Source of the DNA: Protoeuglena noctilucae
Taxonomy: Eukaryota
Direction of reading: 5' to 3'
Length of the DNA stretch: 64,000 nucleotides
NCBI GenBank assembly: GCA_958009085.1
Contig: OY253685.1
Span: 744,001 to 808,000 of the forward strand
This document shows, in pieces, positions 1 to 64,000 of the stretch. The notes below the pieces were generated by a model, which was not told the origin of the DNA, made no database searches, and saw only the letters and a program-made list of their open reading frames with translations. Made by a program: the position numbers and the translations under genes. Numbering within the stretch: the stretch's first letter is position 1; every line of letters begins with the position of its first letter.

Positions 1-424
1 CAGCGTTGCCCTCGGGAGTGGCCGCAGCCGCGCGCTTTGACTGCACGCGCAGGACGGGAGGCATGAGGGTGAGGGAGGAACGGAGCAGCGTTGACTAATC
101 AGGTGTCGGAAGTAGGACGCAATGGAAGAGTCTGAATCAAAAGCAGGCGTGGGAAATGCGCGGACGACTGGCATGCGGGACTGGCGCGCTGCTGACCGCG
201 ACCATTCCGGACACTGCGGCGTTGTATTCGCAGAAAAGCACGTGGTCTTCCCTCGCGTGTATCCAGGAAGCAGGTCGTCGCCATCGCAGGCGCTCACGAC
301 GCATCCACATCTGCTGGTGGACTCCTGCCGCTCCCGGCGCCCCTCGATGGAAGCTGTCGGTCGAGGCGGCAACTAAATTAGCAAAGGGGCGAAGGGCCCC
401 GCGGGTGTGAAGGGCGGGGAGGCC

Positions 425-3400
425 ATGACGGCGCTGGAGCAGACCGACATGCTGAGCAAGGTGGGCGCCTCGCGCCACCAGTGGGCCTCGGGCGTGAGGT
501 GCGCGCGCATCCTTGAGACATCCATGTGACTGCACTCTCGCAGGCACCGTCGGAATGGAAGCCCTCGGATCGGCTGCGCTTCGCCCCTTCCAAGCACTCC
601 GTGCGCTTTGCCGGTGAGCCCCGCGGGCCAGGAGGGGCATGCGGACTCTGTCATGTGGTGAAGGGACTACATAAAAGAAACAGAATGCAACGTCGACGCT
701 TCTGGCTTTCGCAGACGACGTGGCGACCTCCACGCAGTGCTACATCACTGCGCTGATGGGGTACCTGCGACTGCTCGACGAGGGCTCGCTGACGCGCAAT
801 TTGAGCAAGTCCGGGCGCAATCCTGACTGCCTCGCGTGGTCTGACAACCAGGTGCGCACATGGCGGCGTTCCACGTCCCACCCGAGGCACACCACCCCTG
901 CCGCAATCTCCTGTGCCGCAACCATCTGTGGCTCACGAGCGTTACATGCCCCTCGGCGTTCGCAGAAGTACCAGCGGTTCAGCATGCCGTGGGTCGAGGG
1001 CATCGACAACCCCATCGTGCACCGCCGGGAGCGTGCACGACCTCAGCAGCTCAAGAGCCTGACCAAGGGGACGTTCCGTAAGGCCCAGCGGGCTGCAGCG
1101 AAAGAGAAGAGCGAGCCCCGGTCTCTGAATGCCAACCACAACCTGGGGAACAGCCTGGCGGGCAGCCTGGGCGTCAGGTGACACATGCTGCAGCAGTCGA
1201 TGCGCGCGCGGGCCGTGTGCATGTGCTGGGAAGCGTTCACCTCAGCTCTCCCATCCTGTATGTCATCGCGCTACCCACGCTGCGCCCCGCAGCACGGCAG
1301 CCCTGGCGATGGAGGTGGTGTCGGAGACGTCGGGCCGCCCCCGCGACTACACACGTGACGAGGTGGCCAATCGAATTCAGCAAATCTTCGACGAGTACTC
1401 GGTCGAGGACGAGAGCAATGTGCGGGCGCCGAGGATGATGACGCTCAAGTGAGGGCGCACAGCGTATGTATCAGCGCCGCGTTGCTCCAGCTTCCGTGCA
1501 GCGTCGGTGACCCAACCTTTGCTCCGTCGGCCTCTCCAGGCGCTTCCTGAAAGCGGTCGCGGATTTGGACCTCCTGGACAACGCCTTTACGCACCTGGAC
1601 GCTTTCCTGGTCTTTGAGGAGATTCGAACCGACACCAAGAACGCCCAGGCCGGCCTTGGCTCGCGATTGGACGCCAAAGACTTCCGTATCGCCATGGTGA
1701 GGACCGTCCACTGCGCTGGTCTGCTCGGTTCATGCTGCGCCCTGCGCCCCGCAGCCGGTGATGAAAAGCAGCCCCGCGTCTGCGTTTGCGCTTGCGTCCC
1801 CGCTCGCCCCGCAGTACGGCATCGGGGACCGCAAGTACCCGCACATTCCCGAGCCCAGCGAGCGCCGCTCCAAGCTCATGGGGCAGTACCTGGCAGACTC
1901 CCGGGTGCGGTGCGTGGACAACGCGAACGACGAGCTCCTCGCGCGGCACTGCATGGAGGAGCTGGCCAAGCTCGACGGGCCCTTCAAGAAGATCTTTGCG
2001 CGCTACGCCTGCCTCGACATCTTCGACCCGCACCAGCTCGGATGGAGCCGCGTGAAGCAGGTGCGAGCTGCTTGCGCCGCTTGCGACTGCAGTCGGCTCT
2101 GCAGCGCCAGCGGCATGGCAGGACGCTTATGTGGCGGTTGGGTGAGGAGCGCATCGTGTTGTCCCACGAAGTCGCAAGCTTCCCCGCCTCTGCAGGCCCA
2201 GCGCACGCTCCCGGACGAGTCGCTGGTGCTGATGCTGACGAATTTCGACGTGGTGCCTCACTTGGTGACGCGCACCGAGGTCGAGGCTTGCGTGAAGCAG
2301 GTCCGACGGCAGGCACGCAAGCAGGGCATCCGCTTCTGCCTCACCCTCCCTGCCGTCCTCGACGTACTGGCCCAGGCGAGCAAAGCTTGGCTGTCAAAGC
2401 ATAGCGATGCTTTAACTCGTTCGCGCCCCCTGGTAACCTTACCCTCGACACCTGCGGGCGATCATGAAGCGTCGCATTCCCAAACCACACCTTGTGGCGC
2501 CTGGCCCACCGCCCCCGGCCACCGCCCCCACAGATCGCGGTGCTGGTGGAGAGTACGGCGGTGCAGCGACTGCTGGCGCCCGGGTGCACTACCAACGAGA
2601 CGCGTGCTCTCCGCATCCTCATCTCATTGGTGCCACTGGAGTTTCAGGAAGACTGCCGCAAGGCATTGGCGCAGCGGGGCAGGCTGTTCGAGCTCGATGT
2701 GGCCAGGGAGGGCATGTTCGCGCTGCCGCCCAAGCAAACGGAGGAGTTCTACTCCTCGAGGACGCTCAACCTGGACGTGAGGACAGCCCAGGGCTGATCA
2801 GCATGCAGCACCGCATCGTATGTGCAGTGGGGGCGGTGTGGCCAGTCGCGCTGACCTGCGGCTGTGTTTCTGGCGCAGAGGGCCGCGGAGGAGCAGGAGG
2901 CGCAGGAGAAGGAGTCTCGGGCGCTGTTCCACGTGCACATGAGGGCCATGGACATCGCGCGTCTCGAGGACAGGCGGGCCGAGCGGCAGATGCTCGAGTC
3001 GACATCGCGGCAGCCCGTGCGGGGCGCGGGGGTCACGTTCGGGGCGCCGCCGGGTGAGGAGGCTGTCGGGCTGCGCAGCGATCCAGCTGTGTATGTACTG
3101 ACCAGGGGCGTGCATGTCTGTGCGTGATGACGCAGAACAAGGGGGTGCTGTCGTGCGTGCAGGGTCCTTCGCGAGCCGTAGCTCGCTGGTGGATGTGGAG
3201 TCGAGCGCCCACTTCACGATGAGCAGCCTGCTGGCGCTGGACGGGGCCATGGCGGGGGGGCGAGGGGCGGGCGAGGCGTCGTGGCGGTCGCAGCACGTTC
3301 CGTCCAAGGAGGAGGCGGACAAGGAGGCGCTGGAGGCGATGCGGGAGATCCGCCAGTTCGAGCGGGCGCACATGAAACGCATGGAGAACGCCAGGAGGTG

Positions 3401-3700
3401 CGAGAAGTGCGCGTGTTCATGGAGAGATATGCGCGGTAGCTGCGACGGTGTGGCTAACTGGACCTGCACGCGCTGCCTGTGGCATGCAGGGTGCGCAAGA
3501 TATCGACCGACGCCGAGCGGGCGCGCTCGGGCGTGCTGACGCCGGACCTGACGCAGCTGGACCTGGGGCCCCAGCGCAGCTTCGGGCAGCGACACAAGTC
3601 CGAGTGGGAGAGCGCGGCGTCGCGGACGAGCCGGCGCAGCCCCAGCAAGGACGAGCTGTTCACGAGCCGTCTGGGCTCACAGGTCTCGGCCCGCGGCTAG
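425..3700 (+). CDS. Multi-exon protein with p25alpha/TPPP-like (EF-hand-like) helical motifs, possibly flagellar or microtubule-associated
   Basis: About 13 exons with GT-AG boundaries. The spliced peptide includes IQQIFDEYS...MTLK|RFLKAVADLDLLDNAFTHLDAFLVFEEIR...LDAKDFRIAM|YGIGDRKYP, which resembles the p25alpha pattern, and a second similar unit (FKKIFARYA...MLTNFDVVPHLVTRTEV). Stop TAG at 3698-3700. The start may lie upstream (ATG 122). Confidence 0.5.
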
Positions 3701-3994
3701 GAGGTGTCGGCCCGTGGCTTGGCCCTCGTCTCGTGCCAACCGCTTCTGCGCTGCGGTGAACGACTTTGATACGGCGGTGATAGGGGTGGGTGAATTGCAG
3801 CGTTAAACTCTGAGAGGCTTAAACCTAGCGAGGACTTGCAGGGCAACGTCAACGAAGCCAGTCTTTCGCTTCCCTCGTCAGTGAATGGGCGCGGAGAGCA
3901 CGTGCATGTTTGTAGCGGCGGATGCACCGCTGATTCTACGCGAAATCGTTTGCTTCTAGCCCCCACACTCAAGGCATCCGCCTGTTCGTGGGAA

Positions 3995-5702
3995 ATGGAC
4001 GCCGTCCAGCCCATCCTCCGTCGAGGGATGGACGCGCTCCGCCCCCTGGCGCAGGTCCTGTTCACGGGTCCGAGAACGTGGCCGATCTTCCGCGACGTGG
4101 TTTTGGTGCGGCCGCGGCCTGGCCAGGGCAGCGCGCCAACGAATGTTTGGGGCTCCCCCGCCGCGCGCCCGCGCTCCGATGAAGCGGCAGGACAAAATCG
4201 TGCATACATTAGCTACCGATGAAGCCATCTCATTCGTACTTTCAGGCGATGGGGTCCGCCGCGCGCACCTTGGACTGGCGCAAGCTGCGGGCGCTCTCCA
4301 CGGGGTCTGGGGCCGGCGCCAACGTCGCCTTCGCGGTCCTCTGCATGGTCGTCTGTCTCGTGACCGGGGAGGTCTCGGGTGAGCGTCCGGCAGCCCCGGG
4401 AGGCCACGCGAGCGTCCGGCGCCAGGACGCATGCAAGCCAAGCAGTTGGACCCGCCGGGACGCCCGCTGATGCTGCGCTGCCGCCCTGTCCCTCCCCGGC
4501 GTGTGTAGCTTTCAAACGCATCTATCGTTGCTTCCATCCTCAGGCAACTTCTCGCAAGTGGACAAGCTGTGGACGATTTACCCCGTCGTCGCCTCGCTCC
4601 TCTACGCTTTCTTCACCCCCAACCCCCGCGTGCTGGCCATGACCGCCGCGATCGTCATCTGGGGTCTGCGTCTCTCCTACAACTTCCACCGGTGCGTGGA
4701 GATGGAGGTGGAATCTCTGGGGCCGGCCTCGTTGCGGTGTGGTGATGCACGCTGCTGCTGGTTGGACCACGTTTGAATGCGTCGCCTCCCGCAGCAAGGG
4801 CGGCTTCGACGGCCTCTTCCGCGGGCGCCCCTGGGAGGGTGAGGAGGACTACCGCTGGCCGGCGCTGCGCAAGTGGCCCGTCCTCAACACGCGCATCGGG
4901 TGGCTGGCCTTCGACATCGGCTTCATCTGCATCACCCAGGTGCGTTGCCACGGTACTGTATGCCCATCGCCTTTGCTTTTCTGCGGGCGCCCTTGTTTTG
5001 CCTTGGTTGTGAACGGCCCCGTGGGCTCCTCGCCCCCCCGCAGATCACGCTCCTGGCCGGGCTGGCGTTCCCGGTGGCGGCTGCGGGCATCAGCTACTCG
5101 CCGCTCACCTTCAACGACGCGCTCGTCGGCCTCCTGTGGCTCTCCTTCTTCATCGGGGAGATGGTCGCGGACAACGAGCAGTGGGACTTCCAGACCGAAA
5201 AGCACCGGAAGATCAAGAACGGCGACAAGCTCACAGGGGACTACGCGCGCGGGTTCAAGACGACGGGCCTGTTCGCGGTCTCCCGCCACCCCAACTTCTT
5301 CTGCGAGCAGGCCATGTGGGTCTGCATGGCCATCTGGGGCTTCGTGGGGACTGGGCGCCTCGAGGCGTGGTATGCCCTCCCGTGCCTGGGGCTCATGGCT
5401 TTGTTCCAGGGGTCCACGTGGTTCACCGAGACCTTATCCGCGAAGAAGTACAAGGATTACCGGTGAGGATACGATGTGGTGTGGCGTCTGCAAATGTGCT
5501 TTCATTACAAAGCGTCACAAGCGCACAGTGACTTGGGTGCGACGTGGGTGACGGCATTTGCCAGTCTGTCGGGTATAACCGCTTCCCTTTTGCGTTTCGT
5601 CGTCGCAGGGAGTACCAGCGCCGCGTGCCGATGCTGGCGCCCAACCCACTTAAGCTGGCGGCGTACCTGATCGGGGTCAAGGTGCAGGCCATGGGCAACT
5701 GA
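3995..5702 (+). CDS. DUF1295 / steroid 5-alpha-reductase-like membrane protein
   Basis: Spliced motifs NFSQVDKLWTIYP, IWGLRLSYNFHR, GEEDYRW, EMVADNEQWDFQ, GFKTTGLFAVSRHPNFFCEQAMW, LFQGSTWFTETLSAKKYKDYREYQRRVPML. ATG 3995, TGA 5700-5702. Confidence 0.85.
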
Positions 5703-5953
5703 AGGCTTTGACGAGATTTGGGAAGAGGGGTGGGCTAGCGTATGGAGACGACAGGGCTTGAAAGGGCCAAGTGGGCAGGTGCAGCGCCGAGCTGTGTTTG
5801 CGCGCCGACGGCTATGCCTAGTACACTCGTCTGTTCATCGGCGGCCAGCCTGGCCCATGTGCCCTCACAAGGTAGCGGCAGTCAGGGTTCGTATGGTTTG
5901 CATATCTCAAGGCGTAGCGCAACTCGTCTCTGGCACAGCTCCATTCTGGCGCT

Positions 5954-8006
5954 TCACGCCACAGCTTGAACGGCGGCGGCGTTCCTGATGACCACGATCG
6001 GCGTTCGCTGGTCGCCGTTCCCCGCTGGGTTGGGCGCCAGTGCTCGCGCCACGGCCTCGGCATTGACCCCGGCAGAACGACCCAGGATGTCCACCTTGCC
6101 CAGGTCATTCGCATCCACCACCACCGCCTCGATCCCTGCAAGCGACGGCAGCCGCACGAACGCTCGGCGTTCATCCTGCCACGTAACCTCACGAAACACT
6201 CATCACCGTCACCCCCACACCGCCCCACCTGTTCGTTGCCGGATGGCCCGGCACAGCTCGTCACATCGTTCCGGACCCATGACGATGTACTGGTCGAACG
6301 GCGGGACGGTTCCTGCGGAGCAGAGAGCATTCTTGCCCGTCAGTCGCGCCCACCGCGCAATGTCACCTCGCCAGCGCCCCACTGCCCACGCATTGTCTTC
6401 TAGCAGCCCCACTCTCAGTCACCCGACACATCGTCGATGGTCTTGGCCTGCACCCCTGCGACGCGGTAGAACCCCCCCCGGATGCCCAGCAACCGGCAGA
6501 CGATGCCCCAGGCGATCGCCAGAAACACACGCACCGTCCCCACGCAGTCGATGAGGACTTGCAGCCCCGGGGCCGTGGCGACGCTGGACGTGGTGAAGAA
6601 GAGCCAGCAGGCCGAGCGGGCCAGCCACCCGAGCCGCACGTTGGCGGGGTGTCGGAAACGGCCCTGCATGACCGCCACCGCCGACTCTGCCAGGGCCACC
6701 ACGTCGCCAGGGCGCGCCAGTCGCGACGCGTACGTCTCTACGACCGTCACGGGGTCGTCCAGGTGGCTCAGCAGGTGCGTGCGGACCGGCAGCACGTCAC
6801 GCTCCGCGTCTGGCAGTGGCACGCTCTCGTCCACGGCAGTAGCAGGGAAGTGCGTGGGAAGCACGATTTGCTGTGACCGGGTGCTCAAGCCCCGCCGGCC
6901 GTAGGTCCCGTACTGGACGTCGACCACCAGGGCCTCCACATCCGCGAGTGCTTGAGGTTCGTCAGAAGTCACCCGCACTGCGACACATATGAGTGGAGCG
7001 TGCTGGTGCCAACACGACAGACACACGTGCTCATGCAATTGGATGATCTCCATGCATGCATCCAGTCTCTGCGCCGTCATCATTGCAACTGCAACCATGG
7101 TTGGCGTTGCGCGGCTGCGTGCGAGCTCACCCACCACGTCGGCGCTGGTCCTGCTCCCCGGCGTGAGGATGAAGGCACTCCAGTAGCCATCTGCGATGGG
7201 GCACTGCAGAGTGGTTCGCTGGGGTGCATTCGTGCGCAAATGCACGGGAGATCTTTGCTCGCAACACAGTTGGTGCAAAGTGAGGCCACCCTTGCCCGCT
7301 CGGACTTCCCACGCGCGCGCCGCAGTCACCCTTGCGCTGAACGCTGTCTCTCGGAGGCTCCAGGCTGTCAGACAGATCGTGACGAGGGAGGATTTCCGCC
7401 TCCACGCGGACGGCAGACACGGAGCCCTGCGAGAGTGCCCGCGCCGACACTCTCGCCGTCGGTATGAAGAGCTCCTCCTTCTTCGATAGATTCTGGAAGG
7501 TACAAGAAATCGCATGCGATTCAAGGATTCGGCATTCCTGAGCCCCCGGCGCGCCGGAGGCTTTCAAAAGACGCCAACGACAACGCGAAGGTTCTTGAAA
7601 CCCAGCCCCGCTTTGGATCTCTAATGCCGCTGAGACGACCGAGCCTGTCGACTTTTCGTACCTGGAAAAGCAATCGCCCGTCGAACCGCCAGCTGCGCTC
7701 CCCACGCTCCGACCACGACCAGGTGCCCCTCGTGCACACGATCCCGTCCCACGCGCGGAACCCGGCGGCCCTCGTGCAATTCACAAGACGACTGAGCTCC
7801 TGCGCTCCCCAAAGGCACCCATGCCCGCGGAATGTTCGCTCGTACACATCTGCATGGCACGCCTTGCAGCCACGCGGCTCCCGTCGCCGACCGAGACCCC
7901 GGAGTGCAGAAAGGTGGCGTATGGGGCGCAAGACGAATTCTGCTTCGCATCGCGGCGACGGCCCGGCCACGGATGCGCCTCTCGGGCAAGGGAACGCGGC
8001 CATCAT
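5954..8006 (-). CDS. Coenzyme F420-0:gamma-glutamyl ligase (CofE)-like protein, cyanobacterial type, with putative plastid transit peptide
   Basis: Six exons give NLSKKEELFIP...DGYWSAFIL...VDVQYGTYGRRG...PVRTHLLSHLDDPV...PGDVVALAESAVAVMQGRFRHP...FYRVAGVQAKTIDDVSG|TVPPFDQYIVMGP...VVDANDLGKVDIL...NPAGNGDQRTPIVVIR. The N-terminus is Arg/Ala/Ser-rich. First intron 7661-7493. Confidence 0.8.
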
Positions 8007-8233
8007 GAGCGCTTAGGCGGACAGCAGGCGAATGAGCATCGAGCACTGCTGTACGCGCCTCTTCACGCTCGCTGGGCTCATGCAGATCATCGGCTGTGTC
8101 AGGAGACGGCTTTGTCCTGACGTATTTCTTGCAGGGTTCGCTACATCCCTTGAATTATGACTACTATCGAAGTGTGATGCGCAAAAAGGATTTATCCGAA
8201 CAAAGTCTACGCAACCATCTTGCGATCTATCAA

Positions 8234-11200
8234 TCAGTGCATCGGGCTTCCGTGCGCAGAGGCGCTGCGCTCGAACCCAGGCCCGAGCGGCTGGTGCACG
8301 CTCGCGCTGTGCTGGCTCTGCACACTCAAGTCCTGCGCCGGTGCGTGAACCGGGTTCGAGACAGGTTGGGACGGGCGGGGGTAAGGGTAGTACGGCGCGG
8401 CGAGGCGGGTGGGCGGGATGCCGCCCGCACCGCCCATGCCCTGCATCCCCGGTGGGGGATACCCGCCCATGGCCTGGCCGTACGCGGCAGGTCGAGGGGC
8501 ATACCCACCCTGCGCGCCGTGGTGATATAAGGACGAGGCGCCCAGCGGGCTGGAACCGGGGATGCCCTGCCCCGCGTACCGCCCTTGGGCAAGCGTCGGT
8601 GCCCCCTGCATTTGGAAGCTCGGGCGAGAAGGGCGCCGTGGGCCGTGAATAACCACGGACCCTGGGGCACCCGCGAGGGCCATGGGCTGGTAGGCGCGTG
8701 CCCTGCAAGCATTGAGAGCGCATGGGGTGCGTGTTGAATGGCCACATCGCTGTTCGACCGTCCCACGCAAGGCACGCTGTGCTGGCCACAACTGAATAGG
8801 GTGCGTGAAAGTGCGTCACTCGCCCGATAGGACGAGGCGGCCCGCCCATTCCCGCCGGGACCATTCCAGCGGCGGTGGGGAAGGCGCTGACGGGGCCGGC
8901 ATAGGTGCCCAGCAACGACGGCGGCTGTGCTGCACCTGAGGAGGCAACAGAAGAGTTGCACTAACACTATCGACCTTACATGCTCACAAATGGTATTGCG
9001 CGCATGCACTACATTGATGAATCATCAATAAAAAAAATCACACATGTCGGTCATGTAATCCTGTACTCCTGGCCCCACCCTGTCCGCTCACCTGGGCCCT
9101 GCACGCCCTGCGCCGCGATGCCCAGCCCACCTCCCTGCCCCATCGGCAGGTTAGCCTGCGCGTGTGCATGCCCCGCGTGCGCCTGGCCCGTCGCTGCGTG
9201 CCGCCCCTCCTCTCGCACTCCCGGCACCGCTCTCTGCGCGGGCCCAGGGCTAATGCCCCGCATCCACGGCGAAGGGTCTTCAGGAGCCCCGCGGACCGAC
9301 CCCGGGCTGCCCAACCCCAGAAAGGCAGAGTCATTCCAAACATCACCCAGACCGTCAAAGAGGCTCCCCAGGCCAGAGAAGGCCGAAGTCTCCGGACCCT
9401 CCCCGTCCAGGAGCGCCGACAGGCGACGGGCCGTGGGCTGGATTGGGCCACCAGCGTTAGACACCAGCCGAGAGCCCACCGCCCCACGTGCAGAGTTCGG
9501 GTGACTGCCAGGGATCGCAGGTGACGAGGAGCCCAGGGCCAGGCGTAAGAGGTGCGGGGACTGTCGCTCCATCCGAGGCGCGTCCTGGTTGGCCCCTGCC
9601 CCCGCTGCAGACACAGACACCCCCGCTGGGCCCGCCGCCACAGTGACGCCCCCCGCGGCAGCCCCAACACCCCCCGCCGCACCGGCAGCCCCGCCTGCGC
9701 CCGCTGCGACCTCCGCTTGCGACGCGCGGACGGCCATGGCGGCGACGGCGGGGGTCGACGCGCGGCTGCCCTCTGAAGAGTGACTGGCGGCCTGGCGGCG
9801 TGCGGGGGGTGCGCGACGCACCGACCGCTGCTGCGCTCCTGTCGAGGGACCTACCATGGCCCCTCCCGACGGCCGAGGGCGGCGATGCCCTGCAGGGTCG
9901 CCAGCGGGCGTGGGTGGGCTCGAGGTGCGGTGCACCTGAGGCGACCGGGAGCCCGGCCCCGCGACATGCGACCCAGGCAGCTGCAGCTGCAGCGACGGGG
10001 GCTGGTGCCCCGCCGTCGGCTGCGATGCCAGGCCGGGAGCCGGGAAGGAGGCTCCCGCGCCCACGCCACCCATGGGCACACCCGGGGTGTAGGGCAAACC
10101 CCCGGCACCTCCCGCCATCGCCATGTAACCCATCGCATGCCCCAGTCCCAGCCCCGTGCTGGTCCCGGCCGCCCCTGCTGCGTATGCGTTGCGAGGGTCA
10201 ATGGCTGGCAGGGATCCCGGCATCCCTGGCCCCATCTGCCACCCGTACCCCGGCCAAGCGACGTTCGTCGGATAGGCAGACGCAGCTGCGAGGCCGCTCT
10301 GACCCTGGGATGCGTGGGGTTGCGATGCGTGGGGTTGCGATGCGTGAAGTTGCAAGGCGTGTGCTTGGCTCAAAGACGCGGCTGGGGCAGCGGGGCGGGG
10401 CATCGAGGCAGCGGGAGCTGCCACCGCGGCAGGCGGCGCACTCCAGGCCGCGATGTTGAGACTGGGCTTCCCCGCTGCCACCGTCTGGCCTGCTGCCACT
10501 TGTTGCGCCACACCCTGCACTGCCGCCCCCCCAAGCTGCCCTGCGATCTGCGGTGCGGCCACCTCTCGCTGCGAGCCCCCAGGGCCCGGCAGCCCCACCA
10601 CCGCCGCCCCCGGCTGCCCTCTCGGCGCCACGCCCGCGCCCCGCGTGCCAGGCAGGCGGTACGCGCTATGCATCGACACATTCTGAGAGCTCGCCCCCGT
10701 CTCCGAGGGAGTGGACGACATGCGGGGTCGCGTGGGCGCCCTTCCGTACGCCATCGATGCTAGCTCCTGCATGCCCGTCGGCATCAGCGACCCAAGCATC
10801 GTCCACACCCCCGCGCCCGCGCTCACCAACACACCCCCCGCCGACCTGCCCGCAGACCCGCCCTTGCCCCTCCCGCCCCCTTCCGCGTCCTTCGCCCCGT
10901 GCTTCTTCCTCTTGGTGCGTTTCTTGGCGATCTCGTCGAATATGGCGGCACCCTCGGGCGTCTCCCGCAGCCGCATGGGGTCCGCCGCCAGAGCGCGCAA
11001 GTAGAGCGACATCTGCTCGTTCCCGTGCCGCGCGGCGTAGTCCGCGTAGGAATGGAGCTCCGTGCTCACGCGGTTGGCGTCCTTGATCCCCTTGTAATGA
11101 CCCGACACCGTGTCGCCATCACGCTTGCGCTTTCCCGACGCGCCCCTCCCGCTGCCCTGCCCGCCCCCGATCGAAACCGATGCGCCGAAACCAGTCGCTG

Positions 11201-14200
11201 CGTGCGGCGCTGGCCCTGCCTGCGATCCGCACCCCACACCTGCCTGCGATCCGAAGCCCACGCCCGCTTGTGACCCAAACCCCACAGGCCCACCGCTCCC
11301 GCCCCCCACCGACCCTTCCCAGCCAGACCCGCCCCCAAACGCCCCACGCGCCCCGTCGTTCGCTCCCTCCCCGCTGCCACCTTGCAGCTGACCCACGCCA
11401 CCCCCCTGCACCGCTCGTGCGTAGCCCCTGTGAAAGCCCTGGGCCCCCGCTACCTGCCCCGCGCCTCCCTGCTGCGCGTGGCCCTGACTCATGTCAATGC
11501 CCCCGCTGTACGCGTCACCCCATGCGTCCCCACCGCACTCGTCGCCACCCTCATCCACCTCATCCCGACGCTCTGCTGCCGCTCCCTGCTCTGGCGGGGC
11601 CAACGATCCAGGCACAGCCATCGGCACAGGCGCTTCAGCACTCTGGTGCGCGGGTAGCGGCGTGTTTGTGCCCGGGGCCTGCCCAGTGGCAATGAGCGCA
11701 GCAGCGGGTGCGAGTGCGCCTGACGAGTTACCCTTATCAACCGCCTCTGTCCCTGCACGGTCCGCCCCGTCGCGCCCAAACACGCTGCCCGTCGCGAGCG
11801 CTGCGCGGGGCAGCGGGGGAAGGGCAGACAGGGGCGGCAGGGACGCAGGGGTCAGCTGGTGTTGCGTGTTGATTCGCGCAGTGGGGACGAGCGGTGGTGG
11901 CGCCAACGTGGCTCCAACCGGCGTCGCCTTCATGTGCGCGAGAAGACCGTCAGATGATATGGGAAGCTGCTTGGCCTCGACGTTTGCCTCGGCCACCCCG
12001 ATTGGTTGCTCTCGCTCCCTGTCACGATCGACCGCCGTCCGCCCATCTCCTTCCGTGCTGTTGGCTTGTCCCTTGAGCTCCGCAGCCATCGCACGGAACA
12101 CGGCGCGGAGCTTCCGCCGGCGCAGGAAGCGCCGCCAGGTGCGTTGGAGCGTTGCGGCGGCCTGGGTCACGAGGGCCCAAGGGGCTCCGAAGGGCGAAGG
12201 GTCGGTGGTGTTGGTGGAGAGGGGCGGAAGGCTCTGGGCCCGGTCGCGGACCTGCGAGGGAGGGACAACGGGGCTGATCAGTACCTACTCCAGTAGTGCA
12301 GTGGCTGGGCTAGGGACGGACAGGTAGGGAGACACACTGAACAATGCTAAGGGATTTGCGCTGTGACGATCAAGCATGGACGATCCATCTTAATGCTACT
12401 GAACGCAGCAATAGGAACTCGCCTGGGCAACGCGTGTCCACGGAGTGCGCTTGCGTCGGGGCGTGGCTGATGAAGGGCCACGTGATGTGGGGGTGATGTC
12501 TGCAGCATGGCTGTCTTGGGCCGGCGGCTGTTGTTGGGTCGGCGGCTGTTGAGGCCCGGTGTGTGCAGCGGCGGAATCCGGCAAATGGGGTACTGGTGTA
12601 GGCACGGGGTGCGGTGCTGACACGGGTGCTGAGGTGGGTGCAGAGACGGGCGTCGAGATGGGCGCCGACACGGGTGCGGAGACGGGTGCTGATGCGCTTG
12701 CCGGGGCCGGTGCCGAGATAGGTACCGACGCAGGCGCGGCGTCCGCAGTGGCAGGCGCAGAGGCTGGCGGCGTGCTTGGCACATGACCTGGCGTCGCATG
12801 TCCACCTGAAATGGGCAACACGGCGGGGTCTCCTGCAGCGCCACCCGCGGCCATCGAAGCTGCACTCACGGCAGGCACGCCCCCGCCTCCCTCCACCCCA
12901 GTGCCACCCACAGCCGTCGTTGCAAGCGTAGCGGCAGCTGCAACGCCCTCGCCTCCCTCCACCCCAGCAACGCCCGCCCCGTCCCCACCTCCCCGCCCCG
13001 CATACGCCACCTCATCGTCGCCGTCCATCGATGCCCCGTCCCCCTCCACCTGCGTCTCTGGCACCGACTCACTGGCAGCGTCCACCGCCAGTGGCGCCGT
13101 GTGCCCCTCCGCTCCGCTCGCCACGCCATCCACTCCGTCCACTCCCACGCCGGGTCTGTCGCTCAGCGCCGTCGCTGGCTCCCGTGCATGCGGCCCCCCT
13201 TCCCTCGCCCCATCTACCACCCCATGCATCTTGCCCGTGTCGCCCCCACCGTGCACCCCCGACCCCGCTTGGGGTTCGCGATCCAGCCCAACAACTCTCC
13301 TGAGCTCCGCGGTGAGTGAGTTGATCCCAATGGCAGCCCATAGGCGCCTCAGGAGGACGTCTAGGTCCGACTCACGCCCCTCGACACCGTCCACACTGAC
13401 ACCGTGCGCCTGACACAGGGATGCCAGAGACGGCACGGACACCAGCTTCACGGCCTCGATCAGCTGCGCTACGACGGCAGGGTCGGCGGCGGCGGCGGCC
13501 ACAGCGGGATGAGACGCGAGCCCTGGCTGCGTCTGGGCGGGTGCATTGGTGGCTATCGCATCTGTCGCGGCGACATCTGTCGTGGCGGCAGTGGCGGTTG
13601 AGGTTGGTTGGGTCGGGGTGGCAGCGGTGGGCTGCGCGTCCGTCGGAGCGGCCGAGGTGGCGGGAGCTGAGAGCTGCGGGGCTGGGCCCGGAGGTTGCGA
13701 GGCCGCGAGTTGCGGTGGCGGTCGTGCGGGGTCCTGGGCAGGGGAGGGGCCCGCGTTCGCTGGCGACTGCGATGGGGCCTGGGGAGGTGCCGTGGGTGGA
13801 AGGGAGAAGAGGGCTTGTGGTGCGGTTGCGTGTGGGCCCCTCTGTGGGGACTCGGGGGCTTGGGGCGCCAGCGCTGTGGTCAGGGCGGCCGTCAGCGGAG
13901 GGAGGGACGCTGGGGCCAGGGCGGGGGTTGGCAGGGGTAGCGATGCTTGGGTAGGGGTGGCTGTTGGCGGGGGTAGCGATGCCGAGGTCGGAATGGCTGT
14001 TGGCGGGGTAAGCGATGCTGAAATTGGGGCGGCAGTCAGGGGCGCAATTGATGCTGGGGCCAAAGCGGTCGGCAACGGTGCCGACAGCGGCATCGACACC
14101 ACGCCTGCCTGGCCCGGCAACCCCACTATCCCTGCCACCCGCGCTGCCCCTTGCAACCCCACCCCGACCGTCGGCATCCCCTGCATGACCATCTCCCAAA

Positions 14201-17100
14201 CAGCCATAGGCAACCCCTCCAGCCCCACAAGGGCTCCAACAGACGCAGCGCCCCGTCCCCGCCCCCGCCTGCCCCGCCCGCCCCTCCCTCTCCCCGTCGC
14301 CGCAGCCGCGGGCGCCGTACGCCCCGCCCCCTTCCCCCGCCCCCTGCCACGCCCCCTGCCCCTGCCCTTTGACTCCCCTCCCGCTGCTACCCCGACTAAC
14401 GGAGCTGACACCGCCACAGCCTCCGAACCTTTCGTATCCCCCAGCCCTGCACTCGCAGCGGCCCCTTGTGCAACCGTCTCGCCACCCACGCCACCTATGC
14501 TGCTACCAGCACCCGTGCCCACTGCAGCAAGGGACTTGTCAACCCCAGGAGCCAAAACTTCAGCAGTTGCCGGATCGGTGAGAAAAGAACCCCGTCGCCC
14601 GCGCCCTGGCCCAGCGGGACGCCCTCGGCCCCGTTTGGATGGCAAAGCAAGTGCCGGGTTTGAGTCCTGCCAGGGCGCCGAAGGGCGCGACGGGCCCGGA
14701 AGGGACGCGGCTGGCAAGTGAGGATCGACGGGGGCGGGAGGCTGGGCTGCTAGGGCGGGGAGAGGGAGCGAAGGCAATGACAGGGTCGGCGCAGAAAGGG
14801 CCGCAGAGTGCGAGGCGGCAGAGTGGGCGGCGGGGGCCGAAGTGGGGACCACCGGGGCGGAAAAGCTGCCTGGAAAGGCCTGGGCCAGCAATGGCGGCAG
14901 GGAAGGTGGCAGGGAAGAAGGGTGCAGGGACGACGGCAGCGATGCCGGCAGCACCAGCGGCACAGACGCGATCTGTGAGCGCGCGTCCGGTTGCGAAAAG
15001 GCCACGGCATTCTGCGCCACGGGCTGAGGGGCGACGCCGGTGCCATGGCCCGCAGGCGGGGCTTGCGGCCCTTGCAGAACGAACACCGTGCTCCCCTGGG
15101 CCGCCCCCAGCATCGCCGGGTTTGTTAGAAACAGCTGACCCGTGGTTGGGTCCCATCGCAGGCCAGCGCCCTGGAAATGAGAGTCTATAGGCAGGGACTG
15201 GGCGGCAGGGAAAGGGCCGACTGCGCTGCCGTGAGCCCTGGGGTGAAAGCCGGCCCCGCCACCGATGTCCTGACCCATAGCCTGCACCCCGCCCTGCGCC
15301 ATGACCGGCACCTGGCTCAAGCCATGACCCGGCATGTAACCCGGCATCTGGCTTTGCATATGACCGGGCACCTGACTCAGCCCAAGGCCTGGCGGCTGGC
15401 TGGGCGTCTGCGTCTGTGTTTGCGTGAATGTCTGCGCCACGCTCGCCTCCAGGGCGCCTAACGGCATGCCCCCGACCCCACGCACATCCCCCGCCGCCCC
15501 TGCAGCTACGCCCCCTCGCTCCTCATGCCCTGCCACTGCCGCGCGCCCCACTCTTCCCGTCCCTGCATCCACCCACACAAACTCTGCCCGCGTGCCCTCC
15601 CGTGACCCCTCGTGCCCCCCGCCGCTCTTCGCATCTCCACCCAGTCCCATCTCACGCGCCCCATCCCCACCATCCTCCCACCTCTCCCTCAGCAATGCCC
15701 TACCCCCACCGACAGACTGGGAACCCCCCCCGCTTGAAACGGACGCACCACCTGCCATCGCCCCACCTGCCACAGCCCCACCCATCGGCGCTGTGGGCGC
15801 TCGATGTGCAGCTGGCATGGCGGGGAGGTCAGGGAGGATTTGCTGAGGCCATGGCAGGGCACGCCCAGGCACACCGGCAGACGCATCTGAGCTGCCCCGC
15901 ACCACGCCCGCTGACTTCCCATTGCCCGGGGCGAGGCCGGCGTGGTCGTAGCTGCCGTGGTTGGCGAGGCTGGGGTCCGTTGCTGCGTAGTGGGCGTGAC
16001 GTGGGGCGTGGTCGTGACTACCTTGGTTGTTGGCAAGTCCAGGATCGCTGGCGGGGTGGTAGTTGGGGTGATCGTGCTGTGCATCGGGTGCGACGATCGC
16101 GTGTTCCGGTTCGAGTCTGTTCCTGGCGAGGATGAGCGTGATGCGGCCGAGGAGTGCAAAGATGTCGCGATCGTGCAGGCGCACGCCCACCGACGCCGCC
16201 ACGGCATGCACGCGGTCTGCCCTGTCCACGTGGCCGCTCTTGATGCCGTCCGCGATCCAACTGCGGGGTGTAAATGAGGTCAAGCGAGGGGTAAATGATC
16301 AGCGAGGGTACAGTGATCGTGGGGTGATCATGGGGTCACTCGCACTCAACTCGCACAACACCCAGCCACCCAGAAGTGACCCACCACGCAACGATGCCCA
16401 CCCAACACCATTTCCGCAACACTCACGTGAGCGTCCCCCTCTGGTCTTGCGACAGCGGCTGCCACCCGTCCCCGCTCCTCTCCTCTCGATCCACCACGCG
16501 CCCCTCCACCCCTCCCGCACGCCCCTCCGTGCCCCCGCCCCTTCCCTCCAAAGCCCCCTCCGACCCCGACATGCTCCCACCCCCAGACGTCCCGGGTTCG
16601 AATCCAGGCGCGTTCCCTACTCGTCTGTGACCCCCTCCCCGCCCCCTCAGCCCCCAACTCTGGTCGCTGCTCCCCCCGCCACGCAACCGCAACACCGCCC
16701 CGCCCGCATCGCAACATCCCCCCCTCAACACCCCAGCTTCTGCCCCGCCAGAACCAACTGCGCCATGCAAGCTCCACCCCGCAACCTCCGCTTCTCCCCA
16801 CACACCTCCATCCCTGTCGTGCGGGTCAATGCTATCGCCCTTCCCACCCCCCCGCATCGCTGCCCAAGCATCCCGCCGCCGCACACGCTTCCTCGCCACA
16901 CCATCCACGACGCCCTTTCTTTCGCTCTCCCCGAGAATCAAACCCCCGCCACGCACATCCCCAAGCACCGGCGATGGAGTGGCTGCCCCATGCTGCATGA
17001 CAGCTGCGGTAGCCACCCCAGCAGCCACCGCACGCTGCTCGTCCGCTGCAGTGGCCGCCCCGCCTCTCCCGCTGCCGCGGCGGCTCACGCTCGGCCGGCC
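8234..17100 (-). CDS. Very large Gly/Ala/Pro-rich low-complexity protein region with AT-hook-like, SAP-like and IQ-like motifs; probably the C-terminal part of the upstream PHD gene
   Basis: ORFs 16423-17088, 12396-16283, 9051-12170, ~8824-8936 and 8234-8702 join with matching phases (donors near 16426, 12422 GC, 9091, 8823 GC). Motifs: KRGRGRP, SVPSLASLCQAHGVSVDG...LLRRL, AAATLQRTWRRFLRRRK. Confidence 0.6.
11205..11285 (-). repeat. Coding tandem repeat, 24-bp unit (VG[F/C]GSQAG x3)
   Basis: Seen in ORF 9051-12170 as GFGSQAGVGFGSQAGVGCGSQAG. Confidence 0.7.
12610..12725 (-). repeat. Coding 12-bp degenerate repeat (APVS/APIS units)
   Basis: ASAPVSAPVSAPISTPVSAPTSAPVSAP in ORF 12396-16283. 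Confidence 0.65.
13880..14060 (-). repeat. Coding ~36-bp degenerate repeat (ASLPPPTA..)
   Basis: ASLTPPTAIPTSASLPPPTATPTQASLPLPTPALAPASLPPLTA. Confidence 0.6.
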
Positions 17101-17164
17101 CTGCGCAACGAGGGAGGGACTGATCGTATGACCCCTTATCCAACGCTAGCGCATGCAGATCGCA

Positions 17165-17231
17165 CCCATCCATCACCACCACGCAGACCATCACGATCAC
17201 CAACCATCACTCTCATCAATCAATCATCATT
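17165..17231. repeat. Degenerate (CAT/CAC)n low-complexity tract; similar tract at 18520-18560
   Basis: catcaccacc...ccatcacgatcaccaaccatcactctcatcaatcaatcatcat. Confidence 0.5.
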
Positions 17232-20200
17232 CTAGCCCATCATCCCTCGCCTTCTGCTCGGGGAAGGCCCGCCCCCCTCGGTAAAAAAAGCCGCAGCGTC
17301 CGCCTCCGCCTCCGCCCCACCCTTCCCCGCCCCTGCACCGCCACCCACCGCCCCCTCCGCCCCACTCCCACCCTCGCCCTTCCCGTCCCCAGCGCTGCGC
17401 CTCTTCTTACGCCCGCCCTTACTCCCAGATGCCTCGTTCACTGCGCCGCCACCCCCAGCCCCGCCAACGCCCACGCTGCCACTCTCCCCGCCACCGCGCT
17501 TGCTCTTCGTCCCGCCCGACCTCGCTCTGCCCTTGCGCTTGCTTGCACCCGCACCCGCATCTGCGTCGCCCGCAACCCCATTCACATCCCCATCCACCTC
17601 CATCGCCCCTGCAGCCCCGTCCTCCCCTTTCGCGCTCGCACCTCCGCTGACCTTCCCATCCCCGCCTTTCTGTGCCTTGCCACGCCGGCGCCGCGGCTTG
17701 GGCGCCCCGTCTCCCTCGCCCTCTCCCTTCCCAACCCCCTCACCCTCACCGCCACCCTCGCCGCCACCCTCGCCACCTCCCTGCTTGCCCCGCTTGCCAC
17801 CCTCCCCACCGCTCTTTGCCCTCGCGCGCTTGCGGGGTGCCTTGGCATTCTCTTTCGGCTCGTCATCGCCTTCCTCGTCTCCCCCTTTCTCATCTCCCCC
17901 TTTTCCCTCCCCAGCCTTGCCAGTGCCCTTGCCCCGTCGCCGGGGCTTCGGGGTTCCGTCCGCATTCGGCGACAGCACCCGGGCCTTGCTGGGCGTGAAC
18001 TCCTGGTCACTCCCATCTGAGAGAAACGAAGGGACCAGCCGAGTTATTAGTAATAATAATAAGATTTGGAACAGCAAGCATCGACAACACAGCGATCGCC
18101 AAAGAAACATTGGCATGGAGCACAACGCAAGCCGTCACCACTGCATTAGTCTTCCCCTTCCCCCTTACCTTCCTCCCCCAGTTCCCCAAACATCTCCAAG
18201 GCCAGCGTTGCGTAGTCCACCCGGGCCCTGCGCCTTCCCACCCCCAGCCCCTCCTCCGCGGCAGCAGCCCCTTCCGGCTCCAACGTGACACCGCGGCCAC
18301 CCTCTGCGCGCGGCGACGAACCCGCTGCCCCTGCTGCCCCCTTGGCACCTCTGGCGCGGCGCTTGCCGGATTGGAACGCAGAGCCTGCCAGGTACTCTTC
18401 GACCAGCCGGTCGTGCCTCCTGCGAACGAACGAGGCACGCAATGATATGATTACTGGTCCAGTCTCTCTGATAGATGGTGGCGTCCAGGCGTCAACCGGC
18501 AGCACCACTTTCGTTCTCCCCATCATCATCACTATCACTGCAACCATCACTGTCACTCACATGAGCACCTCCCTCGTCTCCGCCCCCGGCGTCCGCAGCT
18601 CCCCGTCGCCCTCCCCCCCCGTGCCCTCGTCCCCTGACGTCAGGTCTCCCGTTTCAAACGATGCGCCGCTGCCAGAATCCCCGTCAGAGTCACCATCGCC
18701 ATCGTCGCTGCCCGTCCCGTCTCCCTCGCCCGCCACGTACTCGCTGTCGTCCTCATCGCTGCCCAGCTCGCCGAACAACAGAGCCGCGGCGCCAGACACC
18801 GCCGTGCTCTGCATCCCCGCGCCCACCACCGCACTGTGGGGGGAGACAGCACAGGCGGGGCCGGGTTGACGCAAGTTAAAGCAAATAACGATGGCGGGCA
18901 GTGAAGCTGATGCTCGGGTCATTTTAAGTCATACATTGTGATCATGACTGCCATCCCTCTCACCCCACCACTCCACATCCATCTGCCGTCACACATCCCC
19001 CCCCCCCTCCCCCCCTCCACTCACCCCGCCACCCCCGAGTCATCTGCCGTCACCGCCGGCGCCCTGGCCGCCTTCTCTGCCTTGGGATCGAAGTCCTCTC
19101 GGAAAACATCGCGCCACCCTGTGTTGGCGTCGAACTCCGTGCCATATGCCTCGTTCAAGAGGTCGAGGATCTTGTCGCGGGTGATGCAGGGGGTGCAGAA
19201 CCATTCTGTGGGAGTAGACAGGGGATGGGGTGGGGCTGGGGTGTGATGGGGATGTGTGTACAGGTGTGTGGGCCAGCGGTGGCTGGGCAGAGTAGTATCG
19301 TCCCCGGCCTCCCAGCGCTGCTTACCCTCGTCTTCGTCTTCCATCTGCTGCGCCGTGGGCGGATGCGCGTCGCAGCTGGCGTGGTAGAGCCTTCCGCACC
19401 CCGACAGGTCGCACAGAACCAGGTCACCCCCGGCCTCGTCCTTGCTCCCGCACATGGAGCACACGGCGTCGGGATGCTCAAAATCCATGCCGTCGTCGTC
19501 CCACACCGACTCGGGCTGCGGTGCGAGGCGAGAGAGGCAGATGGAGGGGTCACCGCACACGTCGCCCAACACCGACCTGCCGCTGCTGCCGACGCAGCCC
19601 GCGATCCTGCCGGTGACAATCGCGTCGCGCGATGCGTTATTAGCAGCTGCGGCGACGCGTAACCCGAGCTGCGACGCGGGCCACGCACCAGGGGCTTGTC
19701 TCCGTGGTGGTTCTCACAGTACCGAAGGGCGGCACGGATGATGGCCTTCGACCGGTGCACCTGCCTCCCCGCGCGATTCATCTCCGCTGTCTGCGGAAGA
19801 CGCAATCACAGCTGCACGGTCCGGGGCGACGCGGACGGCGCGGCATCGCGCGGCGCTGCTGTGGTGAAGTTCAGTCAGCCTTCGCTGACTGAGGCGTGCT
19901 TCCATGCCCGGGGATCGCGACGCGGCCGGCAAAGGGGCCGATCGCGGGCGCGCGCATTCGGAAAAGGGACTATTATAATGCGATTTACCCATCGCGCGCG
20001 TGACTGCGCTCGCCTGCTTGACGCGCTCGATGCCACGGCCACGGAAACCTTCGGCGGAGTAGGTGTTGAGCGCGTGCTCCTCGAGCAGCAGACGGCCAAT
20101 TTGGTTGGCCGCGCGAGTGAAAACAGCCTTGCATTCCTGCGCGCGCTCGAGGGCCAGCTCCCGGCGCCGGGAGGCGCTGCGGGGGGCAAAGAGACCAGCA

Positions 20201-20424
20201 ATGGCGACATCGAGTCAGGCACAGCTCCGCGGCACGGGCGCCCGAAGCTGGCTCGGGCGAAAACGGCTCGCGTGGCGCGCATGGTGCGCTGCCCAGCTCG
20301 CCGGAGCCCCCGCCGCTCCCCACCTCATCGGCTTGCCGGACTTCCCCTTCGGCTTGGGCGGGCGTTGCACCGGCTCTGCAGGCAGCGCGCGGCGAGGCTC
20401 GTTGCGGGGCACGCGCACCGTCAT
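17232..20424 (-). CDS. PHD-finger protein of the plant PRH/HAT3.1 type (no homeodomain recognised)
   Basis: Spliced LLEEHALNTYSAEGFRGRGIERVKQ|TAEMNRAGRQVHRSKAIIR...PESVWDDDG...VCSMCGSKDEAGGDLVLCDLSGCGRLYHASC...EWFCTPC...ILDLLNEAYGT...WRDVF...GSDEDDSEY...RRARVDYATLALEMFG follows the block order of the PRH/HAT3.1 N-terminal half. ATG 20424. The 3' end is ambiguous (see findings). Confidence 0.8.
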
Positions 20425-20486
20425 AGTTCGTGCCGAGAAAGGACGAATGACCCTTGCGTGAGTCGGAGGCGGGGACACAAGGCCGC

Positions 20487-21579
20487 ATGGTGCTGCACAA
20501 GAGGCTGTGCAGACGTGGCCAAGCAGACGACAGCTCGCGTGCAGAGGGCGGGCGGCACGAAGGGACGGGTTGGGCAAGAAGCCTTGTCGGCGTGCGCACA
20601 GGAAGAGCGCTGAGCGAAACGCCAGGCAACGGCACGGACCAGGGGCTGTGCAGAACTGGGAGCTTTGAAACACCCAGCCAGGCGACGCGCCTCGAAGGGG
20701 GCCATCGCGGAAGCGCAAGGACCGAGGCGTTTCATAAAGTACGAGAAATCTGTGAAACGAGCATGAGGGCCCCAGGCTGCAGGGGCCGCCCAAATTCGCC
20801 CGGGCAATGTCGCCAGCGCGTCACCTGACTTGTCGCCCAGGAGCAGTGCCACATAGTCGCTGTCCTCATCCAGATGGCGTGAGGGAGCCTTTACATCGCC
20901 CGACCGCCCTCCGCCGAACCCTTTTTGCCTCATGGTTGGCGGGGTGCGGGACCAGCTGCCTCCCTCGGCTCTCAGAAAACGTGCCGGGACTCTAGAGGGA
21001 CATGACGCGCTGAAAGAACAAATTTTGATCAAGAGGACCGCTTGCGACGGGCTGCTAGGCGCGGGGGGGGCCGATGTCAACGCGCTCGCGACGTCTCCGC
21101 TGCCTGGATCCCAATCGCAGCGACCGACTCGGACCCTGTGACAGGCCTGCAGGCTCTTCTCAGAGCGGCAGTGGAAGCAGCAGCAGCCTTGGCCAGCGCA
21201 CAGCCAGTGTCTGACGAAGGTGCGTCAGTGCTCCAGTGTGCCCCTGGGCGTCGCTTGGCCCCGTTCCTCCCGCGGACACGGCAGTTAAGCAGGTGCTAGG
21301 CACGAACCGTGGGCGGGAGGGCACCCGCGACAGTCTGCCCGCACGCAGGTGGGCTTTAAATGTGGCGCCGAGCATACGGCCGACCTCAGCGCCCCGAGAG
21401 CCTTGTGCTTCTCGTCTGCAATCCCATACTCTCCTCGCGAGCCGCGTGCCGACGTTTGGATGCGCTCACGCCGCGCATGAGTGACAAAACACGTCCATCC
21501 TTTGCTCACCACTCAGGGCTCGATGTCTACCCGCAGGGTTCCTGTAACAGCATCTTCTCGACTTGCAGCGAGCGCGTGA
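20487..21579 (+). CDS. Candidate small orphan gene (six phase-consistent exons)
   Basis: The chain ...TEAFHK|EQCHIVAVLIQMA|KRAGTLEGHDALKEQILIKRTACDGLLA|TDSDPVTGLQALLRAAVEAAAALASAQPVSDE|VKQVLG...PARR|VPVTASSRLAASA* has plausible donors and acceptors. No family recognised and the start is uncertain. Confidence 0.3.
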
Positions 21580-21906
21580 CTTCCTGCGCATCGATTTTAG
21601 CGGGTGAGATGAGCAATGGGCTCGGTGGGTGTCTGCAGCTCGGCTGGTAGGGCGTGGTGTGGGCGCGACCCGCGTGCATTCATTGTCATTATGACATCGT
21701 TTTACGAATAGCCACTCAAGGCATCCTTCTGAGGATCGCCGGCTGCCACTGCGCGGGGTGACATGTGCGCGCCTCTTCCGGCGCCCTGAAAATTCGCGGC
21801 TTCCTGTTCTTGCCCCAAACTTATTCAAAGCTGTTGCTTGTATCTCCCCAGGTGGCCCGAAGAGGGTAGGAGGCGCTCCCGGCGCGGGGCGCCAGGCGTG
21901 GCGGGG

Positions 21907-24900
21907 ATGGTTGGACCCGGACTGCTCTCCACGGCGGACCATGGCCTGCGCACAACCAAGAAGGTCCTCATCGAGAATGCTATCGAGTACACGGACACGC
22001 TTGGGTACGTCATGGGCCGCTGCGCGCTCGCCGGGCGCGGCTGGCCAGATGCGTCACCGCGGCTCAACCTCTCGCGCGCCCCCGCCGCAGTTGGAAGAAG
22101 TGGCAGCCCGGCGCCGAGCACGTCAAGCACATCCTGGTGCGCAACATCTGCCCCGATGTCATCAAAATCAAGTATGGCCTTCCTTCGACCAAATACTTCC
22201 GCATGGACTTCCCCGAACCCATCAAGCTCTCCCCCGGTGCGTCGTTTGCGCCGGCTATTTCGTGTTGCACAGCAAACGCACCTAGATGATTTATCCTTGC
22301 TTGCAAATCCACGTCCCGGTCCCCATCGCGACCGCACAAGCGCCGCGCATGTCGACCCCGACCCCTTTCCCCGCGCAGGCATGTCCGCGAGCATCCCTGT
22401 GACCTTCTGCCCCACTCGCGCGATGCCGTACCAGGACCGCGTCACGTTCCAGTGGGCGCGCGGGGAATTCACCGTGTCGCTGCGTGGCCTGATGCCCGAG
22501 GTGGACCTGGAGGTCCCGCCGCTGGTGGACTTCGGCTATTCGCCGTGCCTCGAGCGCCGCTCGCACCGCGTCTCCATCCGCAACGTCGGCCGCGCGCCCG
22601 TCGACTTCGCCTGGACCGTCCCCGCGCCCTTCGCGGTCGAGCCGGCCCAGGGGTCGGTCCCGGTAAACTCTGAAGCAGTGCTCACGTGCTCCTTCCTGCC
22701 CACCTCCGCCTCCGTCTTCACCGCCTCCGCCGTCTGCAACATCACGGGCGGGCCCTCGATCACCATGCGCATGCAGGGCATCGGCAAATACGCCTTCTTG
22801 CGCCTCGATGCCGACCGCGTCAACTTCGGAGAGGTAAGGCACGGGGGGTATGATTGAGTCATCGACAGTGCTGGCCCTGCCGCATTCCCTCGCCTCCACA
22901 ACGCCCCTCAATGCCACCGCTCACAAGCGCGACAGTCTCCTCGACGCCCCCCGCCCTCCGCCCTCCCTCGCAGGTCCTCCCCAACTCCGTCGAAGAGCGC
23001 ATCGTGACCCTGCACAACCTGTCCGCCGTCGAGGCCAAATTCGAAGTCACCGGAGATGGCGATCCCGAACAGAGCCCCTTCGCCATCGTGCCCGCCTCCG
23101 CCACCATCCCGCCCTCCTCGTCCGCGCCCCTGCGGGTGAGACAACCCCGCGCTTTAGAGAGCGACAGCTGTGCTGATCCCGGTTCATTTGTGCGCATTGC
23201 ATCTGTGCTTCCCACCTCCTCAGCACCCACCTCGCTCCCAACCACGACCCCTGACCTGCCTGCCACCTACCCACCCTCATTTGCAGGTCAGATACAGCCC
23301 CACGACTGCGGACTCTGCCATCTCTGAGGTCTTTAGCGTCGTGGCCGTGGGGGGCAACACCCTCACGCTCACCGCCAAGGGGGCGTGCGTGGGGCCGGAG
23401 GTGTCGCTCTCCACGCAAATCCTCAACTTCGGATCCGTGCAAGGTGCGTGCGGTGCCAGTGCAACTGCGAACTTCGCAGCACAACGCTTGCCTTGCAGTC
23501 AAGCGCCGGCCGCACCTGTATCCGCACCCGCACCCGCACGCGCACCCACAGCCCACCCGCGCCCCCCACCCCCGTCGCTCCCGCAGCCGGCAAGCGCGCC
23601 AAGCGCGCCTTCATGATCTACAACCGTGCCCGCGTCGACGTGGCCTTCCAGTTCACCTGCGAGGGTGCCGGGGCGTTCGAACTCGACGCCGTCCGCGGCG
23701 TCCTCCCCGCCCTGGGTTCGACCCTCGTCAACGCGACTTTCACCCCGGAGGTCCCCGCGCAGTACCGCCGCCGTGTCTTCCTCCTCGTCATGAGCGCGTC
23801 GGAGGTCACGGCGCTCGACCTCATCGGAACGTGCTTCACGGCTGACCAGCACCCCGACCCGCTGCAGGAGTGGCACCTGCACCAGCACCCGCCGGCCATC
23901 GCGCCCACGCTGCCATCACAAGCGCTGCTGACGGGCGGGGACGCCGTGGAGGCCGCCACCCCGCGCGTCAGCCGGTGGGTGGGCGACGGGGGCGGCACGT
24001 TCGCGGCACCCACACTGGGGCCCGAGGGGTCGCCGCAGAGCACCCTGGCCGCCCGGCGCGCGACGCTGGGGTCCCCGGGCCAGGAGTCCGCGATGCTGCG
24101 CGAGGCGGTGGAGATGGCGGACATGGCGAGCCTTGCCGACTCGCGCCTGGGGTCGTGGGGTCAGATGCTCGCGCAGGCGCAGAGGGAGGGGCTCAGGGCA
24201 GGCGCCGGTGCCGCACAGGCCCCCGCGGCTGTGGACCGGTCGCCGTGGCGGGAGCTCTTCTCGATGACGCAACGCACCCCGGACGGTGGGCTGTCGGTGG
24301 ACGCGGGCGCGCTGGATTTTGGGGCTTGCTCTCGCCTTCGCCTGGCGCCCAACAAGACGGTCACGGTGACCAACCACACCAAGGAGCGCCTGGTGGTGCA
24401 CTGGGCCACCACGGCTGCTGAAGCCGACGTCGACCCTAAGGGTGAGAGCTACGCTGTGGTGCCATGTTGTGCTTGCCTACAACGCGCATCCCTCCCTCGC
24501 ACGACTGACTCTCGTGTTCAAATGTAATACCTGCCGTTGTACATTGTACACTACCACATATAAAGCTGACTCCCTCCTCCGCACGACTGTTGCATTCAAC
24601 CAAACCCACCCCTCGCACCGCCCCTCCGCAGGCCGCGTGTTCCCGGTCTTCCCCAACCAGGCCGAGGTGGGTCCTTCCCAGTCGGCCCAGTTCCGCGTGT
24701 CCTTCCGGCCCAAGAGGGACAACGCCTACTACGCGGCGCAGCTCGAGTGCTTCGCGGTGCGCAAGGCCGCCACGCACAGCTCCCTCGAGACCGGGCGTGC
24801 CAGGAACGCCGAGCAGCTGGCGGCGCAGCCCGTGCCGCTGCCGTGGGCGCTGGTCGTCGACGCCGTCGGGCACACGTTCCAGGGGGCGCAGGAGTCGCTG

Positions 24901-27900
24901 CCCATGGTGGCCATGTCAGCACAGCAGGTGAGAGGCACGAGGGGTGGGGGAGTCTGCACATGTCAGCAGGAGTTGCATGAGCTGGTCTCCTGCATGGCTT
25001 TTGTAAATGTGATAACGAATAACACCGCTTACGCTGTCATGCAGCCTGACTGTTCTGCTTCAAGCCCCGCCTCACCTCATTACACCTCTCGCCTCGTCAC
25101 GCCTCTGTTCCTCTGCCCCTCCCAGGTGGAGTTCCCGGCTGGCTACGTGGGGTCCTCCAGCAGCCAAGTCGTGTCCCTCTTCAACCAGGGGGCCACCCCG
25201 GTGACCTTTGAAGCCTCCGTGACGGCCGGCGCCGACGACGCGGGCATCGACGCTCCCTTCGCCGTGTACCCCTCCTGTGGGGTGGTGCCGCCCGCGTCCC
25301 GGCAGCTCTTGGCGCTGCGGTTCTCCGCTAAGGAAGCGAGGGTCTTTGCCGGGAAGCTCAAGGTGAGCAGCAAAGCGTGGTGGTCGCCTGGTCTCAGCAG
25401 CGACGGCGATCGCTCGCCCGCAGCTGCTGTGGCGTGCATCAGTTGCTGTCACCACAGGTGCTGCGACCATAGAAGTCACCGTGCCATGTATATAATACCG
25501 ACATGCCCACATGCGCACTCGCTGACCCCATCGCACACGCTTACTCGCTGACCCCTCTGCAGGTGCTGGTCAATGGCCACGGTGCGCAGTCGGTGGCGCT
25601 GCGGGGCGTCGGGTGCCGCCCGGCGCTGCGCCTGGGCGACTCCGGGACTCTGTTCTTAAAGCCCACGTGCGCGGGGGCGTCCTCGACGTGCCTCCTGCCG
25701 TGCCGCAACCCCACGCCCGTGCCCGTGGCCTTCCAATGGGAGATCCCCGAAGCCGCCAAGTCGCTGCTGCGGGTGTCCCCGGAGGCTGGGGTCATCCCTG
25801 GGGGCGAGTCGCTCTCTGTCGAGTGGACCTTCGCCCCACGAAAAGCCAAGGCGTACTCTCTGGCCGTCCCGGTGCACATGGGACCCCCCAACGGCTCCCA
25901 CTTCGCCGCCAGCCGCGGCGTGAGCGACGTCGCGGTGCTGCGGGTCGTGGGGGAGGGCACGGCGGGCGGGGTGGCCGTGACGAGCGGACCACTTCAGGCC
26001 GGGGTGGTGCGCATCGGGGACGTGGGGAAGGTCGCCGCCACGGTCGTCAACCAGTCCCAGGGGGTCCTGCAGTTCCTGCTAGTGCCCTACCGCGTGCGAC
26101 ACGACGGGACGGAGGAGATCGAGACGTCCGGGCAACTCACGCTGCCCCAGCCTCGGGGCACCCTGGCGGCCCTCACCGAACACAAGGCAAGTGCCGTGCA
26201 GGGAGGACGATGCTAAGGGACGGTCGGGCATCTGTTATTCGATTTCCTCGAACAAAGAGTGGCAGCAAATACCGTGACACAGTACCATATCGAGAGTGCT
26301 CGATGCGCAGGTCTACCCTTGCACCATGCGCCTGGAAGTGCCCTCGCTTCACGCTTCGCCGCTTTTTCCTGACTTCCCACGATGTTTGTCCGCAGATCCC
26401 CGTGGACTTCGCCCCGCGTCGTCGCGCGCTGTTCCATTTCCGCGTCAAGGTCTTTGCGATGGGCGGGGGGAGCGCCTCCGCAGCCCCGCTTGTGCCCGAG
26501 GCGATTGATCCAGCGGACCCCACGGGCCTGGGCCTGCCCTGCGCGGCGCAGTTCGACGTCATGGGCTCTGGGCAGCACCCGATGCTCCAGATCGTGGACG
26601 TCGCCAGCAGCCTCCAGAAGAGCGTCGTGTGGGACATGTCACAGGCTGCCGAGATCAACCAGGTGAATGCGCGACTGCGGGACGGTGCGCACTTTCCATT
26701 CACTGCTCAATCTCTCTCGTTTTCCCACCACCCTGCCCCTCACTCACCCACCCCTCGCCGCCCCCACCCATCCCCTGTCACCCTGTGTTTCTCTCACCCG
26801 CCCACCCCCATCCCACCTGCCCCACCCATTCCAACCCCAGGCGTTTGGCGCGGCCATGACCATCGACGAGCTCCACCGCGTCGAGGCCCTGGCCATGGGC
26901 AAGACATCCGTCACCGACGTCATGCGGCAGCTCACGCCCATCCCGGTCGACCTCCCCTGCGGCGCGCCGGGCGCCGAGGACGCCGTGCTGCACCTCTTGC
27001 TGCGGAACGTGTCGGACTTGGACGCCGACTGGAGCATCTCCCTGCCCAACGAGACCGACCTCGACATGGAGTCATGGGTATTGCCTCGCTTCCCTCCCGA
27101 CGCCGTGGCGCAGATGGAGCACCTGTTCGAGGTGCACCCGCGGTCCGGCAAGGTCGCGCCGGGTGCCGAGCAGCAAGTCACGCTGCGCTTCCGGCACGAA
27201 GCCCCCGCCGTGCACCGCCTCCCGCTCCTCATGTACATCGCGCACGGCAAGTGCCTGTCCCTGGAGATCGTCGGCCGCACCCTGGAGCCGGACGCCGCGC
27301 TGATGGCTTCCGGCGACGTGCACCACGAGCTCGTGGCCGTCGAGGTCGGCCGCCCCGAGCCGCCCCTCCAGACCGTCACGCTCTACAACCGCGGGCCCGC
27401 ACCCGTGCAGTTCGAGCTCGACACGGCCGCTTTACAGGACCTCCGCGCCGCCTGCTGGGACTTCGAGGTGCTCAAGCTCCTGTCGCCATCCCAAGGGACC
27501 ATCCCTGCCAGGGGCCACCTGGTCACGTGGTGGAGCTTTTCGCCCCTCGAGGCCAAGGAGTACGCGGTCACTGTCCCGGTGCGCGTGGACGGGGAGCCGT
27601 CGCACAACCTGGTGGTGACGGCACGCGGCGTGGCACCCACGCACGTGCCGGGGAGATGGGACGCGATGGCGGAGGCGGAGGGGCTGATTGCGGGGCACCG
27701 ACCGCCGCCGGGGTCCCTGGGACTGCTGTCCGGCGAAGTGGACCCGTTCAGTGGGAGGGGCGCAGAGGCCGATGCGCCCATGCCCAGTGGCGATGCGGCG
27801 GGGGACACAGGGCGGTCGCGGGCGGCGGGGCCGAGCGCGGGGGCGGAGGCGAGCGCGGCGGGCTCGCCGGGGGCGGCACGGGAGCGGGAGCGGGAGCGGG

Positions 27901-30046
27901 AGTCGGGCCCTGCGGAGATGCCGCGCGCGCTTTTGCGGACGGCCACAGCGCGGCCGGGCACCAAGGACGGTCTGAGGGGCCCCGAGACGCTGGGCCTGGA
28001 CGAGCGGACGGGCGAGAACATGGGCAGCGTGGACCTGCCGCTGTTCGCACGCCTGCGTGACCGGGCATCGCACGTGGCCCTGAGCCAGGATGTGCTGGAC
28101 ATGGGCAGCGTGGCGTGCGCCGAGACGCGGTGCAGCGTGCTGGTGAGGGCGGGGGGCAGATGGTGGCGGAATGCGCGGGGGGGCTTTGACTGCGATGGCG
28201 AGCTTTGCGGGGGGCTGAGGAGGGCTGGGACGTGCAAATGCGGTCATTTGGATGGGGCACCGTTCATCGGGGTACTGATCGCACCCAACCGTCGCTCACC
28301 TCCCTTGGCGCCCGCAGCTCGTGCACAACCGCCACGCGCACCCCATTCGATTCAAGTGGGCCCTCGGGGACTACGAAAAGGCCAAGGGGCGGGACGCTGG
28401 GCACTTTGGTGAGTCCTGGACAGGCAGCGGTAGGGGTGCACGGTCAGACATGCTTGGTGCCAGGGTGCTAATCGGCGGCACTAGAAACGATGCCGCGCAT
28501 TGGCTCACTCTGCCCTGCTCTGACTCTCTCACACAGCCGCACCCCAACTCTCTCGCTCTGCCTTGCCCTAAGTGACTCTCACTCCCCCATACACCCTCTG
28601 CAGACGGGTCTCTGTCGATTGAACCCATGGAGGGCGCCCTGAAGCCCGGCGAGCGTTGCCTGGTAAAATTCGAGGTCCGAGGCGGTGGCCGCGCCGTGCT
28701 CTTCGACGGATGCGTGGTGCTGACGACTGAGGAGCAACAGGACTCGGTATCACCGCGTGACGTGGCGCGGTGGACCATGGAGCGCACCCAGGGCGGCAGG
28801 GCGGTGGCCGAGGAGGCGGCCAAGGCGCTGCGGATGAGGCCGGGAGTCACGGGTGAGCGCACGCGGCGAGTTAGGGTGCAAGCGGGGCTTGCGATGGACC
28901 GGATCGTGTTCTCAGCAGGTACTACTGAGAACTACCCATCGCCTTGGCCGCAGGGTTCGTGGCCAATGAGCTGTCTCTGGACGCCATCACTTCGGTCGAC
29001 AGCGCCAACAACGAGTTGGACCTGAATGCCATCCAAAAGCACCGGGAGCGGCAGCAGCAGCAGGCGCCACCGCCGCCCCAGGTGCGCGTCCCTTCTTCAA
29101 CGTCACAACATCGAAGGCAACGTGCTTCTATTAGTAAATGTAATTGTTGAAAACTTCGTTCTTGCAGGTCCGGCCTCTGAGAGTGATTGGGGAGGTGCAC
29201 ACGGGGGAGCCATTGCTGCCGCACCTGGCGGTCTTGCGGAGGCTGGCCGTGCGAGAGATGGAGGAGGCCAGGAGGTGAGAGAAAGGAAGAGAGAGAGGGG
29301 CTTATTGAGTGCTCATCTACATACGTCGTACGCAAGTCATGTTGGGGCTGCCACAGTCCCTGCCAAAGTGCCAGCCCTACCTACCCAATTGCCTCTAAGG
29401 TTTCATCTCTCTTTATGCTAACCCGCGTCCACTCATGCGCGTGCCTTTAACCACCCCCGCAGGTCCCTGTGGGGCGGCCGCGACCCCGAGCAGGCCACCG
29501 GTGCGGACGACGACGGAATGATGGCGTCGATCGTGGGGAGCGTGCTCGAATCCGCACTCGAGGCCCTCGCCTGCGACCCGACCGTCTTCGTCGCCGCGCT
29601 CGTCCCGCAGCCGGACATCCCCGCGCGGCAAGCCGGCCGCCGCAACGCAATGCCTGCGTCGGTGGAGGCGGGGGTGGGCGACGAGGAGGCACGGCGGGCA
29701 CTGGCGGAGGCGGAGGGTCGAGTGGTGGACTTGGAGGCGGAGATGTTCGCCGAGTACCTGCTCGAGAGCGCCATCTTCAGGTGCGGGTTGTGCAGGGATT
29801 GGAAGGGGTTAAGCATTGCACGGGGCAGTCGTGGGGTGGCACTCTGCACCACACTGCTGTGCCATATGCGCCTTAATGATATGTTCATGACCCATCCGTA
29901 CACGACATCGATATGTATGTCCCTTTCCTGGCCCCCGCAGTGTGCTGCAAGAGTCCGTGGCCCCCGCAGCGCAGAGGGCCGCTGCGCACGCCACATCCAC
30001 GTTTGAGCCATTCCGGCCATCTCTGGTGAAGCCGGGCGGTTTTTGA
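21907..30046 (+). CDS. CFAP65: Cilia- and flagella-associated protein 65-like (tandem ASH/PapD-like Ig domains)
   Basis: WQPGAEHVKHILVRNI...IKYGLPSTKYFRMDFPEPIKLSPG|MSASIPVTFCP, VDFGYSP...IRNVG...FAVEPAQGSV, repeated LNFG/LDFG...N...V.P..G.I units, and C-terminal EMFAEYLLESAIFSVLQE. About 20 exons; TGA 30044-30046. Confidence 0.78.
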
Positions 30047-30343
30047 TTTGTGACGAGCGCTGAGTTGACAAGCAGTTCGCTGTTGTATCTGTAGATTGTT
30101 TGAGATCGGTCACGAAGCGTTGAAGAGACGTCCGGCCGCCAACTAAGGGAAAGTGCCACTGGCGGCACCGTGCTAACGATCTCCCGCATGCAATCGCACA
30201 TCCCGCGACGGCTGCCCGCCTGAGGGGAATAAACAAACACTCCAAGCGGCCGCATTGCGAAAGCGGACACACGCACAACAACAAACAAGCTACGCCACGA
30301 AACGCGACAATGTCTCGGCTCTCTCCCAATCACCCAGCCGCCC

Positions 30344-33300
30344 TCACATCGCCTTCCTGCGGCTGTCGGCCCTCGCGGCCCACCGCTTGCTAGGACGCGC
30401 GTCGCTGTCGCTGGGGAGCTCCGCAGGCCCCGCGAGCGCATCAGACAGCGCCCCGGATCCCATAACATCGTGCATTCCCCTCGTCTCCATGTCCTGGGAC
30501 CCCAGGCCCTGCCCGCGGCTCGGCTCCCAGACCCCCGCCATCGCTCGCCGGGCGGCGGCGTGGAAACCCCGACCGGGCCCGCCCGCCTCCGACCCGGCCG
30601 CACTGCGAGGGGGGGCGATGGGTGACAGCAGGTCACGATATGATCATGATCCAGGCACTTGTTATGTAACATAACCCAAGACGAGACTGAGCGGATCATG
30701 ATGTGATTGATGGTACACCCACCCCCCACCCATCCCCTCTCAAGCAATCACCTGTCCGGCTCCATCACCGCCGCCGGGTCCCCGTCATCATCCACCGCCC
30801 CCCGGTCCACCCGCCGCCGGCTCAAGCTCCCCCGCAGCGCCGTGCGTATCTCATCCAGCTTCCGCGACACAGCGCCGTCGTCGCTCTCGCCGCCCTCGCC
30901 GGCCCCGGGGCTCCCGCCGCCCTCCGCGCCCCCCGCCCACCGCGCGACTCTGTCCTGCACCCTGTCCAGGCTCCTTCGACCCAGGCCGGCGTTGGGCGAC
31001 AGCGTGCTGCTGGACCCGATGCGCCGGATTGAACCCGAGCTGGACCTCTCCCCGTGCAGCAGCATGCGCCCGTCCGCCACCGATGCCACCCTGCGACGGT
31101 CCAGGGGCACACGGCCGTCCACGCTGCCCTGCGCCGCCGACCCCGCCTCGCTCGTGCGCCCCGGGCTGCCGCTGCGCATGCTCGGCAGCGTGTTGCGGCC
31201 ACTGAGGGAGTCCGCACGGTCGGGGCGGCGCGAGTTCCCACGCAACCCGCGCCGGGACGCGTCCCGCCGGCCCAAACGGTATGCCTCTTGTATGGCCATC
31301 ACGATGGAAGGGTCCGGCGCGCCCCCGTCGCCCACCCCCGCGGCCCCGGGTGACACGCTGCGCTCCCGGCTGAGCCGCCCCGTGCTGCCCGTGCCCTCTC
31401 GGGTCATCGACGAGGTCGCCAAGGGCAGCGAGGCGGAGAAGGCCCCGGTGCCAAATCCCCCGCTCGCTGTGGTGAACTCCCCAGACCCGCCTCTCCCGTT
31501 CAGGAGCGGCGAGGTGGGTTCCGTGCCTGCGTGTGCACGTGACCCCGTAGCGCCTGGGTTGATGGTCTCTCGCACGCGGGAGGCCAGGAGCTGGATGCGC
31601 ATGTCCTTGCCGCCCTGTGCCGGGAGGCTCTCTGTGGAGGCGGACAGTGGGCCCAGCCAGCCGGGGCCCGCGGAGTTGGGGGCGCTGAGGCGAAGGGACT
31701 CGGCACGGCGATAGACCTGAGGGTGAGGGTGAGGGCGAGGGTAGCAGTGAAGGTGGCTGTGAGGGTGGCAGTGAGGGTGATAACTTCGGTTGGTGTCAGC
31801 ACCCGCAGTCACACACCGTAAATATCGTCATTTACACCACTCGCCTTCATCAGCCTCTCGGAGGTCTGCCGGCTCATGTCCCGCGCCCACCCGGCCCGCC
31901 CCATGCCCTCCGACACCCTCTTGTGGGCCATGACTGGCATGGGACCTGGCGTGTCGTTGCCAGAGGTCTCCGTGCCAGACTCCTCCCCGCTGTCCATGCC
32001 ACCCATGCCGCCGTTTGGGGTTAGCACGCCCGTCGACACCGCCTCCCCTGTGCGAGGCAGGCGTGATCAAACATAGGCAAATTGGATTCACCCTAGCTGA
32101 TGACGAAGCAGCAATCGATGTCATGAAATGCTCACATCACCTGAGAACATGACATGGCCGATGCTCGCGCCCCTCACCTCTCCGTTCTCCCGACAGCACC
32201 ATCCCCAGGTGTGCGCCCCACGCCCCCCGCGCCTGCCGCGCCCCCCGCGACAGCGCAGTGACGGCGGAGACGAGGGAGGAAAGGTCCTGGGACATGGGGC
32301 CATCGGGGGCGCCGCTGTTGTCCGGGATGGCTGCGGGGCAAAGGCGAAGGCGAGCTCAGTTGGGGTATCGTCAGCGCACAAGGAATGGAGCCCGCACTGA
32401 GACAAGGGCTAGTGTGACGGTCATTGCGCACGATGCTCATCCAGCTATGTTCACCTGAGAATGGCTGGAACATGAGCTCCCTTCGGCTGACCACGCGCCC
32501 GGCTGCGCCGAACGCCGCCCTCTCGTGGCCCTCGCCGCCACTCGCGGGCGCCTCGGCCAGCGCATACAGCGCCTCGATCAAGCTCTCCATGTTCTCCTGG
32601 TGTGTGTGTAGGAGAGAGGCGTGCAGCTCGCGTGGTACTGCCTGTGCCTGTCCCAGGGCCGTCTTGACGCGCTCCAGCCGCGCGCGGACCTCTGAGGATG
32701 CCTCTGGGGGAGCAGGAGAGAGCAGGAGGGAGTAAGAGAGGTTATAAGGGAGTGGGTGAGGTGGAGCGGTGACGGAGCGAGGGAGGGACAGAGCTGAGGG
32801 GACTATGGGTGATTGGGATGGGCTGAGCGTTCACCGTACTATGCATCCCATCGCCCTTGCCCCTCCCTCACCCGTCGGCCCGAGGGCCGTCGCCAGTTTC
32901 TCCAAGTCGTCCCGCATCTCCGCCAGATCCGATGCGGCGTCCACGGCGCCCGACCCCTCCCCGCGGATGATACGCTCGGCACGCTCCGCCAGCCGCGGCA
33001 CCACCGTGCTCGCCAGACGCCGAAGCTCGTCCGGGGACGGAGAAAGCGACTGCCTCGCAGCGTCAGCATTTCCACTCCCACCCGCACCCGCAACCGCACT
33101 CCTACCCGTCCCTGCACCCCCGTTCGCACCTGCACCTGCACCCGCACTCGCGCCCGCCCCATCCGCCCACAGTCCCCCCCGCCCCTCCCCCCGCTGCGTC
33201 ACCTCCCCTTCCTCCTCACCCTCCTCCAGCAGCCCCTCCGCCCACGCAGGCCCCCGCCGCCCCTGCCGCAACGCCCCTGCCCCAGCCCCCGCGCTCCCCC

Positions 33301-36300
33301 ACACCCCCGCCCCCACATTCCCCCACTCCCCGCCACCCCCCGCCCTACCCCCCCACGACTTCCACGTCATCCCCGCCATGTCCCCCAGCATCCCGCCCTT
33401 GTCCAGCATCTGCCGCTGGCTCGAACCCCGCGCGCGCTTCAGCATATCACGTCGCGACACCCCCGCGCTACTCGCACCCGCCCCGCCCTCCATCGTGGAA
33501 CCCCCGCCCCGGCTCGTCGCGTCCAAACCCTGCGCCGCCCCCAAGCCCATCCCAGCCAGCTCCTCCTCAATCACGTTCGCCGGCACCGGCTCGCTCTTGA
33601 TGTGGACCAGCGCCTTTAGGTTGGCCACCGGCGGGGGTCGCACGAAGCCCATGGGACCCTCCGCATCCCGGGAACCCCCCGCATACAGCCCCGCATTCGA
33701 CCCCCCGTCACCCCACTCTGACCCGGACCCAGCCCCCGTGCCCGTACCAAACCCTCCCGAAGGCGCCTTGCTTGGGCCGTCCGTCGCAGTCGCAGGCGCC
33801 GTCACCCCAGCCGTCGATGCGCCGCTCGTCCGACGGATCACCGTCCCCGCGTGGCTCGCGCCGCTCTGGTCCGCGTCGCCAGTGTCGATGCCAGTGTCGC
33901 TCGCTTCGTCGACGCCATCGCGGCGGCTCGGCCCCGGCGACCGCCCCGGGCGAGGCACCGCGGCCGCCAACGCTCCCCCGCCCCCCCGCGCCACGCGCCG
34001 CAGCAGCGTGGGCGACTCGGACGCCCCAGGATCCTCTGGCATTGGGAGGTCTTGCCACGCACCCGTCTCTGCCTTCGCCTCTGCCCCCGCCGCAGCCGCC
34101 GCCCCCGAAGCCCCCTCCGCGTCCCTCTCCGCTCCCCGCTCCCCGCGTTCGTTGCCCCGCGTGCCCTTGCCCCACCGCGCCGCGTTGCCTCGGCCCACAT
34201 CCCCAGTTTCCGGCCCATCGTCACCCCGTGCCGCCATATCCACACGGTAGCGCTCCGCTGCCGCCGTGCGCAGCGCGCCGTCCCCGATGCTCCCGAAACT
34301 CCCAAACGACACGTCTCGCTCCTTCTCTCGATCCAAGGGACGCGGCAGCACGGATGATGCCGGCCCAGCACTCTCATGCACACCAGCACTCGACCTCCCA
34401 CCTTCACCCCACCTCGCACCAGCACCCGCGCCCGCCCCCCGTGTCTTCCGCGCGCCCACTTGCCCCGGCGCCGTCTTGGTGAGCCGTTCATCGTTTCCCT
34501 CCACCTCATCCTCTTCACTTGACAACACCACATCACCCCCTATCCCCGCCACACTGACACCACCCTCGCCCTCCCTGGTCGTCACCACCGTCCCATCCGC
34601 CTCAGCACCCTCAGACGCGCTGTGACGCGAGCTGTCATGCTCGCTAGGCATCACCCACCGACCCTGGGACCCCGCCTTTGCCACCCGCACCGCTTCACCA
34701 CCAGACGCGGCCGCAGGCAATGACCTCAAGCCCTCGTCTGGCTTTCCAGCCACGCCAGTATCCACCCCCTCGCCCGATGCCCTCTCCGCCATACCCACCG
34801 CAGCACTGCCTGCCTCGGCGCGCCCGGTCTCACTCACGGATGCAGCCGCGTCACCGCCAGTGGCCTCGCCAGAACCCCGCCGCGCGCCTCCGTCCGCGTG
34901 CGGCCCGCTCCCCGCCTCGCCGGCTCTCCCAGGCAACCCGCTCTCTCGGAACCGACTCCCCGCACCCGCCCCAGCGAGACTGCGCACAACGCCGCTGCCG
35001 CCACCGCTCCCCTTCCCGACCTCCCCTTCGGCAGCCAGACCCCCATTGACTTCCGACCAGTCGCTCTCCGCCATGCTGCCCTTGCGTGCCACCCCGGATG
35101 GCGCACCGACCACCGAGGGTGCCGGGCTTGCGGATGCATCGCTGCGTGCCGAAGCAACGCTGGCTGCACGGCCCCATCCGGACAGGAGGGAGCCGAACGC
35201 GGATAGGAACGTGGAGGACGGGGCGGGGTCGTGGGAGGACCCGAGGAGGCGGCGTTGGAGGGAGGAGAGGAGAGACGTGGACGAGCCTGGGGGCGTGGTA
35301 GAGCGGGGTGGGATGGGTGGTGCGGTGGGGTGGATGGGTGATGACGCGCGGAGGGTGGAGTGTCACGAAGTGTGCAGGCCAGGCTCACCGGAAACGGACG
35401 AGGGTGCTTTGGCGGGAAGGGGCTTGGCATCCAGGCGCGCCGCGGGCTTGTCCGCCACCGTCATCGATGCCGCCACTATGCGCTCAGCCGGCCCCGCCCC
35501 CGCTTCCATTCCACCCATCCTCGGTGCTGCCGCATGTCCAGCTCCCGGCTCGGACCCCGCCTCTGCCTCCGACTCAGTTTCAATGCCGTTTGCCGCCTCG
35601 CGCCCCGCCACCGCCGCCGACGCCAGCCCTGCCCCAGTCCCCGCTCTCTCCGCCCGCTGCGGACTCCCATCACCCTTATCCCCCTCTGTGAAAACCATTT
35701 TGTCCGCACCCTCCACCGCCCCGTTCGCATGCTCTCTTACAGCCCCACCCTCACCCGCAAAGTCTGCAGCACCCGCACCATCCCCGCCCCCCGCAGTCAC
35801 CCCACCCTCCGCCCCGGCCCCGGCCTGCACCCCCGCATCCCCCACTCTACGCCACCGGGGCGCTGTAATTACCCCAGGCACCCTGGCAGCACCCGCCGCC
35901 GCCCGGCCGCTGTCCACACTAGCGCGCCTGCCCCCGATACCACTCAGCACAGGGGCAGCACGCTCCACGGCACTCCCCGACCCCTCGTCCCCGCCCCTCG
36001 CACTCGCAGCCTCGCCCGGTCCCCTCGCGCTGGCCGGCGCGCGATCCCCCACAGTGACCCCATCGCCCGCCGCCCCCACACCCCGACTCAGGCTGGGCGT
36101 CTCGCTGGCAAACACGCCCTGCAGGGACCTCCGGACCTCCCGCGACCGCGCCCGGGCCAGCGCCTGAATCTTTCGAATCAAATGGACGTCCCTATCAGAG
36201 AAGTCCGTCAGGGCTGGCAACTCCCCACCGTCGCCCGTACCCGTCTGCCGTGCCGAGGCCCCAGCCTCGCTCCCCTCCTCTGCCGCCTCCCCAGCCCCCG

Positions 36301-39300
36301 CACCGCCTCGGAAAAGGCTTGCGCGAGCGCCCTGGCCCCCGGGAGCCCCCCTGGCCACCCCCGCTGTCTCCACACCACCCTGCCACGCCGCGCCCGCGCT
36401 CCCCGCCGCCCTGGCCCCGCGGGGGTCCGAGGCAGCGAAGGCAGAGGACCTCCCCGAGGACATCTTGACGCTCGCGTCCCTACTGGGCTGCCGAGAGTGC
36501 CGTATCGATGCGCCCGGTCCCGGCGTGGCGGCCAGGGAGGGGACTTGCGGCGTGGCGAGGGCCTCTGCGGCCAGGTCTGACACGAGGGCGCCCATTCCGA
36601 CGGACGACACGCTGCGGCGCGCCACGAGGTCTCCGCGGCGGGAGTTGCCGGCGGAGGGAGACCGCGAGGGGTACCGCATGCCCAGACGCATCGCCTGCAC
36701 TACAGCGTCGTAGCTGCCGGGGCCGCCCTGCTGGAGCGTCCTGAGAGACCGCGAGGCGTCGCGCGTGAGCATCGACACGCCGCCGTCCGCCTCGTGCATG
36801 CTGCTGGACAGGCTGGCGCGGGATGCCGTCACGTCCGTCCGGTCCCCCGCCCCCACGCCCTCCGCTGCCGTCCCATCCCGGGCCGCCTGAGTCGCGGCGC
36901 GCACCACGGCGAGGAATTTGCTTCCCTGCGACCGCTGGCTGTTCGTGCGGGCCAGCGCCAGGCCTGGGAAGGCGCTCGTCGACCGCGCCAGGAAGGGCAT
37001 AGGGGCGCGGGTCGTGGTGTTGTTCCACGTGGGCAGGTCCCTGCCGTCCACGTCCGGGCCCTGGGAGCCGGGGGCAGCGACGCCGTCCAGCATGTTCTGC
37101 GGAGGTGGTTGCGATTGGGATGGGTGTGCGTGGGCATCCTGGTGCAGGTGTGTTGGTGCATGTTGTTGGAGCAGTCACCACGTGGGGGGCGTTCATCGCA
37201 GCATTTCAGGCAATCGTCGTGCAGTTTCCTCACCTGCGCCATCTGCCGCATGAGCAGTCCCTGCCAGCGGTTGGGCAGCTCCGAGTCCTGGCGTTTCATG
37301 GCATCCTCGACCCGAGTCAGGACCGACTGGGGGATGCGGCGGCTGGCGGAGAGACCCCGCAGCTCCGTCATCATGTTGCGCAGAGCAGTGTCGCGGACTT
37401 GCAGCAGCATCTCCGCCATGCGGGCCTGCGGGAAGACGCAAGCGGGGTTGCGGGTAAGACAAGTAGACACGTTGTGAGCCACTCTCAGCAGCTCTCACAG
37501 GTCCTATCGACAACAACAACTATCACAAGCCCACTCAATTAGCATCGCACTCATCCAACACTTTCCCACCCCCCTCCCACTCGCCTTCTTCTCCAGCCGA
37601 TCGATCGCCTCGACGTGCTCCTTCTTCATCCGCTCAATCTCCGCCCTCAGGCCCTCCAGTTCCTTCGTCAACGCCTCCTCGCTCTTGCCGGACATGCCCT
37701 TCCCCTCGGACTTGTAGTGCAGGCGCACGAGCGTGGCCCACAGCACGTCCGCCCCAAACGCCTCCAGGTCGGGGATCGTGCCGTCCCTCATGCCGTCATT
37801 CTCCAAAAACTGTTCCAAATTTTTCATCTTGAGCCGGAACTCCTCGGAGCCCATCATCTCGGCCAAGTTACGCTTGGGCTTGTTCTTGATGGCCGCAGCA
37901 CGGACGGCGTACTTGAGGGTGTTGAGTGACTCGTCGGTGTTGACGTCGGCGCATGACACGCAGGCGATGAAGAGCGTGCGGGAGGAGCCACCCAGGCTGT
38001 CCTGGAGCACGCGGGTCAGCTTCGAGTCCCTGTGGGGGAGCAGGAGGGGCAGGGGGATGTGGGAGCGACGGTCGTGGAGAGCGCGAGCGAGGTGTCTGCA
38101 AGTCGTGTGGACCGACAGGGAGCGCCAAGGCAGCGGTCAGGCCCGAGCATGTACAACAGAGCTTGCACAGCGTTGTAGCACTCGCCGGTAAGGCACATGG
38201 GACGCTTTCTTGGAGGAGAGGGCCTCGATGACGGCCCCGAGCACCAGCAGCCCCTTGTTGATGTTGATGCCCTCCTTGGCGCGCGCCCCAGTGGCGTTGG
38301 TGCGCTTGATGCGCTCGGATCCGGCCAGGTCGACCAAGTGCAGTTTGGACTCGGTGACGGTACCCTTGAGGACCAGGCGGACGATGACGGTGAAGATCGC
38401 GTGGGAGCGCGACGAGTGCACGTTCAGGTTCGTGCTCCCCACCGTCCGCGCGCGGAGACCGTTCTCGAACGCCGCCATCATGTCGGGCAACGAGTCCGCC
38501 TGCGGGCGCGGGGCTCGCAAAACGCCGCTCCAGGTGCTATGGTCAATCAGCGGCGTGTCCGCCAACCGGCAGCCAGCCGGCTGCGACGTGGGGCCCTTGC
38601 GGCCCAGTGCACGGCCGCTCCCCGCATCCTCGCCTTCGTCTCGAGCACTCCGTGCAGCACGACGCTCCCCTGCTCCTCGCGCATCGTGATGGGGGCCCTG
38701 GGCCGGGGCCCCTCCAGCGCCACCGCCAGCAGGTCCCGGAACTCCTCGTTGTAGATCTCCACGAAGGTGCAGGAGAGCGACAGGCTGTCGAACTTGTCCG
38801 GAATCGGCTCCGCCTTGCACCTGAACAGCTCCATGACCACGCGGGGCAGGATGCCCAGGTCCTGGGGCGGCACCTCCCCGATGACCTGGCCCGTGCCCAT
38901 CGTGTACGTCTTCCCGGACCCGGACTGCCCGTACGCCAGGATCGTCGCGTTGTAGCCCTCCAGCACCGCGTCCATCATCGGCCGAACACAGTCGTCGTAC
39001 AACGCGCTCTGCTTGGACGCCGGGCCGTACACGCCGCTGAAGCTGAACTTGCGCGTCGCGCTGCGCTGCGTGACCACGACCTGCGTGTTCCCCGTCGTCG
39101 TCACCGTCATCATCGACCCGCCCTGGGCGCAGTGGGATGGGCAGATGTGGCTCGGGGCGAGGACGTCGCAGCTGTGCCGCAAGCGCGCTCGGCAGCCGTG
39201 CGACGCGGCTGAGGAACGCCCGTGCACGCTCGGGAGGGACTCACCGCGATCTCGTACTGGATGAGCGGCCTCACGCGGCAGATGACCTGCACGCGCGTGC

Positions 39301-39523
39301 CATCGTCGTCGCCCTTGAGGGGGCTGGCCCCCGGGGAGCCCTTAAAGCTGTCGTCCAGGCCCATGCCAGGAGAAGACGCTTCCATCGACGTGTCGCCGTT
39401 GGCCGTCGCCGGGGTCCCTTCGCCCACAGACGCGCGCATGCTGCCCGAGGGGCCCGGGGACCACGCCTCGCGCGGGCCGGACCGCACCGCCTCCGGCGTG
39501 GATTGTCGCGTTCGCGATGTCAT
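30344..39523 (-). CDS. Kinesin-4 family (KIF4/KIF21/KIF27-like) N-terminal motor with coiled coil and very long disordered tail
   Basis: [33 protein letters not shown] (P-loop), [25 protein letters not shown] (switch I), LVDLAGSER (switch II), [35 protein letters not shown]. Tail ORFs 35363-37093, 32831-35113, 30748-31812 and 30344-30541 lie on the same strand, with matching phases at the junctions I checked. Confidence 0.9.
31717..31781. repeat. Intronic degenerate hexamer repeat (GAGGGT)n in a kinesin intron
   Basis: tgagggtgagggtgagggcgagggtagcagtgaaggtggctgtgagggtggcagtgagggtga. Confidence 0.6.
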
Positions 39524-40582
39524 CACGCCGCCCCGAGCATCCGCCGCCGAGCCGCGCGCGCCACGCGGACGGTGCCTCGCAATGCCTCACGTAGAAAAGG
39601 CTTCACGCGCGTCTCCAGTCCTCTGGTAGCCTAGCCCCGAAGCACGCGGTATGATAAACAACAAGAGATTCTCCTGCGGCGGGGACACAGGCGTTTTATG
39701 CTTGAGAGCGCAGCCAGGGGACTTCGCATGGTCGTTGCCCTGTCTCGCGCCTGAACACCGGAGTGCACGCGACGATGAGCTTATCGCAGAGACCAGGCGC
39801 GAAAGACCTGCCAGTGCGATGGCTGAGGACGCGCTCCGCGGCAAAGGGAGGGGCGCCCAGCTTGATGTGGCAGAGCGGCAGGGAAGCAAGAAATACCGGC
39901 GCGTGCATGGGCTGAGGGCACGCGCGCATGTCCTTTCGTGTAAGACGACAAGCCCGCTGACCCCAGAACACCACCATCGCGCTCGACAAGCTCGCGCGAG
40001 GGACGTGTGCCCAGGGCTCCCCGCCAACCGTAGGGCTGCCAACAGGCTCGGCGTTAGCCCCCACATCAAAATCTGTCAAATCATTCTGTTGTTGCGGCCA
40101 CGCTCACCAGCCACTGCATGCAACTAGATGTCCGGGCCGCTTTTGCGCCTAAGGTGGAGTTCTACGCCCCTAACATGAACCTAATCCGCATACAAACAGC
40201 TCTCAGTTCCGCATGCTCTCTGTCGGCGGGGCAGGGCTCAGTTCTTTTCGGCCTTAGGGCGCCAGCCCGCGTCAGGCTGTCTTCTTTAGTGCCTGGTATC
40301 ATCAGGCGGCCCCAAAGCGCTGCTTGCGCACAAGAAGCGCGAGAAGTGGTTTCGACGCGGCCTTCACCTGCCATCGTCGCTTCCACTCATCCTGTGCGCT
40401 TAGAGTGCTTACAGTGCTGGGCCTCCCCGCCCAGGCGTTGCTCGACCATCGCGAACGTCTCATTCCTTACCAGAGGCACCTGTTGAGCCACTGAATTACG
40501 CCATCGCGTGACTACATTCGCCCTCAGGGCCACGCATCATTTCGAGACCACGCCCTCGTGCGCCTGCCGTGATACCGGCGCG

Positions 40583-43500
40583 ATGAAGCGCGGCGCAGTC
40601 AAGAACATGGTGTTGTGGTGTGCGAGAGTGACTCGAGATGCGTCAGAGTCGCTGCCGGCGTCGGCTCAAGCCCGGCACACGTCGCACCAGTTCGCGAGCT
40701 CAACGGGCGAGGCAGATGCGTGGAGAGGGGGGTCCTCAGCTGCCCTCCTATCGCGCTCGCTCCGATGCGATCCTTACTTTCGCATCAGGACCGCTGCGCA
40801 CGTGCGCCGTCAGTGGTGCGCTGCGGCAGTCGGCGTCCGGTCCTTTTCCAGCACCGGGCCAGCCCAGCCCCAGCAGGGATCGAACTCGGATGCGAAGAAG
40901 GGAACCCGGCCCGCGGAGTCCGTCGCGGCTGACCCCAGCGCCCTGTGGACCTCCCCCGTCGACGCGGTGGGGGAGCGTGAGATCGTGGCCACGCTGGGGC
41001 GCTACCTGTGGCCCCACGAGGACGTCACGGGCACCAAGCCGCGAGTCGTTGGGGCCCTGGGACTCCTCGTCGGGTCCAAGGTGAGAAGGTGGCAGCTGGC
41101 AGCTGCGTGACCCACACTCACAACCGTCGCAGCGGTGGCATCCTTGACTCTCCCTCAAGCGTGCGGGCGGTGCCTTTTTCGCAGTTGGTGGGCGTCGCGG
41201 TCCCGTTCCTCTTCAAGTGGGCCGTCGACTGCCTGACTGGGGTGGGCATGGCCGATGCCCCCGCCATGGTCATCGGCCTCACGCCAGTCGGACTCATGGT
41301 CGGCTACGGGCTGGCCAGGGCCGCACAGGTGACCGCAGCGCCCACGTTTGTACCGCTGGGCATTCACAGCACCTCCACCTAAGCTGTCAGAGGGCCGATG
41401 TGCATGTCGCTTGCTGCCCTGGACGCATGACGCCCCTTGTCCTCACACCCACCTGACCCGCTCGCCTATCCCTTCGCTCGCCGCAGAGCGCGCTCAACGA
41501 GGGCCGCAACGCCCTGTTCGCCGCCGTGACCCAGCGCATCATCCGCCGCGTGTCGACCGAGTCGTTCCAGCACCTCCACTCCCTTGACCTCTCCTTCCAC
41601 CTCAGCCGCCGCACGGGGATGCTATCCAAGGCCGTCGACCGTGGCACCCGCGGAATCTCTTTCCTCCTCGGTGCCATGGTCTTCAACGTGGTCCCTACCG
41701 CCTTCGAGGTCTCTCTCGTCGCCACCATCCTCGCCATCAAGGTGCGGGGCTGTGTGGAGGAGTGGGGTGCTGACGTCATGGCGAACGTGGCGCATTTCTC
41801 TCGACTCTAGACACGGTTCTCTCACTCCCGGCGCATCACAGTGCGGACCGGCATTCGCTGCGCTGACTGCCGCGACCATCGGGGGGTATACCTGGTACAC
41901 GTTCGCGCTCACATCCTGGCGCACCAAGATCCGCCGGGAGATGAACCGATTCGACAACGAGGCGTCGGCTCGATCCGTGGACTCTCTGGTCAACTACGAG
42001 ACGGTCAAGTACTTTGGCAACGAGCGGCACGAGCTGAACAGGCGCGTGGGTCATGCGGGGCAGCGGGATGCGTACTTGCTTTGACAGACGGCCTGAGACG
42101 TGGTGGGAAGGGAATATGCTAGTAGGAGCAAGATGATTGATGATAGAACACAGCTCGTGGCTCTCTGCAGGTACGATGAGTCGTTGGCGGGGTACGAGCG
42201 GGGGGCGGTCAAGACGCAGCACTCGCTGGCCCTCCTCAACTTTGGCCAGCAGGCCATCTTCACGGCGGCTGTGACGGCCGCGATGGTCGGGGTCACGGGG
42301 GGCATCCAGGCCGGCGAGCTCACAGGCGAGGCACAGCGGCACGCGATGTTGCCACGTTACGTACTCCTCCCTTCAGGCCACTCTCTTACGGGCACGAGCA
42401 TGTGCAGCTCTCCAGCCAGCACTGTGGCCTTTCGCGCGATCTGCCGAGATGCATGCCCGTGAGCGTGTCACATGCTCTCACCTGGCCATCGACCCCCGCC
42501 GTGCTCTCAGTGGGTGACTTGGTCATGGTCAACACGCTGCTCCTGCAGCTGGCCATGCCGCTGCACTTCCTCGGCACCGTGTACCGGGAAACCAAGCAGA
42601 GCCTCACCGACATGGGCCACCTGTTTGCCATATTCAAACTCAAGCCCGCCGTGCAAGGTGCCACCACGCCTCTCTGCACTCCATGCGTCCCGATTCGGGA
42701 TCGCCGCCGGTCCTCTCGCAATACTGCTAGCATTTCACGCTGCAATACGCCATGCTTAGCTTCAAGAAGGCATGCCAGCGACGCTGGCCACGGGTCGCTT
42801 TTGTGCCGCAGACGCCGCTGACGCCGTCGACCTGATTCCCTCCCCCGGAGCCCACGGTTTGTCCCTCACGCTTTGCGACGTGCATTTCGGCTACCGTTCC
42901 GACCGCCCGACGCTCCAGGGTGTTGATATTCACGTTCCTGCTGGCACCAGCTGTGCTCTGGTGGGCACGAGCGGGAGTGGCAAATCCTCTGTGCTCCGCC
43001 TCCTCTTCCGCTTCTTCGATGCCGACCAGGGAGCCGTCCTGATCGACGGGCACGACGTCAGGTGACACCTGACCGCCCCGTGCATGCGCATCATGAGACG
43101 CATGCCGCACATCACGACTCATGTCTCTGCTGTCAGGAGAGACGGCCAGGTCTTGTAACTCAGTTCACATGCCGAGTGACTAACTGCGCGCCTCTGCGAC
43201 CCACATCACGCAGGGGACTCAAAGCCGAGTCCTTCCGCCGGCGTATGGCGGTCGTGCCGCAGGACATCGTCTTGTTCAATGACACCATCTTCTATAATAT
43301 CCACTACGGCAACATGGAGGCGACGGAAGAGGACGTCTACCGCGCCGCACGGTGAGAAGCCCGCTGTGCGTCCAACACCCACACTTGCCAACCCCCGACC
43401 TACCGACCCTCCCGTGTGCGCCGACCGCCCCCACCCATCCCCATCCCGTAATCCACTGTCTCTGCGGTCGCTTAGTGAGTGGGCCCATCACGTGCATGAC

Positions 43501-44237
43501 CGTTGGCCCTCTTCCCGCGTTCCCCAGGATGGCCGACATTCACGATCGGATCCTGTCAATGCCGGACGGCTACGCGACCGTCGTGGGCGAGAGGGGCCTC
43601 AAGCTGAGCGGGGGCGAGAAGCAGCGCGTGTCTCTCGCGCGTGCCTTCTTGAAGGACCCGGATGTGCTCCTGTGCGACGAAGCGACGTCGTCGCTCGACA
43701 CGCGGACCGAGCGGTGCATCATGGATCGCCTGCTGGACCGCCCCGGGGCCGCACAACGCACCACCGTGTTTGTCGCACATCGGCTGTCGACCGCGGCCAG
43801 GTGAGGGCGGGCAGGGCGCTCACCCTGTGCATCCCAGGTGTGTCACCATGGTACTCGTGCGCTCTGCAGCACTGGACACTCGCTTGTGCCTGGACGCTTT
43901 GTGCAAAATGACAATGCCAGCGCGTCACGCACCACATTGTCCATTCGTCCCCACACCTGGCTTCCCTCCCCGCAGATGCGACCAGATCATCGTGCTGGAG
44001 AACGGGCGTGTGGCTGAGTCAGGGTCGCACTTTGAGCTGTTGGCGCGAGGGGGGCGGTACGCGGAGTTGTGGGCTAAGCAAGCGCATGTGGATGATCTCG
44101 ACTCCTTGGAAGGCGGTGGTGGCAAGGCAGCGCAGGGGAGCGGTGGGGCAGGGGCCGGGAGCAATGGTGGAACAGGGGCGGGGACCAACGGGCATGGCGA
44201 GGGCGAGGGTGCGAGTTTGGGTGAGAGGATAGCCTAG
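40583..44237 (+). CDS. ATM1: Mitochondrial ABC half-transporter ATM1/ABCB7 (plant ATM3-like)
   Basis: Arg/Ser-rich presequence, [63 protein letters not shown], Walker [44 protein letters not shown]. Confidence 0.92.
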
Positions 44238-44543
44238 CGGTCATGGCTGCTGCGTGCTCCGAAGGGCGCGTCACTTGCGGGGGCATGTCTCGTGGCAGCT
44301 GTGGGTTGCTGTTTCAAGCGAGGGCTGTTAAATCATGTCTGTTAAAGGAAGTAGGCAAAGCAGAGGAGGCGGGACAGCGTGCAAGCGGTGCAAGCGGAGG
44401 CAGGCGTGGGTCCATGGTGGGTCGCGACAGGCACAAAACGCAGGCGGCGTGGCATCACCAAGGTGCGCGGGGAAAGGGCATGCCATCGCGAACGTGGTAG
44501 CAGGGAGGGAGGAACGAGTGGGGACGGCCATCCCGTGGCAGAC

Positions 44544-45523
44544 TCAGTCCGATAGGAATGCGGGCGTGAACAGGGACATGGCCAGGGCCATGCTGCAGAG
44601 GCGGGCGTCGACCTCGCAGTCCAGCTCCCGCTGCAGCGCGAGGAGCCTGTCGTAGAAACCCTGGCCGGCCGGGTTCGACCCGAGCGGGACCAAGTGCACG
44701 CGTATGAACTCCCCGTCGTCTAGATGCTGCTTCGGCGCGCAATTCCCGTCGGCGTCCCCGTCGATGTCGATTACGACCATCTGCATGTTGGCGTCGCTCA
44801 TTCCCGGGTCCGCGTAGAAGATCGGGCTCAGGTGGACCACGCGGCCGCTGCGGGAACGTCAGCACGCGGACGGTCGTGCAGGAGGAGCTTGCTGCCCATG
44901 CATGCGCGTGCGCGCGTGTCCCAACGCTCACCTGAAGCCCGTCTCCTCATGCAGCTCGCGCACCGCCGCGTCCTCCGCCTTCTCGGCCCCGTCCACAATG
45001 CCCGCGGGGAGCTCCAGGCAGACTTTCTCCAAGGGAGGGCGAAATTGCGAGACCAGCACCTGAGGAGAAGGACTTGGGTTCACTCGGGACCAGCGGTGGC
45101 TTGCCAGGACCCGCGACAGCGGCCGAGAGCGTGGAAATGGGCAAGCATGCAGGGCTGCCCCAGCGACCTGCCGCAGCCCCGCACCACGCAGTCCTCGTGG
45201 CCTTTCCGCCGAAGTCGTCCGAACACGGCGACGCCATCGACGTCCCCCCGTCGCGTGCTCCTCGAAGCGCATTCCCATTGCCGCTCCGTGCCCTTGGGGT
45301 CCACCCAGCGCAGTTTTTTCAGCTGCGATGGTGCGGTGCAAGTCATTGTCTGGCTTTTTTCGTGCTGCGCGGCAATGTGCCGGCGCAAACGCGCGTATCG
45401 GCGCTGTCCGGGCCCACGCATGCACGCATCCCGCGCCCTCGCCTGCAACCACCGGAACCCTGCGGGCGTGTGATCCTCCGTCGCCACGACTCGAGACTCC
45501 CCAGACTTCGGGGGCCCCTCCAT
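44544..45523 (-). CDS. Nudix hydrolase, ADP-ribose pyrophosphatase (NUDT5/YSA1-like)
   Basis: FRWLQ|LKKLRWVDPKGTERQWECASR...VDGVAV, LVSQFRPPLEKVCLELPAGIVDGAEKAEDAAVRELHEETGF (Nudix box), DPGMSDANM, QHLDDGEFIRV. Four exons. Confidence 0.88.
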
Positions 45524-46012
45524 CACGACCGGGGTCCTCGGAACGACCTGCAGCGCAAGCGAAGGGCTTCTCGAACCGGCTCCCCGAGACGCGGTATTTC
45601 CGTTTCCTGCAGAGCCTCGTTGGTATCCGACACGTGGAATGTCGCACCGGCGACGCTTCGCGCCATGAGAGCTTAGTTGCGTCAAGTCAGACCGACGAGT
45701 CACCGCTGGAACCCCGCCATGCGAGCCCCATATACTCCAAGTCTGCCAGTCATCGATCCATTTTCTTGCCCCACACCACACGCGTGCCTTCCCGGGCGCA
45801 CTCTCAGCGGCAGCAGGCTCGTTGCGAGTTGTTCGGCGCGCCTGAGGCTCCGTTGCCGCCACCCAGCGATCTATCACGATGCAGGTGATGGCTGCGAGCG
45901 CGGAGGAGCCCGCTTGTGGCTCCGGTGTCGCTCTCGAGAGCTTTGACCTACAAAGGTGGCTCTCTGCCCAGGCGGGGCACATCACCGCCCGCACCGTTTC
46001 GAGGAGCTAGAC

Positions 46013-48875
46013 ATGATATCGTTTGCCACGCGGAGGGGCTGTTTGCAGCCCGACACCCAGCGATCGAACGGGCCGCGGGTCTCGGAAGTCACAGAAACAT
46101 GGCCGCAGCTCGCCGGGGCGGACCGCTTCTCGGAGTGGCTGACAATAACATTGCAATTTACCTATGAGATCTGTCCATCAAGAGGGAAGCCGGAACCGTT
46201 GACCGCTCTGCTTCTATATCTGCAGCAATCCCTGCCCTGGACGCCATCCCAGGCACTACGTCCTGCCCGATGGCATGCCACGGCATCCTCGAGATATCGA
46301 GCGCGTTTGGCCGTGGCGCGGGCCGTGTCCTTCCCCTCTCGGCGCGCCGAACCCCTCGCCCCTGCGGACGCGGTGTCCCACCCTCTGCGCGACACGGAGG
46401 GCGCCTTCCCCGTCGCCAAGCATCCAGCCAAGCGCGTCTCTTCCCTGGCTTTCACGCGCGGGCTCCGGATCCTCTTCTTCGTCGAAGCACATAACGGGAT
46501 GTCCCAGGCAAGGCGCGCACATTTGCCCTCGCGGCCAGTGTCTTTCAATCACCCTTCTTGATTTGACTCTTCTGCTTCTCCCTCCCGCAGCGCCTGAAGC
46601 TCGAGGCCGAGCGCATGGGCCACCGCGTGCACGTGGAGCTGGCCCTGTCCGCCGATTCGATGCTGCACGCCTACGACGTCTACGCACCGGACCTGGTCGT
46701 GTGTCCCATCCTCAAGCGCCCGGTCCCCGAGGCCATCTGGGAGGCCACGGCCACGCCCGTGTGGATCGTGCACCCTGGGGTGGCGGGCGACCGTGGGCCC
46801 CACAGCATCGACTGGTGCGTGACGCGCAAGGACGCACGGTGGGGCGTCACGGTCCTCGAGGCCAGCGCAGAGATGGACGCGGGGCACGTCTGGGCCACCG
46901 AGGACTTTGACGTGCCCCCCGATGCGACCAAGTCGTACATCTACCGGTGCCTCGCCGTCCCGGCCGCCGCCCGGTGCCTCGCGAGGGCACTGCGGGCGCT
47001 CGAGTCCGGCGCAAGACCCACCCCGCAGCACCCCGGCATGCCCGGCACCCTCCGCCCTTCGATGGACTCACGCCGCGACCGCTCCGTCGATTGGGCCGCG
47101 CCCGCCATCGACGTCTGCCGGGTGGTGCGCGCCTCGGACAGCGCTCCGGGGGCCCGGTGCGTCCTCGGCGCCCCCCACGCACCCGACGCAGAGTACTTCG
47201 CCTACGGGGCCATCGTGGAGTCGGCGCCTCCCGCCGGCCTCTTGGCAGCCGTGCGCCCCGGGGACCTCCTGGCCCAGCGTGACGGCGCCGTGCTGGTGGC
47301 GGCGGGGGACGGCACGGCTTTGTGGCTCTCGCATTTGCGGCGGCCCAAGGCCCCCGGGGACACCGCGCGCCACATCAAGCTCAAGGCGACGGCTGTGCTG
47401 CCGCCCGCGGTCGCTGCTTCGCTGCCCACCCTCCCGGCACCCCCCCTGCGCGTGGAGCCGTTCGGGGCCCGCCCCGCGACGTGGCAGGAGGCGTGGTACG
47501 GCGTCAGCCCGGGCGGCGCGGCGGTGGTGCGGTGGGAGGTGCAGGGCGGGGCGTTCGGCCCCTCGCAGTGCGCCGGCATCCGCGAGGCCATCACCGCGGC
47601 GGTGGCGGACCCGGACACCCAGGTGCTGGTGCTGGCGGGGTCCCCGCAGGCCTTCAGCAACGGCATCGACCTGAACGGCGTGATGGCGAGCGCAGACCCC
47701 CCCTCGGCGGCGTGGGATGCCATCACGTCCATCAACGACCTCGTACGCGACATCTTCTCGGTCTCGCGCGTGCCGGTCGTGTCGGCCCTGGCGGGCGGCG
47801 CGGGGGCGGGCGGGGTCATGACGGCGCTCGCGGCCGACGCCGTGTGGGCGCATGGCGACGTGGTGCTGAATCCCCACTACCGCACCATGGGGCTGACGGG
47901 GTCCGAGTACTGGACCTACTTCCTGCCCCGCAAGTGCGGCGTGGCCATGGCCAGCGCCCTCACAGACGCGGCGCAGGTGAGGGGTAGTTGCAGGGGCTGG
48001 TTGGAGCTGGATGGCGTGGGCATGAGAGGGAGCGCAGCGGGGCTCGCTGGGTCCCTGATGCGTGCCGTCGCGTCTCTCAGACTTTGAGCGTCTGCATGGG
48101 CGGCGTGATGCGCTGGAAACCCTTACCCTTTGCGTCGTCCTCGCAGCCGATTCTGGCACCTGATGCGGCTGCCGTCCGTTTGGTGGACGCCGTGCTGACG
48201 CCGTCCCTGCCGGGCTTCATGGAAGAGGTCGTGCGGCGGGCCGAGGCGATGGCCGCGGGGCCCGAGGGCGCAGTTGTGGTTGCCAACAAGCGCGCGGTCC
48301 GCACCCCCGCATGGCACGCGAGCGTGGAGGAGCTGCGGGAGCAGGAGCTGGTGGCCATGCGGAGGTGAGAGTGGATGGGTGCTGATATGACTCCTGGTGC
48401 GACCGTCTTGGTGTGGCCTGGCGACGGCCTGGGTCGTCTCTTGCTTCTCTGACAGCCGTCGCTCGTGCTGACTGCTGCTGTTGGGAGCATGTCACAGCTG
48501 CATGCCTACCAATCCTGTCGCGTACCGTCACCCATCATGGTTACCCTCTCTGGTGCCGTCCTTCTCAGGTGCTTCTCTTCTGCTGTGTTCCTGGAGGCCG
48601 CCGACCGCTTCGTCCACAAGCACGCCGCCGACGCCACGCCCGACCACATCAACAGCGACCTGGCTGCGAGGCTGAGGGACCTCATCGCAAGGGCCAAGGA
48701 GCGCGCATCTGTCGCAGCGTCGCACGTGCGGCCCGTGTCCGTGACCCTGTCCTCTTCGGTTGAGTCTGACTGGGAGACGGTGCCAGAGTCCGACGCCATC
48801 GCCGGGGCCTTCGCGGCCGGGGCGGCGGTGCCGGGGGCCATGGCGGGGCCCTTCGAGGCGCCGCAGGACGCCTGA
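46013..48875 (+). CDS. hypX: HypX/HoxX-family protein (formyltransferase-like N-domain plus enoyl-CoA hydratase-like C-domain)
   Basis: LRILFFVEAHNGMSQ|RLKLEAERMGHRVHVE...PDLVVCPILKRPVPEAIW...IVHPGVAGDRGPHSIDW...WGVTVLEASAEMDAGHVWA...KSYIYR...RASDSAPGA...FSNGIDLN...INDLVRDI...AGAGGVMTALAAD...VLNPHYRTMGLTGSEYWTYFLPRKCG. Introns at 46508-46590 (GC-AG), ~47977-48146 and ~48365-48569. The start codon is uncertain (46013 or later). Confidence 0.9.
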
Positions 48876-49718
48876 GAGAGGGAAGCGACACAGAGGTGAG
48901 CTGAGGCGCCGGTGGCAAGCATGCGACGCTGGGGCTGAATTGGGCTGCAGCGCTGTGCCACTGCTGCTATGCGATGCATGGCACAGACGGCACTAAGCGG
49001 GGGGTATGGTCAACCCCACACACATGCTGCACGTGCTGTGCTTTGCTGTGCTCTGTGCTTCCCGCGTGCCATCTTGGCCATCGCTGTCCCCCATCGCAGG
49101 CCAGTCGTGTCCGGTCTCGTTCTGGTCAGGTCCATGTGCCCAGTGCAAGCACACCGAGCGACAGGTTCGACGACGGAGGGCAGCACGGTGCGCCCGTTGT
49201 TTGGCAAGGTCAGGATCAGCGTCAGACAGCGGATATGGTCATGTCCGGTCTTTTGCGCGTGCTTGAGGAGAGAGAGGACAGAAGGGGCGGGGCTGCGGCG
49301 TGCGAGCCACTCGCATGTCAGCGCCCAACCGCTCACCCAAACCCATACGGCGCCCCAGTGCCGCCGCCACGCATTCCGTCGGACCGCAGTGCAGCCCATT
49401 GGCGGTGCTATTCATGCCGATTTCACACACCAGCGCGGGGCTAGGCTAGGCTAAGTTAGGCGATGTGTAGGGTTTGAAAGTGTATGGGTGTATGTGGTAT
49501 ATCTGACCACACGGTAGAGAAAGAGGCGCGCAAGCACGCGTGCGCTGCCCCGCTCACGGCACGTCCGCTCTAAAGTGCACGAGATAAGCCAGGCTACCAG
49601 CGGTTGACAGAGAAGGGGGCCACTCACCGCCAAGCCACTGGACTTCTCATCGACGGCCAGACTGCCAGGCCCGGCCAGCCCCGCCTCGCAATCGTGTCGG
49701 CCAGCCTCGCAACCATTC

Positions 49719-51485
49719 TCACGCCAGCTCCTCGGGAGGCGGCACCTCGGCGTCTTCCAGTTCCGGCAGCGGGAACCGCAGCACGGCCGCCAGCCCTGTA
49801 ATCCTTCCCAGCTGCTCACCCGACGGGTGGGCGGCCGACAACACGTGCACCTCGCCCCCCGACCCCTGCACTTCATCCAAGAGCGCAAGGTACCTCCGCC
49901 GCGCCGGCACCGTCCGCGCGCGCAGCACTGCGTCGGATATCAGCAGCGTCTGCACGGCGCCCATCTCCGCCGCCGCAAACACATGACCGGGGCCGTAGAA
50001 GGCCCGGGACGGGTCGCGGGACATCATGTCGAAGAATCCCTGCAAGGCGCGTGCCTCCCGGGCCGCCTTGGTGTCCGCGATGCGCTGCTGCACGGTCGGG
50101 TCCCCCATCACCTCCTTCAGCGCCGGCTTGTAGCTACTGGACGCGTGCACTGCGAGGGCCGGGTCGCGGCAGGCGCTGTCCTTTCCGAAGCAACAAGACA
50201 TGGAAGCAAAGTAAAAGCAACCAAGCAAGCGTAACTCCCGGGCCCGGAGAGGCCTACCACTGGGGCCAATGCCAGCCACCGACAGCCACCGCCACCGTGC
50301 CTTACCAGCCACGATGCGCGATCGGTTGTCCATGAGAGCGCGCTGGTTCGACCGCACGCTCTCCTCGTCGATGTACTTGCGGAGCTGGTCCTTGGTGAAC
50401 CCCGGACCCGCCAGGACCAGGCACTTGACTGCAAGCGCAGGTCACGAGGTGCGGCAGCTCAGTACAAAGCACATTGCAGTGAAGAGTCACGCAGCAAGTC
50501 TCATCTGCTCACTCTCCATGCCCTGCACCGTGTACATTTTCACCGACTGGCTTTCGTTGCTTTGCCCTCCACACCGCCAGCAACCGGCACCCGCCACCCG
50601 CACGCATGCCTCACCGACCTCCCAGTTGACGTTACGCACGATCGCCTGGTAGCACGACTCCAGGAACTTGGTGAAGGCTTTCTCGAATCCCGCCGACGCC
50701 GCGCCCGTCTTGCGCGGCAGGTTGGCCTCGATCCTCGCTTTTTGCACCGTCACGCTGCCCCCGATGAGCTGCAGCACAGCGCGCCCCTCCTCGACCATCA
50801 TGACGGCCAAGTCGGCTGAGAGCTCCGGCGACGACGCGGCCTCGAGTCGCTTGCGGTCCAGAGCGTCCCACTGGTCCTGCATTTTAGCACCAGACGTGCG
50901 AGGTCGGCTGGGCGTCGCAAGCGCCTAAGCAGAGACCGGCGCTGGGTGCAAAGCAAGAGTCTGGGTCGAGCGGGGCGGGCGTCGGGACATCAGACGTCAT
51001 CCATCTCACACCTTGTGGATGCCCAGCGTCTTGAGCATGTCGACCGTCAGCGTGTGGTGGGCGCCCAGCTTGACGGCCTCGCACTCTGTGAGGTTGGCTC
51101 CGCCGAATCGAATCTCCTCCGCCTCCATGTCGTAGTCCACCGTGTCCACTCGAATCTGAAGCCGCACCTTGACCTTCTCAGATGCCCTGGAAGCCAGCGA
51201 GAGTCACGCCATCTTACAATAACTATGTTTGTAGCCAACGCCGCGGTGGCATTCGCACGACATCGTTATCGTCGCGACGGAAAGCGCCCCAGAACGCCGC
51301 AGCACGCACCGCCCGCTCCGAATCATGCCCTCGCGGTCGTCGTGCACTTTGCGGAACGTGGTGCCCTCGACGACGTCCCCTGGTCGCACGACATTGTAAA
51401 TCTCCCAAAGATCCTCAGCCGCGTTGATGAAGACGACCACCAGGCCGGAGCCATCGGCCTCGAAGTGGCGCTTCCTGATCTGCAT
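49719..51485 (-). CDS. PELO: Pelota/Dom34 ribosome-rescue factor (eRF1-like)
   Basis: MQIRKRHFEADGSGLV...EDLWEIYNVVRPGDVVEGTTFRKV, KLGAHHTL, WDALDRKRL...SADLAVMMVEEG, IEANLPRK, LAGPGFTKDQL, HASSSYKPALKEV, RAFYGPGHV, LLISDAVLR, SGEQLGRITGLAAVLRFP. Confidence 0.93.
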
Positions 51486-51497
51486 GGCACCCGCAGC

Positions 51498-51878
51498 TCA
51501 CAGCTCGTCGCGCCCCGCGTGGTGTATGCCGTGGCCGAGGGCGTCTGGGCCCGGGAACGTGCCGTCCGCGTCCTCGTCCTCGAATATCACCACGCAGACG
51601 AGGAGCGTGAAGGCGACGAGGACGAAGAAGATGAGGGCGAAATTAAACGCCGCCCACGACTCTATCACCGACGACGGCCCCTTCTGTGATGCAGCGGCTC
51701 TCTCGTAACCGGCAGCGACCTCCTCTGTCACTCCTGCGGGCGCTCCCGGGTGCCATCGGCGTGCCACGCTGCGGAACGAGGTGCGGGGTCGCAGGGAGCG
51801 TCCCGAGCCCCCCACCTTGGCTGGACACCTCGTGCGCAAACCGTCCACTTTCTCCGTCTTCTCTGCCGCGCTGGGCAT
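51498..51878 (-). CDS. Small single-pass membrane protein ending in RDEL (ER-retrieval-like), immediately upstream of Pelota
   Basis: 126-aa ORF with a hydrophobic helix (AAFNFALIFFVLVAFTLLVCVVIF), an acidic tail and terminal RDEL-TGA. It may contain a short intron ending at ttccgcag near 51769. Confidence 0.55.
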   Translation of the reverse strand: MPSAAEKTEKVDGLRTRCPAKVGGSGRSLRPRTSFRSVARRWHPGAPAGVTEEVAAGYERAAASQKGPSSVIESWAAFNFALIFFVLVAFTLLVCVVIFEDEDADGTFPGPDALGHGIHHAGRDEL

Positions 51879-52208
51879 CCTGGTCCATGGGTTTCAGCCT
51901 CGCAAACGCAAAGACTGAAGCAACGACCGCGCAGATCACGCGAAAACATAGCGAATGTGGACCCGCAGACGCGTGGAACGGCGAAATCGGTGAAGCCAGC
52001 GGAAGCCAGAACTCGGTGCCCGTCCACTGGCGCCGACTGGTCGGGTGCGCAGCTGCTGACGACGTCAATTCGTCGCCTGTCGTTCGCTGCCGGTGGCCGC
52101 TTGACTCCCCAGCGAGGCCAGTGGTCTGGATCGCGTGCCAAGCAGGGTCCAGAGCTCGCCGTCAGTGGGCTCCGCCGCCGCGCGGTCCCTTGGGAGGAGA
52201 GGTGGAGG

Positions 52209-52797
52209 ATGGCGGGGCGGCAGATCATCGCGGAGCACCCGGTGTTCAAGCCCATCAACTCGGACCCGGAGTGGCGCGACGTCGGTGAGGGGCGCGCCCG
52301 GACGCGACTCTCGCGCGCTGCGCGCGTTGCCCTTGCAGCTGTCCCCGTCCAGCGCGTCCCGGCAGCCGGCGCGGGGCAACGCACCGCCGCTGCGCAAGCG
52401 ATGCGTGCACGCAAACCGCGCCGCGCTCAAAGCGGCGCGATGGCTGCGCTTTGCAGTGCGCGCCTTCCGGTTCGGGGACTGGATGTTGCTCCCGACGCTG
52501 GGAGCGGGGGGATGGCTGTACGGGTTCCTCCAGTCCGGCAGCTCCATGGCGTGGGGGCAGAAGTACACCTGGAGCAGCCACCCGCGCTTCATCTCCGGCA
52601 CCCGCGTCGGCGTCTTCTCGGTATTTGGAGCCTACCTCATCTCCTTTCACACGAGGTGAGATGAGCTGCCGCCCCGCGGCTGCCCAGGCCTAGGCCCGCT
52701 GTCGCGACCCTCGCCCGCACGTCCCTCGGCTTCCCCCGCCCGCAGCAAGCTCCGGCTCCAGGGGTGGCTCGATAACGGCAACGGCAAAGCCGAGTGA
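52209..52797 (+). CDS. Mitochondrial complex I 20.9-kDa subunit (NUXM/NUO21-like)
   Basis: Three exons: HPVFKPINSDPEWRDV|VRAFRFGDW...GWLYGF...GAYLISFHTS|KLRLQGWLDN, which fits the NUXM pattern P.I..DP....VV..FR..D ... S..RL.G...N. Confidence 0.7.
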
Positions 52798-52834
52798 CCG
52801 CTGCTTCCTAGCCAGTCTAGCTGCCACTGCCACT

Positions 52835-54373
52835 TCAATCGCTGTCTGAGCCGTAAACCCCCGCCAGCCCCGCCAGCCCCGCACCCTCGGCAGGCCCGTC
52901 CCGCTTCGGCTCGCCAAGCCCCTGCCCCGAGTTTGTCGCGCCGGCTTTGGGCGCAGCGGCGACGTGCGACGCCCCCGGCTGCGCCCCTCCGGCAGGTGCC
53001 CGGACACGAGCCTTCACACGCACCCGTGCCTTGGCCCCTGCCTGAGACGCCTCTCCCGCGAACGCCACCGCCGCTGCCGACGCACCCGCGACTCGCCGGT
53101 CGTCCGCCCCGTCGCCGTCTCCGCTGGGCCCCGCAACCGCACCCGCACCCTCGGCATCGCCGTAAGCCCCGCCCCCTTCGTCCCCCTCGCCCCCGTCATC
53201 CAGCCGCCGCACGAACGCCCTCTGCTTGTGCGCCAGCTCTTGCACCATCCTGTCCTCTTCCTCCATCTCCGTCCGCGCCCTGCGAGTGCGGGAAATTCCG
53301 ACCCGATCGGTTGGGTCTCGTAGCATGTGGGCGGCCTTGCAGGTGGCTCAGGCGCAAAGCACGTGTCACCTCTCGTCCTCCTCCGTCTTGGCGGCCTCCG
53401 TCGCGCGCGCGATGACGTCGTTGATGTCGACCTTCTGCTTCTGTGCGTTGAGCGCCCGCGCCTCGTCCAACGCCGCCAGCACGTCCATCTCGCGCTTGCT
53501 GTCCAGCGTGCGGTTCTCCAAGGCCTGCGAAAAAGCAACAGCGCTTCTTCTCTTGGCAACGCTCGTCTGCCGAAGGCGCTGTCATGGCGTGCGCAGAGGC
53601 GCATGCATCGACATCGCAGCCCAGGTGCTCACCTTCATGGCGTTCCCCTCCTCCTCCTCCTTCCTGGCGGCCTCCATGGCCGCGGCCTCCTCCTCCCGCG
53701 CTTTCCACGGCTCGTAGTGCCTCCGCATGCCCTTGTCCATGTCGTAATCGTGGTTCTGCGGGTCTGTCTTGAAGGATAGCTCCGACTTGCAGTTGGGGCA
53801 CCGGAACGAGAAGCGGAAGATCTGGATGCCCAGGTAGTTTTGCCCGATGATGTCTTCCTTCCTGCAAGCAGCACATCGCAGGGCCAGGGTTGAGAAGAGG
53901 GAAGCAAACGCGGGCGGAGCACGGGGGAGAGGTTGGGCCCGACCGTGCGCCTCACCGCATGACGAACTTGGTGCCCCGGTAGATGAAGTTCCCGCACGTG
54001 AGACAGGTGACGGACATGGGCATCATCATCGTCACCGACATGCGGTTCGTCGGGTCACGTTTGGGCTTCTGCGAGAGGGGGGGTCGCAGTCGCAGATGGG
54101 AGTCGTGCTCCGACATCACTGCCGCGCCGAAAGACGCAGGTCCAGATAACATGCTTTGCGAAGGACAAAGGCGCGGATGGAGCCCCCGCTTGGCGCTGAA
54201 AGACCAGGCAATACTTTCCGTCCTCACAGCCGGTCTAAAAGAGGGCCCCTGGCCGACTGCCCACGCAGGTGACGTCGTGCCATACACAAGCAGCTCCTCA
54301 CCTTCACGCGGGGCATGTTGTAAGGGTCGAAGTCGGGCGCGAAGTACTTGTTCAAGACCTTGCGCTCTCCCAT
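52835..54373 (-). CDS. YJU2: Splicing factor YJU2/CCDC94 (Cwc16)
   Basis: MGERKVLNKYFAPDFDP, MMMPMSVTCLTCGNFIYRGTKF, YLGIQIFRFSFRCPNCKSELSFKTDPQNHDY, AMK|ALENRTLDSKREMDVLAALDE. Confidence 0.92.
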
Positions 54374-54768
54374 GGTCTACCGCCGTCCCCTGGGCCGGAG
54401 TGTTCCGCGGTTGTTTGCTGGTCAACTGGCGGTGACTCGGCAGTCACCCAGCGCGTTGTTCACGCGCGACGCAAGTCCAGCGCAGTGATGGAAACCCAGC
54501 GGCGACTGCTCCGGGACGATGGGCTGTGCACTTCGCGGTTTGTCTTGCGAGGTGGCAACAGAGGGCAGAATTCTACCCATGATAGCGCGGACAGCCGTTT
54601 TTGGGAGACCTTCGCGCGCTTCTCCTGCGGCTCTCTGACGTTCCTCCGGCACAATCCCAAGCCAGCGCCCTCTTCCCGCTTGAGCGCTGTGCGACGACGA
54701 GCATTGCAGGTGCGGTGTCTGGAGCTTGCGCGGATGGTCTGAGCGCGACGCTTCAGCAAGAACGGGGG

Positions 54769-55342
54769 ATGGACGCCAACAAGCCGTCCACGTCGGCGAG
54801 ACCCGCGTCTCAGGGGGTCTTTAAAACATCGCGGAAGGATTTTGAGGAGCAGGTGGTGAGAGGCAGTGCCCTAACAGAGCTGCAAGCGTCCGGGATGGCG
54901 GGGACGAGCACTCCTATGACAGCCAGCCATCCCCGGCCTCCTGCTGCAGCGACAGGGGCGCATCGGACCAAGGCGGGTTGTCAGTGGCGGTGGGATCATT
55001 GCTGCGCGTCGACTGCCGAACTGGGTGATCGGCGCGGCCGTCATGGGCGTGGCTGGTGAGGAATGCCCCTCGCAAAGCAATTCAGTGAGCTTGGCCCGCT
55101 CCCCCGCGGCCTTTCACGCTTGCCCGTCGCTGCCGCAGGTGCGACGTATTGGTACACGGTCCGGCAGCTCAGCGGGGGACCCAAATCGCTTCAGGTGCGG
55201 GCTCGTCACATGGTCCGGGCATTCAAGGGCCTGCAAGCACTTTCTTTGCCGAAACAGGGCACTGGGATCTACCTATCTGCAGGTCGAGATGAAGGAGGTA
55301 GAACAGGAACTCAAGGCCCAAGGGTTTGGGCGGAAAGACTGA
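54769..55342 (+). CDS. Small single-TM protein resembling cytochrome c oxidase assembly factor COA3/CCDC56
   Basis: Four exons: ...RRLPNWVIGAAVMGVAG|ATYWYTVRQLSG...LQ|VEMKEVEQELKAQ. The N...G...G.Y.YT plus short coiled-coil pattern is COA3-like. Confidence 0.5.
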
Positions 55343-55403
55343 TAGGGCGGGTCGCGGCGCGCCCCAGCGGGCCCCTGCGTCCGCCCCCCGTGGGCGCCGC
55401 GTC

Positions 55404-56644
55404 CTACATCAGCCAAGGCCACTGGATGCTCGGCACCTCGACGTGGGTGCCCAGGGGGAGTCCCACGCCCGGGCCGTGCTGTACCCTCACCACGCGGTAG
55501 CACGCCGAGGGACCAAAGCACAATGTGGATCCAGCGTGGATCTCTTGCGGCGTGTCCTGGCGCACCCTGCGTGGACGAAGCTGTGGTGTGCATTGTTGCA
55601 TCCCCGAATACCGTTGCACCGCATACTCTTGCCCCTCGTGTGCCCTCACCTCTTGCCATCGACGTACGTGCCGGCGGTGCCCGCCAGGTCGTGCACGTAG
55701 AAGGCGGACGAACGAGTCTTGCCGAAAAAGGAGCCCCTTTTGAAAAGCGGCGGATGTTCTTTCTGCGGTGACGTGATGTCATGCTCCCATGAGCCGGCCG
55801 GTCACATACCGGCCACCGTGGCAGCACCACCCGTCCTTGCTGATCCGTCACACACCTCCAGGATGACGCCCTCGACCCTCGCATGCTTCCGCGCCACCTG
55901 GTCGTCGTTCACCTCGAAGTTGACCCCCGTGCAGAGGGCCTCCTTGGCCGGGAATGCGCGGCCCACCGTGGTCGTCTGCAGCCTACCAGGGCGCTTCCTT
56001 GAGAATCAGGCCAGCAGGGCATGGACCGCCAAAGCTGGTGCACTCAGCAGGCGCTCACCTCGTCCACTGCCAGGTGACGCCCTGAGGCAAGCGCTTCAAC
56101 CAGCTCGCCCTCCGACCGGGGCTCGCTGAGCGCGTCCACCAGGTACACGTCCCCGTGCTTGAATTGCGTGGCAAACACTCTGCGACGAAGGTGGGTCGGG
56201 AAGCCTCAACGTCGGCCCAGGAGCGTGGCAAGCACTGCTAACTGTCTAACAGTAATTATGTGGGCATGTTGCCGGGCTCTGAGCTGCAGGGACCCGACGC
56301 GCGGTAAGCATGCGGCCTCCAGCCAACCATTGAAATGCGAATCGGCAGCGGCCGGGTTCGGATGTGCTTTTAGCGGCAGCTCACCGGTTCGTGATGAAGG
56401 CGACGCCGTTGCTCCACGCCTCGGACACCTCCGCGGTCCCCTCCACGCGCTTGCTATTGGTACTGACGCCATCGTCCAGAGGAAGGAACTCGTTCGCGCC
56501 GTCCCACGCCGCGCGCACGAGGGGGACGCGGACCCTAACGGTCGCCGCCTGCGCCGCCCGAGACCTGGAGCCCAACTTCCCCTGCCGCCCCCATAAGGAG
56601 GCGGTTCTTGTCACAGCACTGCCATGGTGAACAGCGTGCCGCAT
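55404..56644 (-). CDS. FHA-domain protein
   Basis: Spliced TTTVGR...C...NDDQVARKHARV...FYVHDLAGTAGTYVDGKR|VRQDTPQEIHAGSTLCFG is an FHA signature. The start codon is uncertain. Confidence 0.7.
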
Positions 56645-56889
56645 GTTGTGCGGCGAGAAGTCCGGGCAAGACGCGCTACGGGCAACTAGGTATTGTGGCG
56701 ATGCTGTGCTACCGAACAGGGGTGCGCAGGTGCTCCTCGTCGTGCAGATTTGGCGCTCTGTCAATGCAGCCCGCGCGCTTTCAGCAAAGCCACGCCATGG
56801 GACACTCGACACTGGCGTCAGTCGTTCAACGTGGGTTTTTTGCAAAGACACTACTACCGTGCAGGGAGCGCTCTCACGGCCCTGCGTCC

Positions 56890-57905
56890 TCAGTTCACCA
56901 CCATGGACGACATCTTGTCACGGATGTTGCACGCCTTGATGACCCGGTTGTACGTCTCGCGGTCGTTGAGGTACATGAACTGCGGGCGGTACCAGCTCAG
57001 CAACGCTTTGTGGACTGCAAACCACAGCCAGACGGGAACCTCGGCAAGGACGACGCAGGGCCAGAAGCCAGATGTCAGGGGACTTTGACAGGCCCCCACT
57101 ACAATAGCAGGCCCCCTCGCACCCACCTTGAGCAGGTTCTTGCGCTTCGAGAGGATCCGCTCGAGGCCACGACGGGACGCAAAGTCCTTGGAGTGCGCCT
57201 GCGGGCGGGGAGCGTTTGGCAAGGCTTGGCCACAGCGCGTGACGGACGAGGCAGGCAGGCGGTGCTTCCAGGCCTAGCCCCGTCCCACCTGGAGGTGGCT
57301 GGTCAGCTGGACCACGCGGGCGCTGAGACGCGCGACCTGGAACTCGGGCGAGCCCGTGTCCTTCTCGTCGCGCTTGAACTCCATGGCCGTCGTGAAGTCG
57401 GCGCCCTTGCCCCGGTACCTGCGGGGGTGGAGGAGGCGGCGCGGACATGGAAATGGCGCACTGCGTCCTCGTCTTCGCGACCGTGACGTCGGCCCCGCCT
57501 GCGCCGCCCCGGAAACCCCGGCCGAGGCGGGTGGAGCGGGCCTCGGCTCCCCCGCCCTCCTCGACGGCAGCCACGCTGGCGGCCCCGACAACCGTGCGAA
57601 TGAAATGCACTTGCGGCTGCCAGCGCCACGCGGGCCGGAGGGGAGCGGCGCGGAGGCCGGCGTCGCCACCAGTCGACCCTTACTCGCGCCCCCAGGCCCG
57701 CTGGAGGTCTCCCGCGGCCGATGACGGCCGGCATGGCATTATGTGGAATCGAAACATCGGATAGCGACGTCGTGGCCCGTGCCGCGCACCTCATCTCCAC
57801 CACGACCCCCCGGGAGCGCTGGCAGACCACGCTCCGGGTCTGCGCGGGCATGGCCCGCCCCTGCGCGAAGGCAGACGACGAGGACTGCAGAGCCATCGTC
57901 GCCAT
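56890..57905 (-). CDS. rps15: Nucleus-encoded plastid ribosomal protein S15 (uS15c) with transit peptide
   Basis: Transit peptide MALQSSSSAFAQGRAMPAQTRSVVCQRSRGVVVEM, then FKRDEKDTGSPEFQVARLSARVVQLTSHLQ|AHSKDFASRRGLERILSKRKNLLK|FMYLNDRETYNRVIKACNIR. Confidence 0.92.
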
Positions 57906-58306
57906 CCCCTCCCCCGGACCCCCAGCAGCACGAACCCACGAAGCAGACGCGCGGGGTAGAGGGACGCGACGGACAGGGCGGTGAGTGGAAGCTCGCGCGA
58001 ATATGTGAGGAAACGACGCGGCGCGCTACCAGCTGACGGCCGGGCAGGGACCCTGACGCGGGTCCAGCCCGACGGGGAACGGGCGTCACAGGTTCGCCTT
58101 GCCCGCCGTCGATTCAGTATCCGAAAGAGCCTTCAAGTTCGCATTTGTAGATATCAGACCCGCGCAGCGCTAGAGTAACCTCAATTGAGCTTGCTTGGTC
58201 ACCTTCGACGCCGCTGCCGGCCTGACAGCGGTCTTCCGGGCCCAATAGCCGGCAAGAGGCCGGCGAGTACCCCCGGGCTGTCGCCCGCCCGCGCGGAGGG
58301 GGAGGG

Positions 58307-59752
58307 ATGGTGAAGGTCAAGCGCAACACGGCCTACGGTCTCAACCCGGCCGACGTGGAGCGCAAGGCGAGGGTCGCAGGCCGCGGCGACTCCCTCGTTC
58401 CCGGCGGCGATGCGCTTGGGGCATGCGACGCGCTTCGGCGTGCGATTCGGCCTGGGCGCTTGAGCCTCGCAGAAGGCCAAGCGCAAGGAGATAAAGAAGA
58501 ACCGGCAGGAGCGAGAGGACACGCGCGAGGGAAGGACGCTTGCCATGAACAATCCGGACACGCTCAAGCAGGAGCTCGACGGGCTGCTGGCCGTCGGTGA
58601 GGCCTCGCGCGCACGGGCCTGAGTTCCGTCGCCCGCTGTGGCTTGCCCCGTCACCATCCCGTGTCCGGTCCCCCCCAGATCCCTTGAAGCTCACGGAGCG
58701 AGAGCGTCTCCGCAAAAGGGTGCTCATCAAGGCGCTCGCGGAAGCTGTTCGGGAGAAGGAGCGGTGAGTGGGCGCACTTGTGCGCCCCGCTCGCAGGTCA
58801 GCTCGCAGGGGCCTGGACGGCATGCTGGGTTGCTAAAGAGGATGACCGCTGCTTCTTTACGCAGGAACAAAGTCTGGACGGACAAGGGCTACGACCCATT
58901 GACGGCGGGCCGGTCGGGGGGGGCGGGGCCTTCCTCTGCTGACGACGACGAAGATGCGGGGCCCCTGCCGCTCCCGGGCATGCCATCGCTGCCGACCGGC
59001 GCCGTGCCGCTCCCGCCGGGCCTGGCACCTCCCGGACAGCAGCCCCCCCTCCCACCCGACGATGGGGTCCCGCTGCCACCGCCGCCAGGACCTCCCCCGG
59101 GCCTGCTTCCCCCGCCCGCCACCCCGCCGCCGGCACCCAAGCTCGCGCCACCCCCGATGCCGCCCCCCGGCTTCGCCGCTGGCGCTCCCGTCATGTTTCA
59201 CGGCGCGGTCATGCAGGCCCCCCCCGCCCTGGCCGGGCCCGCTGGGGCGCAAGGCGAGGTCCCCGCCCCGTCGCATGGCCCGGCGCCGACACGCGGACCC
59301 GTCCTGTCGTCCGCGCCCACCGTGGGGCCGCGGGCACAGCACGACAAGGTGGGGGCACGCGGCGCGGTGGGTCTGCGGGTGGCCAGGCGCGCCCTGGGTC
59401 CAGCGGGCCCCACCCATTGCTCGGCCTTGGTCCGCAGAATCTGACTTCCATGGTCCCGGCGCACCTGCTGGCCAGGAGGGAGGCCAGCAAGCCGAAGCCC
59501 CGCCCCCGAGTTCTTGCGGGGTCGTCCGTCGACGCCGCCGTCCCGCGCCCGGATGCGGCGATTGGAGCGGCGCCATTGATCGAAAAGAGAGCGCCTGCGA
59601 AGGTAAGCGCCGCCCGGCGAGCGCCCGGGCGGATGACCCACCTGTCCGCGCAATTCCCAGGGCACCTGCGCGGCCTTTGCGCGCAGAACACCGTGGAGCA
59701 GGTCGAGACGCAGTACGCGGCCTTCATGGCGGAGATTGCTAAGATGGAGTAA
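58307..59752 (+). CDS. WBP11: WW domain-binding protein 11 (Wbp11/SIPP1-like splicing factor)
   Basis: LNPADVERK|KAKRKEIKKNRQER, polyproline PPPPGPPPG tract, LTSMVPAHL, C-terminal QYAAFMAEI. Confidence 0.8.
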
Positions 59753-60057
59753 TTTTTCTCTGAATTTTCCTTGCACAGATCACGCTGCGCCCCCTTCCCC
59801 GCTCTGCGTTCGAGCGTTTGCTGATTAAGGTCTGCCGGTCGCGCGAGCGGGCCCAGTGAGGTCGAACCCGGCATTGAAATGGCCACACCGACTTTCCGGC
59901 AGAAAAATTTAGAGGTCTTTGGCAAATCCAGCGGGGGCATGCGCGGGAATTGCTCGCTGCCATCTTCGTGGCCCCGCGGCGTGACGGCTGCCGGTCCCCC
60001 TGGGACGACTTGGCCCACGCGCCACACGGCGCCCCCCGTCAGCCCGGCTGCGCGGCG

Positions 60058-61990
60058 ATGAAGTTCAGCAAGCTCCTCCGGGGCTTGTTGGAGGAGAATC
60101 CGGGCATGAGCGACCTGTTCATCAGCTACAAGAAGCTCAAGAAGATCCTGAAGAAGCTTGGCCATGTGAGCTGCTGCGGCGCCGCTTCGCCCGGCAGGTC
60201 CGGCGCGCATCCCGCGGCGAGGGGGTCACGGGCATGACACGGACGACCCCGTCGCCTGGCCGAATCCTTGCCTTGCAATCCTCCGGGGGGGCGCCGGCTC
60301 GACCTCCGGCATCTCGTCTTCGCCGGGCCCCGGTTTTGCGGTTCCGCCCGGGAATTCCGCGCTCGGGCGGCTCTGAGATCGGTATCGAACAGATTTCATG
60401 CCCGCCGACGCGATCGGGGGGCCCAGGTCCCCACGCGCCGCAAATATTCCCCGCCCGCAGGACGAGAAAGCGGACCGTGTCTCGACGGCCTTGCCCGCGG
60501 GGAACGGCGCCGGCGAGGGCGCCGCCGCCCCGCCAGCACCAGTGACGAGCCCCCCGGCCGACGGTGGCGGGGAGGAGGCGCGCGCGCAGGAGGTGGGGCC
60601 GCGCGGGGACCCGTGGCAAGGATTCGGGTAGAGCCCCGCGCGCGGCGGAGAGGACCGCCTCCCCCGCGCTCTTGGCCCGCAGGGACCCTCCTCCACGCAC
60701 GCGGATGACTCGTCACGCCCAGCCCCGCATCTGACCCAGGAGGAGCGCGAATTCCTCGTCATGCTCCAGGAGGACGTCCACCGCTTCAACCAGTACTTCA
60801 TGGACAAGGAGGAGGAGCTGGTCATTCGCCTGCAGGTGAAGATAGCGCGAGGAGGCGACCGGCGGCCCGGTCGCGCTCCGGGGAGCGCCGAGGATTTCGC
60901 TCGATGGTCCGGGCAGCAAGGCGGGGCCTGAGACCCGCCATTTTGCCCATAGCGCGGCCTGCCCGGGGCCGCCTCTGCATAGATATCTGCTCGTGGTCGC
61001 TCGGCTCGTGCCGACTCTCCTGCAGCGTGGCTGTCGCTTGCTGCTTTTCCGCGGTGTGCGTGGGAGCTTGTGGGAACCTTGCCTGCCTCCTTAGCCCCTC
61101 TCCCGCGCCCCCCGCCCCGCCAGGACATCAAGGACCGCCTCAAGTCCGCGGCGTCGAACAACAGCTCCCGCGTCAAGGTGCTCCAGGAGCTGGTGACCTT
61201 CCACGGGGAGGCCGTGCAGCTGCTGCACTGGTCCGCCCTCAACTTCGCCGGGCTGTCCAAGATCCTCAAGAAGCACGACAAGATCTCGGGCATCAAGGCG
61301 AGTGGGACCGCGCCCGCCTGGGACGGCGAGGACAGGCGCAGCACACACGCGGCGGCAGGCAGGGCCACCACCGCGACCTCCCCTGTGCACTCCGCAGTTC
61401 AAAGACTTCTACCAGCTCCGCGCCCTGCGCATGCCCTTCCAGTCGACGGAGATCCTCACCAAGCTGGTGCGCACGGCCGAGGCCGAGGTGGGGCGGCACC
61501 TGGACACGACCGGGCTGGGTACGGCCGGTGCGGCGGCAGAGAGCGGGGCGGAGCGCTCTGGGTCCCTGAGCGCGGAAGGCGGCGAGGCGGCGGTCGCGGC
61601 GGCGAGGGCGCAGGGTGCGGGGTCCCTTTCGAGCGGAGAAGAGGACGAGGACCTGGCGTCGAGCGTCGGGGCGGCGCTCCTGCCCCACGAGATCACGCAG
61701 CGGACGATGAGCGCGCTCAAGATGTGGGAGGTGAGAGGTCGCCGACCGGCGGTGGGCAGGGGATGCCCTAGTGACACGGAGCGAGAGCTTTCTGTGCAAG
61801 TCCCCCCGTCACCGCCCCTCGCTGTTCGCGCCCGCAGGCCCTCCAGCACGCGAGCACCCCGTCCACCGTCGTCCCGCTCATGCGGAGGGGATCTGCGGGA
61901 TCCGCCGACTCGGAGCACTCGGGCAGCCGGGGGCCGGGCGGCGACGGGTCCGCCGAGCCGCCCGCCAAGCGCATCCGCCAGTCGACGTGA
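60058..61990 (+). CDS. Stand-alone SPX-domain protein (plant SPX1-4-like phosphate sensor)
   Basis: MKFSKLL...FISYKKLKKILK, EFLVMLQEDVHRFNQYFMDKEEELVIRLQ, LVTFHGEAVQLLHWSALNFAGLSKILKKHDKISG, PFQSTEILTKLV, ASTPST. TGA 61988-61990. Confidence 0.9.
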
Positions 61991-62751
61991 CGCGCCCGCG
62001 CGAGCGCGTCGCGGGCCAGGCCGGCACCACGCCGCCGCCCGCTCGATGGGAGCGCTGTTGGTGGCGCAGCAGGGTGCTCCAGCCCCGCTGGACCACATTT
62101 GCACCCGGGGCCGCGCGGCGACGTCTCGTGTGCCGCGCGCAACCCTGCCCCGGGTAGCCGGCGCTCCCATTTTGCCCGAAAAGGCGCAGATTCCTCCGCC
62201 TGCCACCGCTCTGGCCTGAGTCTCGCCAGGCAGCCCTCGTTTGGTCCCTCCCCTGTCCCCGTTCCCTCTCGCCCTTTGCGAGACCCCACTGCCGCGCTCG
62301 AGGAGGATTGCTAGCCACCGTCCGGCCCCCAGCACTGCCGGGCTGTCCGAATGGGGCGCGCTTGGCGTGGGGTGCCCTCGCTCGCCGCCCTGACGCAGCT
62401 GCGCCAGAATGGGCCCCAGTATCCTAGGGTATCCATACCCTCGCCGTCTCCTTGTCTTCGCGTAGCAGCCACCCATGGCGTTCCCCGCCATGGCTCCGAC
62501 TGGCACCCCCCGGTGGTGACACGAATGCAGAGGCCGCCCTGTCGCCGAGTTGAGGCTCGGCAATGTGTGCGCCTGTCGCTTCGCGGCACGCCCTCCTGCC
62601 CCGCAGCCGCCCGGTCCGCCGCCGCGTTCCGCCGATGCACCTCCCCGTTCGATTGCCCCGTTTCGCGCCCTGCAAGCCTGCGTTTGTGCCCTCACCTACC
62701 GCCCGGGGGCGCCCTTTAGCCTGTTCCGTCGCCACGACCTCGTTTCGGGAC

Positions 62752-64000
62752 CTAATCCGACGTGCGCCCTTTCCGGTGCGTAGCTGCTAGCCTTAGGACG
62801 GAGCTGGCGGCCTCCGGGCCCCCCTGCCCGCCCCTCCCGATGGCTCTACGAGCCGCATCTTTGCACCCCTCGCGTCTCGCCCCTGGCGCCTCAGCTGGCC
62901 GGCTTGAAGTGCGGAGAGCACGATACGATCGCGACTGGAATCGCAGATGCAACCGGGAAGGCCCTAGATGGCAGAACAAGCGAGCGAGGGTGCAGCTCTG
63001 GCAGTGGACGGGAGGAACTCGACGAATCGATACTAGTACTGTGCAAGGGATCGCGAAACCCCGGAAAACAGCACGGACGTGGCAGGTGTCAACCACTGGG
63101 GACGCAGCGGGCGCTTCGGAAGGGTCGCGATGTACGGCCAACCCAGCCGACTCAGACCACGTCCCCAACGTCCCTCCTCGACACCACGCTCTCGCCCGTC
63201 CGCGGCCGCGCCGGCGACGAGCCCCCGCCGTCGTCCTGCACCACCGCTCCGGGCAACGCCCCCGCCAACGACCCTGGCCCGTCCCGTGGCCGCCCCCGCC
63301 CCTCGCCATCCCCCGCCGCCCCGCCGTTGCCGCCGCCATCGCCGCTCGCCTCGCCTCCCGCCCGCCCGCCCCTCTGGACCTTTGCCCGGCACTCGCCCCC
63401 GCCGAACGTGATGTGCTAGACATCTCCACCACGTCTCCCGGCCCAATCACGACCACCCCGCTCTCGCGGTGCTCGCGCGCAGTCGCGGTCGGGGCCTCCG
63501 ATGGCTGCGGGGAGAGTCCGAGAAGCGGGACGCGTGTGAAGTCAAGCTTCACTCATTGTGAAACCCATCCCCGTCACGCCTGCCTCCTCTGCCGCTATCC
63601 CTCACCTGTCTTGCCCTCCCTTCCCTTTCCCCCGTCCCTCCCTCCTCCCCGCCCTCCCCGCCCCCCTCGTTGGGCTTCTCCTTCACCTCCCGCACCTGCG
63701 CATATGACACGCACACGATTGCTGAATTTCAACGAACAATCATTAGCTACTGGTGAGTGGCTAGGGTCCTCATACCCTCTGCCCCTCTCGTAACCACCCC
63801 TCACCAACCCCACCCAGCCCCTCACCTCCACCGCCGCCCTCATCCACTCCCCCGCGTCATCCGTCCCCGCATGCGGCAGCACCACCCCCAGGTACAGCGG
63901 CACGTCGTCCCCATCCCCTTCACCCTCGCCCTCCCCGCCCGCCCCCTCCATCCTCTCCCTCCGTTGCTGCGACAGGATCATGTTGATCGACTCCCGGATC
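62752..64000 (-). CDS. 3' exons of an unidentified gene truncated by the window edge
   Basis: IRESINMILSQQRRE...VPLYLGVVLP...WMRAAVE|VREVKEKPNEG...ARQ|PSEAPTATA joins in phase 0 at GT-AG sites. The true stop position is uncertain. Confidence 0.4.

Follow-up and report, generated by a model that had tools for sequence, protein, structure and literature searches.

The gene at positions 46226-48875 (+) of the 64-kb stretch of Protoeuglena noctilucae DNA analyzed here (the window, whose coordinates are used throughout) encodes a full two-domain HypX/HoxX homolog. The locus is a genuine, expressed, spliced nuclear gene, and it belongs to a little-noticed eukaryote-wide HypX/HoxX-like family rather than being specific to the alga. 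Homologs occur in animals, fungi, Rhizaria, dinoflagellates and another green alga, often with presequences or fused to FolD. In the literature searched, HypX figures as a bacterial accessory to [NiFe]-hydrogenase maturation under aerobic conditions; no paper on eukaryotic HypX/HoxX and no published function for the clade was found there. With its introns, spliced RNA and eukaryotic neighbors, the locus provides clean evidence for a genuine nuclear homolog that has its catalytic residues intact. It points to an unstudied eukaryotic branch of one-carbon metabolism, through which carbon may leave the 10-formyl-tetrahydrofolate (10-formyl-THF) pool, either as CO or by way of formyl-CoA. The most likely function of the protein is that of a 10-formyl-THF:CoA formyltransferase/decarbonylase, which would release CO or handle formyl-CoA.

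Domain architecture and active sites

A single chain contains the N- and C-terminal sub-domains of a formyltransferase, followed by a crotonase (enoyl-CoA hydratase-like) domain. On exon 2, Pfam identifies Formyl_trans_N (PF00551, 4.2e-7), Formyl_trans_C (PF02911, 6.3e-8) and ECH_1 (PF00378, 6.8e-13), and the top PDB match is HypX from Aquifex (6J0P/6J1F, E = 3.8e-70), which aligns over 444 residues (query 7-450). Bacterial HypX/HoxX proteins, such as those of Aquifex aeolicus (6J0P) and Cupriavidus necator (HoxX), have the same two-domain architecture, although identity to bacterial HypX is just 36-45%. In NCBIfam, a bacterial control protein (P0003) matches generic crotonase and formyltransferase models only, all far below cut-off.

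Passages of PMC6802093 name His74/Asp80/Asp109 and Tyr416/Glu426 as putative catalytic residues of Aquifex HypX, and report that mutation of Tyr416/Glu426 in Ralstonia results in a HypX-minus phenotype. In the PDB alignment, on which the Aquifex chain numbering was counted as native plus 20, these five positions are occupied in the window protein by His (46771-46773), Asp (46789-46791), Asp (46876-46878), Tyr (47878-47880) and Glu (47905-47907; all +). The triad and the pair therefore align with the solved structure, as the sequence-only reading had expected from the motifs. The His/Asp/Asp positions are invariant across alignment A1; the C-domain NPHY and GSEYW motifs align with Aquifex, with Y430 and E439 invariant in alignments A1, A2 and A3. 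All five residues are present in 28/28 bacterial rows and in 31 of the 32 eukaryote-clade rows, the single miss being a truncated fragment, and their retention in both groups suggests that selection acts on both active sites. At four CoA-tethering positions (Aquifex numbering), Arg131 and Ser194 are retained; Gln195 is replaced by Ala and Asn306 by Gly, two differences that count against the HypX-type reaction proposed below. These latter two positions vary among bacterial HypX proteins too, and that of Asn306 is Gly in 3 of 11 bacterial A1 rows.

The formyltransferase fold is also homologous to the N-terminal hydrolase of 10-formyl-THF dehydrogenase (ALDH1L1/FDH), including the His/Asp pair (PDB entries 4QPC and 1S3I, E = 1e-12, query 24-191). 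In FDH, a phosphopantetheine arm and an aldehyde dehydrogenase domain receive the formyl group, and CO2 and NADPH result; FDH, too, drains one-carbon units from the folate pool. Unlike FDH, the window protein continues with a crotonase domain and its predicted product is CO; no Aldedh match that would place it in the ALDH1L family is found on exon 2, where the crotonase domain stands instead.

Predicted reaction and alternative functions

By analogy with the solved Aquifex HypX, bound CoA would take the formyl group from 10-formyl-THF at the His/Asp/Asp triad. The formyl-CoA arm would then swing into the crotonase domain, where the Tyr/Glu pair would decarbonylate it, for a net conversion of 10-formyl-THF to THF and CO. 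Bacterial HypX/HoxX is the 10-formyl-THF-dependent CO synthase in aerobic [NiFe]-hydrogenase maturation. In the alga, as in the animal, fungal and protist carriers, the site would be organellar, probably mitochondrial, folate one-carbon metabolism, and the protein would remove one-carbon units, regenerate THF or supply CO there. The targeting, reaction, CO release and physiological role of the window protein are inferred, and we somewhat favor its assignment to an organellar folate one-carbon enzyme (formyl-THF to CO) that is independent of [NiFe]-hydrogenase maturation. Such a role is probable rather than hydrogenase assembly because the carriers of the family, among them animals, fungi and protists, have no known nickel-iron hydrogenase. 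The sequence-only reading had likewise proposed another purpose, and this is the more likely case.

FolD makes 10-formyl-THF, and 11 HypX-like proteins are fused to it. FolD (THF_DHG_CYH plus THF_DHG_CYH_C) is present in all nine candidates scanned, at the C-terminus in seven and at the N-terminus in two, and in addition in L001 and P0131. Fusions with a homologous HypX module are found in the dinoflagellate Togula (MMETSP0224), the flatworm Macrostomum, the rotifer Didymodactylos and two marine contigs (L001 and P0131). The P0131 and Togula proteins are among the rows nearest to the window group. In contrast to the fusions, the window gene has no methylene-THF dehydrogenase/cyclohydrolase module, and no THF_DHG_CYH match is found among the window ORFs scanned. 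Against the PDB, the FolD part of L001 matches bacterial FolD (1e-47) about as well as human MTHFD1 (9e-46), and gives no clue to its origin. The same fusion appears in a separate bacterial group of the Chloroflexi type, and at one bacterial locus (L077) a formate-THF ligase gene adjoins HypX. The FolD fusion supports the substrate and not a non-hydrogenase role, because bacteria in which HypX presumably serves hydrogenases carry it as well.

More tentatively, the eukaryotic HypX-like proteins could be CO synthases of mitochondria or plastids that depend on folate and not on heme, converting 10-formyl-THF to CO. Because cytochrome oxidase is inhibited by CO, such a source in mitochondria would have to run at low flux. 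The literature searched contains no CO assay for any eukaryotic HypX-like member. If true, this reading would provide a genetic basis for the biological CO emission of marine phytoplankton, which passages of PMC8692525 describe as a small ocean source and report without a mechanism. It might also explain the CO of siphonophore floats, because cnidarians carry a HypX-like gene; a tracer result indicates that this CO derives from serine via folates (Wittenberg 1960, as cited in passages of PMC13579702), though PMC13579702 itself attributes CO production to heme oxygenase. The origin of non-heme biological CO becomes directly testable.

A rather doubtful alternative is that formyl-CoA is handled without CO release, the crotonase domain serving as a carrier or hydrolase. 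In the forward direction, 10-formyl-THF would be converted to formyl-CoA; in reverse, formyl-CoA from oxalyl-CoA decarboxylase or 2-hydroxyacyl-CoA lyase would enter the folate pool. The formyltransferase triad is intact, the FolD fusion suits either direction of the formyl-THF reaction, and eukaryotes reportedly make formyl-CoA in oxalate catabolism and alpha-oxidation (PMC9090294, PMC4729952). However, the equivalents of Tyr416 and Glu426 are kept in nearly every eukaryote-clade row (31/32), which is hard to explain if decarbonylation has been lost.

It is very unlikely that the protein is a bona fide hydrogenase maturase, providing the CO ligand under oxic conditions in an organism with an unseen [NiFe]-hydrogenase and Hyp machinery. 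The family-defining residues are all intact, as this reading would have it, but the sequences most closely related to it come from animals, Rhizaria, fungi and a dinoflagellate, groups in which no [NiFe]-hydrogenase is known. The surroundings of the gene argue in the same direction. No Hyp or [NiFe] family is detected among the 275 ORFs of at least 130 aa scanned in the 64-kb window, a scan that short exons would escape (275 of 288 such ORFs, the 13 omitted being those that overlap the HypX gene itself). The window gene differs in this from bacterial HypX, for which HypD, HypF or NiFe subunits are encoded within 2.5 kb at 15 of 40 loci, and another three have a HypE-like AIRS gene only. Moreover, passages of PMC12134894 and PMC2974642 assign [NiFe]-hydrogenases to bacteria and archaea. 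For eukaryotic proteins, the label "hydrogenase maturation factor" probably misdescribes what they do.

The eukaryotic HypX-like family

A profile search of 1.84 billion representatives yields 650 proteins at E ≤ 1e-30, and cluster look-ups give eukaryotic source names for 12 of 30 clusters. The named members are from Trichoplax, Nematostella, a tardigrade, an annelid, a bivalve, a rotifer, a flatworm, Plasmodiophora, a dinoflagellate, basidiomycetes and Chlamydomonas sp. UWO241; the Trichoplax, Nematostella, Owenia and Potamilus copies sit on scaffolds of 8-62 Mb. Their sources annotate them automatically as "hydrogenase maturation factor HoxX(-like)" or "Formyl transferase C-terminal domain-containing protein", with examples in Nematostella (XP_032233888.1), Trichoplax (XP_002112030.1), Hypsibius (OQV17577.1), Plasmodiophora (SPQ95248.1) and Chlamydomonas sp. 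UWO241 (KAG1662066.1). A caveat of the sequence-only reading, that HoxX-like annotations occur in other eukaryotes, was therefore correct. That reading had also named nesting in a widespread eukaryotic clade of known function as a refutation. Half of this applies: the clade is widespread, but no published function was found for it.

In the first tree (84 rows), L015, L034, L028, L069, L086 and L089 fall on a branch of 4.5 substitutions; these six rows were taken as wrong-frame ORFs from GC-rich loci and dropped from later trees. A quick tree of 76 rows recovers a 33-row set with an SH-aLRT of 95. In the careful, unrooted tree of 46 rows, the window protein groups with P0232 and P0002 (100/100), and the next sequences around this group are eukaryotic (96/88 and 97/94). 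The 17-row set supported at 97/94 includes nine named eukaryotes and no named bacterium; the eight besides the window protein are from a bivalve, an annelid, Trichoplax, Nematostella, a tardigrade, Plasmodiophora, a dinoflagellate and Chlamydomonas sp. UWO241. One change divides the 12 named eukaryotic rows from the 18 named bacterial rows (69/81; 84% of bootstrap trees). The trees do not establish the eukaryotes as monophyletic: they are unrooted, and in the careful tree the flatworm-type and FolD-N-fusion groups lie nearer to bacteria.

These relationships bear on the proposal, made from the sequence, that the gene was acquired horizontally and domesticated, taken as a recent transfer from a bacterium into the algal lineage followed by intron gain. 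The identity to bacterial HypX (36-45%) and the patchy distribution among eukaryotes would fit such an event, but the window protein is nested among eukaryotes, and 0/18 named bacterial rows fall inside the 96/88 and 97/94 sets. A clade-specific Cys in the CP[IF]L motif is, in addition, invariant in alignments A2 and A3, whereas the bacterial A1 rows have Ala or Ser. We consider a recent, lineage-specific transfer very improbable.

Beyond the clade itself, the eukaryotic HoxX-like proteins share the five catalytic residues and the CPFL-type signature with the window protein, and many have similar presequence-like N-termini. Of 32 eukaryote-clade rows, 17 have an extension of at least 19 aa, basic and with few acidic residues, ahead of the first strand; among 193 bacterial-type proteins, 168 begin directly at the M-x-I-L strand. 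In the trees, the highest identity of the window protein is to P0002, at 53%. Compared with its eukaryotic relatives, the window protein is distinguished by a long Ala/Arg-rich extension, an acidic C-terminal tail and the lack of a FolD fusion; compared with bacterial HypX, the gene is nuclear, spliced and encodes an N-terminal extension of at least 78 residues.

Gene structure, transcription and genomic setting

An exon at 46226-46507 (+) encodes the basic N-terminal extension and the first formyltransferase strand (LRILFFVEAHNGMSQ); record 2 of RNA run X1 spans 46225-46504 and continues across the joint into exon 2. Intron 1 (46508-46590, 83 nt) is bounded by GC..AG (donor CAG/GCAAGG, acceptor CCCGCAG/) once a 3-base ambiguity in the X1 joint (46504>46588) is resolved. 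Exon 2 (46591-47976, 462 codons, GC3 = 0.93) contributes the bulk of the formyltransferase domain together with the linker and the crotonase core, as delimited by the Pfam and PDB matches. The stop-to-stop frame of this main exon has 506 codons (46567-48087, +) and includes IVHPGVAGDRGP, EMDAGH and NPHYRTMGLTGSEYWTY. Exon 3 (48147-48364), which follows intron 2 (47977-48146, 170 nt, GT..AG), encodes a portion of the crotonase C-terminal helical region; it is present in RNA contigs (X1 record 3 and X3 record 15) and aligns with C-terminal portions of P0002 and bacterial HypX. Behind intron 3 (48365-48568, 204 nt, GT..AG), exon 4 (48569-48875) supplies an FVHK motif, the acidic, Ala-rich tail and the TGA stop at 48873-48875; FVHK/FVYK is common to HypX relatives. 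All of these features are on the forward strand.

Joining 46507 to 46591, 47976 to 48147 and 48364 to 48569 produces a single frame that is open for 742-801 codons, up to the TGA. RNA contigs of runs X1 and X3, from a marine metatranscriptome study, contain all three coding joints, with skips of 83, 170 and 204 nt, and a fourth joint in the 3′ UTR. DNA run X5 is colinear over the locus, with no joints seen. The gene is thus intact, spliced and transcribed, in keeping with the sequence-only reading.

Genes for CFAP65, kinesin, pelota/eRF1 and Saf4/Yju2 lie in the window, each split across several frames, along with a PHD-finger ORF and a Nudix ORF. The gene therefore sits among ordinary eukaryotic genes, as that reading had described. 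A search with the pelota exon, limited to longer proteins, gave 10 matches, the best named ones from Haematococcus (43%) and Closterium, and Atlas taxa for this exon are a mixture of diatoms and streptophytes; by these matches a green-algal origin is plausible but weakly supported. That the assembly is contaminated by bacterial DNA here, or that the gene is a decaying pseudogene, would be suggested only by the bacterial-looking annotation; this reading is refuted by the RNA splicing joints and is further opposed by the intron-split eukaryotic flanking genes, the long open spliced frame and an exon 2 GC3 like that of a host-adapted gene.

The 5′ end (46013-46225, +) has candidate starts at ATG 46013 and ATG 46099. 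Three candidate models all open into the exon at 46226-46507: one starts at ATG 46099 and has a 91-nt intron (46135-46225), and two start at ATG 46013, either without an intron or with one of 138 nt (46088-46225). No RNA contig runs across 45802-46203. The segment 46135-46225 appears intron-like, because its GC content is 0.47 against 0.68-0.75 in the exons; GC3 is 0.80 for 46013-46134 in frame A. The RNA-covered exon is open in frame without an ATG ahead of LRILFF, and the extension before this bacterial-type start comprises at least 78 residues, none of them Met. In model B it is 91 aa long, with RNA confirming the transcription of 78 aa, and it contains 15 Arg/Lys and 4 Asp/Glu residues, the earliest acidic one at position 54. 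The Ala/Arg/Ser-rich extension noted from the sequence is thus part of the transcript and joined to exon 2. Its basic, acid-poor composition is of the organelle type, as had been suggested, and may direct the protein to an organelle.

In blastn searches of the five introns against the window, introner-type repeats are not found, each intron returning self-matches only. Intron 3 and the 3′ UTR intron are both 204 nt long, without sequence similarity to each other. The latter (48896-49099, +, GT..AG; joint 48893>49098 in RNA runs X1 and X3) lies behind the stop codon and was absent from the introns listed in the sequence-only reading.

Active sites of the protein

Exon 2 (46591–47976, plus strand) matches Formyl_trans_N, Formyl_trans_C and ECH_1 in Pfam, and no solved structure matches it better than Aquifex aeolicus HypX (6J0P/6J1F, "Hydrogenase regulation HoxX"), with an E value of 3.8e-70 over query residues 7–450. 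The two-domain HypX/HoxX identity proposed in the sequence-only reading, a formyltransferase followed by a crotonase, therefore stands. Taken alone, the N-domain retrieves 10-formyl-THF dehydrogenase (~1e-12) and the C-domain enoyl-CoA hydratases (1e-7 or weaker). For Aquifex HypX, PMC6802093 describes a putative formyl-transfer triad of His74, Asp80, and Asp109, assigns formyl-CoA decarbonylation to Tyr416 and Glu426, and reports that mutation of the Ralstonia equivalents of the latter pair gives a HypX-minus phenotype. Counted on the alignment to 6J0P/6J1F (PDB chain numbering is native plus 20), all five residues are identical in the window protein, and the earlier supposition that the catalytic residues are retained holds. 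They are invariant in a 13-row alignment, and all 28 bacterial rows retain them, as do 31 of the 32 eukaryote-clade rows; the one row that departs is a fragment truncated at its C-terminus. Both active sites are under constraint. Of the residues that tether CoA, the protein retains Arg131 and Ser194, whereas Gln195 is replaced by Ala and Asn306 by Gly; both of these positions vary among bacterial rows too.

Proposed chemistry and folate link

If the chemistry is carried over from solved bacterial HypX, the protein would transfer the formyl group of 10-formyl-THF onto CoA, then decarbonylate formyl-CoA. The reading we favor is that of a 10-formyl-THF:CoA formyltransferase/formyl-CoA decarbonylase of an organelle, working independently of any hydrogenase. 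The main alternative, in which formyl-CoA is handled and no CO is released, has a modest chance. The interest of the locus lies in the function of the eukaryotic HypX-like family, which is probably folate-linked and possibly CO-producing.

FolD makes 10-formyl-THF. All nine candidates scanned carry both THF_DHG_CYH domains fused to the HypX module (seven C-terminally, two N-terminally), metagenome contig L001 and protein P0131 are further HypX-FolD fusions, and "methenyltetrahydrofolate cyclohydrolase" is the source name given to the members from Macrostomum and Didymodactylos. Bacterial fusions (P0136, P0139–P0146, P0221, and L019; 841–908 aa) form a tight group with a Chloroflexi locus. Since this group stands apart from the fusions of eukaryotes, HypX and FolD must have been joined more than once. 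In a methanotroph MAG, the gene immediately downstream of hypX (L077:3977-5359) codes for formate-tetrahydrofolate ligase, another enzyme that produces 10-formyl-THF.

As for an organellar location, 17 of the 32 clade rows have N-terminal extensions of at least 19 aa. The extensions of HypX-like proteins are basic and poor in acidic residues, and, judged by eye, many of those in the clade resemble mitochondrial presequences. One Plasmodiophora record is labelled "(mitochondrion)" at source.

That the organism has a hidden [NiFe]-hydrogenase is unlikely. A Pfam scan covered 275 of the 288 window ORFs of at least 130 aa (the remaining 13 overlap the HypX gene itself), and there are no Hyp or hydrogenase families among the 275; the treatment of algal hydrogenases seen in PMC8003979 is of [FeFe] enzymes only. 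Bacterial hypX adjoins hyp genes often, not always. At 40 loci from a comparison set of 80 named bacterial HypX loci, the three longest flank ORFs were scanned: HypD, HypF or NiFe subunits lie within 2.5 kb in 15, a HypE-like AIRS gene alone in three, and these ORFs include no hyp or hydrogenase neighbors in 22. The neighbor of hypX in a Peribacillus (L014:4191-6302, fused to PAS-GGDEF-EAL), a Kitasatospora (L051:4237-5121), and a Nocardia (L043:4148-5020) codes for a protein with MHYT, a membrane domain proposed to sense gases, a possible CO-sensing link of interest.

Full-text literature searches found no paper on eukaryotic HypX/HoxX, and the family has apparently been little studied so far; the HypX tree of PMC2974642 is bacterial. 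In PMC8692525 the biological production of CO by phytoplankton counts as a small source (Gros 2009 and Tran 2013 are cited there). PMC13579702, which refers to Wittenberg 1960 for serine as the source of the CO, makes a heme oxygenase responsible for CO in Physalia.

Relatives and phylogeny

A word-based search returned the window's own product, then P0002 (50% identity), then bacterial HypX at 38–45%. P0002 derives from an intron-less 3-kb contig, has a 41-residue N-terminal extension, and is continuous over all three window splice junctions. Two mRNA-like single-gene contigs came from a metagenome contig scan, namely L001 and L002, the latter with a 27-residue N-terminal extension. The L002 protein (P0207, L002:72-2225) contains a ~90-residue insert between the domains, with two near-identical acidic repeats inside, and forms the longest branch in the trees. 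A profile from five sequences (window, P0002, L002, L001, and P0131), run exhaustively against 1.84 billion representatives, matched 25,058 proteins with an E value of 1e-3 or lower, 650 of them at 1e-30 or lower; N-terminal offsets of 20–90 residues are abundant among the top-ranked matches.

Eukaryotic names are borne by 12 of the 30 clusters looked up by exact sequence, from animals (Trichoplax, Nematostella, Hypsibius, Didymodactylos, Potamilus, Owenia, and Macrostomum) as well as Plasmodiophora, the dinoflagellate Togula, two species of Ceraceosorus, and Chlamydomonas sp. UWO241. Several sit on 8–62 Mb scaffolds. The Nematostella member is named "hydrogenase maturation factor HoxX-like" at source, and the caution that HoxX-like annotations occur in other eukaryotes was well placed. 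Independently, an Atlas cluster of 206 members, most of them from ascomycetes, has ECH_1 together with Formyl_trans_C. Fungal-type members (P0266, P0277, P0279, P0281, P0284, P0290, P0292, P0294, and P0295; 700–1184 aa) have GDAGP in place of GDRGP, large inserts, and long Ser/Pro-rich tails; they conserve a C-terminal Cys-Tyr-Tyr motif and lack the N-terminal extension.

In trees of 84 and 65 rows, the five profile sequences split from all bacterial rows (SH-aLRT 99); six wrong-frame rows of the 84-row tree were removed from later trees. In the careful, unrooted tree (46 rows, 570 columns, LG+C20 PMSF), the window, P0232, and P0002 form a group (100/100). Around this trio lie a set of 12 rows (96/88) and a larger one of 17 (97/94), the latter with nine named eukaryotes including the window and without a named bacterium. 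One change separates the 12 rows with eukaryotic names from the 18 with bacterial names (69/81; 84% of 200 bootstrap trees; unrooted). Nearer the bacterial rows lie a pair of flatworm-type FolD fusions, a pair of FolD-N fusions, and the fungal type. A 76-row quick tree is consistent with this arrangement. Because both the 46-row and 76-row trees place the window among eukaryotic rows, a recent bacterial transfer into this organism is unsupported; the horizontal acquisition originally proposed, taken as an alga-specific transfer, is unlikely. The gene adds a new member to a HypX-like family that spans the eukaryotes and is annotated in databases, and is no one-off acquisition by an alga.

Gene structure, transcription and setting

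GC content is high throughout the window (0.63–0.71 per 2 kb). A 506-codon stop-to-stop frame at 46567–48087 (plus strand) contains IVHPGVAGDRGP, EMDAGH, and NPHYRTMGLTGSEYWTY. Splices at 46507/46591, 47976/48147, and 48364/48569 yield a single open frame with a TGA stop at 48873–48875; its length is 801 or 742 codons according to which 5′ model is taken. The donors are CAG/GCAAGG (a GC-AG intron), CAG/GTGAGG, and GAG/GTGAGA, and every acceptor is rich in pyrimidines, with CAG at its end. Exon 46226–46507 is transcribed, spliced to exon 2, and open, with no ATG ahead of LRILFF, so translation must start upstream of 46226. Three plus-strand models are compatible with the open frame: ATG 46013 without an intron, ATG 46099 with intron 46135–46225, and ATG 46013 with intron 46088–46225. 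The GC content of 0.47 at 46135–46225, against 0.68–0.75 in the exons, favors an intron there. No contig of RNA runs X1, X2 or X3 covers 45802–46203.

An artefact is unlikely. The 3.1-kb stretch is present in eight of the 12 public runs listed; four are marine metatranscriptome RNA from one study, with 0.30–0.66 of sampled words present, and the other four are from one organism and contain all sampled words. Contigs of three RNA runs and of one DNA run with all sampled words (X5) were aligned to the window, and the aligned pieces are at least 99% alike to it. The 83-nt intron 1 is skipped in X1 and the 170- and 204-nt introns 2 and 3 in X1 and X3, while X5 gives one colinear contig; the gene is thus transcribed, and its three introns are spliced out as first read. 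X1 and X3 also skip a 3′ UTR intron past the stop codon (48896–49099, 204 nt, GT..AG). An unspliced X2 contig (47977–48411), which spans intron 2 and exon 3 and reaches into intron 3, is either retained-intron pre-mRNA or genomic DNA within the RNA library. X1 record 3 (2835 nt) continues ~1.86 kb beyond 49400 into the convergent minus-strand pelota gene, reflecting either overlapping 3′ ends or two transcripts merged by the assembler.

The described setting among ordinary eukaryotic genes is confirmed by Pfam, with CFAP65, kinesin, pelota/eRF1, and Saf4/Yju2 each spread across several ORFs. CFAP65 Ig domains occupy six plus-strand ORFs (21790–28409), a kinesin motor three minus-strand ORFs (37.5–39.3 kb), and Saf4/Yju2 two; a divergent Nudix domain lies immediately upstream of HypX and two convergent minus-strand Pelota/eRF1 ORFs immediately downstream. 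Other ORFs encode a PHD finger, an ABC ATPase, ribosomal S15, and DUF1295. The multi-exon CFAP65 (cilia/flagella-associated protein 65) gene indicates that the organism builds a flagellum, and this gene content identifies the HypX region as nuclear DNA of a flagellated eukaryote. When only longer proteins were searched, the pelota exon had its best named matches in Haematococcus (43%) and Closterium; its Atlas taxa are mixed. Two very long minus-strand frames in a 70% GC stretch, 9054–12284 (1077 codons) and 12399–16298 (1300 codons), have no Pfam match at 1e-5; a large low-complexity gene could account for them, or else GC-driven frames that are open by chance.

Follow-up and report, generated by a model that had tools for sequence, protein, structure and literature searches.

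A 64-kb stretch of DNA with 67% GC, referred to here as the window, carries on its minus strand a small open reading frame (ORF1) directly upstream of a full-length gene for the ribosome-rescue factor Pelota. With moderate confidence, we interpret the pair as a chlorophyte bicistronic nuclear gene, in which a single mRNA would contain ORF1 and Pelota and in which Pelota would be translated by leaky scanning. The locus is a further example of a small-ORF/Pelota pairing that has already been catalogued and does not represent a new mechanism.

ORF1 ends with a TGA stop codon at 51500-51498 and is followed in the same frame by the Pelota start codon at 51485-51483. The spacer between the two ORFs (51486..51497, minus strand; GCTGCGGGTGCC) comprises 12 nt and keeps the frame. 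A preliminary description of the DNA had read this junction as CGC GAC GAG CTG, the TGA stop codon, the spacer and ATG CAG ATC, which matches the minus strand exactly. Start codons at 51888 and 51485, stop codons at 51500-51498 and 49721-49719 and the 12-nt spacer give the locus the arrangement of green-algal exclusively bicistronic loci. Upstream of ORF1, a candidate leader and promoter region (51889..52208, minus strand) separates the start codon of ORF1 from that of a divergent plus-strand gene (ATG at 52209) and contains one ATG (51949). The transcription start of ORF1 and Pelota should fall within this region. Between 52208 and 51486, ATGs occur on the minus strand at 51949, 51888, 51878 and 51756; the last three had been listed before, correctly for the stretch then considered. 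The length of the upstream ORF was dropped as evidence, as the 64-kb, GC-rich window contains 148 ORFs (ATG to stop) that reach 126 aa or more. Likewise, the common frame was given no weight since it is expected by chance in one of three cases. A search of the whole window against Rfam yielded no matches and hence no known structured RNA at the locus.

A public protein of 102 aa (P0001) maps exactly onto 51888-51816 and 51733-51501 with a GT-AG intron of 82 nt in between. Exon 1 of ORF1 (51816..51888, minus strand) consists of 73 nt starting with ATG 51888. The intron (51734..51815, minus strand), bordered by AAG/GTGGGG and CCGCAG/G, contains ATG 51756 and is absent from P0001. According to the same mapping, exon 2 (51498..51733, minus strand) starts with VTEEV and continues through a predicted transmembrane (TM) helix and the residues EDEDAD to a C-terminal RDEL, followed by the stop codon at 51500-51498. 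The preliminary description had proposed an unspliced ORF of 126 aa (51878..51498) terminating in RDEL. Such an ORF can indeed be read, and its RDEL end at the TGA was retained in our model. Start and length had to be revised, as P0001 begins at ATG 51888, lacks the intron and comprises 102 aa. Where genomic contigs have been annotated with the 126-aa ORF, this model is probably wrong. Identical copies of ORF1 were found on 17 genomic contigs.

Exon 2 displays a pronounced coding signature, which is an indirect sign of translation. The codon-usage score of the last 77 codons was 0.694 bits per codon in frame, whereas the two alternative frames scored -0.72 and -1.00. Among 940 segments of 77 codons without a stop in the window, this score ranks within the top 0.4%. 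In the last third of the ORF, GC contents at the first, second and third codon positions were 0.79, 0.36 and 0.93, respectively. Codon scores of the ORF1 intron revealed no preferred frame (-0.26, -0.24 and -0.32), and the signature of exon 1 was ambiguous with -0.13 bits per codon versus +0.19 in a competing frame.

As judged from its sequence, ORF1 probably encodes a single-pass membrane protein with a cytosolic N-terminus and a short acidic C-terminal tail in the ER lumen. A hydrophobic stretch covers residues 51-75 (Kyte-Doolittle value 3.25), and AF2 predicted a helix at residues 45-80 with pLDDT values of 89-93 over residues 51-70. The charges flanking the TM segment (+1 and -6) suggest, by the charge rule, that the C-terminus is lumenal. 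The tail of 27 aa ends in RDEL, a putative retrieval-type signal of the KDEL class; RDEL is accepted by KDEL receptors. A full HMMER search of 1,835,955,588 representative proteins at E ≤ 0.001 returned only the record of ORF1 itself, and word-indexed searches at E ≤ 10 (9 and 31 candidates) likewise found nothing except ORF1. The ESM Atlas contained no usable match, comparison with the PDB gave nothing significant (best E 0.31), and a scan of prokaryotic genome contigs with P0001 resulted in 555 pattern matches, none of which was confirmed. The best Pfam match, SPT_ssu-like, had an E value of 0.37, below the cut-off, and was rejected as TM-helix noise. In the organism of P0004 and P0107, whose Pelota is 68-75% identical, no relative of ORF1 turned up. 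Conservation of ORF1, another property of bicistronic loci, was thus not observed in the protein searches, in which no relatives beyond its own records appeared.

The downstream gene consists of five exons encoding 388 aa, and the public protein P0106 maps exactly onto the window. By this mapping, exon 1 (51310..51485, minus strand) begins with ATG 51485 and encodes the Pfam domain eRF1_1. It is followed on the same strand by exon 2 (51012..51186), exon 3 (50615..50876), exon 4 (50306..50428) and exon 5 (49719..50149), the latter coding for eRF1_3 and ending with a TGA stop codon at 49721-49719. Three Pfam matches, all above the curated cut-offs, were obtained: PF03463 (eRF1_1) over residues 1-131 (E 2.1e-31), PF03464 over residues 140-270 (E 4.4e-17) and PF03465 (eRF1_3) over residues 275-373 (E 8.1e-24). 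By sequence, ORF2 is a canonical Pelota/Dom34 with the eRF1-like domains 1, 2 and 3 in order over its full length. Compared to P0047 and P0005, the protein begins at the usual N-terminus of the family. In a tree of 28 sequences selected from a set of 107 proteins, it was placed inside the chlorophyte clade (SH-aLRT 98), on a long branch whose stem of 0.99 substitutions per site it shares with one relative. Over the last exon, it is about 59% identical to Pelota from Chromochloris zofingiensis. A Pelota alignment scan of prokaryotic genome contigs gave 139 pattern matches and no confirmed one.

Public sequence collections provide information on the transcript. The spliced form of ORF1 (P0001) and the spliced, full-length Pelota (P0106) both come from JGI/IMG and Logan, and for each of them the longest contig measures 2862 nt. 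In the same collections, contigs of genomic origin from the same organism, up to 544,778 nt in length, gave rise to unspliced ORFs only (P0002, P0113, P0108, P0109, P0114 and P0115), and the spliced forms must therefore stem from RNA-derived contigs. Placing P0001 and P0106 on the same 2862-nt contig relies on equal length and equal sources only, and this correspondence points to one spliced RNA carrying ORF1 and Pelota, possibly beside monocistronic forms. The expected mRNA is composed of a leader of at most 320 nt, 1488 nt for the two ORFs with their spacer and a 3′UTR of about 296 nt, the latter deduced from the 1241-nt contig of P0003. As the 2862-nt contig exceeds this length by about 750 nt or more, it may be an assembly in which overlapping transcripts were merged. 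The earlier proposal that one mRNA encodes both proteins is supported by the coding signature of exon 2, the common contig size of 2862 nt and a published algal polycistron composed of a small ORF and Pelota, while the single transcript itself is what we infer.

Both start codons of the putative mRNA were inspected for their sequence context. The ORF1 ATG at 51888 (AAACCC-ATG-G) is preceded by C at position -3 and followed by G at +4. At the Pelota ATG (51485; GGTGCC-ATG-C), positions -3 and +4 are occupied by G and C, an adequate context, not the strong one assumed initially. At the starts of two neighbouring genes, these positions are A and G, respectively. A second ATG (51876..51878, minus strand; ACCAGG-ATG-C) opens a 22-codon ORF with a stop at 51730-51728 in the spliced mRNA and the 126-aa ORF in the unspliced RNA. 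After removal of the intron, no ATG remains between 51878 and 51485. The spliced leader contains one ATG in 318 nt, compared to expectations of 3.5 in mononucleotide, 2.35 in first-order Markov and 1.0 in synonymous-codon shuffles; the probabilities of as few or fewer ATGs were 0.12, 0.31 and 0.88, respectively. Its ATG density is 0.31 per 100 nt versus 1.30 in the window. The upstream stretch had been called ATG-poor, a depletion that is not significant at this single locus (P 0.12-0.88).

Taken together, we infer the following mode of expression. A single promoter region, common with the divergent neighbour, would drive one mRNA, from which five introns would be removed to yield a message with the 102-aa ORF1, 12 nt of spacer and the 388-aa Pelota. 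Part of the scanning 40S subunits would initiate at the first AUG with its C at -3, and the remaining subunits would scan past it and initiate at the Pelota AUG. A minor route may lead over the second AUG (51878, A at -3) and its 22-codon ORF, followed by reinitiation at the next AUG, which is that of Pelota. Located only 10 nt past the first AUG and carrying A at -3, the second AUG should catch many leaky scanners, which counts against the model.

The background on which the preliminary description drew, polycistronic nuclear mRNAs of chlorophytes and their translation by leaky scanning, is found in Gallaher et al. 2021 (PNAS, PMC7896298) and Duenas et al. 2025 (PNAS, PMC11892635). Datasets S1, S4 and S5 of Gallaher et al. 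contain the rows relevant to Pelota. In Dataset S1, a C. zofingiensis locus with a 279-nt ORF (Cz04g12085) ahead of the 1146-nt Pelota ORF (Cz04g12080) and a spacer of 107 nt between them is classed as fully polycistronic from Iso-Seq. Colinear pairs are also tabulated for Chlamydomonas (Cre09.g388578/Cre09.g388615, evidence 'IsoSeq') and Volvox (Vocar.0033s0102/0101, evidence 'EST'). In the literature search, the pairing with Pelota was found only in these supplementary tables. The bicistronic sets of Duenas et al. contained no Pelota locus when seven supplementary files were searched for pelota, Dom34, PELO, eRF1 and 'mRNA surveillance'. As in the window, the C. zofingiensis pair consists of a small unannotated ORF1 with a TGA stop codon directly 5′ of a full-length Pelota on the same strand, and the ORF sizes are similar (279 and 1146 nt versus 309 and 1167 nt). 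In contrast, its spacer is longer than the 12 nt seen here and the two ORFs are out of frame.

Other explanations of the locus were weighed against a bicistronic gene. Rather unlikely in our view, ORF1 could be only a long, lineage-specific regulatory uORF that throttles Pelota and yields a peptide without an independent function. Such a uORF would fit the failure of all searches to detect an ORF1 homologue, the missing coding signature of exon 1 and the abundance of ORFs of this length in the window. Moreover, the inter-ORF spacing reported in Duenas et al. 2025 (PMC11892635) is statistically indistinguishable from the spacing between uORFs and ORFs. However, the strongly frame-specific codon score of exon 2 with its GC3 of 0.93 speaks against a mere regulatory element, and the predicted TM helix, the charge asymmetry and the C-terminal RDEL form a coherent design. 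Known orthologues are likewise lacking for many validated algal ORF1 proteins (A. protothecoides, 29 ORFs; C. reinhardtii, 16 ORFs). We consider it unlikely that separate, overlapping transcripts are made, with Pelota transcription starting inside ORF1, the ORF1 mRNA polyadenylated inside the Pelota gene and the 2862-nt contig being a merger, as its excess length suggests. A possible alternative poly(A) signal for such an ORF1 mRNA is provided by TGTAA, the green-algal poly(A) signal, which occurs on the sense strand in Pelota intron 1 (51214..51218, minus strand). TGTAA is enriched in the window, with 26 occurrences versus 15.4 expected and none of 100 shuffles reaching 26; at this density, the probability of a chance occurrence within 682 nt of introns is about 0.14, which lessens the value of the motif. 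The 12-nt spacer would force a Pelota promoter into coding sequence. Published annotations point in both directions: Pelota of Chlamydomonas is tabulated as monocistronic with a 5′UTR of 129 nt in annotation v6 (supplement of Duenas et al. 2025, PMC11892635), whereas the C. zofingiensis locus is fully polycistronic by Iso-Seq (PMC7896298).

A functional membrane-anchored ORF1-Pelota fusion, arising from readthrough of TGA 51500-51498 with the junction RDEL-x-AAGA-MQIRK, had been envisaged as well and appears very improbable. Although the two ORFs share a frame and are separated by just 12 nt, to our knowledge no readthrough motif matches TGA-GCT-GCG. The fusion was looked for in the cluster identical to the last Pelota exon of the window, in which all proteins are either 314 or 388 aa long and none exceeds 388 aa. 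Furthermore, RDEL requires a free C-terminus, and on the predicted lumenal side of the membrane Pelota would find no ribosomes. About one third of the loci in Gallaher et al. 2021 (PMC7896298) are in frame, which is chance level and argues against readthrough, and the ORF1/Pelota pair of C. zofingiensis is out of frame. Nothing was found in support of the suggested autoregulation of Pelota.

If the bicistronic gene is confirmed, it would add a bicistron with Pelota as ORF2 in a chlorophyte lineage far removed from the Chlorophyceae, in which the pairing was catalogued, and would suggest that the pairing is old or arose repeatedly. That it is ancestral to chlorophytes, with ORF1 being a diverged orthologue of Cz04g12085/Cre09.g388578 kept over hundreds of millions of years through functional coupling, is a speculative idea to which we assign a low probability. 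None of the ORF1 protein searches retrieved Cz04g12085, Cre09.g388578 or Vocar.0033s0102. These three have about 43 bits in common among themselves (PMC7896298), so divergence of the window's ORF1 beyond detection is plausible. Ancestral coupling, if true, might take two forms. An ER-targeted, RDEL-retrieved ORF1 could bring the common mRNA, and hence Pelota synthesis, to the ER. Alternatively, initiation at ORF1 could set the dose of the ribosome-rescue factor, controlled by two close AUGs and an intron deciding which AUG reads the TM/RDEL frame. With its 12-nt in-frame spacer, a distance of only 10 nt between the two competing AUGs and an intron within ORF1, the locus is an unusually tight case, which would usefully test how far leaky scanning alone explains the translation of ORF2. 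Annotation pipelines built on one gene per mRNA would miss or merge the small ORF1 gene.

Classical regulatory uORFs likewise place an upstream ORF before the main ORF, which has to be bypassed or translated with termination and subsequent reinitiation. As a rule, such uORFs are far shorter and do not look like proteins. In contrast, ORF1 possesses 102 codons, a codon signature of the coding type, a predicted TM helix and a putative sorting signal. Closer counterparts to the proposed bicistronic gene are provided by green-algal bicistrons, at which ORF2 is translated by leaky scanning and weak ORF1 start contexts are the rule, according to Duenas et al. 2025 (PMC11892635). Such loci, among them TOM22 and OST4 of Auxenochlorella protothecoides, resemble the window's locus in their short ORF1, whose small products are often membrane or 'pioneer' proteins, in the short spacer and possibly in a sub-optimal ORF1 context and a low number of AUGs before ORF2. 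Unlike at these loci, ORF1 of the window contains a further AUG (A at -3) located 10 nt past the start, and removal of its intron shifts the reading of the conserved-looking part to another AUG. The same source gives medians of 291 nt for ORF1, 1185 nt for ORF2 and 40 nt for the spacer of A. protothecoides bicistrons; with 309, 1167 and 12 nt, respectively, the window's locus fits these sizes.

In the window (67.1% GC, 0 N), the minus-strand junction between the small ORF with a transmembrane (TM) stretch and C-terminal RDEL (ORF1) and the ribosome-rescue factor Pelota reads ...CGC GAC GAG CTG TGA GCT GCG GGT GCC ATG CAG ATC. The ORF1 stop TGA (51500-51498) lies 12 nt upstream of the Pelota ATG at 51485 and both ORFs share one frame, as the preliminary description had accurately stated. 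From 52208 to 51486 the minus strand contains ATGs at 51949, 51888, 51878 and 51756. The unspliced upstream ORF (51878..51498) encodes 126 aa ending in RDEL, and its only database relative is a public 102-aa protein (P0001), which maps exactly to 51888-51816 and 51733-51501 with the same TGA stop. This mapping defines an 82-nt minus-strand intron between 51816 and 51733 (AAG/GTGGGG...CCGCAG/G), which removes ATG 51756 and shifts the frame, so that after splicing the TM/RDEL part is read from ATG 51888 and not from ATG 51878. In spliced RNA, the ORF from ATG 51878 is just 22 codons long and stops at 51730-51728, and the next ATG is that of Pelota. Thus, the TM/RDEL part of the upstream ORF described previously was retained, but its ORF model was replaced by the spliced 102-aa version starting at ATG 51888.

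The C-terminal 77 TM/RDEL residues are common to spliced RNA read from ATG 51888 and intron-retaining RNA read from ATG 51878. The 82 nt of the intron exactly compensate for the 10 nt between the two ATGs (their sum, 92, is 2 modulo 3), and the frames agree once spliced. This may be a coincidence or a safeguard.

The length of ORF1 is uninformative on coding, because 148 ATG-to-stop ORFs in the window reach at least 126 aa. Codon usage was therefore scored with a log-odds table trained on 956 Pfam-supported window codons (Pelota, ORF 46615-48084 and a Yju2 exon). In frame, ORF1 exon 2 scored 0.694 bits/codon, and in the two alternative frames -0.72 and -1.00. Among 940 stop-free 77-codon windows, real exons included, its in-frame score ranks within the top 0.4%. 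The intron displayed no frame preference (-0.26, -0.24 and -0.32), and exon 1 was ambiguous (-0.13 versus +0.19 in the 51878 frame). GC contents at the three codon positions in the last third of ORF1 (0.79/0.36/0.93) resemble those of the Pelota exons. Residues 51-75 form the single hydrophobic stretch of the protein (Kyte-Doolittle 3.25, 19-residue span), with flanking charges of +1 (N-terminal) and -6 (C-terminal), and a 27-residue acidic tail ending in RDEL follows. A single-sequence AF2 model (mean pLDDT 65.8) displayed a helix at 45-80 with pLDDT 89-93 at residues 51-70. The charge rule predicts a lumenal position of the tail, and RDEL, as a KDEL-class signal, would act on that side.

Pelota itself is represented by a public full-length 388-aa protein (P0106), which maps exactly to five minus-strand exons (51485-51310, 51186-51012, 50876-50615, 50428-50306 and 50149-49722, stop 49721-49719) separated by four GT-AG introns of 123-186 nt. 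Pfam recognized eRF1 domains 1, 2 and 3 (E 2.1e-31, 4.4e-17 and 8.1e-24), and comparison with other family sequences revealed the usual N-terminal start. A query with the last exon (142 aa) retrieved 103 proteins at E <= 1e-10 among 2766 candidates: one cluster was identical to the window, the pair P0004/P0107 was 75% identical, and named green algae about 56-61%. A quick tree was calculated from 28 of 107 collected proteins (window Pelota, P0107, 21 source-named rows and five without name or from MMETSP; no Mamiellophyceae). Window Pelota and P0107 were joined on a long stem of 0.99 substitutions per site within a chlorophyte clade of 21 rows (SH-aLRT 98), outside the sampled Trebouxiophyceae and Chlorophyceae group (support 90). 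This position within chlorophytes, in a tree without Mamiellophyceae, identifies the host as a chlorophyte. The stem is very long next to those of other chlorophyte Pelotas, which hints at faster evolution or at a lineage that separated early.

A minus-strand Saf4/Yju2-type splicing-factor gene of several exons runs from ATG 54373 to a stop near 52835, about 950 nt before the ORF1 ATG; its 53582-54022 segment matches PF04502 (E 3.6e-28). Between this gene and ORF1, a small divergent plus-strand gene (52209-52662) starts at ATG 52209, which a 320-nt interval separates from the ORF1 ATG, with a strong context (GAGG-ATG-G) and a GC3-rich first exon (MAGRQIIAEHPVFKPINSDPEWRD...). It has no Pfam match, and its unspliced 151-aa ORF (P0114) is present on 10 public genomic contigs. 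A second frame in this stretch (...GDWMLLPTLGAGGWLYGFLQSG...), ending at about 52659, resembles a membrane protein. Transcription of ORF1-Pelota should start within the 320-nt divergent interval. Downstream of Pelota lies a convergent, uninterrupted plus-strand ORF of 490 aa (46615-48084) with formyltransferase N, formyltransferase C and enoyl-CoA hydratase domains (E 5e-07, 7e-08 and 6e-13), a combination unusual for an alga. The window contains 26 copies of TGTAA where 15.4 are expected, and 0 of 100 shuffles attained 26. A sense-strand copy is located in Pelota intron 1 (51214-51218, minus strand); 3' of the Pelota stop none follows until 40413, so that the poly(A) signal of Pelota is not TGTAA. 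Rfam at gathering thresholds detected no RNA family in the 64 kb.

P0001 and P0106 both originate from JGI/IMG and Logan, the former from one contig of 2862 nt, the latter from two contigs, the longest also 2862 nt. In the same collections, the genomic contigs, the longest of 544,778 nt, carry intron-naive ORFs only: unspliced ORF1 (P0002, 17 contigs), Pelota exon 1 running into intron 1 (P0113, 15 contigs), the Pelota last-exon ORF (P0108, P0109), P0114 and P0115. Two of six intron-naive ORFs looked up in the collection were not found. The spliced proteins must therefore come from RNA-based contigs, and the simplest reading of equal length and sources is one 2862-nt contig carrying both ORFs. 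A 1241-nt contig with an incomplete Pelota (P0003, 314 aa) limits the 3' UTR to at most about 296 nt; together with a leader of at most 320 nt and 1488 nt for the ORF pair, an mRNA of at most about 2100 nt is expected. The 2862-nt contig exceeds this by about 750 nt or more, which points to an assembly merging neighbouring or overlapping transcripts. Bicistrony, as proposed initially, is likely, but the contig does not prove that it is exclusive.

Exclusively polycistronic nuclear mRNAs are established for green algae, with a short ORF 1, AUG depletion before ORF 2, and leaky scanning beyond a weak ORF 1 start as the main route to ORF 2 (Gallaher 2021, PMC7896298; Duenas 2025, PMC11892635). 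The ORF1 start has C at -3, whereas in each of the neighbouring genes A occupies -3 and G +4. ATG density before Pelota is 0.31 per 100 nt versus 1.30 for the window, and one AUG in 318 nt compares with 3.5, 2.35, 1.47 and 1.0 expected from four shuffles. This direction is expected, but at one locus the depletion noted in the preliminary description is not significant (P 0.12, 0.31, 0.53 and 0.88). The mini-ORF at ATG 51878 might speculatively offer a secondary route by reinitiation at the Pelota AUG. Since reinitiation efficiency is reported to drop with growing uORF length, this process is less likely past the full 102-codon ORF1 with its 12-nt spacer. Readthrough into a membrane-anchored Pelota, also proposed initially, is unsupported, as are fusion and autoregulation. 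The common frame is a one-in-three chance event, and about one third of published polycistronic loci are in frame, from which the authors argue against readthrough (Gallaher 2021, PMC7896298). The cluster identical to the last Pelota exon contains members of 314 and 388 aa and no ORF1-Pelota fusion, and in the small-ORF/Pelota pair of Chromochloris zofingiensis the two ORFs lie in different frames. A fusion would make RDEL internal and, given the predicted topology, put Pelota in the lumen.

ORF1, spacer and Pelota measure 309, 12 and 1167 nt compared with A. protothecoides medians of 291, 40 and 1185 nt (PMC11892635), and these sizes fit the published ranges for green-algal bicistrons. Among the papers searched, no text ties Pelota to algal bicistrony, and seven supplementary files of Duenas 2025 contain no mention of pelota, Dom34, PELO, eRF1 or 'mRNA surveillance' (PMC11892635). 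They tabulate Cre09.g388615_4532.1 as monocistronic with a 129-nt 5' UTR and 0 AUG. The Chlamydomonas pair is absent from the master table of Chlamydomonas polycistrons in Gallaher 2021, g388615 occurring in supplementary files 4 and 6 only; Dataset S4 lists the colinear pairs Cre09.g388578/Cre09.g388615 ('IsoSeq', ORF 1 score 42.7 bits) and Vocar.0033s0102/0101 ('EST', 43.1 bits). In Dataset S1, the sheet of fully polycistronic C. zofingiensis loci contains a minus-strand pair, Cz04g12085 (279 nt, stop TGA) and then Cz04g12080 (1146 nt, stop TAG); in Dataset S5, Cz04g12080 is Pelota and the annotation of Cz04g12085 is blank (PMC7896298). The C. zofingiensis pair has a 107-nt spacer and is out of frame, whereas the window pair has a 12-nt spacer and is in frame. 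The presence of a small ORF directly before Pelota has thus already been recorded, in supplementary tables only.
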